In this document: positions 1-34,568 of the stretch, in pieces | Layout of the letters: every line of letters begins with the position of its first letter | How positions within the stretch are numbered: the stretch's first letter is position 1 | DNA from: a virus | Taxonomy: Duplodnaviria; Heunggongvirae; Uroviricota; Caudoviricetes | Virus record (IMG/VR): IMGVR_UViG_2740892214_000019 | Coordinates: 1-34,568 of that record | Length of the DNA stretch: 34,568 nt | Reading direction: 5' to 3' (one strand) | Notes under the pieces: model-generated | Databases searched by the model: none | Told to the model about the DNA's origin: nothing | The model's input: only the letters and a program-made list of their open reading frames with translations | Made by a program: the position numbers and the translations under genes

Positions 1-552
1 TATGCCTATGCAATGTGGATCAGCCCGTCATTCCATCTGAAGGTGATCCGTACTTTCGATATGGTAACCAGCGCACCGGAAAAATTATCCGGGCAGGCTG
101 CTGACAAGATGCAGGCTGGAGTGATTCTGCTGGACTTTATGCGCAGGGAGTTAAACCTGTCTAACTCTTCAGTGCTTGGTGCCTGTCAGAAACTCCAGGA
201 GGCTGTTGGCTTACCGAATCTGGCTCCGCGCTATGCAATTGATGCTCCTGCCGATGCACCCGATGGCTCAAGTCGCCCTACGCTGTCACTGAGTGCACTG
301 CTGAAGCAGTATGGTATCCGCCTGACGGCTAATCAGGCATATCACCAGATGGTGAAGCTGGGGATCGTCGAGCAGCGCGAACGATACAGCCGTACCGCGA
401 TTAACAACATCAAAAAATTCTGGTCGCTGACAGCGAAAGGCTGCATGTTCGGCAAGAACATCACCAGTCCCGCAAATCCGCGCGAGACGCAGCCGCATTT
501 CTTCGAATCCCGATTCCCTGAGCTGTTAAAGCTGCTCGATACCGTTCATTGA
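1..552 (+). CDS. Antirepressor-like protein, KilA-C-type C-terminal domain, 5'-partial
   Basis: Frame is open from window position 1; C-terminal region resembles phage KilAC/antirepressor domains. Family assignment is from memory, not a search. Confidence 0.4.
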   Translation, partial: YAYAMWISPSFHLKVIRTFDMVTSAPEKLSGQAADKMQAGVILLDFMRRELNLSNSSVLGACQKLQEAVGLPNLAPRYAIDAPADAPDGSSRPTLSLSALLKQYGIRLTANQAYHQMVKLGIVEQRERYSRTAINNIKKFWSLTAKGCMFGKNITSPANPRETQPHFFESRFPELLKLLDTVH

Positions 553-553
553 G

Positions 554-1549
554 GTGACCGTGAGAGCACTACTGACCCCTGAAATTGCCCCGCGTATGGG
601 GATCGTATTGTTCAGGCCAGGTTCAGAGCTGATGCCCCTGTTTATGCAGGGGCGTGTCCTGCTGGAGCCTGAGCCGGAGCGTTATTCATCTTTCGCCAGT
701 GGTGCCGTTCCGGCGGCATCACAACCGCTGGCGGATGATCCTGCTGTTCGGGCCGTGTTCCGCAATGAGGCAGTGATCCGTCGTGCTGGTGGAGTGGAAT
801 GTCTTGAAAGCTGGTTACTTCGTGAAAAAGGCTGCCAGTGGCCTCATTCCGACTGGCACAGCGAGAATATGACCACAATGCGACACGCGCCGGGCGCAAT
901 CCGTCTGTGCTGGCACTGCGATAACCAGCTGCGCGATCAGTTCACGGAACGGCTGGAATCAATGGCAACGGATAACTGTGCCCGCTGGATGTTGTCTGTT
1001 GTGCGTCGGGATCTCGGTTTTGATGACAGTCACGTTGTGACAATGCCGGAACTATGCTGGTGGCTGGTTCGTAATGACCTGGCGGATGCCTTACCGGAAA
1101 GTGCAGCCCGTAAGGCACTGAGATTACCGAAGCCTGTTGTGCCGTCTGTCACCCGGGAAAGTGACCTTGTTCCTTCGGTTCCTGCCACCAGCATCATCCA
1201 GGATAAAGCGAAAAAGGTGCTGGCGCTGAAAGTGGATCCGGAGTCGCCGGAGTCTTTTATGTTACGCCCCAAACGTCGCCGCTGGGTTAACGAAAAGTAC
1301 ACGCGCTGGGTTAAGACGCAGCCGTGCGCATGTTGTGGAAAGTCTGCTGATGATCCTCACCACCTGATAGGTCACGGTCAGGGCGGAATGGGGACAAAAA
1401 CGCATGACCTCTTTGTGTTGCCTTTGTGCAGAAAGCATCACGACGAGCTGCATGCAGATACCGTGGCATTTGAAGAGAAGTATGGCTCCCAACTGGAGCT
1501 GATATTTCGTTTTATCGATCGTGCGCTGGCGATTGGTGTGTTGGCCTGA
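554..1549 (+). CDS. Phage protein with C-terminal Cys/His-rich motif (DUF968/NinG-like nin-region protein)
   Basis: 331-aa ORF; C-terminus has the motif CACCG...HH...H...C..HH..LH. Track start at 554 is a GTG, so the true start is uncertain. Position upstream of Q matches a lambdoid nin region. Confidence 0.4.
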   Translation: MTVRALLTPEIAPRMGIVLFRPGSELMPLFMQGRVLLEPEPERYSSFASGAVPAASQPLADDPAVRAVFRNEAVIRRAGGVECLESWLLREKGCQWPHSDWHSENMTTMRHAPGAIRLCWHCDNQLRDQFTERLESMATDNCARWMLSVVRRDLGFDDSHVVTMPELCWWLVRNDLADALPESAARKALRLPKPVVPSVTRESDLVPSVPATSIIQDKAKKVLALKVDPESPESFMLRPKRRRWVNEKYTRWVKTQPCACCGKSADDPHHLIGHGQGGMGTKTHDLFVLPLCRKHHDELHADTVAFEEKYGSQLELIFRFIDRALAIGVLA

Positions 1550-1566
1550 TTTGGTGGAGAAAGTTG

Positions 1567-1932
1567 ATGCGTGATATTCAGATGGTTCTGGAGCGTTGGG
1601 GGGCATGGGCGGCGAGTGATAGTTCAGGCGTTGATTATTCACCTATAGCCGCTGGGTTTAAGGGACTTCTTCCCTATACAAGCAAGAAACGCTTGGCTTG
1701 TTCGGATAGTGATGCCTTAATTATTGAAGGTTGTCTTGCTCGTCTAAAGCAAAAAAAGCCAGATGAGCACTCGCTGCTTGTGGCACATTATTTATACAGA
1801 ATATCCAAGCGTAAGATTGCAAAGGTGCGTGGAAAGGATGAAAAATTGGTACGCATAGAAATACAACTAGCCGAAGGATTTATTGATGGTTGCCTTTCAA
1901 TGTTGGATGTTAACCTTGAAATGGACGCTTAG
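1567..1932 (+). CDS. Late-gene antiterminator Q (Q82/QuuD family)
   Basis: N-terminus MRDIQMVLERWGAWAA and overall length closely resemble E. coli QuuD and phage 82 Q as I recall them. First ATG is at 1567; the track's 1564 is a TTG. Confidence 0.8.
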   Translation: MRDIQMVLERWGAWAASDSSGVDYSPIAAGFKGLLPYTSKKRLACSDSDALIIEGCLARLKQKKPDEHSLLVAHYLYRISKRKIAKVRGKDEKLVRIEIQLAEGFIDGCLSMLDVNLEMDA

Positions 1933-1938
1933 GGTTGC

Positions 1939-1968
1939 ACAGGTTGGCCCCATATGAGGCCAACCTGT
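1939..1968. terminator. Perfect 11-bp inverted repeat (ACAGGTTGGCC, 8-nt loop, GGCCAACCTGT), no U-tract
   Basis: Read directly; lies between the Q stop and the 3' end of the minus-strand cassette. Likely bidirectional attenuator or RNA 3'-end stabiliser. Confidence 0.35.
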
Positions 1969-2417
1969 CACAAGTGGGGGAAGATTTTTCGTAACACTAA
2001 CCAACACCTTCCGAAGGTATATAGCGAAATTATAAGGGAGGATAAGCCTAACAGTATGAATAGGAAATCAATAGGTTTGCCCGCAACAATAACATCATCA
2101 GGTAGAAACATCGCTATCAATGGAAATATACATGCGACGATGAGAGTTAACCCTGTTGAAAGTAATCGATTTACCAGAGTTGGTAACACGTTGTTTTGCT
2201 TAAGGGCATTAATTGCTCCTTCCTTATCGCTGTTTGCACTACTAAATATAGATATTGCAGCCAGAACAAAACCAAACAGGATGCCTGATATAGTCGAGAG
2301 CACCCCCGCTGTTGTGAGTACGTCAGCATGCTTCATCGGTTTAAACAGTTTTGTCGCTGCATAGGTCAACAGAATCCAGAGGACGCATTTCCAGAGAAAA
2401 GTGGCTAATTCTCTCAT
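1968..2417 (-). CDS. Small integral membrane protein, about four predicted TM helices (second gene of moron cassette)
   Basis: Four hydrophobic stretches of about 20 aa by eye. Start preferred at the internal Met at 2417 (MRELAT...) because GGAGGA sits about 6 nt upstream; the track start is 2429. AT-rich by eye. Confidence 0.6.
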   Translation of the reverse strand: MRELATFLWKCVLWILLTYAATKLFKPMKHADVLTTAGVLSTISGILFGFVLAAISIFSSANSDKEGAINALKQNNVLPTLVNRLLSTGLTLIVACIFPLIAMFLPDDVIVAGKPIDFLFILLGLSSLIISLYTFGRCWLVLRKIFPHL

Positions 2418-2438
2418 TGTGTCCTCCATGCTTGGTTA

Positions 2439-3380
2439 TTAGTCTCTGCTAGCGAGCTCATACTGTGCAAGATAGTTCGCGTTATCAATTTTAGCAGATA
2501 TCATCGCCGTTCTGATATCAGAATCGGATGGATAACCGCTTTTGACAATGATTGTCTTTGTACTGACCAATACTTGGTCAAGTAGACTTTTGGGCGTTCT
2601 ATTGGATGGCTCTGTTACATCAATTTTTTTAATTTTTAGACCTCCAGAACCTTTTGGAAAAAGTTCAAGTAGTTCCTTAATAGCATCGGTGACAGAAGTT
2701 TTTAGATAGTTAAACCCTTGTTTTTTCGGGCGAATCCGACCTCGCATATTTAATCTTAGATGCGACCCGCCCATACCAACAACCATGTCAATAATTTCAT
2801 TAGCTAAAGGGTTTTTAATCTTATAATTAGCTTTGTTAAAGTTTCTTGGAGCAGCAACTATAAGATCGAAACTACGTAGGATATTTCCGTCCTCAAGCAG
2901 TTCCTTCATGCTCTCTTGTTTCCAAATGGCTTCAAAAGTGACGCTTTTTAAATCAGTTTTGTTATACAAAATGAATGCCAGATCATTTACTTTGGGCCCT
3001 ATATGGTTGAGGGTCATAGCTAATAAGTCCGTTTCGTAGTAATAGATAAAATATGTTCTTTCAACTACAGAATCTTTATCATTTAAAGGAATTGTTCTCT
3101 CACTACCTGTAGCATCCTCGATGAACGGTAGTAGGCATTCCCTTCTCCACGATACGTAACCAAAGTAACATTGCAGTGTGGTATCTTTTTGAAGAATAAC
3201 TAACTTTAACCCTCGATTTGGGGTGTCTGTTGTGTAAGTTATTGGAAAAGTTTCAGTATCTGCTGTGGTCATTTGCTCAAAGGCTAGTTTTGCAGCAGAT
3301 GTGCCATCTTTTTTGCTTCCATTACCAGTGAAAAAACCAACTCTCACTCGCCTAGTTTTATTCTTATTTTCTGTACTCAT
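2439..3380 (-). CDS. Hypothetical soluble Lys/Arg-rich protein, 313 aa (first gene of moron cassette)
   Basis: Long ORF with AT-rich codon usage unlike the flanking phage genes; stop is 9 nt upstream of the membrane-protein ORF, so operon-like. No family recognised. Confidence 0.65.
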   Translation of the reverse strand: MSTENKNKTRRVRVGFFTGNGSKKDGTSAAKLAFEQMTTADTETFPITYTTDTPNRGLKLVILQKDTTLQCYFGYVSWRRECLLPFIEDATGSERTIPLNDKDSVVERTYFIYYYETDLLAMTLNHIGPKVNDLAFILYNKTDLKSVTFEAIWKQESMKELLEDGNILRSFDLIVAAPRNFNKANYKIKNPLANEIIDMVVGMGGSHLRLNMRGRIRPKKQGFNYLKTSVTDAIKELLELFPKGSGGLKIKKIDVTEPSNRTPKSLLDQVLVSTKTIIVKSGYPSDSDIRTAMISAKIDNANYLAQYELASRD

Positions 3381-3395
3381 TATCGATCCGAAATA

Positions 3396-3425
3396 ATTTT
3401 AGCAACCGTGTGAAAAATACAACAA
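3396..3425 (-). promoter_or_regulatory. Putative sigma70 promoter for the cassette
   Basis: On the minus strand TTGTTG/TTGTAT then TAAAAT upstream of the 3380 start. Weak, by-eye match only. Confidence 0.2.
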
Positions 3426-3502
3426 AAAAAAGAGGAAATCATTAGCGCGGTCCGCAAAAAACATTGTAATCTGTTAAGAGTGGTTACTTCGCCACACAGC
3501 TT

Positions 3503-3535
3503 AAACCCGCCGTCGAGCGGGTTTTGTCGTTTCTG
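3503..3535 (+). terminator. tR'-like intrinsic terminator of the short late-promoter leader (6S-type) RNA
   Basis: AAACCCGC, 6-nt loop, GCGGGTTT followed by TGTCGTTTCTG, about 140 nt upstream of the holin gene; the position matches lambdoid PR'-qut-tR'. Confidence 0.5.
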
Positions 3536-3676
3536 TGGCTGGGGATTCGTTGGTCCTGGCCTATTCCGCAGTTCTCCATCGGTTCGGCTTCTTTGATGTT
3601 TCCGCTTCTGATTTGCGGTACATGATGTTCCCTCAATTTGCACCTGCTGTATCAGCGAGGTGAGAGATAACTACAA

Positions 3677-4003
3677 ATGCCTCATAACCCAAATACCTGG
3701 CTGGAGTTGTTCCAGAGCTGGTGGCGTGGAGACACACCGCTGGGCGCAGTGATTATGTCGATCGTTATGGCTGGCTTGCGCATTGCCTATTTTGGCGGTG
3801 GTGGTGGCTGGAAACGAAAAACGCTCGAGATTTTGCTCTGTGGTGCTCTGACGCTGACTTTTGCATCCGCTCTTGAGTATGTCGGATGGCCTAAATCTCT
3901 TTCTGTTGCCATTGGTGGCGGTGTTGGGCTGATTGGTGTCGATGCAATTCGTGGGGCTGCAATGCGAGTAATCGGTAACAAATTTGGTAGCTCGAAGGAG
4001 TAA
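3677..4003 (+). CDS. Holin (putative)
   Basis: 108-aa protein with two to three hydrophobic helices, immediately upstream of the endolysin gene. Confidence 0.6.
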   Translation: MPHNPNTWLELFQSWWRGDTPLGAVIMSIVMAGLRIAYFGGGGGWKRKTLEILLCGALTLTFASALEYVGWPKSLSVAIGGGVGLIGVDAIRGAAMRVIGNKFGSSKE

Positions 4004-4006
4004 TTT

Positions 4007-4483
4007 ATGCAGGCACTAAATTCCCAGCGTAAAGCTTTCTTGGATATGGTTGCATGGTCAGAAGGAACGGATAACGGGCGACAACCGACACGTAACCACG
4101 GTTATGATGTCATTGTCGGTGGTGAACTGTTTACTGATTACTCCGATCATCCTCGCAAACTTGTCACGCTAAATCCGAAACTCAAATCAACAGCAGCCGG
4201 ACGTTACCAGCTTCTTTCCCGTTGGTGGGATGCCTACCGCAAGCAGCTAGGGCTGAAAGACTTCTCTCCCAGAAGCCAGGACTCCGTGGCATTACAGCAG
4301 ATTAAAGAGCGTGGCGCTTTACCGATGATTGATCGCGGTGATATCCGTCAGGCAATCGACCGTTGCAGCAATATCTGGGCTTCACTGCCGGGCGCTGGTT
4401 ATGGTCAGTATGAACATAAAATCGGTGACCTGATTGCCAGGTTTAAAGAGGCTGGTGGGGTGGTAAATGAAGTTGAGCTATAA
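4007..4483 (+). CDS. R: Endolysin, lambda R-type lytic transglycosylase
   Basis: Near-collinear similarity to lambda R as I recall it (NSQRKAFLDMLAWSEGTDNGRQ...YDVIVGGELFTDYSDHPRKLV...). Confidence 0.9.
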   Translation: MQALNSQRKAFLDMVAWSEGTDNGRQPTRNHGYDVIVGGELFTDYSDHPRKLVTLNPKLKSTAAGRYQLLSRWWDAYRKQLGLKDFSPRSQDSVALQQIKERGALPMIDRGDIRQAIDRCSNIWASLPGAGYGQYEHKIGDLIARFKEAGGVVNEVEL

Positions 4484-4859
4484 GCTGATTATCGCTGCTT
4501 TCCTTTTAACTGTCGTCTGTTCTTTCATCTGGTCAACCAACCACTACTACAGCAAATATCAGCACGAAAAGAAACGTGCTGATGAGGCTGTACAAAATGC
4601 CAAATCGGCAACTGCCATTACTAATAACGTCCTGCAATCACTACAAATCGTCAATACAGTACTGGAGGCTAACCAGCATGCAAAACAGCAGATCGCACTG
4701 GAGTCACAGAGAACCCAGGCTGATATCAAAATGGCTTTTGCGAATGATGATTGCGCTGCCCGTCCTGTTCCTGCTCGTGCAGCTGAACGGCTGCGCCGGT
4801 ACGCGGACAGTTTACGTACCAGTTTCGGCGGTACCACTACTAGCGAATCTGACCGCTGA
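4467..4859 (+). CDS. Rz: i-spanin Rz
   Basis: N-terminal TM anchor then coiled-coil-like periplasmic domain; overlaps the endolysin 3' end. Confidence 0.8.
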   Translation: MKLSYKLIIAAFLLTVVCSFIWSTNHYYSKYQHEKKRADEAVQNAKSATAITNNVLQSLQIVNTVLEANQHAKQQIALESQRTQADIKMAFANDDCAARPVPARAAERLRRYADSLRTSFGGTTTSESDR

Positions 4860-5016
4860 AACTCCGCAACCAGCTATCCCCGACCCGCTGACATGGAGTG
4901 GGAGCCTGGATTTGAACGTAAGCCTGTTGTCGGCGCTGGCGTCTTGTAATAGGGATAAGTTAGACATTAGAAAGAGTGAGCACCTGCTTTCGGAGAAAAA
5001 CTCTGCTGAAAAGTGA
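4744..5016 (+). CDS. Rz1: o-spanin Rz1 (lipoprotein), +1 frame overlapping Rz
   Basis: MMIALPVLFLLVQLNGC lipobox signal followed by a Pro-rich region; starts inside Rz and extends beyond its stop. Confidence 0.6.
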   Translation: MMIALPVLFLLVQLNGCAGTRTVYVPVSAVPLLANLTAETPQPAIPDPLTWSGSLDLNVSLLSALASCNRDKLDIRKSEHLLSEKNSAEK

Positions 5017-5124
5017 GGTTATATAGCTAGATCGGAATTGGCGATTCATATATCGGAAATAGTTGGTTAAGAATTTTCTGGAATGATTGTATGCTTTTAC
5101 AACCTATATCGAAGTTCATGTTGG

Positions 5125-5994
5125 ATGAATTTTATGCAAAACGTACAGCCGCTATCTCTGGTAACTACTTTAGTAATTTTGAGGTCTAATGGAGAGTCAA
5201 AGTCGTTAGGTACTGGGTTCTTTTATCAACATAGCAATGGTTTCATTTTCCTTGCAACTAACTATCATGTAATAACTGGAATCAGCCCATCCGAAAGGGG
5301 TGTAAAGCCATTTATAGGCGATAGTATTGATATTCAGCTGAGAGATAAAACCGGAAAACTATTCAAACATACGATGCCTCTGTTTAAAGATGGTTCACCG
5401 CTGTGGTTGGAGCACCCCACAGATAAAGAGGCAGACATTATCTTGATGCCTTTGCCTCAAGAGTTGTTTGTAAACACAGGAGTAAAAGTAGTCTCAAAAA
5501 CAACGACACTGCCTAATGTCCAGATAAACCCCTCATCTCCTGTTGTAATGATTGGATATCCTCATGGTTATCATGACACGACTCACTACCTTCCAATATG
5601 GAAAACAGGAAGCTTAGCGAGTGAGCCAGATATCGATTTCGATGGGAAGAAATTAATAGTTGTCGATATTTCTGCTTTCCCTGGAATGTCAGGCTCTCCG
5701 GCATTCTATGTCACGCACAGTGGTTATCTTACAAAAGAAGGGAATATGATCATGGATATGGGAATGAAAATTCATTTCCTTGGCGTTTATGCAAGTATGC
5801 AAATGCTAAACAGTGATCTTTTCTTAGAACAAGTCGTTAGTGCTGCAGAATACAAAGTGTCGCATAGTGAATCTTTGCAACTAGGGCATGTCTGGAAAGC
5901 TGAGTTACTTGAAGAGATAGCTGCGACATCTAGTCCGATTGCAACCACACCATCTCAATTTCAAAGTAATAGCAAATTCTTATTTAAGTACTGA
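5125..5994 (+). CDS. Standalone trypsin-like (chymotrypsin-fold) serine protease, no signal peptide
   Basis: His motif LATNYHV, candidate Asp in KEADIIL, Ser motif GMSGSP, in H-D-S order. AT-rich by eye. Start chosen at the ATG at 5125 rather than the track's 5083. Confidence 0.65.
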   Translation: MNFMQNVQPLSLVTTLVILRSNGESKSLGTGFFYQHSNGFIFLATNYHVITGISPSERGVKPFIGDSIDIQLRDKTGKLFKHTMPLFKDGSPLWLEHPTDKEADIILMPLPQELFVNTGVKVVSKTTTLPNVQINPSSPVVMIGYPHGYHDTTHYLPIWKTGSLASEPDIDFDGKKLIVVDISAFPGMSGSPAFYVTHSGYLTKEGNMIMDMGMKIHFLGVYASMQMLNSDLFLEQVVSAAEYKVSHSESLQLGHVWKAELLEEIAATSSPIATTPSQFQSNSKFLFKY

Positions 5995-6069
5995 GATACG
6001 TCTACACATAAACCGCCTGTTGGAGGTTTTTATGCATATCGTGCGAGCAGTATCAGAGAGAATATTTCA

Positions 6070-6420
6070 ATGCCACCACGAACACCAAAAGCCTGCCGTG
6101 TTCGCGGCTGCCGATCGACAACCACAGACCCGTCAGGTTATTGCAAGCAACACAAAGGCGAAGGCTGGAAGCAATACAAGCCAGGACAATCCCGTCATCA
6201 GCGCGGTTATGGTTCGAAGTGGGACGTTATCCGCGCGCGTGTGCTGAAGCGTGACAAAGGCCTGTGTCAGTTGTGTTTGCGTGCCGGTGTGGTGCGCGAG
6301 GCGAAAACCGTTGACCACATCATTCCTAAAGCGCATGGCGGCACTGATGCCGACCGTAATCTGCAGAGTCTGTGCTGGCCGTGTCATAAGGCGAAGACGG
6401 CCCGTGAACGGTTGAAGTGA
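6070..6420 (+). CDS. HNH homing endonuclease (terminase-associated)
   Basis: Cys-rich N-terminus and DHIIP...HGG...N...LC..CH HNH motif, immediately upstream of the terminase genes. Confidence 0.85.
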   Translation: MPPRTPKACRVRGCRSTTTDPSGYCKQHKGEGWKQYKPGQSRHQRGYGSKWDVIRARVLKRDKGLCQLCLRAGVVREAKTVDHIIPKAHGGTDADRNLQSLCWPCHKAKTARERLK

Positions 6421-6446
6421 TAATAATTCTCAACTGCTTGAGGGGA

Positions 6447-6506
6447 GGGGCGGGTCAAATCCCTGCGGCCTGACGTCTTCCGGACTGCCCGCCCCATCGT
6501 TTTTTT
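6447..6506 (+). terminator. GC-rich stem (GGGGCGGG ... CCCGCCCC) followed by a T-run; terminator-like, possibly near cos
   Basis: Read directly in the HNH-to-terminase intergenic region. Confidence 0.35.
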
Positions 6507-6545
6507 ATACCCGCGAAAAATGAAATTTAACCAGGAGTGCCGCAT

Positions 6546-7040
6546 ATGGCTGGAACGGCGGGGCGTTCCGGGCGTCGCCCCAAGCCAACGGCGCGCAAGG
6601 CGCTGGCCGGAAACCCCGGCAAGCGAGCCCTGAACAAAGATGAACCTGTTTTTACGCCCATCAAAGGTGTTGAGCCACCAGAGTGGTTCGCTGAAGAAGA
6701 TCTCCCTCTCGCCACGATCATGTGGCAACTGACAACCAAAGAACTCTGCGGTCATGGCCTGTTGTGCGTGACTGACCTCGCGGTGCTTGAGCGGTGGTGC
6801 GTGGCCTATGAGTTCTGGCGACGTGCCGTGAAAAATATTGCCATACAGGGCAACACCATCACCGGTGCAATGGGCGGCAGGGTCAAAAATCCGGAGCTGA
6901 CCGCCAAAAAAGAACAGGAGTCCGAGATGAGCAGCACGGGGGCAATGCTCGGACTCGACCCCAGCAGCCGCCAGCGTCTGATTGGCCTGGCGGGGCAGAA
7001 GAAAGCTACTAACCCGTTTCTGAAAATTATCGAATCATGA
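6546..7040 (+). CDS. Terminase small subunit (P27 family)
   Basis: Family-typical N-terminus (GRSGRRPKP...[10 protein letters not shown]); AGGAG lies 8 nt upstream of the ATG at 6546. Confidence 0.8.
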
Positions 7041-16499: not shown

Positions 16500-18401
16500 G
16501 ATAATTTTCAGCTGAAAGCCATCATCACCGCCGTTGACAGGCTGTCCGGCCCGCTTAAAGGTATGCAGCGTCAGCTTAAGGGGTTTCAGAAAGAAGTCTC
16601 CAGCCTTGCTCTGGGCGCTGCCGGGGCGGGTACTGCAATAATGGGGGCACTGGCACTCCCTGTAAAATCAGCCATCACCCTTGAATCGAAGATGGCTGAT
16701 GTCCGCAAAGTGGTGGACGGTCTGGATACGCCGGATGCGTTTAAGGCCATGACGGAGCAGGTACGCGCTTTGTCTACTGAGCTTCCCATGTCTGCAGACG
16801 GGATCGCGGAAATTGTGGCGGCTGGCGGTCAGGCCGGGATTGCACGTGATGAACTGATGCAGTTTGCCACTGATGCGGTGAAGATGGGCGTGGCCTTTGA
16901 TACCACGGCTGAAGAGTCCGGGCAGATGATGGCCCAGTGGCGTACTGCGTTTAATATGACGCAGGATGAAGTGGCCGGGCTGGCTGACAAAATCAACTAC
17001 CTTGGTAATACCGGCCCGGCGAATGCGAAGAAAATCTCCGATATTGTTACGCGTATTGGTCCTTTAGGTGGTGTTGCAGGTGTGGCTTCCGGCGAAATCG
17101 CGGCAATGGGGGCAACCATTGCCGGGATGGGCGTGGAGTCAGAAATTGCCGCCACAGGGATCAAGAACTTCATGCTTTCCCTGACCGCGGGAAATTCCGC
17201 GACAAAATCGCAGAAACAGGCATTACGTTTTCTGCGGATCAATCCGAAGAAATTAGCTGCTGATATGCAGAAAGATGCCCGGGGAACCATGCTGTCTGTA
17301 CTGGATGCGATGGCTAAAGTGCCCAAAGAAAAACAGGCAGCTGTGCTGAATGCCCTGTTCGGGAAAGAGTCTCTGGGCGCGATAGCACCTCTGCTGACTA
17401 ACCTTGATTTGTTGCGTACCAACTTCAGGCGGGTTGCGGATTCCCAGCAGTATGGCAGTTCGATGCAGAAGGAATATGCTTCGAGGGCAGCGACGACGGA
17501 AAACCAGCTTTTACTTCTGCAAAATCAACTTGATGCCATTTCTTCCACGCTGGGGGAAACGTTTCTTCCTGAGGTTAATGATGGTCTTGAAGCGGTAAAA
17601 CCGCTCCTTGAGGAAGTGAGAACGTTTGTCCGTGAAAACCCGGAGCTCGTTAAGACCATTGCTAAAATCGGTCTGGCCTTACTGACGGTGGGAGCCGCTG
17701 CAGGCTCTTTGTCCAGAATTATGAAAGTTCTCGGCGGTGTGATGAATATGACGCCTGCTAAGGGGCTGATTGCTCTTCTGGTTGGTGGCGCTTACCTCAT
17801 TATTGATAACTGGGAAACCGTAGGTCCTGTCATAAAAAAAGTCTGGCACGTGGTGGATGAAACGGCGCAGGCGATGGGGGGATGGGAAACTGTTCTGAAA
17901 GCGATTGCCCTGTTTATGGCAACCAAATGGGTTGCTGACGTTACCAAATCCATTACCGCAGTGACCAGAGAGATGCGTACGCTGGGGAAGGTATCGGCAG
18001 AAACGGGATTGATGGGGAAAGGCCGCGGCTTTATCGGGAAGGCCGGGGTATATGGTTTTCTGGGAACCCTGATGTATGAGCCGGTTAAAGATACTCTGGA
18101 AAGTGTTGTTCCTGAAGATACGGTTAACTGGCTGGAGAATAAAGGGCTGTTTCTGGCTTCAGACTGGACGCCTTTTTTTGATCGTAAAGAGTACGAGCAG
18201 TATCAGGCCAGCCTGAGTCAGTACAAACCCAATGTTCCGCTGTTGAATCCATCTTCTTCCATGACACAGCACAGCGAGCTGAAAGTCACGTTCGAGAATG
18301 CTCCGCCAGGTATGAAGATAATTGATGTACCGGGCAAAGCCGATCCCCTGATGAAAATCACGCACGATGTGGGGTATTCCCCTTTTCGTTTTCCACGATA
18401 A
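16494..18401 (+). CDS. Tail tape measure protein
   Basis: 635 aa, Ala/Gly-rich with coiled-coil and hydrophobic segments. Confidence 0.85.
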   Translation: MADNFQLKAIITAVDRLSGPLKGMQRQLKGFQKEVSSLALGAAGAGTAIMGALALPVKSAITLESKMADVRKVVDGLDTPDAFKAMTEQVRALSTELPMSADGIAEIVAAGGQAGIARDELMQFATDAVKMGVAFDTTAEESGQMMAQWRTAFNMTQDEVAGLADKINYLGNTGPANAKKISDIVTRIGPLGGVAGVASGEIAAMGATIAGMGVESEIAATGIKNFMLSLTAGNSATKSQKQALRFLRINPKKLAADMQKDARGTMLSVLDAMAKVPKEKQAAVLNALFGKESLGAIAPLLTNLDLLRTNFRRVADSQQYGSSMQKEYASRAATTENQLLLLQNQLDAISSTLGETFLPEVNDGLEAVKPLLEEVRTFVRENPELVKTIAKIGLALLTVGAAAGSLSRIMKVLGGVMNMTPAKGLIALLVGGAYLIIDNWETVGPVIKKVWHVVDETAQAMGGWETVLKAIALFMATKWVADVTKSITAVTREMRTLGKVSAETGLMGKGRGFIGKAGVYGFLGTLMYEPVKDTLESVVPEDTVNWLENKGLFLASDWTPFFDRKEYEQYQASLSQYKPNVPLLNPSSSMTQHSELKVTFENAPPGMKIIDVPGKADPLMKITHDVGYSPFRFPR

Positions 18402-18425
18402 CGCAGTCCTTTTTGAGGTCAGTCT

Positions 18426-19802
18426 ATGGATTTATCCTCATTTCCCACCCGACCTTCATTACTTTCGTCGTCTTCAGGCTGGCGTGACAGACTTCAGGAC
18501 GCGTCATTTCGCGGCGTGCCGTTTAAGGTTGAAGAAGAAAGTGCGGGAACCGGTCGCCGTGTGGAAACACATGAATACCCGAACCGCGACAAACCCTATA
18601 CCGAAGACCTGGGGAAAATCACTTTTCGCCCGTCCATCACGGCTTATGTGGTGGGAGATGACTGCTTTGACCAGCGCGATCGCCTGATTGACGCGCTGAA
18701 TAAACCCGGTCCCGGCACGCTTGTCCATCCGACATACGGTGAGCTGAAAGTCTGTGTTGACGGAGAAGTTCGGGTCAGCACATCGAAGAGTGAAGGGCGT
18801 ATTGTCCGCTTTGACCTGAAGTTTGTCGAAGCAGGAGAACTCTCTTACCCCACATCAGGTGCGGCGACGGCGCAGACGCTGATGTCATCCTGTTCTGCAC
18901 TGGATGACTGCATCAGTGACAGCTTCAGCGGTTTCAGTATCGATGGTGTGGCGGATTTCGTGCAGAACGACGTTATCGGTAATGCCAGCATAATGCTGGG
19001 GTATGTTTCTGATGCGATGAAAGTGGTGGATTCTGCCGTATCGGATGCCGCCAGGCTGTTGCAGGGGGATATCTCGGTACTTCTGCCGCCGCCATCGTCA
19101 GGCAAAAATTTCGTTGAGCAGGTGCAGAAAATGTGGCGTACCGGGAAACGCCTTTATGGTAACGCCAGCGACCTGGTCACCATGATCAAAACGCTTTCTG
19201 GTGTCAGCCTCGGCAGCGATTTGCAACCGCGCGGCGTCTGGAAAACGGACAGTAAAACCACCGCCACAGCGACGCAGCAGCGTAACATGGTTGCCAGCAC
19301 CCTTCGTACGACTGCAATCAGCGAAGCGGCGTATGCCGTTACCCGATTGCCTGCGCCAACAACTTCTGCGGTGATGCAGAATGCCGCAGTGGGGCAGTCA
19401 ACAACACCCGCGCAGAGCTCCGGCTGGCCTGCCGTCACGCATCCGGTGCTGAACAATGCACCGGCGGTGAAAAACACGGTTGACCTGCCAACGTGGGAAG
19501 AACTGACCGACATTCGCGACACACTGAATACGGCAATTGATAAGGAGTTGTCCCGTACAACCAGTGATGCGCTGTTTCTGGCTCTGCGCCGGGTGAAAGC
19601 AGATCTGAATGCGGATATCAACACGCGCCTTGAACAGTCTGCTCGGATCATTCAGCGCACGCCGGATGAGGTTTTACCCGCGCTGGTGCTGGCGGCGACC
19701 TGGTTTGATAACGCGGCGCGTGACGCGGACATTATCCGGCGTAATGCCATTACGCATCCCGGCTTTGTGCCGGTGATCCCTCTGAAGGTGCCAGTGCAAT
19801 GA
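18426..19802 (+). CDS. DNA circulation protein (Mu gpN-like)
   Basis: Synteny after the tape measure; 458 aa. Confidence 0.75.
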   Translation: MDLSSFPTRPSLLSSSSGWRDRLQDASFRGVPFKVEEESAGTGRRVETHEYPNRDKPYTEDLGKITFRPSITAYVVGDDCFDQRDRLIDALNKPGPGTLVHPTYGELKVCVDGEVRVSTSKSEGRIVRFDLKFVEAGELSYPTSGAATAQTLMSSCSALDDCISDSFSGFSIDGVADFVQNDVIGNASIMLGYVSDAMKVVDSAVSDAARLLQGDISVLLPPPSSGKNFVEQVQKMWRTGKRLYGNASDLVTMIKTLSGVSLGSDLQPRGVWKTDSKTTATATQQRNMVASTLRTTAISEAAYAVTRLPAPTTSAVMQNAAVGQSTTPAQSSGWPAVTHPVLNNAPAVKNTVDLPTWEELTDIRDTLNTAIDKELSRTTSDALFLALRRVKADLNADINTRLEQSARIIQRTPDEVLPALVLAATWFDNAARDADIIRRNAITHPGFVPVIPLKVPVQ

Positions 19803-20878
19803 ACGACAATGTCACGCTACGGGTAAATGGCCGGGAGTGGAATGGCTGGACATCGGTGCGCATCGGTGCCGGTATTGAACGGCTGGCGCGGGATTTCAGC
19901 GTGGAGATCACCCGCCAGTGGCCGGGAGATGAGGGTATCACCACGCTTCAGCCGCGCATTAAAAATGGTTCAAAAGTGGAAGTGCTGATTGGTGATGAGC
20001 TGGTGATCACCGGCTGGGTGGAGGCGACCCCCGTTCGTTACGATGCCCGTTCGGTCAGCACCGGTATTGCCGGACGTAGTCTGACTGCTGACCTGATTGA
20101 CTGTGCAGCCGAACCGACACAGTTTAACGGACGATCGCTGGTACAGATTGCGCAGGCGCTTGCTGCGCCTTTCGGCATTGAGGTGGTGAACAGCGATGCG
20201 CCGTCGGGTGTTATTCCGGATGTCCAGCCTGATCACGGTGAAACGGTGATCGAGGTGATCAACAAAATACTCGGTCAGCAGCAGGCGCTGGCTTATGACG
20301 ACCCGCACGGCAGGCTGGTGATTGGTGGTGTTGGCTCAACGCGGGCACATACCGCGCTGGTACTTGGGGAAAACATCCTTTCCTGTGATACGGAGAAGAG
20401 TATCCGGGAGCGGTTTTCAGTTTACCAGGTGGCGGGGCAGCGTGCCGGAAACGACGATGATTTCGGTGAGGCCACCACCACCGCGCTGCGGGCCCGCACA
20501 GAGGATGCATTTATTGCCCGTTACCGTCCGATGTATATCAGGCAGACAGGGCAGGCTACGGGGGCAGGCTGTATTGCCCGTGCGGACTTTGAAGCCAGAC
20601 AACGGGCGGCGCGGACGGATGAAACCACCTATGTGGTGCAGGGCTGGCGACAGGGTAACGGTACGCTGTGGCAGCCCAACCAGCGGGTGATTGTCTTTGA
20701 TCCGGTCTGTGGTTTCGACAATACCGAACTGCTTGTTTCGGAAGTCACGTTCACTCAGGACCAGAACGGCACCCTGACGGAAATCCGTGTCGGCCCGCCT
20801 GATGCTTATCTGCCTGAACCCGAAGCCCCCGGCGCGCGGAAAAAGAAAAAAACCAGAGTACAGGAGGACCCGTTCTGA
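19799..20878 (+). CDS. Baseplate hub protein (Mu gpP-like)
   Basis: Synteny; 359 aa. Confidence 0.75.
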   Translation: MNDNVTLRVNGREWNGWTSVRIGAGIERLARDFSVEITRQWPGDEGITTLQPRIKNGSKVEVLIGDELVITGWVEATPVRYDARSVSTGIAGRSLTADLIDCAAEPTQFNGRSLVQIAQALAAPFGIEVVNSDAPSGVIPDVQPDHGETVIEVINKILGQQQALAYDDPHGRLVIGGVGSTRAHTALVLGENILSCDTEKSIRERFSVYQVAGQRAGNDDDFGEATTTALRARTEDAFIARYRPMYIRQTGQATGAGCIARADFEARQRAARTDETTYVVQGWRQGNGTLWQPNQRVIVFDPVCGFDNTELLVSEVTFTQDQNGTLTEIRVGPPDAYLPEPEAPGARKKKKTRVQEDPF

Positions 20879-21426
20879 TGAGGACGATTGAAGCCATGCA
20901 GCGACAACTCCTCGGCCTGATTGGGCGGGCCGTGGTGAAAAGCATCAGTGCCGCCACGAAATGTCAGACCGTGGATGTGTCCCTGATTGCCGGTGAACCC
21001 AAAGCCGGGGTTGAACATCTTGAACCCTACGGTTTTACCGCAAGGGCAAACAGCGGTGCGGAAGCGGTGGTGTTGTTTCCGGATGGCGACCGTTCTCATG
21101 CGGTGGTTGTTACGGTGTCGGACCGGCGCTACCGCCTGAAAGGGCTGCAGACGGGGGAGGTGGCTGTCTATGACGATCAGGGGCAGTCCGTGACGCTGAC
21201 CCGGGAGGGGATCGTGGTGGACGGTGCAGGTAAAACGATCACGTTTCGCAATTCACCTAAAGCACGTTTTGAAATGGACCTGGAAGTGACAGGACAGGTG
21301 AAAGACCTGTGCGACTCCGGCGGCACCACCATGTCAGCGATGCGGCTTGCCTATAACGGGCATCGTCACAGAGAGAACGGTCAGGGCAGTAACACCGACA
21401 AACCTGATAAAGCGATGGAGGCATGA
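20878..21426 (+). CDS. Baseplate spike protein (Mu gp45 / P2 V-like)
   Basis: 182 aa; contains a DSGGTT-type motif seen in V/gp45 spikes. Confidence 0.7.
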   Translation: MRTIEAMQRQLLGLIGRAVVKSISAATKCQTVDVSLIAGEPKAGVEHLEPYGFTARANSGAEAVVLFPDGDRSHAVVVTVSDRRYRLKGLQTGEVAVYDDQGQSVTLTREGIVVDGAGKTITFRNSPKARFEMDLEVTGQVKDLCDSGGTTMSAMRLAYNGHRHRENGQGSNTDKPDKAMEA

Positions 21427-21851
21427 TGGAACTGTGGCTGACGGTGAACGGTAAACGCACCTGCGCCAGCGCACCGCTGGATCCGCTGACCCGCGCCGTG
21501 GTGATTTCCCTGTTTACCTGGCGGCGGGCGGAGCCTGATGACAACGCCGACGTCCCGATGGGATGGTGGGGGGATACCTGGCCTGCGGTACAGAATGACC
21601 GTTACGGCTCCCGACTGTGGCTGCTTCAGCGCAGCAAATTGACCAATCAGCTGGTGCAGACGGTAAGGGGGTATATCCGCGAATGCCTGCAATGGATGAT
21701 TGATGATGGCGTGGTGTCCCGTATTGATCTGGATATCCGCCGCACCGGGATTAATGAACTGGGTAACAGTATCACTCTCTGGCGTCGTGACGGACCGGTA
21801 ATGATTTCTTTTGATGATCTGTGGAGTGCGATAACGCATGGCGGACAGTGA
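21423..21851 (+). CDS. Baseplate wedge protein (Mu gp46 / P2 W-like)
   Basis: Synteny and size (142 aa). Confidence 0.65.
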   Translation: MMELWLTVNGKRTCASAPLDPLTRAVVISLFTWRRAEPDDNADVPMGWWGDTWPAVQNDRYGSRLWLLQRSKLTNQLVQTVRGYIRECLQWMIDDGVVSRIDLDIRRTGINELGNSITLWRRDGPVMISFDDLWSAITHGGQ

Positions 21852-22896
21852 ATTTCAGCGCCCGACGCTGGCAGAAAATATCAGTATGCTCCGTAACGAT
21901 TTATTCGCCAGGCTGGACGTCAGCGACACGCTCCGGCGCATGGATGAAGACGTGCGGGCAAAGGTGTATGCGGCGGCGCTGCATACGGTTTACGGGTACA
22001 TCGATTATCTGGCAATGAATATGCTGCCTGACCTGTGCGATGAGTCCTGGCTGGCGCGACATGCTGCGATGAAACGGTGTCCGCGCAAGGGGGCCACGGC
22101 TGCCAGCGGGTATATGCGCTGGGAAGGTGTCAGCGATGGCCTGAAGGTGACTGCCGGGAGCGTGATTCAGCGCGATGACCTGGTTCAGTACACGGCAACT
22201 GCCGATGCAACCAGCTCCGGTGGTGTCCTGCGCGTGCCGATCGCCTGCTCAAGTGCAGGCGCGGTCGGTAACGCTGACGACGGTACGTCATTAATCCTGG
22301 TCACGCCGGTGAATGGTCTGCCGTCTTCCGGTGTTGCAGATACCCTGACTGGCGGATTCGATACTGAAGATCTGGAAACGTGGCGCGCCCGCGTCATTGA
22401 GCGGTATTACTGGACGCCGCAGGGCGGGGCTGACGGGGACTATGTCGTCTGGGCTAAAGAAGTGCCCGGCATTACCCGCGCATGGACATACCGTCACTGG
22501 ATGGGAACGGGAACTGTCGGTGTGATGATTGCCAGCAGTGACCTGATTAATCCCATTCCGGAAGAATCAACGGAAACGGCGGCAAGACAACATATCGGGC
22601 CACTGGCCCCGGTGGCAGGCTCTGATTTGTATGTGTTCAGGCCGGTGGCGCATACGGTGGATTTTCATATCCGTGTGACGCCGGATACACCAGAAATACG
22701 GGCTGCCATCACCGCCGAGTTGCGTTCGTTCCTGCTGCGTGATGGTTATCCGCAGGGAGAACTGAAGGTGTCGCGTATCAGTGAAGCGATTTCCGGTGCG
22801 AACGGGGAATACAGCCATCAGTTGCTTGCACCGGCAGACAATATCTCCATTGCAAAAAATGAACTGGCGGTACTGGGGACGATTTCATGGACGTGA
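21838..22896 (+). CDS. Baseplate J-like protein (Mu gp47)
   Basis: 352 aa; synteny. Confidence 0.8.
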
Positions 22897-23471
22897 CAAA
22901 CGATGATTACATCCGTCTGTTGTCGGCACTGTTGCCCCCCGGTCCGGCGTGGTCAGCCAGCGATCCGGCGATTGCCGGTGCGGCACCGTCATTAACCCGC
23001 GCTCATCAGCGTGCGGATGCCCTGATGCGGGAGCTGGATCCGCGCACCACCACTGAACTGATAAACCGCTGGGAGCGTCTGTGCGGTCTGCCGGATGAAT
23101 GTATTCCGGCGGGAACGCAGACCCTTCGCCAGCGCCAGCAACGGCTGGATGCGAAGGTTAACCTGGCGGGCGGCATCAACGAGGATTTTTATCTTGCACA
23201 GCTTGCTGCCCTGGGCAGACCAGATGCCACCATCACGCGATACGACAAAAGCACGTTCACCTGCTCATCGGCCTGTACTGACGCGGTGAATGCGCCGGAA
23301 TGGCGGTATTACTGGCAGGTCAACATGCCAACCACCACCAACACCACCTGGATGACATGTGGCGATCCCTGTGATTCCGCACTGCGTATCTGGGGCGACA
23401 CCGTTGTCGAGTGTGTGCTTAACAAACTCTGCCCGTCGCATACCTACGTAATTTTTAAATATCCGGAGTAA
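22887..23471 (+). CDS. Baseplate/tail protein (Mu gp48 / P2 I / YmfQ-like)
   Basis: 194 aa directly upstream of the fibre gene. Confidence 0.7.
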
Positions 23472-23474
23472 TCC

Positions 23475-24098
23475 ATGCATCGTATAGACACGAAAACCGC
23501 GCAGAAGGATAAGTTCGGCGCGGGTAAGAACGGTTTTACCCGTGGTAACCCCCAGACCGGCACGCCTGCCACCGATCTGGATGATGACTACTTTGACATG
23601 TTGCAGGAGGAGCTTTGCAGCGTGGTGGAGGCATCCGGTGCCAGTCTGGAGAAGGCGCGGCACGACCAGCTGCTTACCGCGCTTCGTGCGCTGCTGTTAA
23701 GCCGCAAGAATCCGTTTGGCGATATCAAATCGGATGGCACGGTGAAAACGGCCCTCTCAAATCTTGGTTTGGGCGAAGCGGCGAAACGAGATGTCGGAAC
23801 AGGTGCTAACCAACTACCAGACATGTCTGCATGGACCAGTGGTAGTGGGTGGGTAAAGTTTCCAGACGGGACAATTATTCAGAGCGGGAGGACAACCATG
23901 GCGGCAGGACAGATTGCGGTAAGGACGCTGCCAATCCCTTTTACTACCTCAGGCTATATTGTTCTTGCTTCGTTCTGGGGTTCAGATCCCTCACCTTCAA
24001 AACCAGTTGGCGTGTCGTCAGCTGATCTTTCAACAATCCGAATTGCCAACTGGAGCACTCCAGCAGCAGAAATTGCCTGGATAGCCATAGGGAAATAA
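23475..24098 (+). CDS. Tail fibre protein, constant N-terminus plus currently expressed variable C-terminus
   Basis: [10 protein letters not shown]... N-terminus typical of short S/Stf-type fibres; the inversion crossover site lies inside the gene near codon 95. Confidence 0.75.
23753..23778. repeat. Left inversion crossover site (gix/hix/pix-like)
   Basis: CTCTCAAATCTTGGTTTGGGCGAAG is in inverted orientation to the site at 25589-25614 and shares the TTGGTTTGGG-GAA half-site. Confidence 0.5.
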
Positions 24099-24100
24099 AT

Positions 24101-24547
24101 ATGACCAAATACAGATACTCAGCAGTTACAAACGAATTTTTCCCTTACTCCCTTAAGGATAGCTACCTGGCAAGCGGGCAATGGCCTGATGAGGGAGTCG
24201 ATTTTGATGAGGACGGATTTATCTCCTGGAAAGCAGAAAATGCACCGGATGGCAAGATACGTGCAGCAGGGAATGATGGCTTCCCTGAATGGGTAGATGA
24301 ACCTGAACCGACTCACGAAGAACTTGTTAGAACTGCTGACGCCGAAAAAAGGTCCCGTATTGAGCAGGCTAACTATTATATCAATAGTAAGCAGTGGCCC
24401 GGTAAAGCCGCTATTGGTCGTCTGAAAGGTGACGAACTGGCGCAATATAATTTGTGGCTGGATTATCTGGACGCACTGGAACTGGTTGATACTTCCAGTG
24501 CGCCGGATATTGAATGGCCTACGCCTCCGGCAGTTCAGGCCAGATGA
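24101..24547 (+). CDS. Tail fibre assembly chaperone (Tfa)
   Basis: Tfa-typical N-terminus and C-terminal IEWPTPP motif. Confidence 0.85.
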   Translation: MTKYRYSAVTNEFFPYSLKDSYLASGQWPDEGVDFDEDGFISWKAENAPDGKIRAAGNDGFPEWVDEPEPTHEELVRTADAEKRSRIEQANYYINSKQWPGKAAIGRLKGDELAQYNLWLDYLDALELVDTSSAPDIEWPTPPAVQAR

Positions 24548-25121
24548 CATCCGGCGCGGTGCTGGTATCTGTTGCCGCCACCGCGTCAATGTAATCCAGC
24601 ACAGCGTTAAGCCGGGTTGTTTCTGCCTGCGTCAGTTTCCGCCCGGCCTGTAATTTCAGCTGAATCAGACTAATGGAAGCCATTGCTGCATCAATCAGTG
24701 ACTGGCGCTGTGCTTCTGCCGCTTCTACTGCGGCACCGTGTTGTGCCTCAGTATCTGTCACCCATTTCTCACCATCCCATTTATCGTATGGCGTTAATGG
24801 GGCGATAGTGGTTGTATTTTCAGGGTAATCACCCGGAGCTGTGATTTCTTTTGATTCTCCTGTTTCAGTGCTATATACCGTTTCACCACGGTGGTCTGGC
24901 ACATATACCCATGAGTTAAAATCTGCAGAACGGCAGATTGCATAACCAGCTTTATATGGGTCAGGAGCATCTAAACAGGAGCATGCCGGGATTCCTACGC
25001 CAACGGCAAGATATTCTGTTGATGATGAAATGTATTCCCGTGTCGTGTTGTCATAGCTATAGACGGTAATATCACCCGCTACTGTGGCAATAAATTCACT
25101 GTTTAATTTTGCCTGTGTCAT
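24519..25121 (-). CDS. Alternative tail fibre assembly chaperone (Tfa')
   Basis: C-terminal VIWPELP motif; convergent with the plus-strand Tfa. Confidence 0.85.
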   Translation of the reverse strand: MTQAKLNSEFIATVAGDITVYSYDNTTREYISSSTEYLAVGVGIPACSCLDAPDPYKAGYAICRSADFNSWVYVPDHRGETVYSTETGESKEITAPGDYPENTTTIAPLTPYDKWDGEKWVTDTEAQHGAAVEAAEAQRQSLIDAAMASISLIQLKLQAGRKLTQAETTRLNAVLDYIDAVAATDTSTAPDVIWPELPEA

Positions 25122-25642
25122 TATGCGGCCCTCACGATGTAGTTAAATGCGACGTTTCGCGGGCGGTTTTCTGGTGCTGTAGGCACAACTCTGGAAGCAT
25201 CAAAACTACCAGACAAAGGTCTTGTATCAGCGCCACCTCCAGCACTAGTGATAGGTTGTATAGTTTCGTTACTCCCCGCAAAGGCACCTGACAATTGACT
25301 TAAAGCCCCAGCTGTTGAGCCATTATTCAATACCGAAATGATACCGGTGATATTTCTAATTGCATCGCCCTGAGAGGAAAGCAAACTCCTCGCAGAATCA
25401 ATCCCGCGTCCGTCATCCCAACCGCGTAGAAACTCACCACGTAAATCAGGCAATTTATTTGTCGGATAAACTTTTGCCAGTTCCGGGTATTCTTCAGCAG
25501 AAAAAGCCGCACCATTGCATTTCAGCCAGCCTGTTGGCGGAGTGGCTGAAGGCCACGGAACAGGCACACCAACGGGTAATGCCGAACCTTCTCCCAAACC
25601 AACGTTTATGAAAATGCAGAGATAACGGGCAACTGGCATCAT
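25121..25642 (-). CDS. Alternative tail fibre C-terminal segment, expressed only after inversion
   Basis: Contains the fibre-tip motif PVGVPVPWP...GWLKCNGAAFS..YPELAKVYP; the ORF's apparent N-terminus crosses the right crossover site, so it has no independent start. Confidence 0.7.
   Translation of the reverse strand: MMPVARYLCIFINVGLGEGSALPVGVPVPWPSATPPTGWLKCNGAAFSAEEYPELAKVYPTNKLPDLRGEFLRGWDDGRGIDSARSLLSSQGDAIRNITGIISVLNNGSTAGALSQLSGAFAGSNETIQPITSAGGGADTRPLSGSFDASRVVPTAPENRPRNVAFNYIVRAA
25589..25614. repeat. Right inversion crossover site (gix/hix/pix-like)
   Basis: TTCTCCCAAACCAACGTTTATGAAAA, a 26-bp imperfect dyad resembling Hin/Gin sites, about 50 bp upstream of the invertase start. 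Confidence 0.6.
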
Positions 25643-25663
25643 CTCCGGTTTTTATTCAGGGGG

Positions 25664-26263
25664 ATGCTCATGCTTATTGGCTATGTACGCGTGTCAACAA
25701 ATGACCAGAACACGGAATTGCAGCGTAACGCGCTGGAGTGTGCAGGATGTGAGCTGATTTTTGAGGATAAAATCAGCGGCACGAAGTCCGACCGACCGGG
25801 ACTGAAAAAACTGCTCAGAACATTATCAGCAGGTGACACTCTGGTGGTCTGGAAGCTGGACAGGCTGGGGCGTAGTATGCGGCATCTGGTCATTCTGGTT
25901 GAGGAGCTGCGCGAACGCGGCGTTAATTTTCGCAGCCTGACGGATGCTATTGATACCAGCACGCCGATGGGGCGCTTTTTCTTTCATGTGATGGGTGCCC
26001 TGGCTGAAATGGAGCGAGAACTCATTGTCGAGCGGACACGCGCCGGACTGGAAGCGGCCAGAGCCAAAGGTCGTATTGGTGGCAGACGACCGAAACTCAC
26101 CACGAGTGAGTGGGAGCAGGTCGGACGGTTGCTGGCTGCGGGGGAATCTCGTCAACGTGTGGCGCTGATTTTTGATATTGGCCTGTCCACGCTCTATAAA
26201 AAATTCCCCTCATCAGCGACAAAGAATAAATTGTGTCATCCCTTAGCCAACCGGGACAAATAG
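25664..26263 (+). CDS. Serine DNA invertase (Gin/Pin/Hin/Cin family)
   Basis: N-terminal LIGYVRVST(N)DQ catalytic motif and C-terminal helix-turn-helix; small resolvase/invertase size. Start may be the second ATG at 25670. Confidence 0.9.
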   Translation: MLMLIGYVRVSTNDQNTELQRNALECAGCELIFEDKISGTKSDRPGLKKLLRTLSAGDTLVVWKLDRLGRSMRHLVILVEELRERGVNFRSLTDAIDTSTPMGRFFFHVMGALAEMERELIVERTRAGLEAARAKGRIGGRRPKLTTSEWEQVGRLLAAGESRQRVALIFDIGLSTLYKKFPSSATKNKLCHPLANRDK

Positions 26264-26322
26264 CCTGACATCTCCGGCACAACTGAAAATACCACTCACC
26301 CATTAACCACGGAGTTAAACGG

Positions 26323-27513
26323 ATGAGTGACTATCATCACGGCGTGCAGGTGCTGGAGATTAACGACGGCACCCGCGTCATTTCCACCGTATCCACTGCC
26401 ATTGTCGGCATGGTCTGCACGGCCAGCGATGCGGATGCGGAAACCTTCCCCCTCAATAAACCTGTGCTGATTACCAATGTGCAGAACGCAATTGCAAAGG
26501 CCGGTAAAAAAGGCACGCTGGCGGCATCGTTGCAGGCCATCGCTGACCAGTCAAAACCGGTCACCGTTGTCGTGCGCGTGGAAGACGGCACCGGTGATGA
26601 CGAGGAAACGAAACTCGCGCAGACCGTTTCCAATATCATCGGCACCACCGACGAAAACGGTCAGTACACCGGACTGAAAGCCCTGCTGGCGGCGGAGTCG
26701 GTAACTGGTGTTAAACCGCGTATTCTCGGCGTGCCGGGACTGGACACCAAAGAGGTGGCGGTTGCACTGGCATCAGTCTGTCAGAAGCTGCGCGCTTTCG
26801 GGTATATCAGCGCATGGGGCTGTAAAACCATTTCCGAGGTGAAAGCCTACCGCCAGAATTTCAGCCAGCGTGAGCTGATGGTCATCTGGCCGGATTTCCT
26901 CGCATGGGATACGGTCGCCAGTACCACCGCCACCGCGTATGCCACCGCCCGTGCGCTGGGTCTGCGCGCTAAAATCGACCAGGAGCAGGGCTGGCATAAA
27001 ACGCTGTCCAACGTCGGGGTGAACGGTGTTACCGGAATCAGCGCGTCCGTATTCTGGGATTTGCAGGAGTCCGGCACCGATGCTGACCTGCTTAACGAGT
27101 CAGGCGTCACAACGCTGATTCGCCGTGACGGTTTCCGCTTCTGGGGTAACCGTACCTGCTCTGATGACCCGCTGTTCCTCTTTGAAAACTACACCCGCAC
27201 CGCGCAGGTGCTGGCCGACACGATGGCTGAGGCGCACATGTGGGCGGTGGACAAGCCCATCACCGCAACGCTGATTCGCGACATCGTTGACGGCATCAAT
27301 GCCAAATTCCGTGAGTTGAAAACAAACGGCTATATCGTGGATGCGACCTGCTGGTTCAGCGAAGAATCCAACGATGCGGAAACCCTCAAGGCCGGAAAAC
27401 TGTATATCGACTACGACTATACACCGGTACCTCCTCTTGAAAACCTGACCCTGCGCCAGCGTATTACCGATAAATACCTGGCGAATCTGGTCACCTCGGT
27501 TAACAGCAATTAA
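26323..27513 (+). CDS. FI: P2-type tail sheath protein
   Basis: 396 aa; near-identical along its length to P2 gpFI as I recall it. Confidence 0.93.
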   Translation: MSDYHHGVQVLEINDGTRVISTVSTAIVGMVCTASDADAETFPLNKPVLITNVQNAIAKAGKKGTLAASLQAIADQSKPVTVVVRVEDGTGDDEETKLAQTVSNIIGTTDENGQYTGLKALLAAESVTGVKPRILGVPGLDTKEVAVALASVCQKLRAFGYISAWGCKTISEVKAYRQNFSQRELMVIWPDFLAWDTVASTTATAYATARALGLRAKIDQEQGWHKTLSNVGVNGVTGISASVFWDLQESGTDADLLNESGVTTLIRRDGFRFWGNRTCSDDPLFLFENYTRTAQVLADTMAEAHMWAVDKPITATLIRDIVDGINAKFRELKTNGYIVDATCWFSEESNDAETLKAGKLYIDYDYTPVPPLENLTLRQRITDKYLANLVTSVNSN

Positions 27514-27525
27514 GGAGCCTGACCG

Positions 27526-28044
27526 ATGGCAATGCCGCGCAAACTCAAGTTAATGAACGTCTTTCTGAACGGCTACAGCTATCAGGGCGTTGCAAAGTCC
27601 GTCACGCTGCCAAAACTGACCCGTAAGCTCGAAAACTATCGCGGTGCGGGGATGAACGGCAGCGCACCGGTAGACCTCGGCCTTGATGACGATGCGCTGT
27701 CAATGGAGTGGTCGCTCGGTGGCTTCCCGGATTCGGTTATCTGGGAGCTTTACGCCGCAACCGGTGTGGATGCCGTACCGATTCGTTTTGCAGGCTCTTA
27801 CCAGCGCGACGATACCGGCGAAACGGTGGCCGTCGAGGTGGTCATGCGTGGACGTCAGAAAGAAATCGACACCGGCGAGGGCAAACAGGGAGAAGACACC
27901 GAGTCGAAAATCTCCGTGGTCTGCACCTATTTCCGGCTGACGATGGACGGTAAGGAGCTGGTCGAAATCGACACCATCAACATGATTGAGAAGGTGAACG
28001 GCGTCGACCGGCTGGAGCAACACCGCCGCAATATCGGCCTGTGA
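27526..28044 (+). CDS. FII: P2-type tail tube protein
   Basis: 172 aa; matches P2 gpFII. Confidence 0.93.
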   Translation: MAMPRKLKLMNVFLNGYSYQGVAKSVTLPKLTRKLENYRGAGMNGSAPVDLGLDDDALSMEWSLGGFPDSVIWELYAATGVDAVPIRFAGSYQRDDTGETVAVEVVMRGRQKEIDTGEGKQGEDTESKISVVCTYFRLTMDGKELVEIDTINMIEKVNGVDRLEQHRRNIGL

Positions 28045-28100
28045 TTTTCATCCGGTCAGTCTGGCTGACCGGTTAACCCCGATTCAGAAGTGAGAAAACC

Positions 28101-28376
28101 ATGAACAAAGAAAACGTCATTACCCTGGACAATCCGGTCAAACGTGGTGAGCAGGTTATCGAACAGATCACGCTGATGAAACCCAATGCCGGGACGCTGC
28201 GCGGTGTCAGTCTGGCTGCAGTCGCGAACTCCGAAGTCGATGCACTGATTAAAGTGCTGCCGCGCATGACGGCACCGATGCTGACCGAGCAGGAAGTCGC
28301 CGCGCTGGAACTGCCTGACCTTGTGGCGCTGGCCGGTAAGGTGGTCGGTTTTTTGTCGCCGAACTCGGTGCAGTGA
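28101..28376 (+). CDS. E: P2-type tail assembly chaperone
   Basis: 91 aa; slippery T TTT TTG at 28349-28355 near the 3' end. Confidence 0.9.
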   Translation: MNKENVITLDNPVKRGEQVIEQITLMKPNAGTLRGVSLAAVANSEVDALIKVLPRMTAPMLTEQEVAALELPDLVALAGKVVGFLSPNSVQ

Positions 28377-28528
28377 CGTTTCCGAAAAATCTCTCGGTCG
28401 ATGACCTGATGGCGGATGTGGCAGTGATATTTCACTGGCCGCCATCAGAACTGTATCCCATGAGCCTGACCGAACTCATCACATGGCGCGAAAAGGCGCT
28501 CCGGCGAAGTGGAAACACGAATGAGTAA
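28101..28528 (+). CDS. E': P2-type E+E' programmed -1 frameshift product
   Basis: After the slip the -1 frame is open to TAA at 28526-28528, overlapping the T start. Confidence 0.75.
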
Positions 28529-30968
28529 CAATGTAAAATTACAGGTATTGCTCAGGGCTGTTGACCAGGCATCCCGCCCGTTTAAATCCATCCGCACAGC
28601 GAGCAAGTCGCTGTCGGGGGATATCCGGGAAACACAAAAATCACTGCGCGAGCTGAACGGTCACGCATCCCGTATTGAGGGATTCCGCAAGACCAGCGCA
28701 CAGCTCGCCGTGACTGGTCATGCACTTGAAAAGGCTCGGCAGGAAGCAGAAGCCCTTGCCACACAGTTTAAAAACACCGAACGTCCGACCCGTGCTCAGG
28801 CGAAAGTGCTGGAATCCGCAAAGCGTGCGGCGGAGGACTTACAGGCGAAATATAACCGCCTGACGGATTCCGTTAAACGCCAGCAGCGGGAACTGGCCGC
28901 TGTGGGAATTAATACCCGCAATCTTGCACATGATGAGCAGGGACTGAAAAACCGTATCAGTGAAACCACCGCACAGCTTAACCGTCAGCGCGACGCGCTG
29001 GCGCGTGTCAGTGCGCAACAGGCAAAACTTAACGCAGTCAAACAGCGTTATCAGGCCGGAAAGGAGCTGGCCGGAAATATGGCCTCAGTGGGCGCTGCCG
29101 GTGTGGGGATTGCAGCGGCGGGAACGATGGCCGGTGTTAAGCTACTGATGCCCGGTTATGAGTTTGCGCAGAAAAACTCAGAATTGCAGGCCGTGCTAGG
29201 TGTGGCAAAAGACTCCGCCGAAATGGCCGCACTCCGCAAGCAGGCGCGCCAGCTCGGCGACAATACCGCCGCCTCGGCAGATGATGCAGCCGGTGCGCAG
29301 ATTATTATTGCGAAAGCCGGTGGGGATGTTGATGCCATTCAGGCGGCAACGCCGGTCACGCTGAACATGGCGCTGGCGAACCGCCGCACGATGGAAGAAA
29401 ACGCCGCCCTGTTGATGGGGATGAAATCCGCCTTTCAGCTTTCAAACGATAAGGTCGCTCATATCGGGGATGTTCTCTCCATGACGATGAACAAAACCGC
29501 CGCCGATTTTGACGGTATGAGCGATGCGCTGACCTATGCTGCACCTGTGGCAAAAAATGCCGGTGTCAGCATTGAAGAAACCGCCGCAATGGTCGGGGCG
29601 CTGCATGATGCAAAAATTACCGGTTCAATGGCGGGGACGGGAAGCCGTGCCGTGTTAAGTCGCCTGCAGGCACCGACGGGAAAAGCATGGGATGCACTCA
29701 AAGAGCTTGGCGTGAAAACCTCAGACAGTAAGGGGAATACCCGACCAGTATTTACCATTCTGAAAGAAATGCAGGCCAGTTTTGAGAAAAACCGGCTCGG
29801 TACTGCCCAGCAGGCTGAATACATGAAAACCATTTTCGGGGAGGAGGCCAGCTCAGCCGCCGCCGTGCTGATGACTGCCGCCTCAACCGGAAAGCTGGAC
29901 AAACTGACCGCTGCGTTTAAAGCCTCAGACGGGAAGACCGCCGAGCTGGTAAATATCATGCAGGACAACCTCGGCGGTGACTTTAAGGAGTTTCAGTCCG
30001 CTTATGAGGCGGTGGGGACAGACCTGTTTGACCAGCAGGAAGGCGCGCTGCGTAAGCTCACGCAGACGGCCACAAAGTATGTGTTAAAACTCGACGGCTG
30101 GATACAGAAAAACAAATCACTGGCGTCAACCATTGGCCTCATTGCCGGTGGCGCGCTGGCGCTTACTGGCATCATCGGTGCAATTGGTCTTGTTGCCTGG
30201 CCGGTTATCACCGGCATCAATGCCATCATCGCGGCAGCAGGCGCAATGGGGGCAATCTTCACGACGGTTGGTAGTGCCGTTATGACGGCTATCGGGGCGA
30301 TTAGCTGGCCGGTTGTGGCCGTGGTGGCTGCAATTGTCGCCGGGGCGTTGCTTATCCGTAAATACTGGGAGCCTGTCAGCGCATTCTTTGGCGGTGTGGT
30401 GGAAGGGCTGAAAGCGGCATTTGCGCCGGTGGGGGAACTGTTCACGCCACTTAAGCCGCTGTTTGACTGGCTGGGTGAAAAGTTACAGGCCGCGTGGCAG
30501 TGGTTTAAAAACCTGATTGCCCCCGTCAAAGCCACCCAGGACACCCTGAACCGTTGCCGTGACACGGGTGTCATGTTCGGGCAGGCACTGGCTGACGCGT
30601 TGATGCTGCCGCTTAATGCGTTCAACAAACTGCGCAGCGGTATTGACTGGGTACTGGAAAAACTCGGCGTTATCAACAAAGAGTCAGGCACGCTTGACCA
30701 GACCGCCGCCAGAACTCATGCCGCCACGTATGGCACCGGTGGTTATATTCCGGCGGCCAGCTCTTATGCAGGTTATCAGGCTTATCAGCCGGTCACGGCA
30801 CCGGCTGGCCGCTCTTATGTGGACCAGAGTAAAAACGAATATCACATCAACCTGACGGGCGGTACTGCGCCGGGGACACAGCTCGACCGCCAGTTACAGG
30901 ATGCACTCGAAAAATACGAGCGGGATAAACGTGCGCGCGCCCGTGCCAGCATGATGCATGACGGTTAA
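28521..30968 (+). CDS. T: P2-type tail tape measure protein
   Basis: Matches P2 gpT starting MSNNVKLQ; the track's 28509 start is a GTG, the ATG is at 28521. Confidence 0.9.
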   Translation: MSNNVKLQVLLRAVDQASRPFKSIRTASKSLSGDIRETQKSLRELNGHASRIEGFRKTSAQLAVTGHALEKARQEAEALATQFKNTERPTRAQAKVLESAKRAAEDLQAKYNRLTDSVKRQQRELAAVGINTRNLAHDEQGLKNRISETTAQLNRQRDALARVSAQQAKLNAVKQRYQAGKELAGNMASVGAAGVGIAAAGTMAGVKLLMPGYEFAQKNSELQAVLGVAKDSAEMAALRKQARQLGDNTAASADDAAGAQIIIAKAGGDVDAIQAATPVTLNMALANRRTMEENAALLMGMKSAFQLSNDKVAHIGDVLSMTMNKTAADFDGMSDALTYAAPVAKNAGVSIEETAAMVGALHDAKITGSMAGTGSRAVLSRLQAPTGKAWDALKELGVKTSDSKGNTRPVFTILKEMQASFEKNRLGTAQQAEYMKTIFGEEASSAAAVLMTAASTGKLDKLTAAFKASDGKTAELVNIMQDNLGGDFKEFQSAYEAVGTDLFDQQEGALRKLTQTATKYVLKLDGWIQKNKSLASTIGLIAGGALALTGIIGAIGLVAWPVITGINAIIAAAGAMGAIFTTVGSAVMTAIGAISWPVVAVVAAIVAGALLIRKYWEPVSAFFGGVVEGLKAAFAPVGELFTPLKPLFDWLGEKLQAAWQWFKNLIAPVKATQDTLNRCRDTGVMFGQALADALMLPLNAFNKLRSGIDWVLEKLGVINKESGTLDQTAARTHAATYGTGGYIPAASSYAGYQAYQPVTAPAGRSYVDQSKNEYHINLTGGTAPGTQLDRQLQDALEKYERDKRARARASMMHDG

Positions 30969-30982
30969 GGAGGTGACGAAAA

Positions 30983-31462
30983 ATGATGCTCGCGTTAGGT
31001 ATGTTTGTTTTTATGCGCCAGACGCTGCCACACCAGACCATGCAGCGTGAATCAGATTATCGCTGGCCGTCAAATTCCCGTATCGGTAAACGGGATGCCT
31101 ACCAGTTTCTCGGTGTGGGTGAGGAAAACATTACGCTTGCCGGTGTGCTTTATCCTGAACTGACCGGCGGAAAGCTGACGATGACCACGCTCAGACTGAT
31201 GGCAGAGGAAGGCCGGGCGTGGCCGTTGCTGGATGGCACCGGAATGATTTACGGCATGTATGTCATCAGCAGGGTGAGTGAAACAGGGAGTATTTTCTTT
31301 GCAGACGGCACACCCCGGAAAATTGATTTTACGCTGTCGCTCACCCGCGTTGATGAATCACTGGCCGCGCTTTATGGCGATATCGGTAAACAGGCGGAGT
31401 CGCTCATCGGTAAGGCCGGCAGTCTGGCGACCAGATTCACAGGTATGATGGGGGCGGGATAA
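30983..31462 (+). CDS. U: P2-type tail protein
   Basis: Matches P2 gpU in size and sequence. Confidence 0.9.
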   Translation: MMLALGMFVFMRQTLPHQTMQRESDYRWPSNSRIGKRDAYQFLGVGEENITLAGVLYPELTGGKLTMTTLRLMAEEGRAWPLLDGTGMIYGMYVISRVSETGSIFFADGTPRKIDFTLSLTRVDESLAALYGDIGKQAESLIGKAGSLATRFTGMMGAG

Positions 31463-32625
31463 TGCTGGATGCGCTGACATTTGATGCAGGCAGTACGCTG
31501 ACGCCGGATTACATGCTGATGCTCGACAGCAGGGATATTACCGGCAATATCAGCGACCGTCTGATGAGCATGACTCTGACGGATAACCGGGGCTTTGAAG
31601 CTGACCAGCTTGATATTGAACTGAACGATGCCGACGGGCAGGTCGGGCTGCCGGTTCGTGGCGCTGTCCTGACGGTGTATATCGGCTGGAAAGGTTTTGC
31701 CCTGGTATGCAAAGGGAAATTTACCGTTGATGAGGTTGAACACCGGGGCGCACCGGATGTGGTCACCATCCGCGCCCGGAGTGCAGATTTTCGTGGGACG
31801 CTCAATTCCCGCCGTGAAGGCTCCTGGCATGACACCACGCTCGGTGCGATTGTTGAGGCGATAGCCTCCCGTAACAGGCTGGAAGCCAGTGTCGCTCCGT
31901 CACTGGCCGGAATTAAAATCCCGCACATCGACCAGTCGCAGGAGTCTGATGCAAAATTCCTGACCCGCCTTGCTGAACGCAACGGCGGTGAGGTGTCGGT
32001 AAAAATGGGAAAACTGTTGTTTCTCAAAGCGGGGCAGGGGGTGACGGCCAGCGGTAAAAAAATCCCGCAGATTACCATCACCCGCAGCGACGGCGACCGT
32101 CATCATTTTGCGATTGCTGACCGTGGAGCCTATACCGGCGTAACGGCAAAGTGGCTTCACACCAAAGACCCGAAGCCGCAAAAGCAGAAGGTAAAACTGA
32201 AACGCAAAAAGAAAGAAAAACACCTGCGCGCACTGGAGCACCCAAAAGCGAAACCGGTCAGGCAGAAGAAAGCGCCAAAAGTACCGGAAGCGCGCGAAGG
32301 TGAATATATGGCCGGTGAGGCTGACAATGTTTTTGCCCTGACCACGGTATATGCCACGAAAGCGCAGGCCATGCGCGCCGCTCAGGCGAAGTGGGATAAA
32401 CTGCAACGGGGCGTTGCGGAGTTCTCCATCAGCCTGGCTACCGGTCGGGCAGATATTTACACGGAAACACCGGTTAAAGTGTCAGGCTTTAAGCGCGTCA
32501 TAGACGAGCAGGACTGGACAATCACTAAGGTGACACATTTTCTGAATAATAGCGGCTTCACGACGTCCCTGGAGCTTGAGGTCAGGCTTTCTGATGTGGA
32601 GTACGAAACAGAAGATGATGAGTGA
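31462..32625 (+). CDS. D: P2-type late control / tail protein
   Basis: 387 aa; matches P2 gpD. Confidence 0.9.
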   Translation: MLDALTFDAGSTLTPDYMLMLDSRDITGNISDRLMSMTLTDNRGFEADQLDIELNDADGQVGLPVRGAVLTVYIGWKGFALVCKGKFTVDEVEHRGAPDVVTIRARSADFRGTLNSRREGSWHDTTLGAIVEAIASRNRLEASVAPSLAGIKIPHIDQSQESDAKFLTRLAERNGGEVSVKMGKLLFLKAGQGVTASGKKIPQITITRSDGDRHHFAIADRGAYTGVTAKWLHTKDPKPQKQKVKLKRKKKEKHLRALEHPKAKPVRQKKAPKVPEAREGEYMAGEADNVFALTTVYATKAQAMRAAQAKWDKLQRGVAEFSISLATGRADIYTETPVKVSGFKRVIDEQDWTITKVTHFLNNSGFTTSLELEVRLSDVEYETEDDE

Positions 32626-32706
32626 TGTTTTTATTTTATCTGTTTGTTTTATAAGGATAATTTAACTAAAATGGCACCATCAACAAAACCGGAAGAGGTG
32701 CTCGCG

Positions 32707-32925
32707 ATGTTTCATTGTCCTTTATGCCAGCATGCCGCACATGCGCGTACAAGCCGCTATATCACTGACACGACAAAAGAGCGTTATCATCAGTGCCAGA
32801 ACGTGAATTGTAGTGCCACGTTCATCACTTATGAGTCGGTACAGCGATACATCGTGAAGCCGGGAGAAGTCCACGCCGTAAGGCCGCACCCGTTGCCGTC
32901 AGGGCAGCAAATTATGTGGATGTAA
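32707..32925 (+). CDS. ogr: Ogr zinc-finger late-gene transcriptional activator
   Basis: 72 aa starting MFHCPLCQHAAHARTSRYI with a four-Cys zinc finger; the upstream in-frame extension from 32644 is not used. Confidence 0.9.
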   Translation: MFHCPLCQHAAHARTSRYITDTTKERYHQCQNVNCSATFITYESVQRYIVKPGEVHAVRPHPLPSGQQIMWM

Positions 32926-32935
32926 TTACAAACAG

Positions 32936-32959
32936 GAAGCCCCTCAGTCGAGGGGCTTT
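32936..32959. terminator. Bidirectional stem-loop (AAGCCCCTC, loop, GAGGGGCTT) after ogr
   Basis: Read directly; followed by TTTCAACTTTGTTT. It also lies just 3' of the minus-strand 32977-33378 gene. Confidence 0.55.
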
Positions 32960-32976
32960 CAACTTTGTTTAGGAGC

Positions 32977-33378
32977 TTATTTCCCTGTGTAAAGACGTGT
33001 TTGGGATGAAAGTAACACTTGCCCCTGTTTAGGCGTCAACGAACCTATTTCATTGCATGTTTTTAATGGTTCGGAAAAAACATAACCGATGGATTTATAT
33101 TGATTAACTATGCTTATTTCTTTGATTTTTTTGAGATATGAAACAGGCGTGTCTTTTGTCCAGACTGGTGCGCATACACCAGTCATAATCAGGTTGTTGT
33201 AGGCGTCAGGAGAGATTTCTTTGCCAGGAAGCACCACCGTAAGCGAGTTGTTTTTATTCGTGATTTCTAGGGGTTGCCATGGTTTAAGCTGCTTTTGAAG
33301 GGTTTTAATATCATTCGCGTTTGCGTTGAGTGAAATTATTAAGGTGGCTATTGCCATCACTGATTTAAGAGTTGCCAT
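32977..33378 (-). CDS. Small secreted/periplasmic protein of unknown function (133 aa, two Cys)
   Basis: N-terminal signal peptide with LNANA cleavage region; AAGGA RBS about 7 nt upstream; AT-rich by eye. Confidence 0.6.
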   Translation of the reverse strand: MATLKSVMAIATLIISLNANANDIKTLQKQLKPWQPLEITNKNNSLTVVLPGKEISPDAYNNLIMTGVCAPVWTKDTPVSYLKKIKEISIVNQYKSIGYVFSEPLKTCNEIGSLTPKQGQVLLSSQTRLYTGK

Positions 33379-33438
33379 AGAAAATCCTTAATAAACATTT
33401 GGTTGAGTAAAATTCATACCTCCAAAAAGAGGAAAAAT

Positions 33439-33463
33439 AAAGCCCCATGTGCTTAGGGGCTTT
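33439..33463. terminator. Hairpin AAAGCCCC, 9-nt loop, GGGGCTTT
   Basis: Read directly; the U-rich flank is on the minus-strand side. Confidence 0.4.
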
Positions 33464-33557
33464 CAGTAGTCGATGTGGACGCTATGTGGACAGTGTTTGA
33501 TATAAATCCATTTATATCATCAGGTTAGGTGCATTTTTGTGACACCATCCCTGTCTT

Positions 33558-33584
33558 CCCCCACATGATGTGGGGGTTTTTTTT
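33558..33584 (+). terminator. Strong intrinsic terminator (CCCCCACA, TGA loop, TGTGGGGG, then T8) upstream of fieF
   Basis: Read directly; resembles what I recall of the cpxP 3' end / CpxQ sRNA terminator, unverified. Confidence 0.7.
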
Positions 33585-33665
33585 ATCCTCAATTTGCCTG
33601 CTGCTTAATGCATTGCAGATGATTTGCTTCCGTTATACTACCGTCAGTTGATAGCGGGAGTATTT

Positions 33666-34568
33666 ATGAATCAATCTTATGGACGGCTGGTCAGTCGGGC
33701 GGCGATTGCTGCGACGGCGATGGCTTCGCTGCTATTGCTGATTAAAATTTTTGCATGGTGGTATACCGGGTCGGTGAGTATTCTCGCCGCGCTGGTGGAT
33801 TCGCTGGTGGATATCGGCGCGTCGTTGACGAATTTACTGGTGGTGCGATATTCCCTGCAACCTGCCGACGATAATCACTCGTTTGGTCACGGTAAAGCTG
33901 AGTCCCTCGCGGCGCTGGCGCAAAGTATGTTTATCTCCGGTTCGGCACTATTCCTGTTTTTGACGGGTATTCAACATCTGGTATCTCCAACACCGATGAC
34001 AGATCCAGGCGTCGGGGTTATCGTGACAATTGTGGCGCTAATTTGTACGATTATCCTTGTCTCGTTTCAGCGTTGGGTGGTGCGCCGGACGCAAAGCCAG
34101 GCGGTGCGGGCTGATATGCTACATTACCAGTCTGATGTTATGATGAACGGCGCAATTCTGCTGGCGCTGGGGTTGTCCTGGTACGGCTGGCATCGCGCCG
34201 ATGCTCTGTTTGCATTGGGGATCGGCATCTATATTTTATATAGCGCGTTACGCATGGGATATGAGGCGGTACAGTCATTACTGGATCGCGCATTGCCTGA
34301 TGAGGAACGGCAAGAAATTATTGATATCGTGACTTCCTGGCCGGGTGTTAGCGGCGCTCACGATCTTCGCACGCGGCAGTCAGGGCCGACCCGCTTTATT
34401 CAGATTCATTTGGAAATGGAAGACTCTCTGCCTTTGGTTCAGGCACATATGGTGGCGGATCAGGTAGAGCAGGCTATTTTACGGCGTTTTCCGGGATCGG
34501 ATGTGATTATCCATCAGGACCCCTGTTCCGTCGTACCCAGGGAGGGTAAACGGTCTATGCTTTCATAA
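33666..34568 (+). CDS. fieF: Cation-diffusion facilitator, Fe/Zn efflux transporter FieF (YiiP)
   Basis: 300 aa starting [53 protein letters not shown], matching E. coli FieF as I recall it; stop codon is at the window end. Confidence 0.95.

What the first reader, a model, noticed from the sequence alone, without database searches (positions are those of the whole stretch)
1939..3425. AT-rich antisense two-gene cassette between Q and the late promoter: candidate uncharacterised phage-exclusion or defence system
Two tightly linked minus-strand genes (2439-3380, 313 aa, soluble and Lys/Arg-rich; 1968-2417, about 149 aa, about four TM helices) sit in the classic lambdoid moron slot. They are transcribed against all flanking phage genes and are visibly more AT-rich than them, which suggests horizontally acquired cargo expressed in the lysogen. 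A soluble roughly 300-aa protein followed by a roughly 150-aa four-helix membrane protein recalls lambda RexA/RexB and Kiwa (KwaA/KwaB, where gene order is reversed), but I recognise no sequence family in either protein. An 11-bp hairpin at 1939-1968 bounds one side, and the tR'-like terminator at 3503-3535 implies the Q-dependent late promoter lies on the far side, so the cassette is spliced between Q and its target without disrupting late transcription.
Basis: partly seen in the sequence, partly recalled or inferred. Interest (0 to 1): 0.85.

Follow-up and report, generated by a model that had tools for sequence, protein, structure and literature searches.

The report
RexAB-type exclusion cassette beside Q
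The two antisense genes between the phage Q gene and the late promoter are a very divergent relative of phage lambda's RexA/RexB pair (a soluble sensor plus a small four-helix membrane protein), so this is most likely a prophage-carried anti-phage exclusion module of a known kind, in a gene family (DUF6731) that I found no paper linking to Rex.

The parts
2439..3380 (-). RexA-like gene: 313 aa, soluble, basic; a divergent DUF6731 member
1968..2417 (-). RexB-like gene: 149 aa, four transmembrane helices
   Evidence: Hydropathy and the AF2 model (pLDDT 78) show four long helices at positions that match lambda RexB. The family alignment A3 is homologous to the partners of distant DUF6731 genes, A7 (hhalign probability 98.6%, E 6.5e-16). 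9 of 14 A7 members hit the PADLOC RexB HMM, best E 2.3e-6, in register. A7 against the RexB family gives E 1e-4. The merged partner profile against RexB scores 31.8, above all 200 block shuffles. Rank 2 in the BFVD fold search is a 165-aa Sbash protein, the length of the RexB-like gp31.
2418..2438 (-). 21-nt intergenic spacer with a GGAGGA ribosome-binding site for the small gene
   Evidence: Read directly from the sequence. Nearly all full-length homologues are 144-149 aa and align from this start.
1939..1968 (.). Perfect 11-bp inverted repeat between the convergent stop codons of Q and the small gene. Probably a terminator or RNA-stabilising hairpin for both transcripts.
   Evidence: dG -27.3 kcal/mol on the minus-strand RNA, z -4.6. 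No U tract follows, so the terminator function is inferred.
3396..3425 (-). Candidate promoter of the cassette. A T-tract precedes an extended -10-like TG (3424-3423) and TGTATT (3421-3416). An alternative -10 is TAAAAT (3401-3396).
   Evidence: The motif T-tract + TGnTAnATT is conserved upstream of the large gene in five alleles from E. coli, phage cdtI and Pectobacterium. The consensus scan found no canonical sigma-70 site here, so this is weak evidence.
3436..3534 (+). Conserved late-promoter unit (pR'-like promoter, invariant palindrome, tR'-like terminator). It bounds the cassette but is not part of it.
   Evidence: The same element directly follows the Q stop codon in the empty-site prophage N25 and lies to the right of different cargo in LH13-b. 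It contains TTAGCG (3442-3447)-N17-TGTAAT (3465-3470), read from the sequence. It also contains the palindrome GCGGTCCGC at 3447-3455, invariant in all copies aligned. The terminator hairpin is at 3503-3524, followed by a T-rich tail. Related phages match 3426-3500 at or next to their Q genes.
1564..1932 (+). Antiterminator Q gene: the left boundary, convergent with the cassette
   Evidence: PF06530 E 1.4e-51.

Best explanation
The cassette is a RexAB-type two-component module carried as prophage cargo. The 313-aa protein is a structural homologue of lambda RexA, a cytoplasmic and probably dimeric DNA-binding sensor. The 149-aa protein is the RexB-like four-helix inner-membrane partner. By analogy with the characterised systems (lambda RexAB, P. 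putida RexABpp, Sbash gp30/31, CarolAnn gp44/43), the pair would be made in the lysogen from its own promoter. That promoter runs antisense to, and independently of, Q-dependent late transcription. On infection by another phage, the A protein would sense an early phage product or DNA-protein intermediate and activate the B protein. B would then permeabilise or depolarise the membrane and arrest growth, aborting the infection. Shown here: the gene pair, its insertion between Q and pR', the RexA fold, the four-TM partner, the pairing in every locus examined, the homology of the partner family to RexB-like proteins, and carriage in prophages of unrelated types. Inferred: expression in the lysogen, the A-B interaction, DNA binding, membrane damage and the exclusion phenotype.
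For: 2. Weak collinear sequence signal between DUF6731 and RexA. hhalign gives E 0.0034 over 248 columns, and the score exceeds all 150 composition-preserving shuffles.
3. Architecture. In all 24 loci with readable downstream sequence, the DUF6731 gene is followed by a co-oriented four-TM gene of 132-165 aa. The gene is adjacent or overlapping, and the overlap is typically 38 nt; Sbash gp30/31 overlap by 41 nt. One further locus (L006) had no downstream gene called.
4. The partner is RexB-like. A7 against A3 gives E 6.5e-16. The PADLOC RexB model hits 9 of 14 A7 members, best E 2.3e-6. The TM segment positions match RexB. A shared motif covers TM2 and the loop after it (AGTxxxxxIAALxxL...RxL..N[LM]R.TGHY against RRLAKIREYGYM).
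5. Cargo behaviour. The island is AT-rich. The same Q|pR' slot is empty in N25. In LH13-b it holds an HNH-like nuclease that matches PADLOC candidate PDC-M68A. It also holds 47%- and roughly 23%-identical versions of the pair. The pair also sits next to integrases, inside Mu-like morphogenesis modules and in a PM2-like Vibrio element.
6. The large protein is basic (pI 9.2; RexA 8.6).
Confidence: 0.65

Rival explanations
1. The pair mainly regulates the prophage's own development rather than defence. The RexA-like DNA-binding protein would bias the lysogenic-lytic decision, as lambda RexA does at the CI/Cro switch, with the membrane partner modulating it. Any exclusion would be a by-product.
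For: Adams et al. show that RexA binds DNA non-specifically and stabilises the lytic state independently of RexB, and they suggest that T4rII exclusion may be incidental (PMC11077077). The cassette's candidate promoter lies about 20 bp from, and back to back with, the late-promoter unit. The cassette is also convergent with Q.
Against: The same pair occurs in unrelated prophage types at unrelated positions: next to integrases, inside Mu-like head modules, and in a PM2-like element. That is hard to reconcile with a role tied to one regulatory circuit. Sibling prophages lack it or carry a nuclease instead. It is compositionally foreign.
Confidence: 0.15
2. The module works in the Butters style, or as an addiction module. 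The soluble A protein would be the toxic effector and the membrane protein would sequester or neutralise it. The pair would then act as a toxin-antitoxin-like system that stabilises the prophage or fires when B is lost.
For: In mycobacteriophage Butters the RexA-like gp30 is the effector and the membrane protein gp31 restrains it (summarised in PMC12894663). The genes here are tightly coupled, and overlapping in distant relatives, as is typical for stoichiometric pairs.
Against: Three of the four other described Rex-like systems use B as the effector. The distant partners are similar to lambda RexB over TM2 and the loop after it. The corresponding central cytoplasmic loop is needed for defence in Sbash gp31 (PMC6426596). 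No toxin or nuclease motif was found in the large protein.
Confidence: 0.1
3. The small membrane protein is a lysis-timing or superinfection-exclusion factor connected with the neighbouring holin/endolysin genes. The resemblance of the large protein to RexA would then reflect a shared fold and not a shared function.
For: The cassette lies about 300 bp from the holin gene, and Sbash gp30/31 also lie just after a lysis cassette. Fold searches with small helical membrane proteins are unspecific, and all E-values are >= 0.01.
Against: The cassette is on the opposite strand and outside the Q-dependent late operon. The pairing with DUF6731 holds in all 24 loci with readable downstream sequence, most of which have no lysis genes nearby. 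The window already has a complete holin-endolysin-spanin set.
Confidence: 0.05

Closest known systems
Phage lambda RexA/RexB (PDB 8TWQ; Pfam PF15969/PF15968; PADLOC RexA/RexB)
Pseudomonas putida RexABpp (PP_5643/PP_5644; Sci Rep 2026, PMC12894663)
   Different: RexApp-His is 37.5 kDa and RexBpp is longer, with a mutation mapped at Y181. The pair lies downstream of the cI-like repressor. I could not obtain its sequence, so whether it is a DUF6731 or PDC-M67 member is untested.
Mycobacteriophage Sbash gp30/gp31 and Gordonia phage CarolAnn gp44/gp43
   Same: Each is a two-gene defence module with a cytoplasmic A protein and a four-TM B protein. gp30 and gp31 overlap by 41 nt, close to the 38-nt overlap typical of DUF6731 pairs. 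A 165-aa Sbash protein, the length of gp31, is rank 2 in the viral fold search with the window's small protein (probability 1.0, TM 0.50). Like the window's pair, they are not next to the repressor; Sbash's pair follows the lysis cassette.
   Different: hhalign finds no sequence similarity. A is 372 aa. The hosts are Actinobacteria.
PADLOC candidate system PDC-M67 (A+B)
   Same: At least 6 of the 118 wider DUF6731 relatives hit PDC-M67A models (best E 1.6e-8). A few partner proteins hit PDC-M67B weakly (E 0.005-0.07). It is probably a neighbouring branch of the same superfamily.
   Different: Neither window protein hits either model. The PDC-M67B profile is 217 positions long, against 149 aa here. 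PDC systems are untested candidates.
RdgC and the kinetochore proteins Iml3/Chl4/CENP-N
   Different: They score much lower than RexA, have no membrane partner and have different biology.
Kiwa (KwaA/KwaB)
   Same: A membrane protein paired with a soluble protein.
   Different: The gene order is reversed. Neither window protein hits any PADLOC model, KwaA/KwaB included. Only 1 of 50 relatives of the small protein touches KwaA (E 0.0016). The fold of the large protein is RexA-like.

Membership tests
RexAB-type two-component exclusion systems | The soluble A component has the RexA fold | tested here: met
RexAB-type two-component exclusion systems | The A component matches the RexA sequence models (Pfam PF15969, PADLOC RexA) | tested here: not met
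   No hit at E <= 1 for the window protein or for 118 relatives. The lambda control scores 1e-97 and 9e-110. Only a weak hhalign signal exists: E 0.0034, above all shuffles.
RexAB-type two-component exclusion systems | The B component is a small inner-membrane protein (about 140-180 aa) with four TM helices | tested here: met
   149 aa with four hydrophobic segments at 4-22, 39-57, 85-103 and 118-136, against RexB's 8-26, 48-66, 84-102 and 116-134. The AF2 model shows four long helices.
RexAB-type two-component exclusion systems | The B component is homologous to RexB by sequence | tested here: inconclusive
   The direct test is negative. The transitive test is positive. The window family is homologous to the distant partners at E 6.5e-16. 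9 of 14 distant partners hit PADLOC RexB, best E 2.3e-6. Profile against profile gives E 1e-4, above all 200 shuffles.
RexAB-type two-component exclusion systems | A and B are encoded as an adjacent co-oriented pair, A first, and inherited together | tested here: met
   The pair is present in all 24 loci with readable downstream sequence, from 99% down to about 20% identity of the large protein. One further locus (L006) had no downstream gene called.
RexAB-type two-component exclusion systems | Carried by a temperate phage or prophage and expressed in the lysogen | not testable with these tools
   Prophage carriage is shown. Expression is only inferred, from the antisense orientation outside the late operon and from a conserved extended -10-like motif.
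RexAB-type two-component exclusion systems | A dimerises and binds DNA; A activates B; the membrane is damaged; superinfecting phage is excluded | not testable with these tools
Pfam PF20505 (DUF6731) | Homology to the DUF6731 family | tested here: met
   The window protein itself gives no Pfam hit. It is, however, 61% identical to P0022, which carries PF20505. 23 of 40 close relatives and 105 of 118 wider relatives match the model. A profile built from its family recovers 172 clusters.
Kiwa (KwaA/KwaB) | A KwaB (DUF4868) soluble protein together with a KwaA membrane protein | tested here: not met
   Neither window protein hits any PADLOC model, KwaA/KwaB included. The large protein's fold is RexA-like.
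PADLOC PDC-M67 | Matches to the PDC-M67A and PDC-M67B models | tested here: not met
   The window proteins give no hit. Only distant relatives match: at least 6 of 118 for A and a few weak hits for B.

The most novel reading that the evidence does not exclude
The position is functional and not accidental. The cassette's promoter lies back to back with the Q-dependent late promoter, and the cassette converges on Q. Q-region transcription during induction would then silence the cassette by transcriptional interference, giving a self-disarming switch. In addition, or instead, the RexA-like DNA-binding protein might act on the adjacent late-promoter/Q-loading region to gate the prophage's own late gene expression. 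That would extend RexA's known role at the CI/Cro switch to the late switch. The recurrence of three very divergent versions of the pair at this same slot could reflect that coupling rather than a neutral insertion hotspot.
Probability: 0.12. Interest if true: 0.7.

Novelty: new member of a known kind. Interest (0 to 1): 0.5.

Why it matters
A 2026 paper counts only five described RexAB-like systems, and how Rex works is still unresolved 70 years after Benzer. If this assignment holds, it adds a whole family. DUF6731 plus its unnamed four-TM partner comprises about 172 clusters at 50% identity. The family occurs across Enterobacterales and other Proteobacteria, including Gammaproteobacteria such as Halomonas, Vibrio and Stenotrophomonas. 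It is carried by lambdoid, Mu-like and PM2-like temperate elements, and it is present in 1.3% of complete E. coli genomes and in the inducible phage cdtI. The assignment gives a Pfam DUF a testable function. It supplies many natural variants for finding conserved sensor and effector residues, for example the TM2-plus-loop motif shared with RexB. It shows that current defence-finder models miss these pairs. It also documents the Q|pR' junction as a cargo slot that holds alternative defence-like genes.

Tried and rejected
- Sequence-only routes gave nothing for the window proteins. These were PADLOC, Pfam, NCBIfam and the PDB, the last searched by sequence and by profile. PHROGs gave only unknown-function families 7651 and 8552.
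- Direct comparisons with lambda proteins were not significant. These were BLASTP of the small protein against RexB, hhalign of A3 against RexB and hhalign of A1 against RexA.
- hhalign of the two families against Sbash gp30 and gp31 was null.
- The afdb50 fold library was unavailable.
A 13-sequence subset worked.
- My first guess at the Sbash accession number was wrong. It was corrected from PMC4939774.
- Full-text searches for DUF6731 and WP_001446998 found no papers.
- Rfam found no RNA family in the window.
- The consensus promoter scan found no sigma-70 site for the cassette.
- Kiwa, a holin or lysis role, and a chance ORF pair were considered and rejected on the evidence above.

Full report
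**Observation.** The window carries two co-oriented minus-strand ORFs. One is 313 aa at 2439-3380. The other is listed mechanically as 1968-2429, 153 aa. RefSeq annotates both genes as hypothetical proteins in a near-identical E. coli prophage.

The large protein has no hydrophobic segment, is 14.4% Lys+Arg and has pI 9.2. The small protein has four hydrophobic segments, and its model has four long helices.

GC is 0.36-0.45 across 1951-3450, against 0.51-0.58 in the flanks. On a 1-kb scale this region is one of only two troughs below 0.40 in the 34.5-kb window. The neighbours are KilA-N, DUF968 and Q (PF06530) on the left, and holin, endolysin and spanin on the right, all on the plus strand. 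The 11-bp hairpin at 1939-1968 is real and strong (dG -27.3 kcal/mol, z -4.6) but has no U tract. The terminator-like hairpin at 3503-3524 is followed by a T-rich tail.

**The insertion site.** I searched E. coli genomes with a synthetic 'cassette-deleted' sequence. In strain N25 a related Q gene (74% identical DNA) is followed directly by the element homologous to window 3430-3530. That element contains promoter-like hexamers, an invariant GCGGTCCGC palindrome and the terminator. In strain LH13-b the same element lies to the right of a different antisense gene, and EC65 carries yet another.

The LH13-b gene is an HNH-like nuclease. It matches PADLOC candidate PDC-M68A (E 7.5e-27) and the nuclease domains of CBASS effectors and SduA. 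So the cassette does lie between Q and its late-promoter unit, and the slot is a variable cargo site holding defence-like genes. It lies upstream of pR', so its cargo is not Q-dependent, unlike stx-type morons.

**What the large protein is.** Sequence libraries gave no named family. PADLOC, NCBIfam and the PDB returned nothing, and PHROGs returned only the unknown-function family phrog_7651. Homologues exist across Enterobacterales, and many carry PF20505 (DUF6731). That is 23 of 40 close relatives and 105 of 118 in the wider set from an exhaustive profile search, which found 172 clusters at E <= 1e-3. The window protein is a divergent member that its own Pfam model misses. I found no literature on DUF6731.

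Foldseek saw only the CENP-N and RdgC shadow of this relationship. At the sequence level the DUF6731 profile aligns end to end with a four-sequence RexA alignment (248 columns, E 0.0034). This is weak, but the score of 27.2 exceeds all 150 local-composition shuffles (maximum 20.4) and the reversed control (14.6).

**What the small protein is.** Direct comparisons with RexB were negative, and PADLOC's RexB model does not hit it or its close relatives. The link appears through the wider family. I collected DUF6731 loci from genomes and metagenomes, including Halomonas, Stenotrophomonas, Enterobacter, Kosakonia, Rouxiella, Marinobacterium, Thiohalocapsa and Mariprofundaceae. In all 24 loci with readable downstream sequence, the DUF6731 gene is followed by a co-oriented gene of 132-165 aa with about four hydrophobic segments. 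The two genes usually overlap, typically by 38 nt. One further locus (L006) had no downstream gene called.

An alignment of 14 such distant partners (A7) is clearly homologous to the window's small-protein family (hhalign probability 98.6%, E 6.5e-16, 134 columns). Nine of the 14 hit PADLOC's RexB model in register, with best E 2.3e-6. Pfam RexB gives a sub-threshold in-register hit (E 0.051). Profile against profile versus a RexB family alignment gives E 1e-4 over TM1-TM2-loop. The merged-profile score of 31.8 exceeds all 200 block shuffles (maximum 24.3).

The TM segment positions match RexB almost exactly. In the viral fold library the second-best match of the small-protein model is a 165-aa protein of mycobacteriophage Sbash. 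That is the length of gp31, the RexB-like half of the Sbash gp30/31 defence system, whose two genes also overlap, by 41 nt. E-values in that search are weak, so I treat it as supporting evidence only.

**Distribution and behaviour.**
- The exact cassette is in 72 of 5426 complete E. coli genomes.
- A 47%-identical version occupies the same slot in other E. coli prophages, and a 45%-identical version does so in the CDT-converting phage cdtI, as orf54/orf53.
- A related version, 45% identical by the protein search, occupies the same slot in Pectobacterium prophages.
- In Enterobacter sp. RIT418 a version whose large protein is only about 23% identical to the L002 allele sits next to a related Q and DUF968.
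- Elsewhere the pair sits next to integrases, between the Mu F and Mu I genes of Mu-like prophages, and next to the integrase of a 14.6-kb PM2-like (Vinavirales) Vibrio element.

A module that moves between unrelated temperate elements and unrelated positions, always as a pair, behaves like accessory cargo that benefits the lysogen. It does not behave like a part of one phage's core circuitry.

**Mechanism.** The best-supported reading is a RexAB-type system. The soluble RexA-fold protein acts as the sensor, and the four-TM protein is the membrane effector whose activation stops growth and aborts infection. This is what has been shown for lambda RexAB, RexABpp, Sbash gp30/31 and CarolAnn gp44/43 (PMC12894663; PMC6426596).

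The fold, the architecture, the partner homology and the cargo behaviour are shown here. Expression in the lysogen, DNA binding, the A-B interaction and the phenotype are inferred.

A conserved T-tract plus TGnTAnATT motif lies upstream of the large gene in five alleles. In the window the TG is at 3424-3423 and TGTATT at 3421-3416 on the minus strand. This is a candidate extended -10 promoter, back to back with the late-promoter unit. The consensus scan found no canonical promoter.

Three rivals remain open:
- a role in the prophage's own lysis-lysogeny control, as for RexA in lambda;
- a Butters-like arrangement with the roles of A and B reversed;
- less likely, a lysis-related role for the membrane protein.

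**Verdict.** Interest 0.5. Confidence that the cassette is RexAB-type in fold and architecture is about 0.85. Confidence in the full functional explanation is 0.65.

Noticed in passing
window 5083-5994 (+): A second AT-rich cargo gene (GC 0.39) lies between the spanin genes and the HNH/terminase genes. It encodes a 303-aa trypsin-like S1 peptidase that matches PADLOC single-gene candidate PDC-S45 (E 5.8e-42; Pfam Trypsin_2 3.7e-8). Only 3 of 5426 complete E. coli genomes carry it. The sibling prophage in LD22-1 has a different 252-aa hypothetical gene at this position.
   Followed up: partly
window 26300-32700 (+), with 25584-26102: The right part of the window is 97.6% identical to the P2-like (Peduovirus) tail genes: sheath, tube, tape measure, U and D. 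The first 24 kb is an e14-like prophage with an HK97-type head and a Mu-like baseplate, and 25584-26102 resembles the pinE invertase (87%). This is either a hybrid phage or two prophages joined at the invertase region.
   Followed up: partly
L007 1981-2727 (-) (E. coli LH13-b) and L009 3018-3464 (-) (E. coli EC65): The same Q|pR' slot holds other antisense cargo in sibling prophages. One is a 248-aa HNH-like nuclease matching PDC-M68A and the nuclease domains of CBASS effectors and SduA. The other is a 148-aa protein with a single N-terminal hydrophobic segment that looks like a lipoprotein. The slot therefore looks like a defence hotspot.
   Followed up: partly
window 3447-3455 (+); also L007, L008, L040, L002, L005: The palindrome GCGGTCCGC is invariant in every copy of the late-promoter unit examined, including the empty site and the Pectobacterium prophages. 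It overlaps the -35/spacer region of the putative pR' promoter. It may be the Q-binding element of this Q family, or an operator shared by the two divergent promoters.
   Followed up: no
ON470608.1 30277-31179 and ON470622.1 15473-16375 (Escherichia phages vB_EcoS-733R5 and vB_EcoS-716R3): In these deposited phage genomes the homologue of the RexA-like gene (45% identical) is annotated as 'portal (connector) protein'. This is almost certainly a mis-annotation.
   Followed up: no
L041 1389-2896 (Vibrio phage 10N.286.54.F4_PE001, PQ189356.1): A 14.6-kb PM2-like (Vinavirales) temperate element carries the same pair directly after its integrase. The large protein is 35% identical and the small protein 31% identical to the window's. 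The module therefore crosses viral realms.
   Followed up: partly
distant DUF6731 loci L011, L014-L016, L018, L020-L022; Sbash L038 4012-4052: The A and B genes overlap by a recurrent 38 nt in many distant DUF6731 pairs and by 41 nt in Sbash gp30/31. In the window and in lambda they are separated by 21 and 15 nt. The conserved overlap suggests translational coupling that sets the A:B ratio, which is known to matter for Rex function.
   Followed up: no
RexB homologues P0280, P0285, P0287; family A3: NCBI names several RexB homologues 'biopolymer transporter ExbB'. Six members of the window's small-protein family give weak hits to ZorA (MotA/ExbB/TolQ) models (E about 0.02). This hints that RexB-like proteins may be distantly related to the MotA/ExbB ion-channel stators, but it is not significant here.
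   Followed up: no

Follow-up and report, generated by a model that had tools for sequence, protein, structure and literature searches.

A predicted Q-dependent late promoter and terminator unit parted from Q by an antisense cassette in a lambdoid Escherichia coli prophage

The left end of the DNA studied here (the window, i.e., the whole stretch of 34,568 nucleotides that was analysed) is the late-control region of a lambdoid (lambda-like) E. coli prophage, and positions 3442-3535 very probably constitute its Q-dependent late unit, comprising the promoter pR' with a Q-loading site and the terminator tR', parted from the antiterminator gene Q by a 1.5-kb antisense two-gene cassette. The late switch would lie this far from Q because a backwards-facing pair of genes was inserted between them. 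The late-control mechanism itself is ordinary. By homology the unit belongs to a known promoter family, and its location, although found widely, is unusual, which makes the arrangement a variant of a familiar scheme. Indeed, the order Q, cassette, pR' is common and not peculiar to this phage, being found for instance in E. coli K-12.

Genes around Q and the conserved block

In the window, a DUF968 gene (554-1549) precedes Q (1564-1932, + strand, likely ATG at 1567, stop codon 1930-1932), which encodes a 122-aa antiterminator of the Q21/933W family; a profile search matched it to PF06530 (E = 1.4e-51) and to no other Q family. Phage 82 had been named in the earlier note as the comparator for the late promoter; since this Q belongs to PF06530, called the Q21/933W family (10.1101/651190), and not to the 82 family, phages 933W and 21 are the right comparators, judged from the Q family. 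The space between Q and the terminator is, as the same note described it, an antisense cassette, formed by two minus-strand ORFs: gene 1 (2439-3380), encoding a 313-aa divergent DUF6731 relative, and gene 2 (1968-2429, stop at 1968-1970), encoding a 153-aa predicted membrane protein. The 313-aa protein had no match in Pfam or PADLOC, and its homologues at 42-61% identity carry PF20505/DUF6731; the 153-aa protein gave only a sub-threshold DUF4064 match in Pfam and none in PADLOC. The note's end of Q at 1932 is right, and its distance of 1.7 kb slightly overstated: from the Q stop (1932) to the conserved block (3441) there are 1.51 kb, and to the hairpin at 3503 there are 1.57 kb. With the two ORFs filling this gap, pR' does not follow immediately after Q in the window.

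A putative cassette promoter (3396-3425, - strand), read from the sequence and back to back with pR', has a -35 TTGTTG (3425-3420), an 18-bp spacer and a -10 TAAAAT (3401-3396), and scored below the promoter-scan threshold. The non-coding stretch that follows the cassette measures 296 bp (3381-3676) and leads to the first late gene, holin S of the lambda family (3677-4003, + strand, ATG at 3677; PF05106, E = 6.6e-25), after which come the endolysin and spanin genes. The same arrangement is present in 39 complete E. coli genomes at ~98-99% identity. E. coli LD22-1 (CP047876), for one, carries the prophage and matches the window at 98.7% identity over 1400-4100.

The conserved block of ~95 bp (3441-3535) is 86-98% identical among phages with unrelated flanks on both sides. 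Megablast against phage records returned split matches, and in several phages Q adjoins a segment equal to window positions ~3440-3525. The block starts directly after the Q stop codon in the cassette-free Stx2 phage 1720a-02 and in PhiR49_2; it comes after a related antisense pair in cdtI and after an unrelated antisense pair in SfII; in Stx2a_WGPS2 and Stx1_14040, other antisense cassettes lie between Q and the block, and stx follows the block; and in DLP12 (K-12), as well as in 434B, a recombinant with DLP12 DNA, its neighbours are the antisense porin gene nmpC and essD. Moreover, a scan of IMG/VR for exact matches to the 24-nt core of the block gave 119 loci, with a PF06530-type Q upstream in 107, where the gap between Q stop and core was 27-38 bp (14 of 107) or 525-3780 bp (93 of 107). 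A late promoter/terminator unit downstream of the cassette, as the earlier note had predicted, is therefore supported by a block that adjoins Q where there is no cassette and comes after the cassette where there is one, and by its homology to pR' of 933W.

Homology among differently flanked loci runs from a few bases before the -35-like hexamer to the terminator T-tract, past which the sequence switches to a holin leader, a methylase/tRNA/stx leader or others. Since the T-tract is directly followed by this mosaic junction, the lysis operon's untranslated leader (3536-3676, + strand) belongs to the holin module and not to the pR' block. The last ~55-60 nt before the holin start (TTCCCTCAATTTGCACCTGCTGTATCAGCGAGGTGAG; 3620-3676) resemble the essD leader of DLP12 (L127, 5280-5327); a leader common to a lambda-S-type holin and to the unrelated S21-type essD may mark the edge of a module or serve in translational control. 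At the other flank, the last few Q codons vary with the cassette that follows, which places the left recombination junction within the 3' end of Q: the window Q ends in LEMDA* (1900-1932), and cassette-free relatives run on to ...DWLLKK* or similar (loci L001-L123).

Promoter, terminator and candidate Q-binding element

The left edge of the block is marked by a -35-like hexamer, TTAGCG (3442-3447, + strand), that aligns with TTTACG of DLP12 and of the annotated 933W pR'. The -10 region (3465-3472, + strand), assigned by homology, holds TGTAAT (3465-3470), which gives a 17-bp spacer, overlapping TAATCT (3467-3472), which is in the register of TATCAT of 933W and whose spacer would be 19 bp. In a comparison of 70 block variants, the sequence from the A-tract to the start is variable except for TAnnnT, which stays in register in almost all, the expected signature of a -10 element. 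In the 933W record, pR' is given as TTTACG-16 bp-TATCAT, followed by 'qut' and by a 'possible terminator', and these elements align base for base with the block (933W TTTACGATCGTAAAAATCTGCATATCATGATAAGAGTGGTTACATTGCCACGCAGTCGAACCCGCCGATGCGCGGGTTTTTTT, window TTAGCGCGGTCCGCAAAAAACATTGTAATCTGTTAAGAGTGGTTACTTCGCCACACAGCTTAAACCCGCCGTCGAGCGGGTTTT).

The primary PR' start of Sakai Sp5 and Sp15 was mapped by dRNA-seq 258 nt upstream of a Term-seq 3' end (Sy et al., PMC7547250). As the published coordinates refer to an earlier record version, we placed this start by the 258-nt distance: counted back from the end of the second-terminator T-run in NC_002695.2, it is the A of TAAG-A-GTGG, 7 nt after TATCAT, and in Sp5 the A of TAAGAGTGG. 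The same start-region motif is present in the window at 3475-3483. Homology to the 933W pR' and to the Sakai start thus predicts a sigma-70 promoter with its start shortly before the terminator, at 3477-3479 (+ strand; A3479 by homology, A3477 if TGTAAT is used). Promoter prediction, a check suggested in the earlier note, was uninformative in both directions, since a simple sigma-70 scan called no + strand promoter in 1400-4100 and so also missed the pR' candidate (8/12 matches), which was placed by 933W homology instead. Candidate pause elements are imperfect: TAAGAG (-4 to +2) straddles the start, and TACTTC (3485-3490, +7 to +12), which lies in the 5' hairpin and is a possible sigma-dependent pause element, is without the final T; at this position 933W has a better TACATT, and its record places 'qut' at the corresponding +8 to +15.

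The predicted transcript opens with a conserved 5-bp hairpin (GUGGU/GCCAC, 3480-3495, + strand), and a tR'-type intrinsic terminator (3503-3535, + strand) is present between the putative promoter and the first late gene. Its hairpin (3503-3524) was scored by the terminator scan with 8 bp, five of them G-C, a loop of 6 and the tail TGTCGTTTCT, and its T-tract is interrupted (UUUUGUCGUUU) and extends to ~3535. RNA 3479-3535, with both the 5' hairpin and the terminator, folds at -19.6 kcal/mol (z = -2.74 versus shuffles). The terminator stem is kept and the loop varies in at least eight variants. RNAalifold found no compensatory pairs among 19 block variants; these were gathered by the exact 24-nt core and are too closely related, so covariation speaks neither for nor against the hairpins.

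The terminator lies 142 nt before the holin ATG (3677), in line with the ~140 nt stated earlier. That it is the only terminator-like structure between Q and the holin is true of strong structures; a lax scan adds three minimal 5-bp + strand hairpins inside the cassette (2204, 3209 and 3211), and the total of 5 versus 2.4 +/- 1.5 in shuffles means that the count itself is not enriched. A second intrinsic terminator before the holin was not found in the window by the terminator scan. Furthermore, the terminated RNA is predicted to measure ~52-57 nt, like that of phage 21 and not the 194 nt of 6S RNA, which does not fit the 6S-RNA-type unit of the earlier note. Its first ~57 nt hardly differ from one Q class to another, and Rfam at the gathering threshold returned no family over the whole window, so the short pR' RNA does not belong to a curated family.

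A further hairpin lies at 1939-1968, between the Q stop and the stop of the antisense 153-aa ORF, and was thought in the earlier note to be a point where transcription from both sides converges. The structure is real, with an 11-bp stem folding by RNAfold at -25.4 (+ strand) and -27.3 kcal/mol (- strand), but it has no U-tract on either strand and is therefore not a canonical intrinsic terminator. Most other cassettes carry, directly after the Q stop, a G+C hairpin of their own with flanking A and T runs, and these look like bidirectional terminators; the window hairpin is at the same place without such runs, and by analogy a role as a convergent transcription stop is plausible.

The likely Q-binding element (QBE) is the palindrome GCGGTCCGC with an A6 tract (3447-3461, + strand, ~-32 to -18; together GCGGTCCGCAAAAAA), located inside the -35/-10 spacer, as is the QBE of phage 21 (PMC6606751); GCGGTCCGCAAAAA is found once in the window. 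Grouping the Q proteins of the 107 loci at 70% identity yielded four classes: the class including the window and 1720a-02 (42 loci) goes with GCGGTCCGC, the second (37 loci) with GCGTACGC, the third (16 loci) with TTTAC(A/G)ATCGT or TTTACGTACGT, and the fourth (12 loci) with TGTTATAACA. Q class and element correspond one to one in 107/107 loci, over 27 cassette classes and the cassette-free state, an association that may partly reflect linkage because no cassette is common to different Q classes in the 107-locus sample. All elements are 8-10-bp palindromes or near-palindromes at ~-32 to -24, just upstream of the A-tract. The pR' unit is tied to Q by this upstream element that tracks Q class, and a matched Q/QBE pair would call for just this pattern, in which the cassette is replaced repeatedly and both flanks are retained.

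The direct repeat of the 21 type (ATTGAGCA/AATGAGCA) is absent from window positions 3440-3480. The only 14/16 match to the phage 21 QBE in the window (TTTGAGCAAATGACCA, 3266-3281, - strand) was rejected: it is on the wrong strand, within the 313-aa ORF, and is probably due to chance, matches at that stringency being found in 33 of 100 shuffles.

Known late promoters, proposed control and alternatives

The block shares with 933W and Sakai Sp5/Sp15 an aligned -35-like hexamer, A-tract, -10 register, start region (TAAGAGTGGTTAC) and both hairpins, and the Q of 933W is of the same Pfam family, PF06530. In contrast to the window pR', 1.5 kb away from Q, that of 933W overlaps the end of Q, its palindrome is ACGATCGT instead of GCGGTCCGC, and its transcript reaches a second terminator (258 nt) and is processed to the 74-nt StxS. 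Homology stops at the first hairpin, and the downstream 200 nt with StxS-S are missing in the window, as are the features of StxS (RNase E site at +173, 74-nt 3' sRNA at the second terminator); StxS was thus rejected as the identity of the RNA, with only the 5' ~50 nt of StxS-L in common. In 933W, a 7-T tract accompanies the first 'possible terminator', which lies inside the mapped StxS-L (L128, 2227-2249; in Sakai Sp5, L129, ~770-795). Being inside a 258-nt transcript, this terminator is read through at least partly without Q, a point on which PMC7547250 makes no comment.

Phage 21 pR'21 (structures 6P18 and 6JNX) resembles the window in its Q superfamily, in a QBE placed in the spacer and in a ~50-nt terminated transcript before the late genes. 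Its solved QBE is a direct repeat, ATTGAGCA/AATGAGCA, at -27 to -12 (PMC6606751; 10.1101/651190), whereas the window candidate is a palindrome plus A-tract ~5-6 bp further upstream; its SDPE TAAGCT occupies +2 to +7, where TAAGAG of the window straddles the start; its pR' begins 7 bp after the Q stop; and its Q is only distantly related, the window Q showing weak similarity to the solved Q21 (E = 0.03, PDB sequence search). The PR'/qut/6S RNA/tR' system of lambda would be a functional analogue, in that its promoter is constitutive, Q is loaded while polymerase pauses near the promoter, and a short RNA is terminated ahead of the lysis genes; there is no sequence similarity, however, and in lambda Q is PF03589, 6S RNA has 194 nt and PR' adjoins Q. 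Zhang et al. 2018 (PMC6266700) offer no sequence-level account of the pR' type seen in the window.

A known parallel in layout is DLP12 (quuD - nmpC - essD), with Q, an antisense moron (the porin gene), the block and a holin in the same order; its cargo is a porin gene (IS5-disrupted in K-12), unlike the DUF6731 and membrane-protein pair of the window, its palindrome is ACGTACGT, and it has an S21-type holin. Of 5426 complete E. coli genomes, 2658 carry a DLP12-like block. In MG1655 (L130), an intact-looking pR' block (TTTACG-16-TATGCT, start region and hairpin) lies at ~577,150-577,260 between nmpC::IS5 and essD and is unannotated in RefSeq. The lc gene of phage PA-2 presumably occupies the same place as nmpC of DLP12. 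We found no description of a Q/pR' hotspot or of a DLP12 late promoter in the literature searched; such descriptions may exist.

Under the reading that we prefer, sigma-70 RNA polymerase would start constitutively near A3477-A3479, make the ~52-57-nt RNA with its 5' hairpin and halt at the 3503-3535 terminator. On induction, Q (1564-1932) would bind GCGGTCCGC and the A-tract in the promoter spacer and load onto polymerase paused close to the start, and the modified polymerase would then pass the terminator into the holin, endolysin, spanin and virion genes. The cassette would be expressed from the prophage by its own divergent promoter (~3396-3425) and would escape late transcription because it lies upstream of pR', facing only early transcription out of Q. 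In this context, taiEcA of phi80 is an antisense defence gene in a 'noncontiguous operon' whose expression falls when Q-driven transcription opposes it (PMC11364771); it is likewise a defence-type antisense gene embedded near a Q-controlled region, and differs in lying downstream of the late promoter, where it is overrun, whereas the window cassette lies upstream and would be met only by early read-through from Q.

It is conceivable, although we consider it unlikely, that the block is pR' and that 3503-3535 is just a leaky terminator or a small-RNA 3' end, with silencing in the lysogen achieved mainly through the 140-nt leader (Rho-dependent termination, poor translation). The PR' transcript of Sakai Sp5/Sp15, with its 258 nt, does pass the homologous hairpin to a second terminator (PMC7547250), and the interrupted T-tract of the window together with the single intrinsic terminator before its holin point the same way. 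On the other hand, the hairpin and T-run are found in every variant despite loop drift, phage 21 has a single terminator at the same distance, and RNA-seq libraries probably lose RNAs of ~50 nt readily, for which reason the Sakai data are no gauge of how efficient the first hairpin is.

We hold it to be improbable that the block is chiefly a constitutive small-RNA gene acting in trans like StxS, to which the link with Q would be secondary. Consistent with such a gene, pR'-tR' RNAs can be Hfq-dependent sRNAs, StxS among them (PMC7547250), the first ~57 nt are conserved beyond the apparent need of antitermination alone, and the RNA would have two hairpins and a U-tail. However, homology to 933W covers the 5' end of StxS-L, the functional 74-nt StxS-S is absent here, and the upstream element tracks Q class; moreover, small-RNA and Q-dependent roles are not mutually exclusive. 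Finally, it is most improbable that the late promoter still lies by Q (~1933-2000, overlapping the 3' end of the antisense gene), with late transcription running antisense through the cassette and the block serving as a downstream attenuator: the textbook lambdoid layout does have pR' directly after Q (10.1101/651190; phage 21 record), but no + strand promoter-like site was found just after Q by the simple sigma-70 scan (uninformative, as said, in both directions), no sequence after the Q stop is conserved, those of different cassette classes being unrelated while the block is conserved, and both the homologues of the 933W -35/-10 and mapped start and the Q-class-specific element sit in the block and not beside Q.

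Cargo between Q and pR' and its implications

With pR' placed in the block, the Q/pR' junction is a cargo hotspot, occupied by inserts in 93 of the 107 loci that fall into 27 DNA classes and represent 77 unique sequences and about 50 protein families. Their ORFs of at least 80 aa are antisense in 117 cases versus 12 sense. Several inserts are known defence candidates. Examples of the cargo are PDC-S20 (KAP NTPase), PDC-M53A (SfII type), an NsnA/GmrSD_N-like protein with a C5 methyltransferase, an OLD/HEC-04-like ATPase with a methyltransferase, NA37 pairs and an SDH-type protease.

Taken jointly, the following points allow the tentative suggestion that the Q/pR' junction of Q21/933W-family lambdoid phages is a dedicated exchange site for prophage-expressed cargo, an idea that we find possible and somewhat doubtful. 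Recombination between the end of Q and the pR' block may exchange one cassette for another, and Q and the palindromic site would thereby stay matched; cassettes may be almost always antisense, each with its own terminator; and late transcription may never cross them, as they sit upstream of pR'. N-modified early transcription from Q would oppose the cassette, switching defence off at lytic entry. If this is true, a candidate QBE that is palindromic would point to a Q-DNA geometry unlike the direct-repeat mode solved for Q21.

For many E. coli and Shigella prophages, including DLP12 and some Stx1 and Stx2 phages, the default placement of pR' right after Q is hereby corrected; in Stx phages, the distance between Q and stx and its content are used in typing and in explaining toxin yield. 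Two by-products are of more interest: the candidate palindromic QBE, which offers a testable Q-binding element for four Q classes, and the cargo hotspot. The stretch from the Q stop to the pR' block is a compact and easily spotted site that has received at least 27 different cassettes, and it could be mined for prophage-borne defence genes, given PDC-S20, PDC-M53, NsnA/GmrSD-like and OLD-like proteins and many unknowns. The DLP12 block of K-12 is, in addition, a handy model for the promoter and for QuuD.

Some minor observations concern the content of the cassettes. At least six unrelated cassettes (the window; loci L003, L005, L009, L031 and L058) encode a soluble protein of ~270-360 aa and then a multi-pass membrane protein of ~150-195 aa, and among these pairs only the SfII type matches PADLOC (PDC-M53A); BLASTP gave no significant similarity between the window cassette proteins and the PDC-M53-type pair of SfII. 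Sibling prophages that share Q, the cassette and the pR' block with the window (E. coli 1283, CP023371, L132, 2465-3955; L002, 4696-6126) carry a sense hypothetical gene and a DNA methyltransferase gene between terminator and holin, the position of stx in Stx phages, so that cargo lies on both sides of pR'-tR', antisense upstream and sense downstream. Lastly, between the spanin genes and the HNH/terminase region, the window encodes a 303-aa trypsin-like peptidase (5083-5994, + strand; PF13365) that matches the candidate defence family PDC-S45 (E = 5.8e-42); its gene, which occupies the position of bor in lambda, may be a second piece of cargo.

Follow-up and report, generated by a model that had tools for sequence, protein, structure and literature searches.

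A leaderless trypsin-like serine protease gene in a cargo slot after the lysis genes of an SfII/SfV-like prophage: a candidate single-gene anti-phage cassette

The window, i.e., the whole stretch of 34,568 nt that was analyzed, is a lambdoid prophage of the SfII/SfV-like type from E. coli/Shigella. Positions 4400–6500 show 100% identity to three complete E. coli chromosomes (MS1679, TW10828 and H1827/12), where the protease gene described here is annotated as 'S1 family peptidase', and are also identical to Shigella phage SfII. On the + strand the genes run in the order antiterminator Q region, holin, endolysin, Rz/Rz1, protease open reading frame (ORF), HNH, TerS, TerL and portal. The ORF is thus between Rz/Rz1 and the HNH/TerS/TerL genes, where the initial annotation had placed it. 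The features are as follows.

3677–4003, + strand: holin, lysis cassette (context)
4007–4483, + strand: endolysin, lysis cassette (context)
4467–4859, + strand: Rz, lysis cassette (context)
ending at 5016, + strand: Rz1, embedded in Rz, lysis cassette (context)
3677–5016, + strand: lysis cassette overall, same orientation as the protease gene
4959–6069, no strand assigned: variable cargo segment, from blastn against L021–L024 and L003
5017–5133, + strand: AT-rich spacer (GC ~0.33–0.35) with a candidate promoter from a relaxed scan
5067–5095, + strand: candidate promoter, TTAAGA (5067–5072; weak -35), 17 nt, TATGCT (5090–5095; from the relaxed scan)
5123–5125, + strand: weak Shine-Dalgarno sequence GGA, upstream of the start at 5134
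5134–5994, + strand: protease gene, 286 aa, predicted leaderless chymotrypsin-fold serine protease with triad H45/D101/S186, PADLOC PDC-S45 / PHROG 7688
5295–5296, no strand assigned: point of IS911 insertion in the otherwise identical SfII copy of the gene
6010–6031, + strand: weak, mismatched hairpin with a T-run, AAACCGCC-TGTT-GGAGGTTTTT, 16 nt past the stop codon, -8.1 kcal/mol by RNAfold
6070–6420, + strand: HNH, packaging block, core phage gene outside the cargo
6537–7040, + strand: TerS, packaging block, core phage gene outside the cargo
7037–8770, + strand: TerL, packaging block, core phage gene outside the cargo
6070–8770, + strand: packaging block overall (context)

The protease ORF is on the + strand, ends at position 5994 as originally described, and has in-frame starts at 5083, 5125 and 5134. 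The first reading of the ORF as 5125–5994 had the correct stop, but the start is more likely at 5134, since this is the RefSeq start and all homologues begin there with the pattern M-x-N-V/I. Residues are numbered here from this start. The GC content of the gene is 0.400, compared with 0.499 in the lysis genes, 0.551 in HNH–TerL and 0.532 in the whole window, and the upstream spacer is lower still. The gene and its upstream region are thus AT-rich relative to their neighbors, as had been noted, and the proposal of an accessory gene (moron) at the lysis–terminase junction is supported.

Pfam matches the Trypsin_2 domain at residues 29–194 (E = 3e-8, 34.9 bits against a cut-off of 27.6). The three putative catalytic residues, H45 (LATNYHV), D101 (KEADIIL) and S186 (GMSGSP), do not vary in the alignment, which comprises 34 homologues with 39–73% identity from Enterobacterales, Nitrospira, Bacteroidota, Chloroflexota, Desulfobulbus and others. 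The chymotrypsin-type order His-Asp-Ser read initially from the single sequence is therefore substantiated. Approximately 46 further positions are invariant, including W156-K157, E164, D178 and the C-terminal motif ESLQLGHVWK. An AlphaFold2 model made from the same alignment is confident (pLDDT 81.8, pTM 0.82) and displays the two beta-barrels of the chymotrypsin fold that characterize peptidase family S1 / clan PA. Comparison of the model by Foldseek yields chymotrypsin-type proteases (Spl, 3C, DegQ and Esp) with a probability of 1.0, and the fold is nearest to those of the HtrA/Deg quality-control proteases. A fold search of BFVD gives only generic viral 3C-like and serine proteases. A profile of the family has no match at E ≤ 0.01 among PDB sequences; the best matches below threshold are weak (E ~0.02) and represent exfoliative toxins. 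One of these (E = 0.02) places TNYHV, DLAxI and GYPYG on the strands with the catalytic His and Asp of exfoliative toxin B, and the catalytic Ser lies inside the Pfam match, so that no misalignment with the S1 triad is apparent. The single protein sequence gives no significant match among PDB sequences, the matches to Prp8 being spurious.

The N-terminus of the window protein is beta-strand 1 of the fold and has no basic or hydrophobic leader, in agreement with the original assignment of no signal peptide. Pfam, the alignment and the AlphaFold2 model show no PDZ domain, propeptide or signal peptide, and the protease has no recognizable sensor domain. A Deg-like periplasmic protease, which would have a PDZ domain and a signal peptide, is rejected on this architecture. 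The ~70 aa at the C-terminus, at first taken as an extension, are not an extra domain in the model. Residues 211–255 are an unusually long, family-specific beta-hairpin that completes barrel 2, with strands at 211–229 and 242–255 and a low-confidence tip at 225–244. The hairpin is followed by a short helix (257–264) and a disordered, poorly conserved tail of ~20 aa (268–286). Together, alignment and model predict a leaderless and catalytically competent S1 serine protease with an HtrA/DegS-like fold and V8/exfoliative-toxin-like motifs.

Signals for separate expression differ between alleles. A consensus sigma-70 scan finds no site upstream of the window gene, and in the candidate promoter TG abuts the TATGCT hexamer, which breaks the extended -10 spacing. 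Of 18 alleles, 12 have an extended -10 element (TGnTAnnnT, including TGnTATGCT) between -31 and -50 relative to the start, compared with 2.3 expected from dinucleotide shuffles; the 12 alleles fall into roughly six independent sequence groups. The hairpin at 6010–6031 is not called in the terminator scan of the window, whereas canonical rho-independent terminators occupy the equivalent position in seven of ten other alleles (-14 to -16 kcal/mol). The window scan finds no terminator between Rz1 and the protease gene. Judged by these motifs, the window allele is the weak case among the alleles for expression signals of its own.

Comparison by blastn with relatives that carry other cargo (L021–L024 and L003) shows that homology stops at 4958–4982 and resumes at 6027–6070. 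Four E. coli prophages (L021–L024) have different contents in this slot, i.e., a 64-aa protein with a DUF2513 protein, three small hypothetical proteins, one 197-aa protein, and two minus-strand hypothetical proteins, and there is no annotated cargo gene in the Rz1–HNH slot under the match in SfV and SfIV. None of the eight alternative cargo proteins has a credible PADLOC match. The contents of the slot thus vary but give no indication of a specificity for defence, and its designation as a defence hotspot is rejected. Two protease alleles with 50% identity are present in the same slot of one SfV-like backbone.

The family is found after the lysis genes and co-oriented with them in at least five lysis/terminase backbones: SfV-like, a Serratia prophage (holin_3_3, Terminase_2/3), a Citrobacter type (holin_8, GH108, Terminase_6N), an Enterobacter remnant, and further IMG/VR lineages. 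Lysis genes are recognized in 21 of 23 viral loci, and the protease gene is directly downstream and co-oriented in all of those. The cassette also occurs without phage genes, as a solo islet in Pectobacterium between the core genes cutC and cmoB and beside an IS200-type transposase, with an upstream region 77% identical to prophage alleles L043 and L045.

The copy of the gene in SfII (L001 7120–8075) is interrupted in codon 54 or 55 by IS911 (ORF A/B). The SfII_57 entry represents only the C-terminal 206-aa fragment of the protease, which explains its annotation as hypothetical. SfII has been induced, propagated and tested for host range, and is an infective phage (PMC3772137); the protease is thus dispensable for the phage. 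The locus has the properties expected of a moron in composition (GC 0.40 vs 0.50–0.55), in presence and absence (the slot varies) and in dispensability (the IS-disrupted gene of SfII). On sequence comparison it behaves as a mobile moron cassette of ~1.05 kb at the lysis–terminase junction, in which a single gene lies between a weak candidate promoter and a hairpin resembling a terminator.

Other accessory genes are found at these junctions. Small ORFs are present directly upstream of the protease gene in some lineages, encoding 75 aa in the Citrobacter type (L025 4708–4935) and two unrelated 94-aa proteins elsewhere (L043 5654–5938 and L035 2087–2371). They have no Pfam match and are not conserved across lineages, and could be further cargo or lineage-specific modulators. 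In L036 (6918–9037) and L035 (3383–5433) the protease is followed by an apparent cargo pair (ORFs of ~485–515 aa and ~200 aa) before HNH/terminase, so the junction can hold several cargo genes in tandem.

The window itself has a second AT-rich cargo cassette (GC 0.376), located on the - strand at 1968–3380 in the interval that separates the Q antiterminator region from the holin gene. Its products are a hydrophobic protein of 153 aa and a protein of 313 aa that belongs to PHROG 7651 (function unknown) and has no match in Pfam or PADLOC. The same Q–holin slot has a two-gene pair matching PADLOC candidates PDC-M53A/B in SfII and TW10828, and a 406-aa protein with an NA37-domain protein in prophages of the type that carries the protease paralogue P0037. 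The window cassette and the PDC-M53A/B pair are similar in layout, with a soluble protein of ~310–340 aa and a small membrane protein. Homology of the window cassette to PDC-M53A/B is rejected, since BLASTP finds no similarity.

Neighbors of the protease were scanned for defence-type genes in three non-phage islands. The Nitrospira copy adjoins a TIR protein (PDC-S66/ThsB-like), an HNH protein and a caspase-TPR protein; the Bacteroidota copy adjoins a type II methyltransferase with a 765-aa protein and ParE toxin-antitoxin pairs; and the Desulfobulbus copy adjoins PDC-S19 (DUF3644) and transposases. A scan of ~100,000 species-representative genomes gives only nine loci, in mixed contexts with some among envelope proteins, and these are too few for an enrichment statistic. 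No neighboring gene is conserved across the contexts examined, and there is no fusion to another domain in the best 150 family representatives (98–365 aa); the description of the protease as standalone is well founded on both counts. A conserved partner gene was considered and rejected, in that the upstream small ORFs are lineage-specific and only the Desulfobulbus lineage has DUF3644/PDC-S19 next to the protease. In two unrelated phyla the protease gene is just downstream of riboflavin-biosynthesis genes: L015 from Nitrospira (2512–7763; ribD and riboflavin synthase by Pfam) and L054 from Dehalococcoidia (2963–6444; by reading of ORF translations). This adjacency may be a coincidence or a shared insertion hotspot.

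The protein is already represented in public resources, as 'S1 family peptidase' in RefSeq, as PHROG 7688 and as PADLOC PDC-S45. The match to PDC-S45 in PADLOC-DB is full-length (E = 4.2e-41, 138.8 bits; residues 1–268 on positions 11–282 of a 293-position profile). PDC-S45 is a single-gene 'phage defence candidate' defined computationally, and membership does not by itself establish function. The match to phrog_7688 (function unknown) has E = 7.5e-112, and no NCBIfam model matches the protease. A profile search of 1.84 billion cluster representatives gives 314 clusters at E ≤ 1e-30 and 6883 at E ≤ 1e-3. P0037, a common E. coli paralogue with 50% identity, matches PDC-S45 (9e-45) and, more weakly, the protease modules of LmuA (7e-8) and of retron RT-Protease_XI (2e-7); the window protein matches LmuA weakly (2e-3). 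In the literature the name 'PDC-S45' was found in one paper only, as a PADLOC match in Sinorhizobium prophages, and no experimental test of a member was found. There is no standalone trypsin-like system among the validated E. coli systems of the DefensePredictor and domain-centric screen papers. The present analysis corrects the architecture and adds the anatomy of the cassette, its recurrent site of insertion, the natural knock-out in SfII and the finding that localization is mixed within the family.

This last property is seen among the 127 close family members, defined by presence of the C-terminal motif. Ninety-two resemble the window protein in lacking a leader. In 24 others a convincing Sec-type leader or N-terminal anchor immediately precedes the conserved start, and the triad is intact (leader-bearing homologues include P0121, P0125, P0126, P0128, P0131, P0132, P0135, P0142, P0049, P0066 and P0099). 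All prophage copies are leaderless. The initial designation 'cytoplasmic' thus fits the window protein but not the family as a whole, which is predicted to act on the cytoplasmic side of the membrane in some organisms and on the far side in others. One mechanism, e.g., the cleavage of a cytoplasmic host factor, then cannot hold for all members.

The best-supported reading of these data, though it is put forward tentatively, is that the gene encodes a prophage-borne, self-contained anti-phage protease. It is suggested by the PDC-S45 match, by the defence-type neighbors and by kinship to the effector modules of Lamassu and retron XI, and also by the autonomous mobile cassette, the allelic replacement in one slot and the dispensability of the gene for the phage. 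A hedged suggestion of this kind in the initial annotation is strengthened, at the level of sequence, by the PDC-S45 match and the neighbors in the islands. The protease would protect the lysogen from other phages and would serve as sensor and effector in one. The enzyme would be present in the lysogen and harmless, due either to a narrow specificity or to an inactive resting state like that of HtrA. Since there is no sensor domain and no partner, binding of the substrate or ligand would itself be the sensing step. A protein of the infecting phage may engage the protease, probably by way of the hairpin 211–255 with its ESLQLGHVWK motif. Once engaged, the protease would block phage production by cleavage of either this phage protein or a host protein that is essential, as in the cleavage of EF-Tu by Lit. 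HtrA-type proteases such as DegS and DegP are switched on allosterically by bound peptides, and the conserved, family-specific hairpin is the obvious candidate for such a site.

A more extended form of the proposal is doubtful. It describes a one-protease immune system, with no sensor and no partner, on a ~1-kb promoter–gene–terminator cassette that would have spread into many lambdoid lysis–terminase junctions. Recognition of a phage protein at the hairpin would also be the activation step, so that the system would parallel Lit with a serine protease, and in other phyla the exported paralogues would have the equivalent function in the periplasm.

Several observations count against an anti-phage role. 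The window allele has no consensus promoter or canonical terminator and its extended -10 spacing is broken, which weakens the case for its expression in the lysogen. Late expression is certain, because the protease gene invariably has the orientation of the late operon. The Sec-type leaders in 24 of 127 relatives, other cargo of the same slot with no known defence family, the nine genomic loci in mixed contexts, and the absence of a recognizable sensor domain also argue against this role.

The main rival is a late-operon protease coupled to lysis that serves the phage itself, which we regard as unlikely. It would be expressed with holin, endolysin and spanin, would reach the envelope or medium only on permeabilization, and would degrade envelope or receptor proteins or debris, so that release is aided or progeny are kept from adsorbing to dead cells. 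The co-oriented position directly after the lysis genes in 21 of 23 viral loci and at least five backbones is consistent with this, as are the lack of a terminator after Rz1 and of a consensus promoter in the window, and the exported state of about one fifth of the close relatives, which indicates that the fold can work outside the cytoplasm. Such a function is difficult to reconcile with the extended -10 element and terminator that most alleles have of their own, with the solo Pectobacterium islet and the non-phage islands, and with the infectivity of SfII after destruction of its protease gene. Unrelated cargo in the slot of relatives further indicates that the position is a permissive insertion site and not a lysis function.

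A slightly less probable explanation is a lysogenic-conversion gene outside phage conflict, with proteolysis that aids the host, e.g., under stress or in the gut. The moron layout is classically tied to genes of benefit to the host, the fold is nearest to the HtrA/Deg quality-control proteases, and the authors of the SfII study count SfII_57 among the hypothetical, phage-specific proteins that may be relevant to pathogenesis (PMC3772137). The protein differs from Deg/HtrA housekeeping proteases in having no PDZ domain or signal peptide. Its distribution is sporadic, with the window allele present across most of the query in 3 of 5426 complete E. coli genomes, and the defence-type neighbors and the PADLOC candidate family also point away from a conversion gene of this kind.

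Improbable is a counter-defence or competition protease, made on induction or infection, that would cleave either an immune protein of the host or a rival prophage's repressor. Proteases are used by both sides in phage-host conflict, the family is frequent in prophages, and late co-transcription is certain from the co-orientation. Anti-defence genes are typically early, whereas this gene comes last in the late lysis block, has promoter-like and terminator-like elements of its own, and belongs to a family also found beside defence genes in non-phage bacterial islands. A decaying or non-functional passenger gene is very improbable: the IS disruption in SfII, truncated copies in public data and the weak expression signals of the window allele would fit it, but several genomes have an intact ORF with 100% identity, the exact protease sequence is on 236 contigs, and the triad and ~46 other positions are invariant across phyla.

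If the anti-phage protease is protective, it would be among the simplest proteolytic immune systems known, with one enzyme, no sensor and no partner. It would also show how a trypsin-fold protease stays safe in the cytoplasm until a phage arrives, and the database candidate PDC-S45 would become a validated system. A natural allelic series is available in E. coli, consisting of two 50%-identical alleles in one slot and the IS knock-out in SfII. If the protease is not protective, its recurrent place after the lysis genes still marks a cargo slot that can be mined in SfV-like and other lambdoid prophages.

Comparison with known systems shows partial likenesses. The protease modules of Lamassu (LmuA-protease) and type XI retrons (RT-protease), and the trypsin-MBL modules of Hachiman, Avs and Argonaute systems, have the same Trypsin_2-type domain. 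These are fused to or paired with sensors (SMC, RT, STAND or helicase), and often with an MBL nuclease, whereas the window protease has neither. No MBL gene is present in any context examined, the neighbors in the window being Rz1 and HNH, and a trypsin-MBL defence module is rejected with no adjacent MBL-fold nuclease and no fusion to a HamA, Avs, Ago or RT sensor in the best 150 relatives. Compared with HtrA/DegS (S1C) and with the V8, Spl and exfoliative-toxin proteases (S1B), the window protease has no PDZ domain, signal peptide or propeptide, and has the long hairpin with ESLQLGHVWK; sequence similarity to any solved structure is below significance.

The lambdoid morons at the lysis–cos junction such as lambda bor, to which the position had been likened, are also accessory genes of atypical composition between the spanin and packaging genes; they have expression signals of their own, for which the window gene has weak candidates. 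bor encodes an outer-membrane lipoprotein and is transcribed against the late operon. The analogy holds for the interval but is loose, because the protease gene is co-oriented with the late operon; its product is also predicted to be cytoplasmic. Lit, from the E. coli element e14, is a zinc metalloprotease that causes abortive infection, with the T4 Gol peptide as trigger and EF-Tu as substrate. It is similarly a single prophage-encoded protease with no partner gene, and the window protein is proposed to be likewise harmless until a phage protein appears, but one is a metalloprotease and the other a serine protease, and the two are not homologous. The closest likeness is to PDC-S45 itself: the HMM match is full-length, both are single genes of ~290 aa in prophages and islands, and there is no structural difference. 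The window protease is a reasonable experimental target within this candidate family rather than a new kind of system.

Follow-up and report, generated by a model that had tools for sequence, protein, structure and literature searches.

A Pin-type tail-fibre inversion switch whose two ends stem from two E. coli prophages, most likely an assembly chimera

A tail-fibre gene that is followed by two opposed sets of fibre C-terminus and chaperone, lies between inverted repeats and adjoins a serine invertase gene raises the question of whether the locus is a host-range switch belonging to one phage. The window, that is, the whole stretch of 34,568 nucleotides analysed here, is the first 34.6 kb of draft contig BBUW01000035.1 (GCA_001592595.1), in which the sheath gene lies at the same coordinates. 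The initial annotation had described a 26-bp dyad at 25589-25614, just upstream of the invertase gene, and an inverted partner at about 23753-23778, near codon 95 of the fibre gene. The comparison of the two as inverted repeats, which that annotation had called for, gave the following sites:

23752-23777, minus strand: left 26-bp crossover site, core TT at 23764-23765; reverse complement TTCGCCCAAACC AA GATTTGAGAGGG
25589-25614, plus strand: right 26-bp crossover site, TTCTCCCAAACC AA CGTTTATGAAAA, core at 25601-25602

The right site reads TTCTCCCAAACCAACGTTTATGAAAA, exactly as described, and the invertase gene begins 55 bp past it. The left site, with the reverse complement TTCGCCCAAACCAAGATTTGAGAGGG, is indeed an inverted partner inside the fibre gene; its best alignment lies one base to the left of the position first given, and its core falls within codon 97 of the fibre gene at 23475-24098, not codon 95. 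The two sites agree at 18/26 positions over their full length and at 13/14 over the inner half-site and core, and a repeat finder returned arms at 23759-23778 and 25588-25607 (20 nt, 85% complementary). The central dinucleotide, AA on the right and TT on the left, is the same core in inverted orientation, so that the pair has the form of Din-family sites: two inverted 26-bp imperfect palindromes with an identical core dinucleotide. In the whole 34.6-kb window, the exact pattern TTCNCCCAAACCAA has two copies, which are the two sites, whereas 0.03 copies are expected by chance and none of 100 shuffles contained two matches. A scan of the window found no third site at up to two mismatches, which rules out a multi-site system such as Min or a shufflon. 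A looser scan of the window returned only one unrelated match with three mismatches, at 17515. Scanning for an invertase promoter overlapping the right site yielded nothing convincing.

As had been proposed, two convergent sets of fibre C-terminus and Tfa chaperone, identified from open reading frames (ORFs) and Pfam matches, lie between the sites:

23475-23763, plus strand: constant fibre N-terminal part, SfIV-like (e14 StfP-type), codons 1-96 of ORF 23475-24098, outside the segment
23766-24098, plus strand: variable fibre C-terminus 1 (Gp53-like_C; Pfam PF21882, E 2.6e-09)
24101-24547, plus strand: tail-fibre assembly chaperone 1, 148 aa (Pfam Caudo_TAP, E 4e-29)
24519-25121, minus strand: tail-fibre assembly chaperone 2, 200 aa, TfaE-like (Pfam Caudo_TAP, E 9e-33)
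25121-25600, minus strand: variable fibre C-terminus 2 (Collar domain, StfE-like; Pfam Collar, E 6.5e-15)

Read from the ORFs, C-terminus 1 is the version expressed in the assembled orientation and C-terminus 2 is the silent one. Inversion in silico exchanges the fibre C-terminus together with its chaperone, in agreement with the initial annotation, and keeps the frame open while the fibre changes from 207 aa to 256 aa; this 49-aa difference equals that between the 460- and 509-aa fibres of the P2-like prophage described below. The layout is that of a fibre switch, with a constant N-terminus outside, two opposed sets of C-terminus and chaperone inside and both fusions in frame.

The gene beyond the right site encodes the presumed recombinase and may carry its enhancer:

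25670-26263, plus strand: Din-family serine DNA invertase, 197 aa (Pfam Resolvase and HTH_7; alternative start at 25664)
25688-25759, plus strand: candidate recombinational enhancer stretch, by homology to the annotated P1 cin enhancer (gene positions +19 to +90)

The protein matches PF00239 (Resolvase, E 2.8e-52) and PF02796 (HTH_7, E 4.8e-13) and has the build of a Din-family enzyme, a small serine recombinase with an N-terminal catalytic domain that carries the nucleophilic serine and a C-terminal helix-turn-helix. Its N-terminus, MLIGYVRVSTNDQ, can be aligned residue by residue with those of PinE, Cin and Gin. With identities of 86.7% to PinE, 79.8% to Cin, 79.6% to Gin and 97.5% to the pro483 enzyme, the protein is a close relative of characterised invertases. 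The kinship to the Mu G, P1 C and e14 P segments that had been suggested is borne out by these identities (80-87%) and by the right site, which matches the e14 site adjoining pinE in K-12 at 26/26 positions and is also identical in P2-like prophages. The enhancer-homologous stretch agrees with cin at 57/72 positions, compared with 70% over the first 540 nt, a comparison confounded by coding constraint. G-N13-C 15-mers at +22 and +71, 49 bp apart, are present in both the window invertase and gin, whereas pinE lacks the second and cin the first. We regard an enhancer in this conserved coding region of the invertase gene as putative, assigned by homology to cin.

On sequence grounds, the module is a Din-family (Gin/Cin/Pin/Hin) tail-fibre inversion system, directly homologous to the e14 P segment. 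The type of switch is already known, the e14 P segment and invertible P2-like fibre segments being well described. The e14 P segment inverts experimentally at TTGGTTTGGGAGAAGG / CCTTCTCCCAAACCAA through PinE, PinQ or PinR, and Pin enzymes work in trans on other prophages (PMC12529663). Systems of this family have 26-bp sites, a Fis enhancer and an invertasome that limits the reaction to intramolecular inversion (PMC3798978). By analogy with the family, each 26-bp site would be occupied by invertase dimers, and an enhancer within the 5′ part of the invertase gene, with Fis bound to it, would bring the two sites together on supercoiled DNA. The DNA would be cut with a 2-nt stagger at the AA/TT core, the subunits would rotate and the ends would be religated. 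The 1.84-kb segment would then flip, and the constant N-terminus would read either into the Gp53-like end with the 148-aa chaperone or into the Collar end with the 200-aa chaperone. The flipped left junction is predicted to be ...CCCTCTCAAATC TT GGTTTGGGAGAA..., the reverse complement of TTCTCCCAAACCAAGATTTGAGAGGG.

Relatives of the window (L numbers denote the loci compared) were examined for such flipping. L018 and L022 contain the same P2-like prophage as L019, yet their fibres have 460 or 509 aa, and the exchange of half-sites falls exactly at AA; both orientations thus occur among near-identical P2-like prophages at fieF. In the inverted relatives, the homology breaks at 25601-25607 of the window. 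Moreover, G-type sites in IMG/VR contigs were found unflipped in two cases and flipped in one, and both orientation states are present among e14-type loci. These comparisons show that the switch of the P2-like parent evidently flips in nature, with exchange at the core, and the earlier suggestion of lysogens of mixed orientation holds for that parent. The enzyme also appears to accept poorer sites, one of which lies downstream of its gene:

26434-26459, plus strand: quasi-site in the P2-type sheath gene, GATGCGGAAACC TT CCCCCTCAATAA

In L017, a stretch matching window 25601-26447 is inverted through this quasi-site, with both joints at the AA core, an aberrant inversion. A flipped form of the left site found in the window was seen in none of the fetched loci, IMG/VR or metagenomes; parental copies are few (four in IMG/VR, none in metagenomes), so this result is uninformative.

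The initial annotation had implied a switch of a single phage. This part fails, because the left site is SfIV-like, whereas the right site and the invertase are P2-like. The window divides as follows:

1-24064, plus strand: SfIV/SfV-like prophage part with lysis genes, terminase, head and Mu-type tail, 97% identical to SfIV and vB_EcoM-720R4
14237-15733: 498-aa sheath gene of the Mu-type tail, in the SfIV-like part
24065-24519, no strand: likeliest interval for the join between SfIV-like and P2-like DNA, 455 bp identical in both parents, delimited by SNPs
24520-33400, plus strand: right end of a P2-like prophage with second cassette, invertase, FI, FII, E, T, U, D, ogr and a 133-aa cargo ORF, 99.92% identical to L022, with matches to P2 and pro483
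33666-34568: host gene fieF, from Pfam matches

Window 13475-24519 is 99.955% identical to L027, an SfIV-like prophage at dusA, and window 23763-34568 is 99.917% identical to L022, a P2-like prophage at fieF; L018 aligns with the latter interval as a single block. The sites, invertase and fibre therefore do not come from one phage genome: their closest matches are different parents, and the window carries two complete contractile-tail modules. The P2-like late region from Q to ogr is present only from 23763 rightwards, and the P2-like parent's own left site, which sits in its H gene, is absent from the window. At the empty integration site of this parent, cpxP adjoins fieF; the fieF protein in the window is the common E. 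coli allele. In one assembly, GCA_949764985.1, both parents are found together, about 208 kb apart and in the same direction.

The closest SfIV-like relatives (at least 99.9% identical) have a 146-aa tfa followed by dinI, int and dusA, without an invertase or a second cassette. The left-site 26-mer recurs in L006, L008 and L027-L035, loci without an invertase, and in L007, where the invertase is only a 104-aa ORF; L009 stops before the invertase region. Compared with the e14, SKA5 and L023 site, the outer half of the left site has 4/12 changes. To judge from these relatives, the left site is an orphan of the SfIV-like lineage, in which a deletion took the second cassette and the invertase. By homology likewise, the P2-like fieF prophage accounts for the right site and for all that follows it, the invertase included. 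The intact switch is that of this P2-like prophage at cpxP-fieF, which supplied the invertase together with the right site; the position of the join decides whether it supplied the second cassette in part or as a whole.

Where the two parents meet was narrowed down from the alleles. The constant fibre part up to the site is 100% identical to e14-type and L006/L027 sequences, and homology to P2-like prophages begins only at 23763. There a 757-bp repeat common to both prophages starts, which runs to 24519 and includes C-terminus 1. At 23890, 23991 and 24064, every P2-like copy sampled carries a base other than that of the window, and past these positions all of them match it; the SfIV-like L027 and L032 match it throughout the repeat and end at 24519. 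Past this position, the 3′ end of chaperone 1 is of the P2-prophage type; the 146-aa version of the SfIV-like relatives diverges after it. The join accordingly lies most likely in the 455 bp named above, although two kinds of parent would shift it. CS18F-type prophages carry the window alleles at all three SNPs, and a P2-like parent with such alleles would allow a join as far left as the left core. The exact chaperone 2 protein is found in P2-like fieF prophages and in one SfIV-like prophage that retains the full switch; an SfIV-like parent of that kind (as L023) would allow a join anywhere up to 25602.

A join within the shared repeat, not at the core, points to a homology- or assembler-driven event, not an invertase-driven one. 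We consider the locus to be a Pin-type switch of the e14-P kind whose two ends stem from two E. coli prophages, most likely through an assembly chimera. This origin is judged likelier than a real rearrangement because the contig that begins with the window is a draft and because the join has the layout of a duplication joint. In other assemblies, contigs break off in or at the repeat, L009 at window 24134 and Logan contig L156 at about 23792. The hybrid was found in none of 5,426 complete E. coli genomes (no place covering at least 80% of 20000-30000) and in none of 119 IMG/VR loci; a search of species-representative genomes returned only two unrelated loci and no hybrid. The physical linkage was judged from assembled sequence only, not from reads. 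With paired reads, an assembler may in principle get through a 455-bp repeat without error, and if it did so here, the join would be real. A large inversion between the prophages was rejected on geometry: the two run in the same direction, and after such an inversion the second cassette would lead into P2 H, I and J instead of the invertase and FI.

The chief alternative to a chimera is a physically real join, formed by homologous recombination in the shared Hv-tfa repeat of two resident prophages, which we hold to be unlikely but worth weighing. Such a join could be the new junction of a tandem duplication spanning about 208 kb, or it could come from a single crossover that put a circular SfIV-like genome into the P2-like prophage, and it would leave a working composite switch in which the P2 prophage invertase flips an SfIV-like fibre end. 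The co-residence of the parents in related genomes, in direct orientation and with a near-identical repeat, fits such an event, and so does a contig that crosses the repeat with SfIV alleles and runs on into P2-specific DNA. Both sites and the invertase are intact, the frame is kept, and the inversion at the quasi-site in L017 indicates an enzyme tolerant of poor sites. However, a fixed duplication or insertion is expected to be rare and unstable, the hybrid is absent from the complete genomes and IMG/VR loci searched, and other assemblies break at the repeat. The recombinant left-site form was likewise found nowhere, although only the few parental copies counted above bear on it.

It is very unlikely that the invertase itself fused the two prophages, site-specifically, between their crossover sites. 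That P2-like homology starts exactly at the left core (23763) would be expected from such a fusion, and both the action of Pin enzymes in trans (PMC12529663) and the aberrant quasi-site use in L017 lend it some plausibility. The 23763 boundary is, however, simply explained by the differing constant parts of the two phages, and the SfIV-type alleles kept at 23890, 23991 and 24064 place the change to P2-type DNA to the right of 24064. The reaction would also have to join sites in direct orientation, either within one chromosome or between sister chromosomes, an arrangement disfavoured by the invertasome (PMC3798978).

A native host-range switch of one prophage has become highly improbable. All parts are present and correctly arranged, and SfIV-like phages with a full switch do exist (SKA5, L023), but these use another invertase (54% identical) followed by dinI and int. 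In the window, by contrast, the genes that come after the invertase are those of a P2-type sheath, tube and tape measure, U, D and ogr, and finally host fieF, with a complete Mu-type tail upstream; the two halves match different parents at 99.9%, and this two-parent structure already refutes the idea. The probability that the inverted repeat is a product of chance, or of a conserved G-L-G-E peptide coded on both strands, is negligible: the peptide encoded by the inner half-sites is indeed the same in the two fibre ends, but two copies stand against 0.03 expected, the right site is identical to one used experimentally, and the exchange of half-sites exactly at the core in relatives (L018 versus L019) refutes it.

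As a switch, this copy is 99.9% identical to those of widespread E. coli prophages and adds nothing new. Its significance is that of a warning. A fibre-cassette segment of 0.76-1.8 kb is nearly base-identical in unrelated prophages of one genome, with the consequence that draft contigs can stray between prophages there. A provirus, a host range or a 'switch' called on such a contig can then be that of a phage that does not exist. Were the join true, it would exemplify recombination between prophages through the fibre cassette, with an orphan crossover site reused in cis with a P2 invertase. Orphan sites in prophages that have no invertase would then be targets for invertases encoded by other prophages in the same cell, and large rearrangements could start from them.

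Among known systems, the e14 P segment with PinE (stfP-tfaP / tfaE-stfE, K-12) shares the gene order, the inner half-sites and the AA core, and its constant fibre part is about 100% identical over the first part and ~89% near the site. The e14 segment measures 1797 bp compared with 1839 bp in the window, its left site has the outer half CTCTCGAAAACC where the window left site has 4/12 changes, and its Gp53-like cassette is a different allele. The invertase gene is followed by mcrA in e14 and by P2-type tail genes in the window, and the module as assembled here is a composite of two prophages. P2-like (Peduovirus) genomes with an invertase between G and FI include pro483, 'P2' of O157:H43 T22 and the fieF prophages L018-L022. 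The cassettes, right site, invertase and fieF-adjoining insertion site of L022 are as in the window; to the left of the segment, however, P2-like prophages have V, W, J, I and the constant part of a 460-aa H, whereas the window has the SfIV-like tail module. SKA5 and L023, SfV/SfIV-like with a switch of their own, share this tail module, the fibre constant part, the inner half-sites and the cassettes; their invertase belongs to another subgroup (187 aa), adjoins the outer half-site CCTTTCAAATAT and is followed by dinI, int and dusA. The Mu G/Gin and P1 C/Cin systems share the logic of a constant part outside and two C-termini with chaperones inside, as well as 26-bp sites with a 2-bp core, an invertase gene adjoining one site and, within that gene, an enhancer, of which the window has a putative counterpart. 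Their fibre and chaperone sequences differ from those of the window, as do their sites (gix TTATCCAAAACC..., cix TTCTCTTAAACC...), and the window fibre, at 207 or 256 aa, is much shorter than the Mu and P1 fibres.

The right-hand crossover site proposed in the initial annotation was confirmed at 25589-25614 (+), where it reads TTCTCCCAAACCAACGTTTATGAAAA. The inverted partner, placed there at about 23753-23778, is also present, but its best placement lies one base leftward at 23752-23777 (−), the reverse complement reading TTCGCCCAAACCAAGATTTGAGAGGG. When the two sites were compared computationally as inverted repeats, arms at 23759-23778 and 25588-25607 (20 nt) paired with 85% complementarity. 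Parsed as 12 + 2 + 12 bases, the sites have near-identical inner halves, which face into the segment (TTCGCCCAAACC versus TTCTCCCAAACC), and the same central dinucleotide (AA at 25601-25602, TT at 23764-23765), whereas their outer halves are unlike each other. The exact pattern TTCNCCCAAACCAA occurs twice in the window, at these two sites only (0.03 expected from shuffles), and no third site was found in the window even with two mismatches allowed. The sites bound the following arrangement.

Features of the segment and of related positions in the window.
14237-15733: sheath of the Mu-type tail, 498 aa, within the SfIV-like part
23475-24098 (+): fibre gene, 207 aa, with the crossover core in codon 97
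Inside the segment (+): Gp53-like_C fibre end (Pfam domain)
24101-24547 (+): Caudo_TAP chaperone, 148 aa
24519-25121 (−): Caudo_TAP chaperone, 200 aa
25121-25600 (−): Collar-domain fibre end
25670-26263: Resolvase + HTH_7 gene (invertase), starting 55 bp past the right site
26434-26459: quasi-site inside the P2 sheath gene FI, counterpart of a joint in the P2-like prophage L017

Flipping 23765-25601 in silico preserves the frame across N-L-G-L-G-E; the fibre, 207 aa as assembled, becomes 256 aa long and ends in the Collar domain. The initial annotation was correct that inversion swaps the fibre end together with its chaperone, and it had also correctly recognised both crossover sites and the type of system, a tail-fibre inversion.

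Judged by its sequence matches, the window is more than one phage, with an SfIV-like and a P2-like part. The stretch from 9600 to ~25100 matches SfIV, SfII, SfV and vB_EcoM-720R4 at ~97%, and 25603-33665 matches P2-like phages at 95-97% (FI, FII, E, T, U, D and ogr), with the host gene fieF after it; the window thus holds two complete contractile-tail modules. Over 13475-24519 the window shares 99.955% identity with L027, an SfIV-like prophage inserted at dusA, and over 23763-34568 it shares 99.917% with L022, a P2-like prophage located at fieF. Only 23763-24519 is common to both parents, running from the left core to the deletion point of the SfIV-like lineage. In that dusA lineage, which by comparison with SKA5 has a 1.7-kb deletion, dinI, int and dusA come immediately after a 146-aa chaperone, and the second cassette and the invertase are missing, which makes the window's left site an orphan. 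In its outer half, CCCTCTCAAATC, 4 of 12 positions are changed relative to CTCTCGAAAACC, the form in the switch-keeping SfIV-like version (e14, SKA5 and L023). The CCCTCTCAAATC variant was found in loci without an invertase, L007 having just a 104-aa ORF there; L009 ends before the invertase region.

Direct evidence for flipping of the P2-like module comes from the sites of its relatives. The exact 200-aa chaperone is encoded by many P2-like prophages adjoining fieF. In L018 and L022 the segment is oriented as in the window and the fibre protein H has 460 aa with a Gp53-like_C end; in L019, otherwise the same prophage, the segment is reversed and the H protein has 509 aa with a Collar end. The sites are TTCTCCCAAACC|AA|CGTTTATGAAAA and TTCGCCCAAACC|AA|GGTATGCGAGAA in L018, and TTCTCCCAAACC|AA|GGTATGCGAGAA and TTCGCCCAAACC|AA|CGTTTATGAAAA in L019, so that inner and outer halves are swapped precisely at the core. 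Among IMG/VR contigs with sites of the P2-like type, two are unflipped and one is flipped, and e14-type loci are present in both orientations. No flipped copy of the orphan left site was found, the parental copies being too few for this to carry meaning. The working switch is that of the P2-like prophage, whose true left partner, in the H gene, is absent from the window. In another P2-like prophage (L017 8675-9521, GCA_949764985.1), the counterpart of window 25601-26447 is inverted, a stretch that takes in the invertase gene and codons 1-41 of FI. The right site and the quasi-site inside FI (GATGCGGAAACC TT CCCCCTCAATAA) were recombined at the AA core, and the sheath is truncated to 349 aa; barring an assembly error, an aberrant invertase event seems to have disabled this prophage.

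All sampled P2-like copies differ from the window at 23890, 23991 and 24064 and are identical afterwards, and the SfIV-like L027 and L032 are identical to it up to 24519, which places the switch from SfIV-like to P2-like sequence within 24065-24519, 455 bases identical in both parents. These SNPs speak against a join at the crossover core. A join further left would be allowed if the P2-like parent had other alleles, as CS18F has, and one anywhere up to 25602 if the SfIV-like parent had kept the full switch, like L023.

We regard the join as probably an assembly chimera. The window corresponds to bases 1-34,568 of draft contig BBUW01000035.1 (42,985 bp; GCA_001592595.1), in which the sheath protein with its private allele has the same coordinates. 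A 24,145-bp IMG/VR contig appears to stop at window 24134, within the shared repeat, and a Logan contig with the same private sheath allele stops ~30 bp into that repeat. No place covering 80% of 20000-30000 was found in 5,426 complete E. coli genomes, and in none of 119 IMG/VR loci does the SfIV-like constant part occur together with an invertase or sheath of the P2 type. Contigs ending in the repeat, together with the missing hybrids, point to an assembly problem, and in draft assemblies leaving a two-copy repeat by the wrong exit is commoner than a fixed 208-kb duplication or a nested phage.

A true rearrangement, with the join physically real, is rather unlikely. In GCA_949764985.1 both parents are present, ~208 kb apart and in the same direction, and the order in the window (SfIV-like late genes, P2 right end, fieF) is the one that a tandem duplication, an excised circle or a single-crossover insertion of the SfIV-like phage into the P2 prophage would give. 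However, a fixed duplication or nested phage should be rare, the hybrid was not found in the 5,426 genomes or the 119 loci, and other assemblies break at the shared repeat. Were the join real, the assembled pair of sites could still work, because its left member has the same inner half and core as the left site that works in the P2 prophage itself and because the enzyme tolerates far poorer sites, such as the L017 quasi-site. The joint of a deletion or inversion is excluded by the gene order. The two-prophage composite is the sole unusual element, and it is probably not physical; the inversion system as such is already known, and the sequence is near-identical to widespread E. coli prophages.

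The cassette at 23763-24519 (fibre end and chaperone) was found at 99-100% identity on at least three prophage backbones: SfIV-like at dusA, P2-like at fieF and, in CS18F (L010), P2/186-like with a different gene order; L007 and L018-L023 also carry it. Homology starts at the crossover core in every case, and a near-identical cassette on several backbones makes a hot spot for prophage exchange and for assembly errors. Three further ORFs were observed outside the segment. In the SfIV-like part, with lysis genes on one side and terminase genes on the other, a 303-aa trypsin-like peptidase ORF (5083-5994, +) gave a match to PDC-S45, a candidate defence family in PADLOC (E 5.8e-42). The P2-like prophage carries at its right end a 133-aa ORF (32977-33378, −), flanked by ogr and fieF, for which neither Pfam nor PADLOC gave a match; the related prophages L011 and L025 lack 32960-33432, which is thus variable cargo. 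A 313-aa ORF (2439-3380, −), on the opposite strand at the early/late boundary of the SfIV-like part, likewise had no Pfam or PADLOC match and may be cargo.

The SfIV-like phages with a full switch, SKA5 (L004 6369-6932) and L023 (8885-9448), encode an invertase of a second kind, which has 187 aa and shares only 54% identity with that of the window. There the outer half-site adjoining the invertase differs (CCTTTCAAATAT), whereas the inner half-sites and core are unchanged, as are the cassettes, indicating that two invertase subgroups serve the same segment.

The region is directly homologous to the e14 P segment (stfP, tfaP, tfaE, stfE, pinE). Inversion of that 1797-bp segment at TTGGTTTGGGAGAAGG / CCTTCTCCCAAACCAA was shown by experiment and can be driven by any of PinE, PinQ and PinR; one third of the E. 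coli genomes studied there have the inverted state (PMC12529663). Such systems generally use 26-bp sites and a 65-bp enhancer with a Fis site at either end, and the invertasome limits the reaction to intramolecular inversion (PMC3798978). One stretch of the window is identical at 57 of 72 aligned positions to the enhancer that is annotated within the P1 cin gene; the match is compatible with a putative enhancer, with coding constraint as a confounder. The site adjoining pinE in the e14 of K-12 matches the right site of the window at 26 of 26 bases, and the invertase is 86.7% identical to PinE, as against 79.8% to Cin and 79.6% to Gin.

Follow-up and report, generated by a model that had tools for sequence, protein, structure and literature searches.

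The window analysed here, a stretch of 34,568 nucleotides, corresponds to bases 1-34568 of the 42,985-bp contig BBUW01000035.1 from the multi-contig assembly GCA_001592595.1; window base 1 is the start of the contig, and the two sets of coordinates coincide. Its first part (1-24064, plus strand) derives from an SfV-like prophage and carries alleles specific to the SfV-like copy of a repeat described below. It comprises a lambdoid late-control region with a Q antiterminator (1564-1932, plus strand), lysis genes, an HK97-type head, a Mu-type contractile tail, a baseplate and the 5' part of a tail fibre gene. Gene calls and Pfam matches on the source contig give the head module the order HNH-terminase-portal-protease-capsid, and the terminase, portal, S78 protease and HK97-fold capsid are followed by tail and baseplate genes resembling Mu gp39-48, the arrangement that defines an SfV-like prophage. 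The union of an HK97-family head with a contractile tail has been described for this group (PMC3851460), in which we include SfV, SfII, SfIV, SfI, SKA5, vB_EcoM-720R4 and the prophage at dusA in E. coli MS1679. Across head, tail and baseplate the window is 97% identical to the Shigella phages, the tail genes of SfV, SfIV and SKA5 likewise being 97% identical to it, and 99.3% identical to the MS1679 prophage over 3699-24519 (20.8 kb). Four further SfV-like loci (L018, L020, L021 and L023) differ from it at only 1 to 8 positions over 13475-24519 (11,045 bp), with five differences in L018 and a single one in L021.

The Mu-type tail set, recognized from Pfam matches to the gene calls of the source contig and from the PGAP annotation of the MS1679 prophage, consists of the sheath (14237-15733), tube (15733-16089), tail chaperone (16086-16409) and tape measure (16494-18401), all on the plus strand, with the families PF17481/PF04984/PF17482, PF10618, PF10109 and PF10145 over 14237-18401. 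It is followed by a Mu-type baseplate block (18426-23471, plus strand; PF07157, PF06890, PF04865, PF10076 and gene calls) encoding a DNA circularisation protein (DNA_circ_N), a Gp44/P-like protein (GpP-like), Gp45, Gp46, Gp47 (Baseplate_J) and Gp48. An initial sequence-only reading of the window had seen two complete sets of sheath, tube, chaperone and tape-measure genes (14237-18401, Mu-type; 26323-30968, P2-type) and a single baseplate; the Pfam matches on the source contig bear out the former, and DNA_circ_N, GpP-like, Mu Gp45, GP46, Baseplate_J and Mu Gp48, all of Mu type, account for the latter. Its preferred assignment of the baseplate to the Mu-type side also holds.

At the other end of the window lies a P2-type late tail module (26323-32925, plus strand), assigned from Pfam matches on the source contig and from PF04606 and 97% identical to P2-type phages. 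It contains FI (26323-27513), FII (27526-28044) followed by E/E', T (28521-30968), U (30983-31462), D (31462-32625) and ogr (about 32707-32925), all on the plus strand and in the order FI-FII-E/E'-T-U-D-ogr annotated in fiAA91-ss; the families PF04984, PF04985, PF10109, PF06528 and PF10145 cover the set at 26323-30968. The P2-like prophage L013 is 100% identical across the entire module. The window does not hold a complete P2-like prophage, with V, W, J, I, H, the head genes and the upstream lysis genes being absent from it. The module is succeeded by a 133-aa ORF (32977-33378, minus strand), for which no Pfam or PADLOC match was found, and by the host gene fieF (33666-34568, plus strand; PF01545, PF16916), which is 99.9% identical to E. 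coli chromosomes annotated with this gene and bounds on the right the cpxP/fieF site at which P2-like prophages integrate. Among the P2-like prophages at this site, the 133-aa ORF is present in L007-L013 and absent from L006 and L016, which makes it variable cargo of the prophage end.

Between these two parts lies a fibre locus with an invertible segment. The tail fibre gene (23475-24098, plus strand; 207 aa, PF21882) has a constant N-terminal part specific to SfV-like phages and, past the left crossover site, a Gp53-like_C variable part common to the SfV-like phage and the P2-like prophage. Adjacent to it is the tail fibre assembly gene tfa (24101-24547, plus strand; PF02413) in its P2-side version of 148 aa; gene calls give this length for P2-like loci, against 146 aa for those of MS1679 type. 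On the opposite strand are an alternative tail fibre assembly gene, tfa' (24519-25121, minus strand; 200 aa, PF02413), which lies inside the invertible segment and whose exact protein is shared by complete P2-like prophages at fieF and by L014, and an alternative fibre C-terminus with a Collar domain (25121-25642, minus strand; PF07484). The locus thus offers two fibre C-termini in opposite orientation, Gp53-like_C with Tfa on the plus strand and Collar with Tfa' on the minus strand, and inversion fuses the Collar-domain end to the constant part of the fibre gene. The segment of 1.85 kb is flanked by the inverted repeat I4 (23759-23778 and 25588-25607, 1,809 bp apart), which overlies two 26-bp crossover sites, the left one at 23752-23777 on the minus strand (reverse complement TTCGCCCAAACC AA GATTTGAGAGGG) and the right one at 25589-25614 on the plus strand (TTCTCCCAAACC AA CGTTTATGAAAA). 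The two have TTC.CCCAAACC-AA in common, and one of them adjoins the invertase gene.

This gene (25670-26263, plus strand) encodes a Gin-type serine DNA invertase of 197 aa from the second ATG, or 199 aa from 25664. It has the domain architecture of a small serine recombinase, a resolvase catalytic domain whose catalytic serine is close to the N-terminus, followed by an HTH (PF00239, E = 2.8e-52; PF02796), and aligns with the structure of Mu Gin (3uj3) over residues 1-182 with E = 1e-93, the YVRVSTNDQ motif included. Unlike Mu Gin, it is extended at the C-terminus by 15 residues, which read into the P2 backbone upstream of FI. Its affinities lie with the P2 lineage: it is 97% identical in amino acid sequence to the invertase of pro483, as against 54% to the 187-aa invertases of SKA5 and L014 found in some SfV-like prophages, and its gene is 100% identical in nucleotide sequence to that of L013. 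It is hence not the end of the Mu-type tail, as had been supposed, and its C-terminal tail, once regarded as odd and as a sign of a recombination joint, is the same in pro483.

Because the flipped state occurs in the P2-like prophage L010, the segment is a working Gin-type switch. L010 holds the same segment inverted between 23764 and 25605, with a P2 H protein of 509 aa bearing the Collar domain, and in both L010 and L027 the exchange point is at the central AA of the crossover site. A serine recombinase, inverted sites, alternative fibre ends and the occurrence of both orientations are the features shared by the Gin, Hin, Pin and Cin systems. As in the G segment of Mu with Gin and its relatives (Cin of P1, Pin of e14 and Hin of Salmonella), there is a small serine recombinase acting with 26-bp inverted sites that have a central AA, and, as in the G segment itself, a segment of 1.85 kb carries two fibre C-termini and two oppositely oriented tfa genes, both orientations being found in nature. 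The content of the segment differs from that of Mu in being another mosaic (Gp53-like_C/Collar). Invertible fibre loci in P2-like prophages of E. coli have been reported to flip within clonal cultures, yielding mixed orientations (PMC4272514).

Two observations concern this cassette in other SfV-like elements. L014 (9351-11722 in GCA_045951145.1, at dusA) and L001 (phage SKA5) are SfV-like with their own 187-aa invertase, and L014 holds the invertible segment of the window (23400-25607 compared) at 99% identity, the identity stopping exactly in the core of the right crossover site. In MS1679-type relatives the fibre gene retains the left crossover site, but there is neither a right site nor an invertase, and their fibre is therefore locked.

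Comparison with the two phage groups indicates how the parts of the window are related. P2-like prophages with an invertible cassette include pro483, a prophage of T22 O157:H43 deposited as 'Escherichia phage P2' (Peduovirus magyaro), and those at cpxP/fieF in strain 98-3133 and in GCA_965258235.1, the last being identical to the window over 24065-33640. These prophages share with the window the order tfa, tfa', alternative fibre end, invertase, 59-bp spacer, FI, FII, E, T, U, D, ogr, fieF; in the window, however, SfV-like genes replace lysis, R, S, V, W, J, I and the constant part of H. SfV-like phages, for their part, end in fibre-tfa-(own 187-aa invertase)-dinI-int at dusA or a tRNA gene, whereas the window runs into P2 sequence. 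The window is thus best described as a composite of an SfV-like prophage with a Mu-type tail and the FI-to-ogr end of a P2-like prophage, and both parents are ordinary E. coli prophages. A Mu-type/P2-type composite had been proposed at the outset, and to that extent the proposal stands, two phages being joined; the breakpoint it named was wrong, the real one lying at 24065-24519 inside tfa.

The two parents meet in a direct repeat of 766 bp (23754-24519, plus strand) that is common to the SfV-like prophage at dusA and the P2-like prophage at fieF and contains the variable fibre C-terminus and tfa. When the copies in L018 and L027, which lie in the same complete chromosome, are compared, they are 99.2% identical, with 6 mismatches (23757, 23760, 23762, 23890, 23991 and 24064), all at or before 24064, and the last 455 bp are exact. 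From the right, uninterrupted identity to invertase-bearing P2-like prophages extends as far as 23754, taking in the spacer, the invertase, the right crossover site and all of the invertible segment; L013 is 99.889% identical to the window over the 10,815 bp of 23754-34568, with 0 differences in 24065-33640. From the left, SfV-like prophages with the fibre-tfa-dinI-int ending at dusA match the window only up to 24519. Within the repeat, the alleles at 23890/23991/24064 are G/T/C in the window and in the 10 MS1679-type SfV-like loci covering these positions, as opposed to A/G/G in 9/11 of the P2-like loci that cover them. Because the alleles are of SfV type up to 24064 and the sequence is of P2 type past 24519, the switch from SfV-like to P2-like can be placed within 24065-24519 (plus strand), 455 bp of tfa over which both parent types are identical to the window. 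The join makes no new protein, as the 207-aa fibre and the 148-aa Tfa each have a parental sequence. The interior of the window (24500-25420) found matches of 93% at best in RefSeq and phage collections, and the close relatives of this interior and of both halves were recovered through exact-protein look-ups. Some P2-type H proteins (P0001 and P0003-P0005) carry the SfV-type residues R392 and/or S426, which correspond to window positions 23890 and 23991; they may reflect a natural exchange of patches between the two copies of the cassette, or may be additional products of chimeric assembly.

The behaviour of other assemblies at this repeat is informative. The contig BBUW01000035.1 starts in a late-control module (179-aa ORF) found in varied prophage contexts, and the contigs of two other assemblies start at exactly the same point; at the join the contig has no Ns. 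A contig of the sister assembly GCA_001592545.1 is 100.000% identical to it over 16,519 bp, including 8 kb of host flank in which other strains differ by about 0.8%, and the sister contig breaks off at window position 24450, 70 bp within the repeat. Contigs of three further assemblies end at 23792, 24484 and 24521. Assemblers, in other words, regularly fail at the fibre-cassette repeat. A query spanning the join (21000-28400), which catches either orientation of the segment, is not covered beyond 60% by any complete RefSeq E. coli genome, so that the join is absent, in either segment orientation, from all 5,426 of them. Look-ups for further chimeras used tfa', the fibre, P2 T, the Mu-type sheath, the GpP-like protein and the left-end ORF, and among the contigs displayed only BBUW01000035.1 has the join; one more contig, of similar neighbourhood, could be another chimera or simply a sister contig whose start lies within the repeat. 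With each of two proteins from the SfV side, all 24 contigs read show the normal dusA ending, and the exact 207-aa fibre protein in particular is in its normal dusA context in 24/24 contigs read. The SfV-like prophage on BBUR01000003.1, from a neighbouring WGS prefix and with the same rare sheath variant, likewise ends normally at dusA. The exact P2 H protein sequence is present on 44 contigs.

The geometry of the two prophages can be read from the single-contig chromosome GCA_949764985.1, in which both are intact, on the same strand and in direct orientation, with their repeat copies at about 3,504,289 and 3,713,156, 209 kb apart. The gene ftsN is just to the right of fieF and plsB just to the left of the dusA prophage, both lying between the attachment sites. 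A simple deletion between the prophages can be set aside: with the P2-like prophage upstream and both in direct orientation it would give P2 on the left and SfV on the right, and it would span ftsN and plsB, which lie between the attachment sites. The pairing in the window is the opposite, SfV on the left, P2 on the right and then fieF. This order is possible only as the joint of a tandem duplication, as an excised circle, as the insertion of a phage into a resident prophage, or in silico.

The analysis shows which parent each side comes from, in which interval the breakpoint falls, what repeat the two parents share, which contig the window belongs to and how other assemblies behave at the repeat; what we infer from this is that the join was probably made by the assembler and not in the cell. 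We favour this origin because the switch lies in an exact repeat, at which a sister assembly of identical sequence breaks. The strain would carry both prophages intact, about 209 kb apart, like its closest completely assembled relative, and the assembler would have entered the repeat in its SfV-like copy and left it on the P2-like side. A contributing factor may have been the heterogeneity caused by inversion, which would lower the coverage of the link from P2 H to the segment; the link from the SfV-like fibre gene would stay at full coverage, and a coverage-based choice of branch would favour the SfV entry. Against an assembler origin, the contig reads through the join without Ns, read pairs exceeding 455 bp would normally rule out such an error, and the P2-type H proteins with SfV-type R392 and S426 indicate that real cassette exchange may occur.

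The main rival, which we hold to be possible though on the unlikely side, is that the join is real and arose by RecA-type homologous recombination within the 766-bp shared fibre cassette. Two routes can be envisaged: an unequal exchange between sister chromosomes, giving a tandem duplication of ~209 kb whose novel joint would read SfV-left/P2-right/fieF, or one crossover that inserts a circular SfV-like genome into the P2-like prophage already present, giving nested prophages. The breakpoint lies within 455 bp of exact homology, which is ample for RecA; the prophages are in direct orientation, and the joint of a duplication would show exactly the order of the window; the contig is continuous through the join; and residues 392 and 426 of SfV type in P2-type H proteins suggest exchange between the copies. 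However, the join is found in 0/5,426 complete genomes in either orientation of the segment, the sister assembly of identical sequence breaks at the repeat, the SfV-like prophage of BBUR01000003.1 has the normal dusA ending, and both the fibre and Tfa remain parental, with no new protein created. Moreover, large tandem duplications are unstable without selection. Taken as a statement about the DNA itself, that an SfV-like prophage is physically linked through the fibre cassette to a P2-like tail end, as the joint of a ~209-kb duplication or in a nested arrangement, the join is in our view unlikely to be real.

That the Gin-type invertase joined the phages site-specifically at their left crossover sites, thereby moving the segment, the invertase and the P2 tail end together, is highly improbable. 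It would account for the beginning of P2-type identity at 23754, at the left crossover site, and it accords with the boundaries of the L014 cassette, which also coincide with crossover sites, and with the use of secondary sites in the aberrant inversion of GCA_949764985.1. Nevertheless, alleles of SfV type at 23890, 23991 and 24064 reach up to 300 bp into the segment, where 9 of the 11 P2-like loci have A/G/G; the exchange therefore did not take place at the crossover site, which effectively rules this mechanism out. The sites would, in addition, be directly oriented and 209 kb apart, and invertases of the Gin/Hin type disfavour sites that are directly oriented and far apart.

The least credible explanation is an illegitimate or short-homology joint near 26200-26322, by which a Mu-type tail with its own invertase would have been fused to a truncated P2 remnant without V, W, J, I, H and G: the absence of P2 baseplate genes from the window and the start of homology to invertase-less P2-type phages at 26231-26243 speak for it, yet complete invertase-bearing P2-like prophages are 100% identical there and back to 24065, the invertase is of the P2-lineage type (97% versus 54%), and the same 59-bp spacer is present in pro483, 98-3133 and L028. 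This was in essence the sequence-only reading, which had put the joint at 25664-26322 and, more narrowly, at 26200-26322. It had correctly noted that FI starts at 26323, 59 bp after the stop of the invertase ORF (25664-26263), and that V, W, J, I and H are missing from the window. The idea of a truncated P2 remnant finds no support, the P2-like prophage being complete in the closest relatives and the join sitting in an exact repeat of a draft contig. A joint at the 3' end of the invertase is rejected on the evidence of L013, a complete P2-like prophage that is 100% identical through this region and on to 24065. P2-like identity, which continues uninterrupted leftward through the proposed region to 23754, takes in the invertase and the variable fibre cassette and does not extend to the baseplate. 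The real switch lies upstream of the invertase gene, and the joint had been misplaced by ~1.1-1.6 kb relative to the region as a whole and by 1.7-2.3 kb relative to 26200-26322; this placement is explained by the point at which homology to canonical, invertase-less P2-type phages begins.

This point, 26243 in comparison with AVS0578 and 26231 with fiAA91-ss and P2, is only the edge of a variable slot between G and FI. The slot is occupied by orf20 at the Z/fun position in fiAA91-ss, by nothing in AVS0578, and by half of the invertible cassette together with the invertase in the invertase-bearing P2-like lineage. The spacer between invertase and FI (26264-26322, plus strand; 59 bp) is native to these prophages, with the same 59-bp spacing in pro483, 98-3133 and L028. 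The order tfa'-H'-invertase-59 bp-FI is native in pro483, the T22 'P2' and strain 98-3133, and tfa'-H'-invertase-FI-FII is contiguous in 146/5,426 complete E. coli genomes. Hence the succession of invertase, 59 bp and FI is the normal layout of a sub-lineage of P2-like prophages and not a recombination joint.

Whether made by the assembler or by recombination, the locus holds nothing new. Prophage-prophage homologous recombination is known, for example from rearrangements between lambdoid prophages in O157:H7, and the exchange of fibre cassettes among unrelated phages, like rearrangements and misassemblies at prophage repeats, is well known from the literature on the fibres of P2, Mu and P1. 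The window resembles both repeat-induced chimeric contigs and products of prophage-prophage recombination in having its breakpoint in an exact repeat of co-resident prophages with no new sequence. It does, however, carry a caution. Tail-fibre cassettes common to unrelated prophages form exact repeats of several hundred bases, and the invertible ones are in mixed orientation within a culture, so that draft assemblies break there or join the wrong partners. A misjoined contig then resembles a hybrid phage or a truncated remnant, and a prophage census based on such contigs would include a spurious P2 remnant as well as a spurious chimera. A real join would add one more case of prophage-prophage recombination via fibre genes, as known for decades, in which an SfV-like fibre that is locked in its closest relatives would be switched by the Gin-type invertase of a P2 phage.

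An irregular form of the invertase region was observed in L027 (7081-7927; GCA_949764985.1, window-equivalent 25601-26447), a complete chromosome in which an inversion takes in the invertase gene together with the initial 124 nt of FI. At its junctions the exchange falls precisely on the central AA/TT and links the right crossover site to a quasi-site inside FI (GCGGAAACC-TT-CCCCCTCAAT), and FI is called there with 349 aa rather than 396 aa. The event has the appearance of an aberrant Gin-type inversion, one that disables the sheath gene.

Two loci in the SfV-like part of the window are also of note. Three ORFs on the minus strand (1968-3643; 153, 313 and 87 aa) lie between the Q antiterminator and the holin, and none of them has a significant Pfam or PADLOC match; in the related prophages L040 and L042 the same slot between Q and the holin holds KwaA/KwaB (Kiwa). 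Between the lysis genes and the HNH/terminase genes, a plus-strand gene (5083-5994) encodes a trypsin-like peptidase of 303 aa (PF13365), which matches the PADLOC candidate defence family PDC-S45 (E = 5.8e-42).

Follow-up and report, generated by a model that had tools for sequence, protein, structure and literature searches.

The junction at positions 32926-33665 of the window (the whole stretch of 34,568 nucleotides that was analysed) is, on sequence grounds, very probably the attR of a P2-like prophage (Peduovirus, WPhi integration type) that sits in the tail of the host gene cpxP and carries a moron. The cpxP-fieF interval is the published WPhi site, and the junction is of a well-known kind and represents ordinary biology; only the cargo is a minority variant. 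The insertion sites described in E. coli W include 'cpxP-fieF: Wphi1 (P2)' (PMC3032704 Table 2), and a study of O157 lists a 31-kb prophage between cpxP and fieF (PMC7609406 Table 3). The original prediction had called the junction atypical, which is correct for the cargo insert, found in only 44 of the 5426 complete E. coli genomes, and incorrect for the integration site, as the combination of arm, core and fieF-upstream sequence was detected in 790 of the same genomes. Its proposal that a prophage had integrated in the cpxP 3' region, with a secreted-protein gene as att-proximal cargo, agrees with our data: core, attL, attR and attP match, and the gene is linked to ogr.

Layout of the junction

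The last core gene of the P2-like prophage is ogr (32707-32925, plus strand), which encodes a P2-type late-gene activator of 72 aa (Pfam Ogr_Delta, E=1.1e-21) and is annotated as ogrK in the almost identical genome NZ_CP124374. It is followed by a bidirectional intrinsic terminator (32935-32960, both strands) that is common to ogr on the plus strand and to the convergent 133-aa gene on the minus strand; the hairpin folds with -22.3 and -20.2 kcal/mol (z about -5, -5.1), and the scan matches it on both strands. Compared to WPhi, the next segment (32961-33463, minus strand) is an insert of about 0.5 kb of AT-rich cargo, consisting of a gene and a second hairpin, and its exact limits are ambiguous inside the duplicated hairpin. 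The gene is a 133-aa ORF (32977-33378, minus strand, from the ORF list) for a predicted exported protein of PHROG 3807, with an AAGGA Shine-Dalgarno sequence 6 nt 5' of the ATG. A candidate -10 element for it, TATGAA (33413-33418, minus strand), is suggested by the sequence and the alignment, and the second hairpin (33439-33463, minus strand) is terminator-like by scan and fold, with a T-run following on the minus strand.

The phage att arm on the ogr side of attP (33464-33540) has about 88% identity to WPhi and to many Peduovirus genomes. It holds an AT-rich stretch and two direct repeats of ATGTGGAC (33473-33480 and 33484-33491), assigned as integrase arm sites from the repeat positions and the alignment. 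The attR copy of the att core, GACACCATCCCTGTCTTCCCCCACATGATGTGGGGGTTTTTTTTATC (33541-33587, plus strand), is 47 bp long and consists of the last ~44 nt of the cpxP 3'UTR/CpxQ and ATC. Duplicated with the core is the Rho-independent terminator of cpxP/CpxQ (33558-33584, plus strand), with the stem-loop at 33558-33576 and the T-run extending to 33584. Unaltered host cpxP-fieF intergenic DNA (33588-33665, plus strand), colinear with K-12 and with one mismatch at 33641, leads to the host gene fieF (33666-34568, plus strand), a CDF cation-efflux transporter according to the annotation of matching genomes. The terminator scan gave five terminator-like sites in 32600-33700, versus 0.9 expected from shuffles. 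The original prediction had placed ogr, its terminator, the 133-aa minus-strand ORF, the hairpin at 33439-33463 and the terminator at 33558-33584 exactly where we find them.

Attachment core and host-phage boundary

In a megablast search of 32600-34100 against the 5426 complete E. coli genomes, every genome matches from 33541 rightwards and only a minority match left of this position. Host homology begins exactly at 33541 and is gap-free against K-12, where the position aligns 24 nt past the cpxP stop codon, inside the cpxP 3'UTR. The alignment to the cpxP-fieF region, which had been suggested as the way to locate the boundary, places the start of host DNA at 33541 and the att core at 33541-33587. 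The earlier impression that 33540-33584 resembles the cpxP 3' end is borne out, as the terminator segment matches K-12 with a single core difference to the K-12 attB (33568, A vs C, a base in the terminator loop), and the allele of the window over 33541-33640 is matched exactly by many prophage-free genomes.

The complete lysogen NZ_CP124374 has a junction that is 99.9% identical to the window. Its P2-like prophage of 30 kb (int, C, cox ... D, ogr) lies between intact cpxR-cpxP and fieF, with the integrase 187 bp beyond the cpxP stop. Its attL reads ...ttccttgccata, followed by GACACCATCCCTGTCTTCCCCCACATGATGTGGGGGTTTTTTTTATC and then aattactt..., in which the middle 47 bases are those of 33541-33587 in the window; attL and attR are identical over 47/47 positions of the core. 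The identical 47-bp core, flanked by the same arms, forms the attP of WPhi, Yersinia phage P37 and Salmonella phage FSL SP-004. Within the 34.6-kb window the core occurs once (0 expected by chance), and the order D/U/T/FII/FI is 98.4% identical to a P2-like prophage. The direct repeats of ATGTGGAC fit the published P2-type arm-site consensus tgTGGaCa (PMC3448106). The cognate integrase and the attL of the P2-like element are absent from the window, and both are present in NZ_CP124374. The boundaries, the core and the arm sites are thus directly observed in these comparisons.

In this reading the phage tyrosine integrase recombined the 47-bp attP core with an identical attB, which comprises the 3' two-thirds of the cpxP 3'UTR (the CpxQ sRNA), terminator included. 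As the phage brings this sequence with it, integration rebuilds cpxP-CpxQ intact at attL and leaves a promoterless 3' CpxQ fragment with its terminator at attR, 79 bp upstream of an undisturbed fieF. The 79 bp between core and fieF are host sequence, and therefore fieF keeps its own upstream region. The hairpin at 33558-33584 is the same one that lies 3' of cpxP in K-12 according to scan, fold and alignment. It had been described as a terminator without a plus-strand gene feeding it, which the ORF list supports, as no such gene lies upstream; this 'orphan terminator' is the cpxP terminator, present in a second copy because it belongs to the recombination core.

Architecture of the cargo insert

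The insert has a GC content of 38%, compared to 55.6% for the P2 late genes, and it is absent from WPhi in the alignment. Similar hairpins bracket it: AAGCCCC...GGGGCTTT is found at 32937-32958 and again at 33439-33463, so that the terminator hairpin at 32935-32960 is the left copy of a duplicated hairpin. The stem of the right copy is retained in P37, FSL SP-004, Citrobacter and Serratia, with differing loops and changed stem bases. This hairpin lies upstream of the cargo gene and therefore would stop leftward transcription crossing att, which in the circular phage would come from the int side. The -10-like TATGAA (33418-33413) between this hairpin and the gene is weak and aligns with TATAAA in Citrobacter and Serratia; no sigma-70 promoter for the cargo gene exceeded the threshold of the consensus scan.

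In its architecture the insert conforms to a moron, with one AT-rich gene that runs opposite to the late operon, is terminator-bracketed and is dispensable. The observed features are presence or absence among colinear relatives, deviant GC and own terminators (32935-32960 and 33439-33463). It seems that the phage lineage has gained this moron of about 0.5 kb between ogr and the att arm. The interval from the tail protein to C has been flagged as a third accessory hotspot of P2-like phages (bioRxiv 10.1101/2024.10.15.618418; PMC13586616). The insert is like the accessory cargo of P2-like phages in the region D/ogr-att-int-C in being a single AT-rich, present-or-absent, terminator-bracketed gene, but differs in having no recognisable defence or virulence domain and only a candidate promoter (bioRxiv 10.1101/2024.10.15.618418; PMC13586616).

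The predicted exported protein

By inspection, the hydrophobic N-terminus of the 133-aa protein, MATLKSVMAIATLIISLNANA/ND, resembles a Sec signal peptide without lipobox, with predicted cleavage after ANA at about residue 21. The cysteines C69 and C108 are invariant in both close and remote homologues. The AlphaFold (AF2) model has a mean pLDDT of 81, with residues 1-19 below 50. The homology search that had been recommended for the protein was productive in part: it belongs to PHROG 3807 (E=2.7e-56, function unknown), and the match led to no characterised family. No match was obtained in Pfam, NCBIfam or PADLOC, nor to any family, defence model or solved fold, the known anti-phage and lysozyme-inhibitor families included. 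A profile search gave 219 clusters at 50% identity, most of them of 120-140 aa; in a few, the domain forms the C-terminal part of a larger protein and is fused to an unrelated partner (pentapeptide-repeat, SH3, bPH).

The gene product would be a Sec-exported periplasmic protein of ~112 residues in its mature form, probably disulfide-bonded, and we infer both its export to the periplasm and its expression from the prophage. As a working view, the protein may act as a lysogenic-conversion factor at the cell envelope, where it might exclude other phages, for example. A more specific idea, to which we assign a rather low probability, is that PHROG 3807 is an uncharacterised exported two-cysteine family providing a new envelope conversion factor of CpxQ-site P2-like phages (through phage exclusion or altered Cpx-sensed stress), with the CpxQ fragment at attR maybe expressed.

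It is also conceivable, but unlikely, that the protein serves the lytic cycle of the phage (e.g. lysis timing, or as a virion component) and not the lysogen. The gene adjoins the late-gene activator ogr, and small periplasmic proteins can act in lysis. However, the gene is dispensable, being missing in WPhi and in about 94% of the prophages at the site, and its orientation opposite to the late operon, its bracketing terminators and its foreign composition follow the moron pattern.

The CpxQ fragment at attR

CpxQ is an exceptionally conserved, Hfq-dependent sRNA of ~60 nt; RNase E cuts it from the cpxP mRNA, and it covers nearly all of the cpxP 3'UTR (PMC9438474; PMC4817254). The overlap of the core with CpxQ follows directly from the sequences, and in the literature searched we found no paper stating that the WPhi site overlaps CpxQ or linking CpxQ with an integrase or att. 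At attL, the host 5' part of CpxQ is joined to the phage-borne 3' part, which gives a complete cpxP-CpxQ. The attR copy still has the conserved single-stranded stretch and, after it, the terminator hairpin with the U-tract, as 33541-33584 equals K-12 in all but one loop base; it is without the first ~14 nt of CpxQ and without cpxP upstream. It is a CpxQ fragment and not a CpxQ gene. Rfam is without a CpxQ family to score against; when the junction and the K-12 cpxP-fieF spacer were scanned with it, only sub-threshold matches appeared (Hrs1, on the wrong strand, and NsiR1), which were rejected as chance.

In the attR copies of Escherichia, Citrobacter and Serratia, the stem of the CpxQ terminator carries paired substitutions (CCCCCACA/TGTGGGGG, CCCCTCCA/TGGAGGGG and CCCCGCCA/TGGCGGGG), and the CACCATCCCTGTCTTCCCC stretch 5' of the stem is invariant across these copies.

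The truncated copy might itself be functional: a phage or arm promoter could drive a short Hfq-binding RNA, which would supplement the genuine CpxQ or compete with it. The retained terminator hairpin, U-tract and invariant CACCAUCCCUGUCUUCCCC stretch would suit such a role, as would the invariance of the CACCAUCCCUGUCUUCCCC stretch at attR in Citrobacter and Serratia too, while the terminator stem varies by paired changes. We nevertheless consider this very unlikely: from the ogr terminator to the core, the consensus scan gave no promoter-like site on the plus strand, the copy is without the first ~14 nt and without the upstream cpxP mRNA that is the normal RNase E substrate (PMC9438474), and its conservation is already accounted for by the role as recombination core.

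The chimeric window and the missing cpxP

Positions 1-24519 of the window come from another element, which is located at dusA in other genomes and combines early and lysis genes of lambdoid type with a P27-type terminase and a Mu-like tail; 23763-34568 is the tail end of the P2-like prophage of the cpxP site. A single 5.18-Mb contig of GCA_949764985.1 carries both parent prophages, which have the same orientation and are separated by about 209 kb. Up to 24519 the window shows 99.96% identity to the dusA prophage of this assembly, and from 24065 on it has 0 mismatches to the P2-like prophage there, and the crossover therefore lies within the 455-bp identical stretch 24065-24519. The joint, at about 24.1-24.5 kb, falls in a shared tail-fibre/tfa module, and the hybrid was found in 0 of the 5426 complete E. 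coli genomes. The gene order could reflect the joint of a tandem duplication or a circle excised between direct repeats, or equally a mis-join of the assembly at the repeat. How the ogr-fieF junction is read does not depend on the chimeric joint.

The original prediction was right that no CpxP ORF is present, as none occurs anywhere in the 34.6-kb window, which also holds no second copy of the core. It had offered two explanations, the second being that cpxP was replaced in this lineage; with cpxP replaced or deleted, the terminator would be the remnant of a lost gene. The absence of both cpxP and a second core from the window would be consistent with such a loss, yet we regard it as extremely unlikely, since the lysogen NZ_CP124374, with its 99.9% identical junction, has intact cpxR-cpxP directly at attL, and to the left of 33541 lies a canonical phage att arm and no deletion scar. 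The 5' part of cpxP, for which a search of the left flank of the prophage had been suggested, was not found in the window: cpxP is missing because the tail end of the P2-like prophage is joined at about 24.1-24.5 kb to the different, dusA-site prophage.

Some further features of the two elements were observed. Positions 23759-25607 together with 25664-26263 form a Gin/Pin-type invertible tail-fibre segment at the Z/fun hotspot, with 20-bp inverted crossover-like sites at 23759-23778 and 25588-25607 that enclose an alternative fibre tip (Collar domain) and a pair of tail-fibre-assembly genes in opposite orientations. The serine invertase gene (Resolvase and HTH_7) lies just 5' of the P2 sheath gene FI. 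The 847-bp block 25601-26447, consisting of the invertase gene and the initial ~125 bp of FI, has the opposite orientation in GCA_949764985.1 (L009 16932-17778), which cuts FI to 349 aa in that assembly. One end of this 847-bp inversion is the right crossover site, which suggests an aberrant invertase-mediated event at a pseudo-site in FI. In the left-hand phage, the space from the Q antiterminator to the holin, where Stx phages have their toxin genes, holds a minus-strand two-gene cassette (1611-3442; ORFs 2439-3380 of 313 aa and 1968-2429 of 153 aa, the latter apparently a membrane protein). MS1679 has other genes instead, and the cassette gave no Pfam or PADLOC matches; it may be uncharacterised accessory or defence cargo. 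A 303-aa ORF (5083-5994) after the left-hand lysis cassette, whose counterpart in MS1679 is annotated as an S1 family peptidase, is unusual cargo for a place that has the lysis genes on one side and the HNH/terminase genes on the other.

Origin and distribution of the cargo gene

The cargo insert occurs in 44 of the 5426 complete E. coli genomes, compared to the 790 with the junction, and the 133-aa gene is always beside ogr in them; the possibility raised with the original prediction, that it is a conserved neighbour of fieF in this species, does not apply. At the nucleotide level the insert is 99.2% identical to Yersinia phage GMS190, 79% to P37 and 71% to Salmonella phage FSL SP-004. All three carry the orthologous gene between ogr and attP/int and have an identical core. 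In the isolated phages P37 and FSL SP-004 the gene has the same ogr-attP position as in the window; they differ in that the orthologues have diverged (79% nt and 73% aa in P37, 71% nt in FSL SP-004) and in a longer integrase gene of 1011 bp. In the assembly collection, about 2000 indexed blocks contain the exact 133-aa protein, and the order fieF - gene - ogr - D - U was seen in 10/10 of the contexts that were read for it. Prophages of Citrobacter koseri and Serratia ficaria have orthologues beside fieF in the same gene order as the window, and their att cores show species-specific, pair-preserving changes in the terminator stem.

The dN/dS of the gene against the phage orthologues is 0.08-0.19, and it is a real coding gene under purifying selection because of this ratio. 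It is phage cargo and not a host gene, as seen in its phage origin, its conservation and its fixed position. Although the ORF is annotated only as 'hypothetical protein' and is without a Pfam family, the alternative that it is a chromosomal E. coli gene normally beside fieF, or not a real gene, can practically be discarded given its absence from K-12 and from more than 99% of the complete genomes, its constant linkage to ogr, its presence in packaged phage genomes and the dN/dS of a real coding gene.

Relation to other integration sites and significance

The closest comparison is the att system of WPhi (Peduovirus Wphi), together with the prophage Wphi1 of E. coli W, which has the same 47-bp core, D-ogr-att order and chromosomal site, and an arm with the ATGTGGAC repeats at about 88% identity. 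It differs in that the ogr terminator abuts the arm directly as a single hairpin, whereas here ~0.5 kb of cargo lies between them. More broadly, temperate phages are known in the 3' ends of small RNA genes with a phage-borne core restoring the gene, such as phage 186 (tRNA-Ile), Fels-2/SopE-phi (ssrA) and P2-like phages at rybB and cyaR (PMC3448106; PMC3032704 Table 2); the rybB and cyaR sRNA genes are occupied by P2-like prophages in the same E. coli W table that lists the cpxP-fieF site (PMC3032704 Table 2). As at those sites, the core spans the 3' end of a highly conserved regulatory RNA, terminator included; integration restores the gene at attL and puts a second copy of the 3' fragment at attR. 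The difference is that CpxQ, the target here, is a 3'UTR-derived sRNA on the transcript of a protein gene, and not an RNA gene standing alone.

For annotation it is of value that the terminator before fieF is a duplicated att core and not a gene remnant. The family of the cargo protein is widespread and wholly uncharacterised, which may interest specialists. Both cpxP/CpxQ and fieF survive the integration intact. In ~15% of the complete E. coli genomes the prophage core replaces the 3' two-thirds of CpxQ, and therefore CpxQ is partly phage-encoded in them. The extreme conservation of CpxQ may be what allows the same site to be used in Escherichia, Citrobacter and Serratia.
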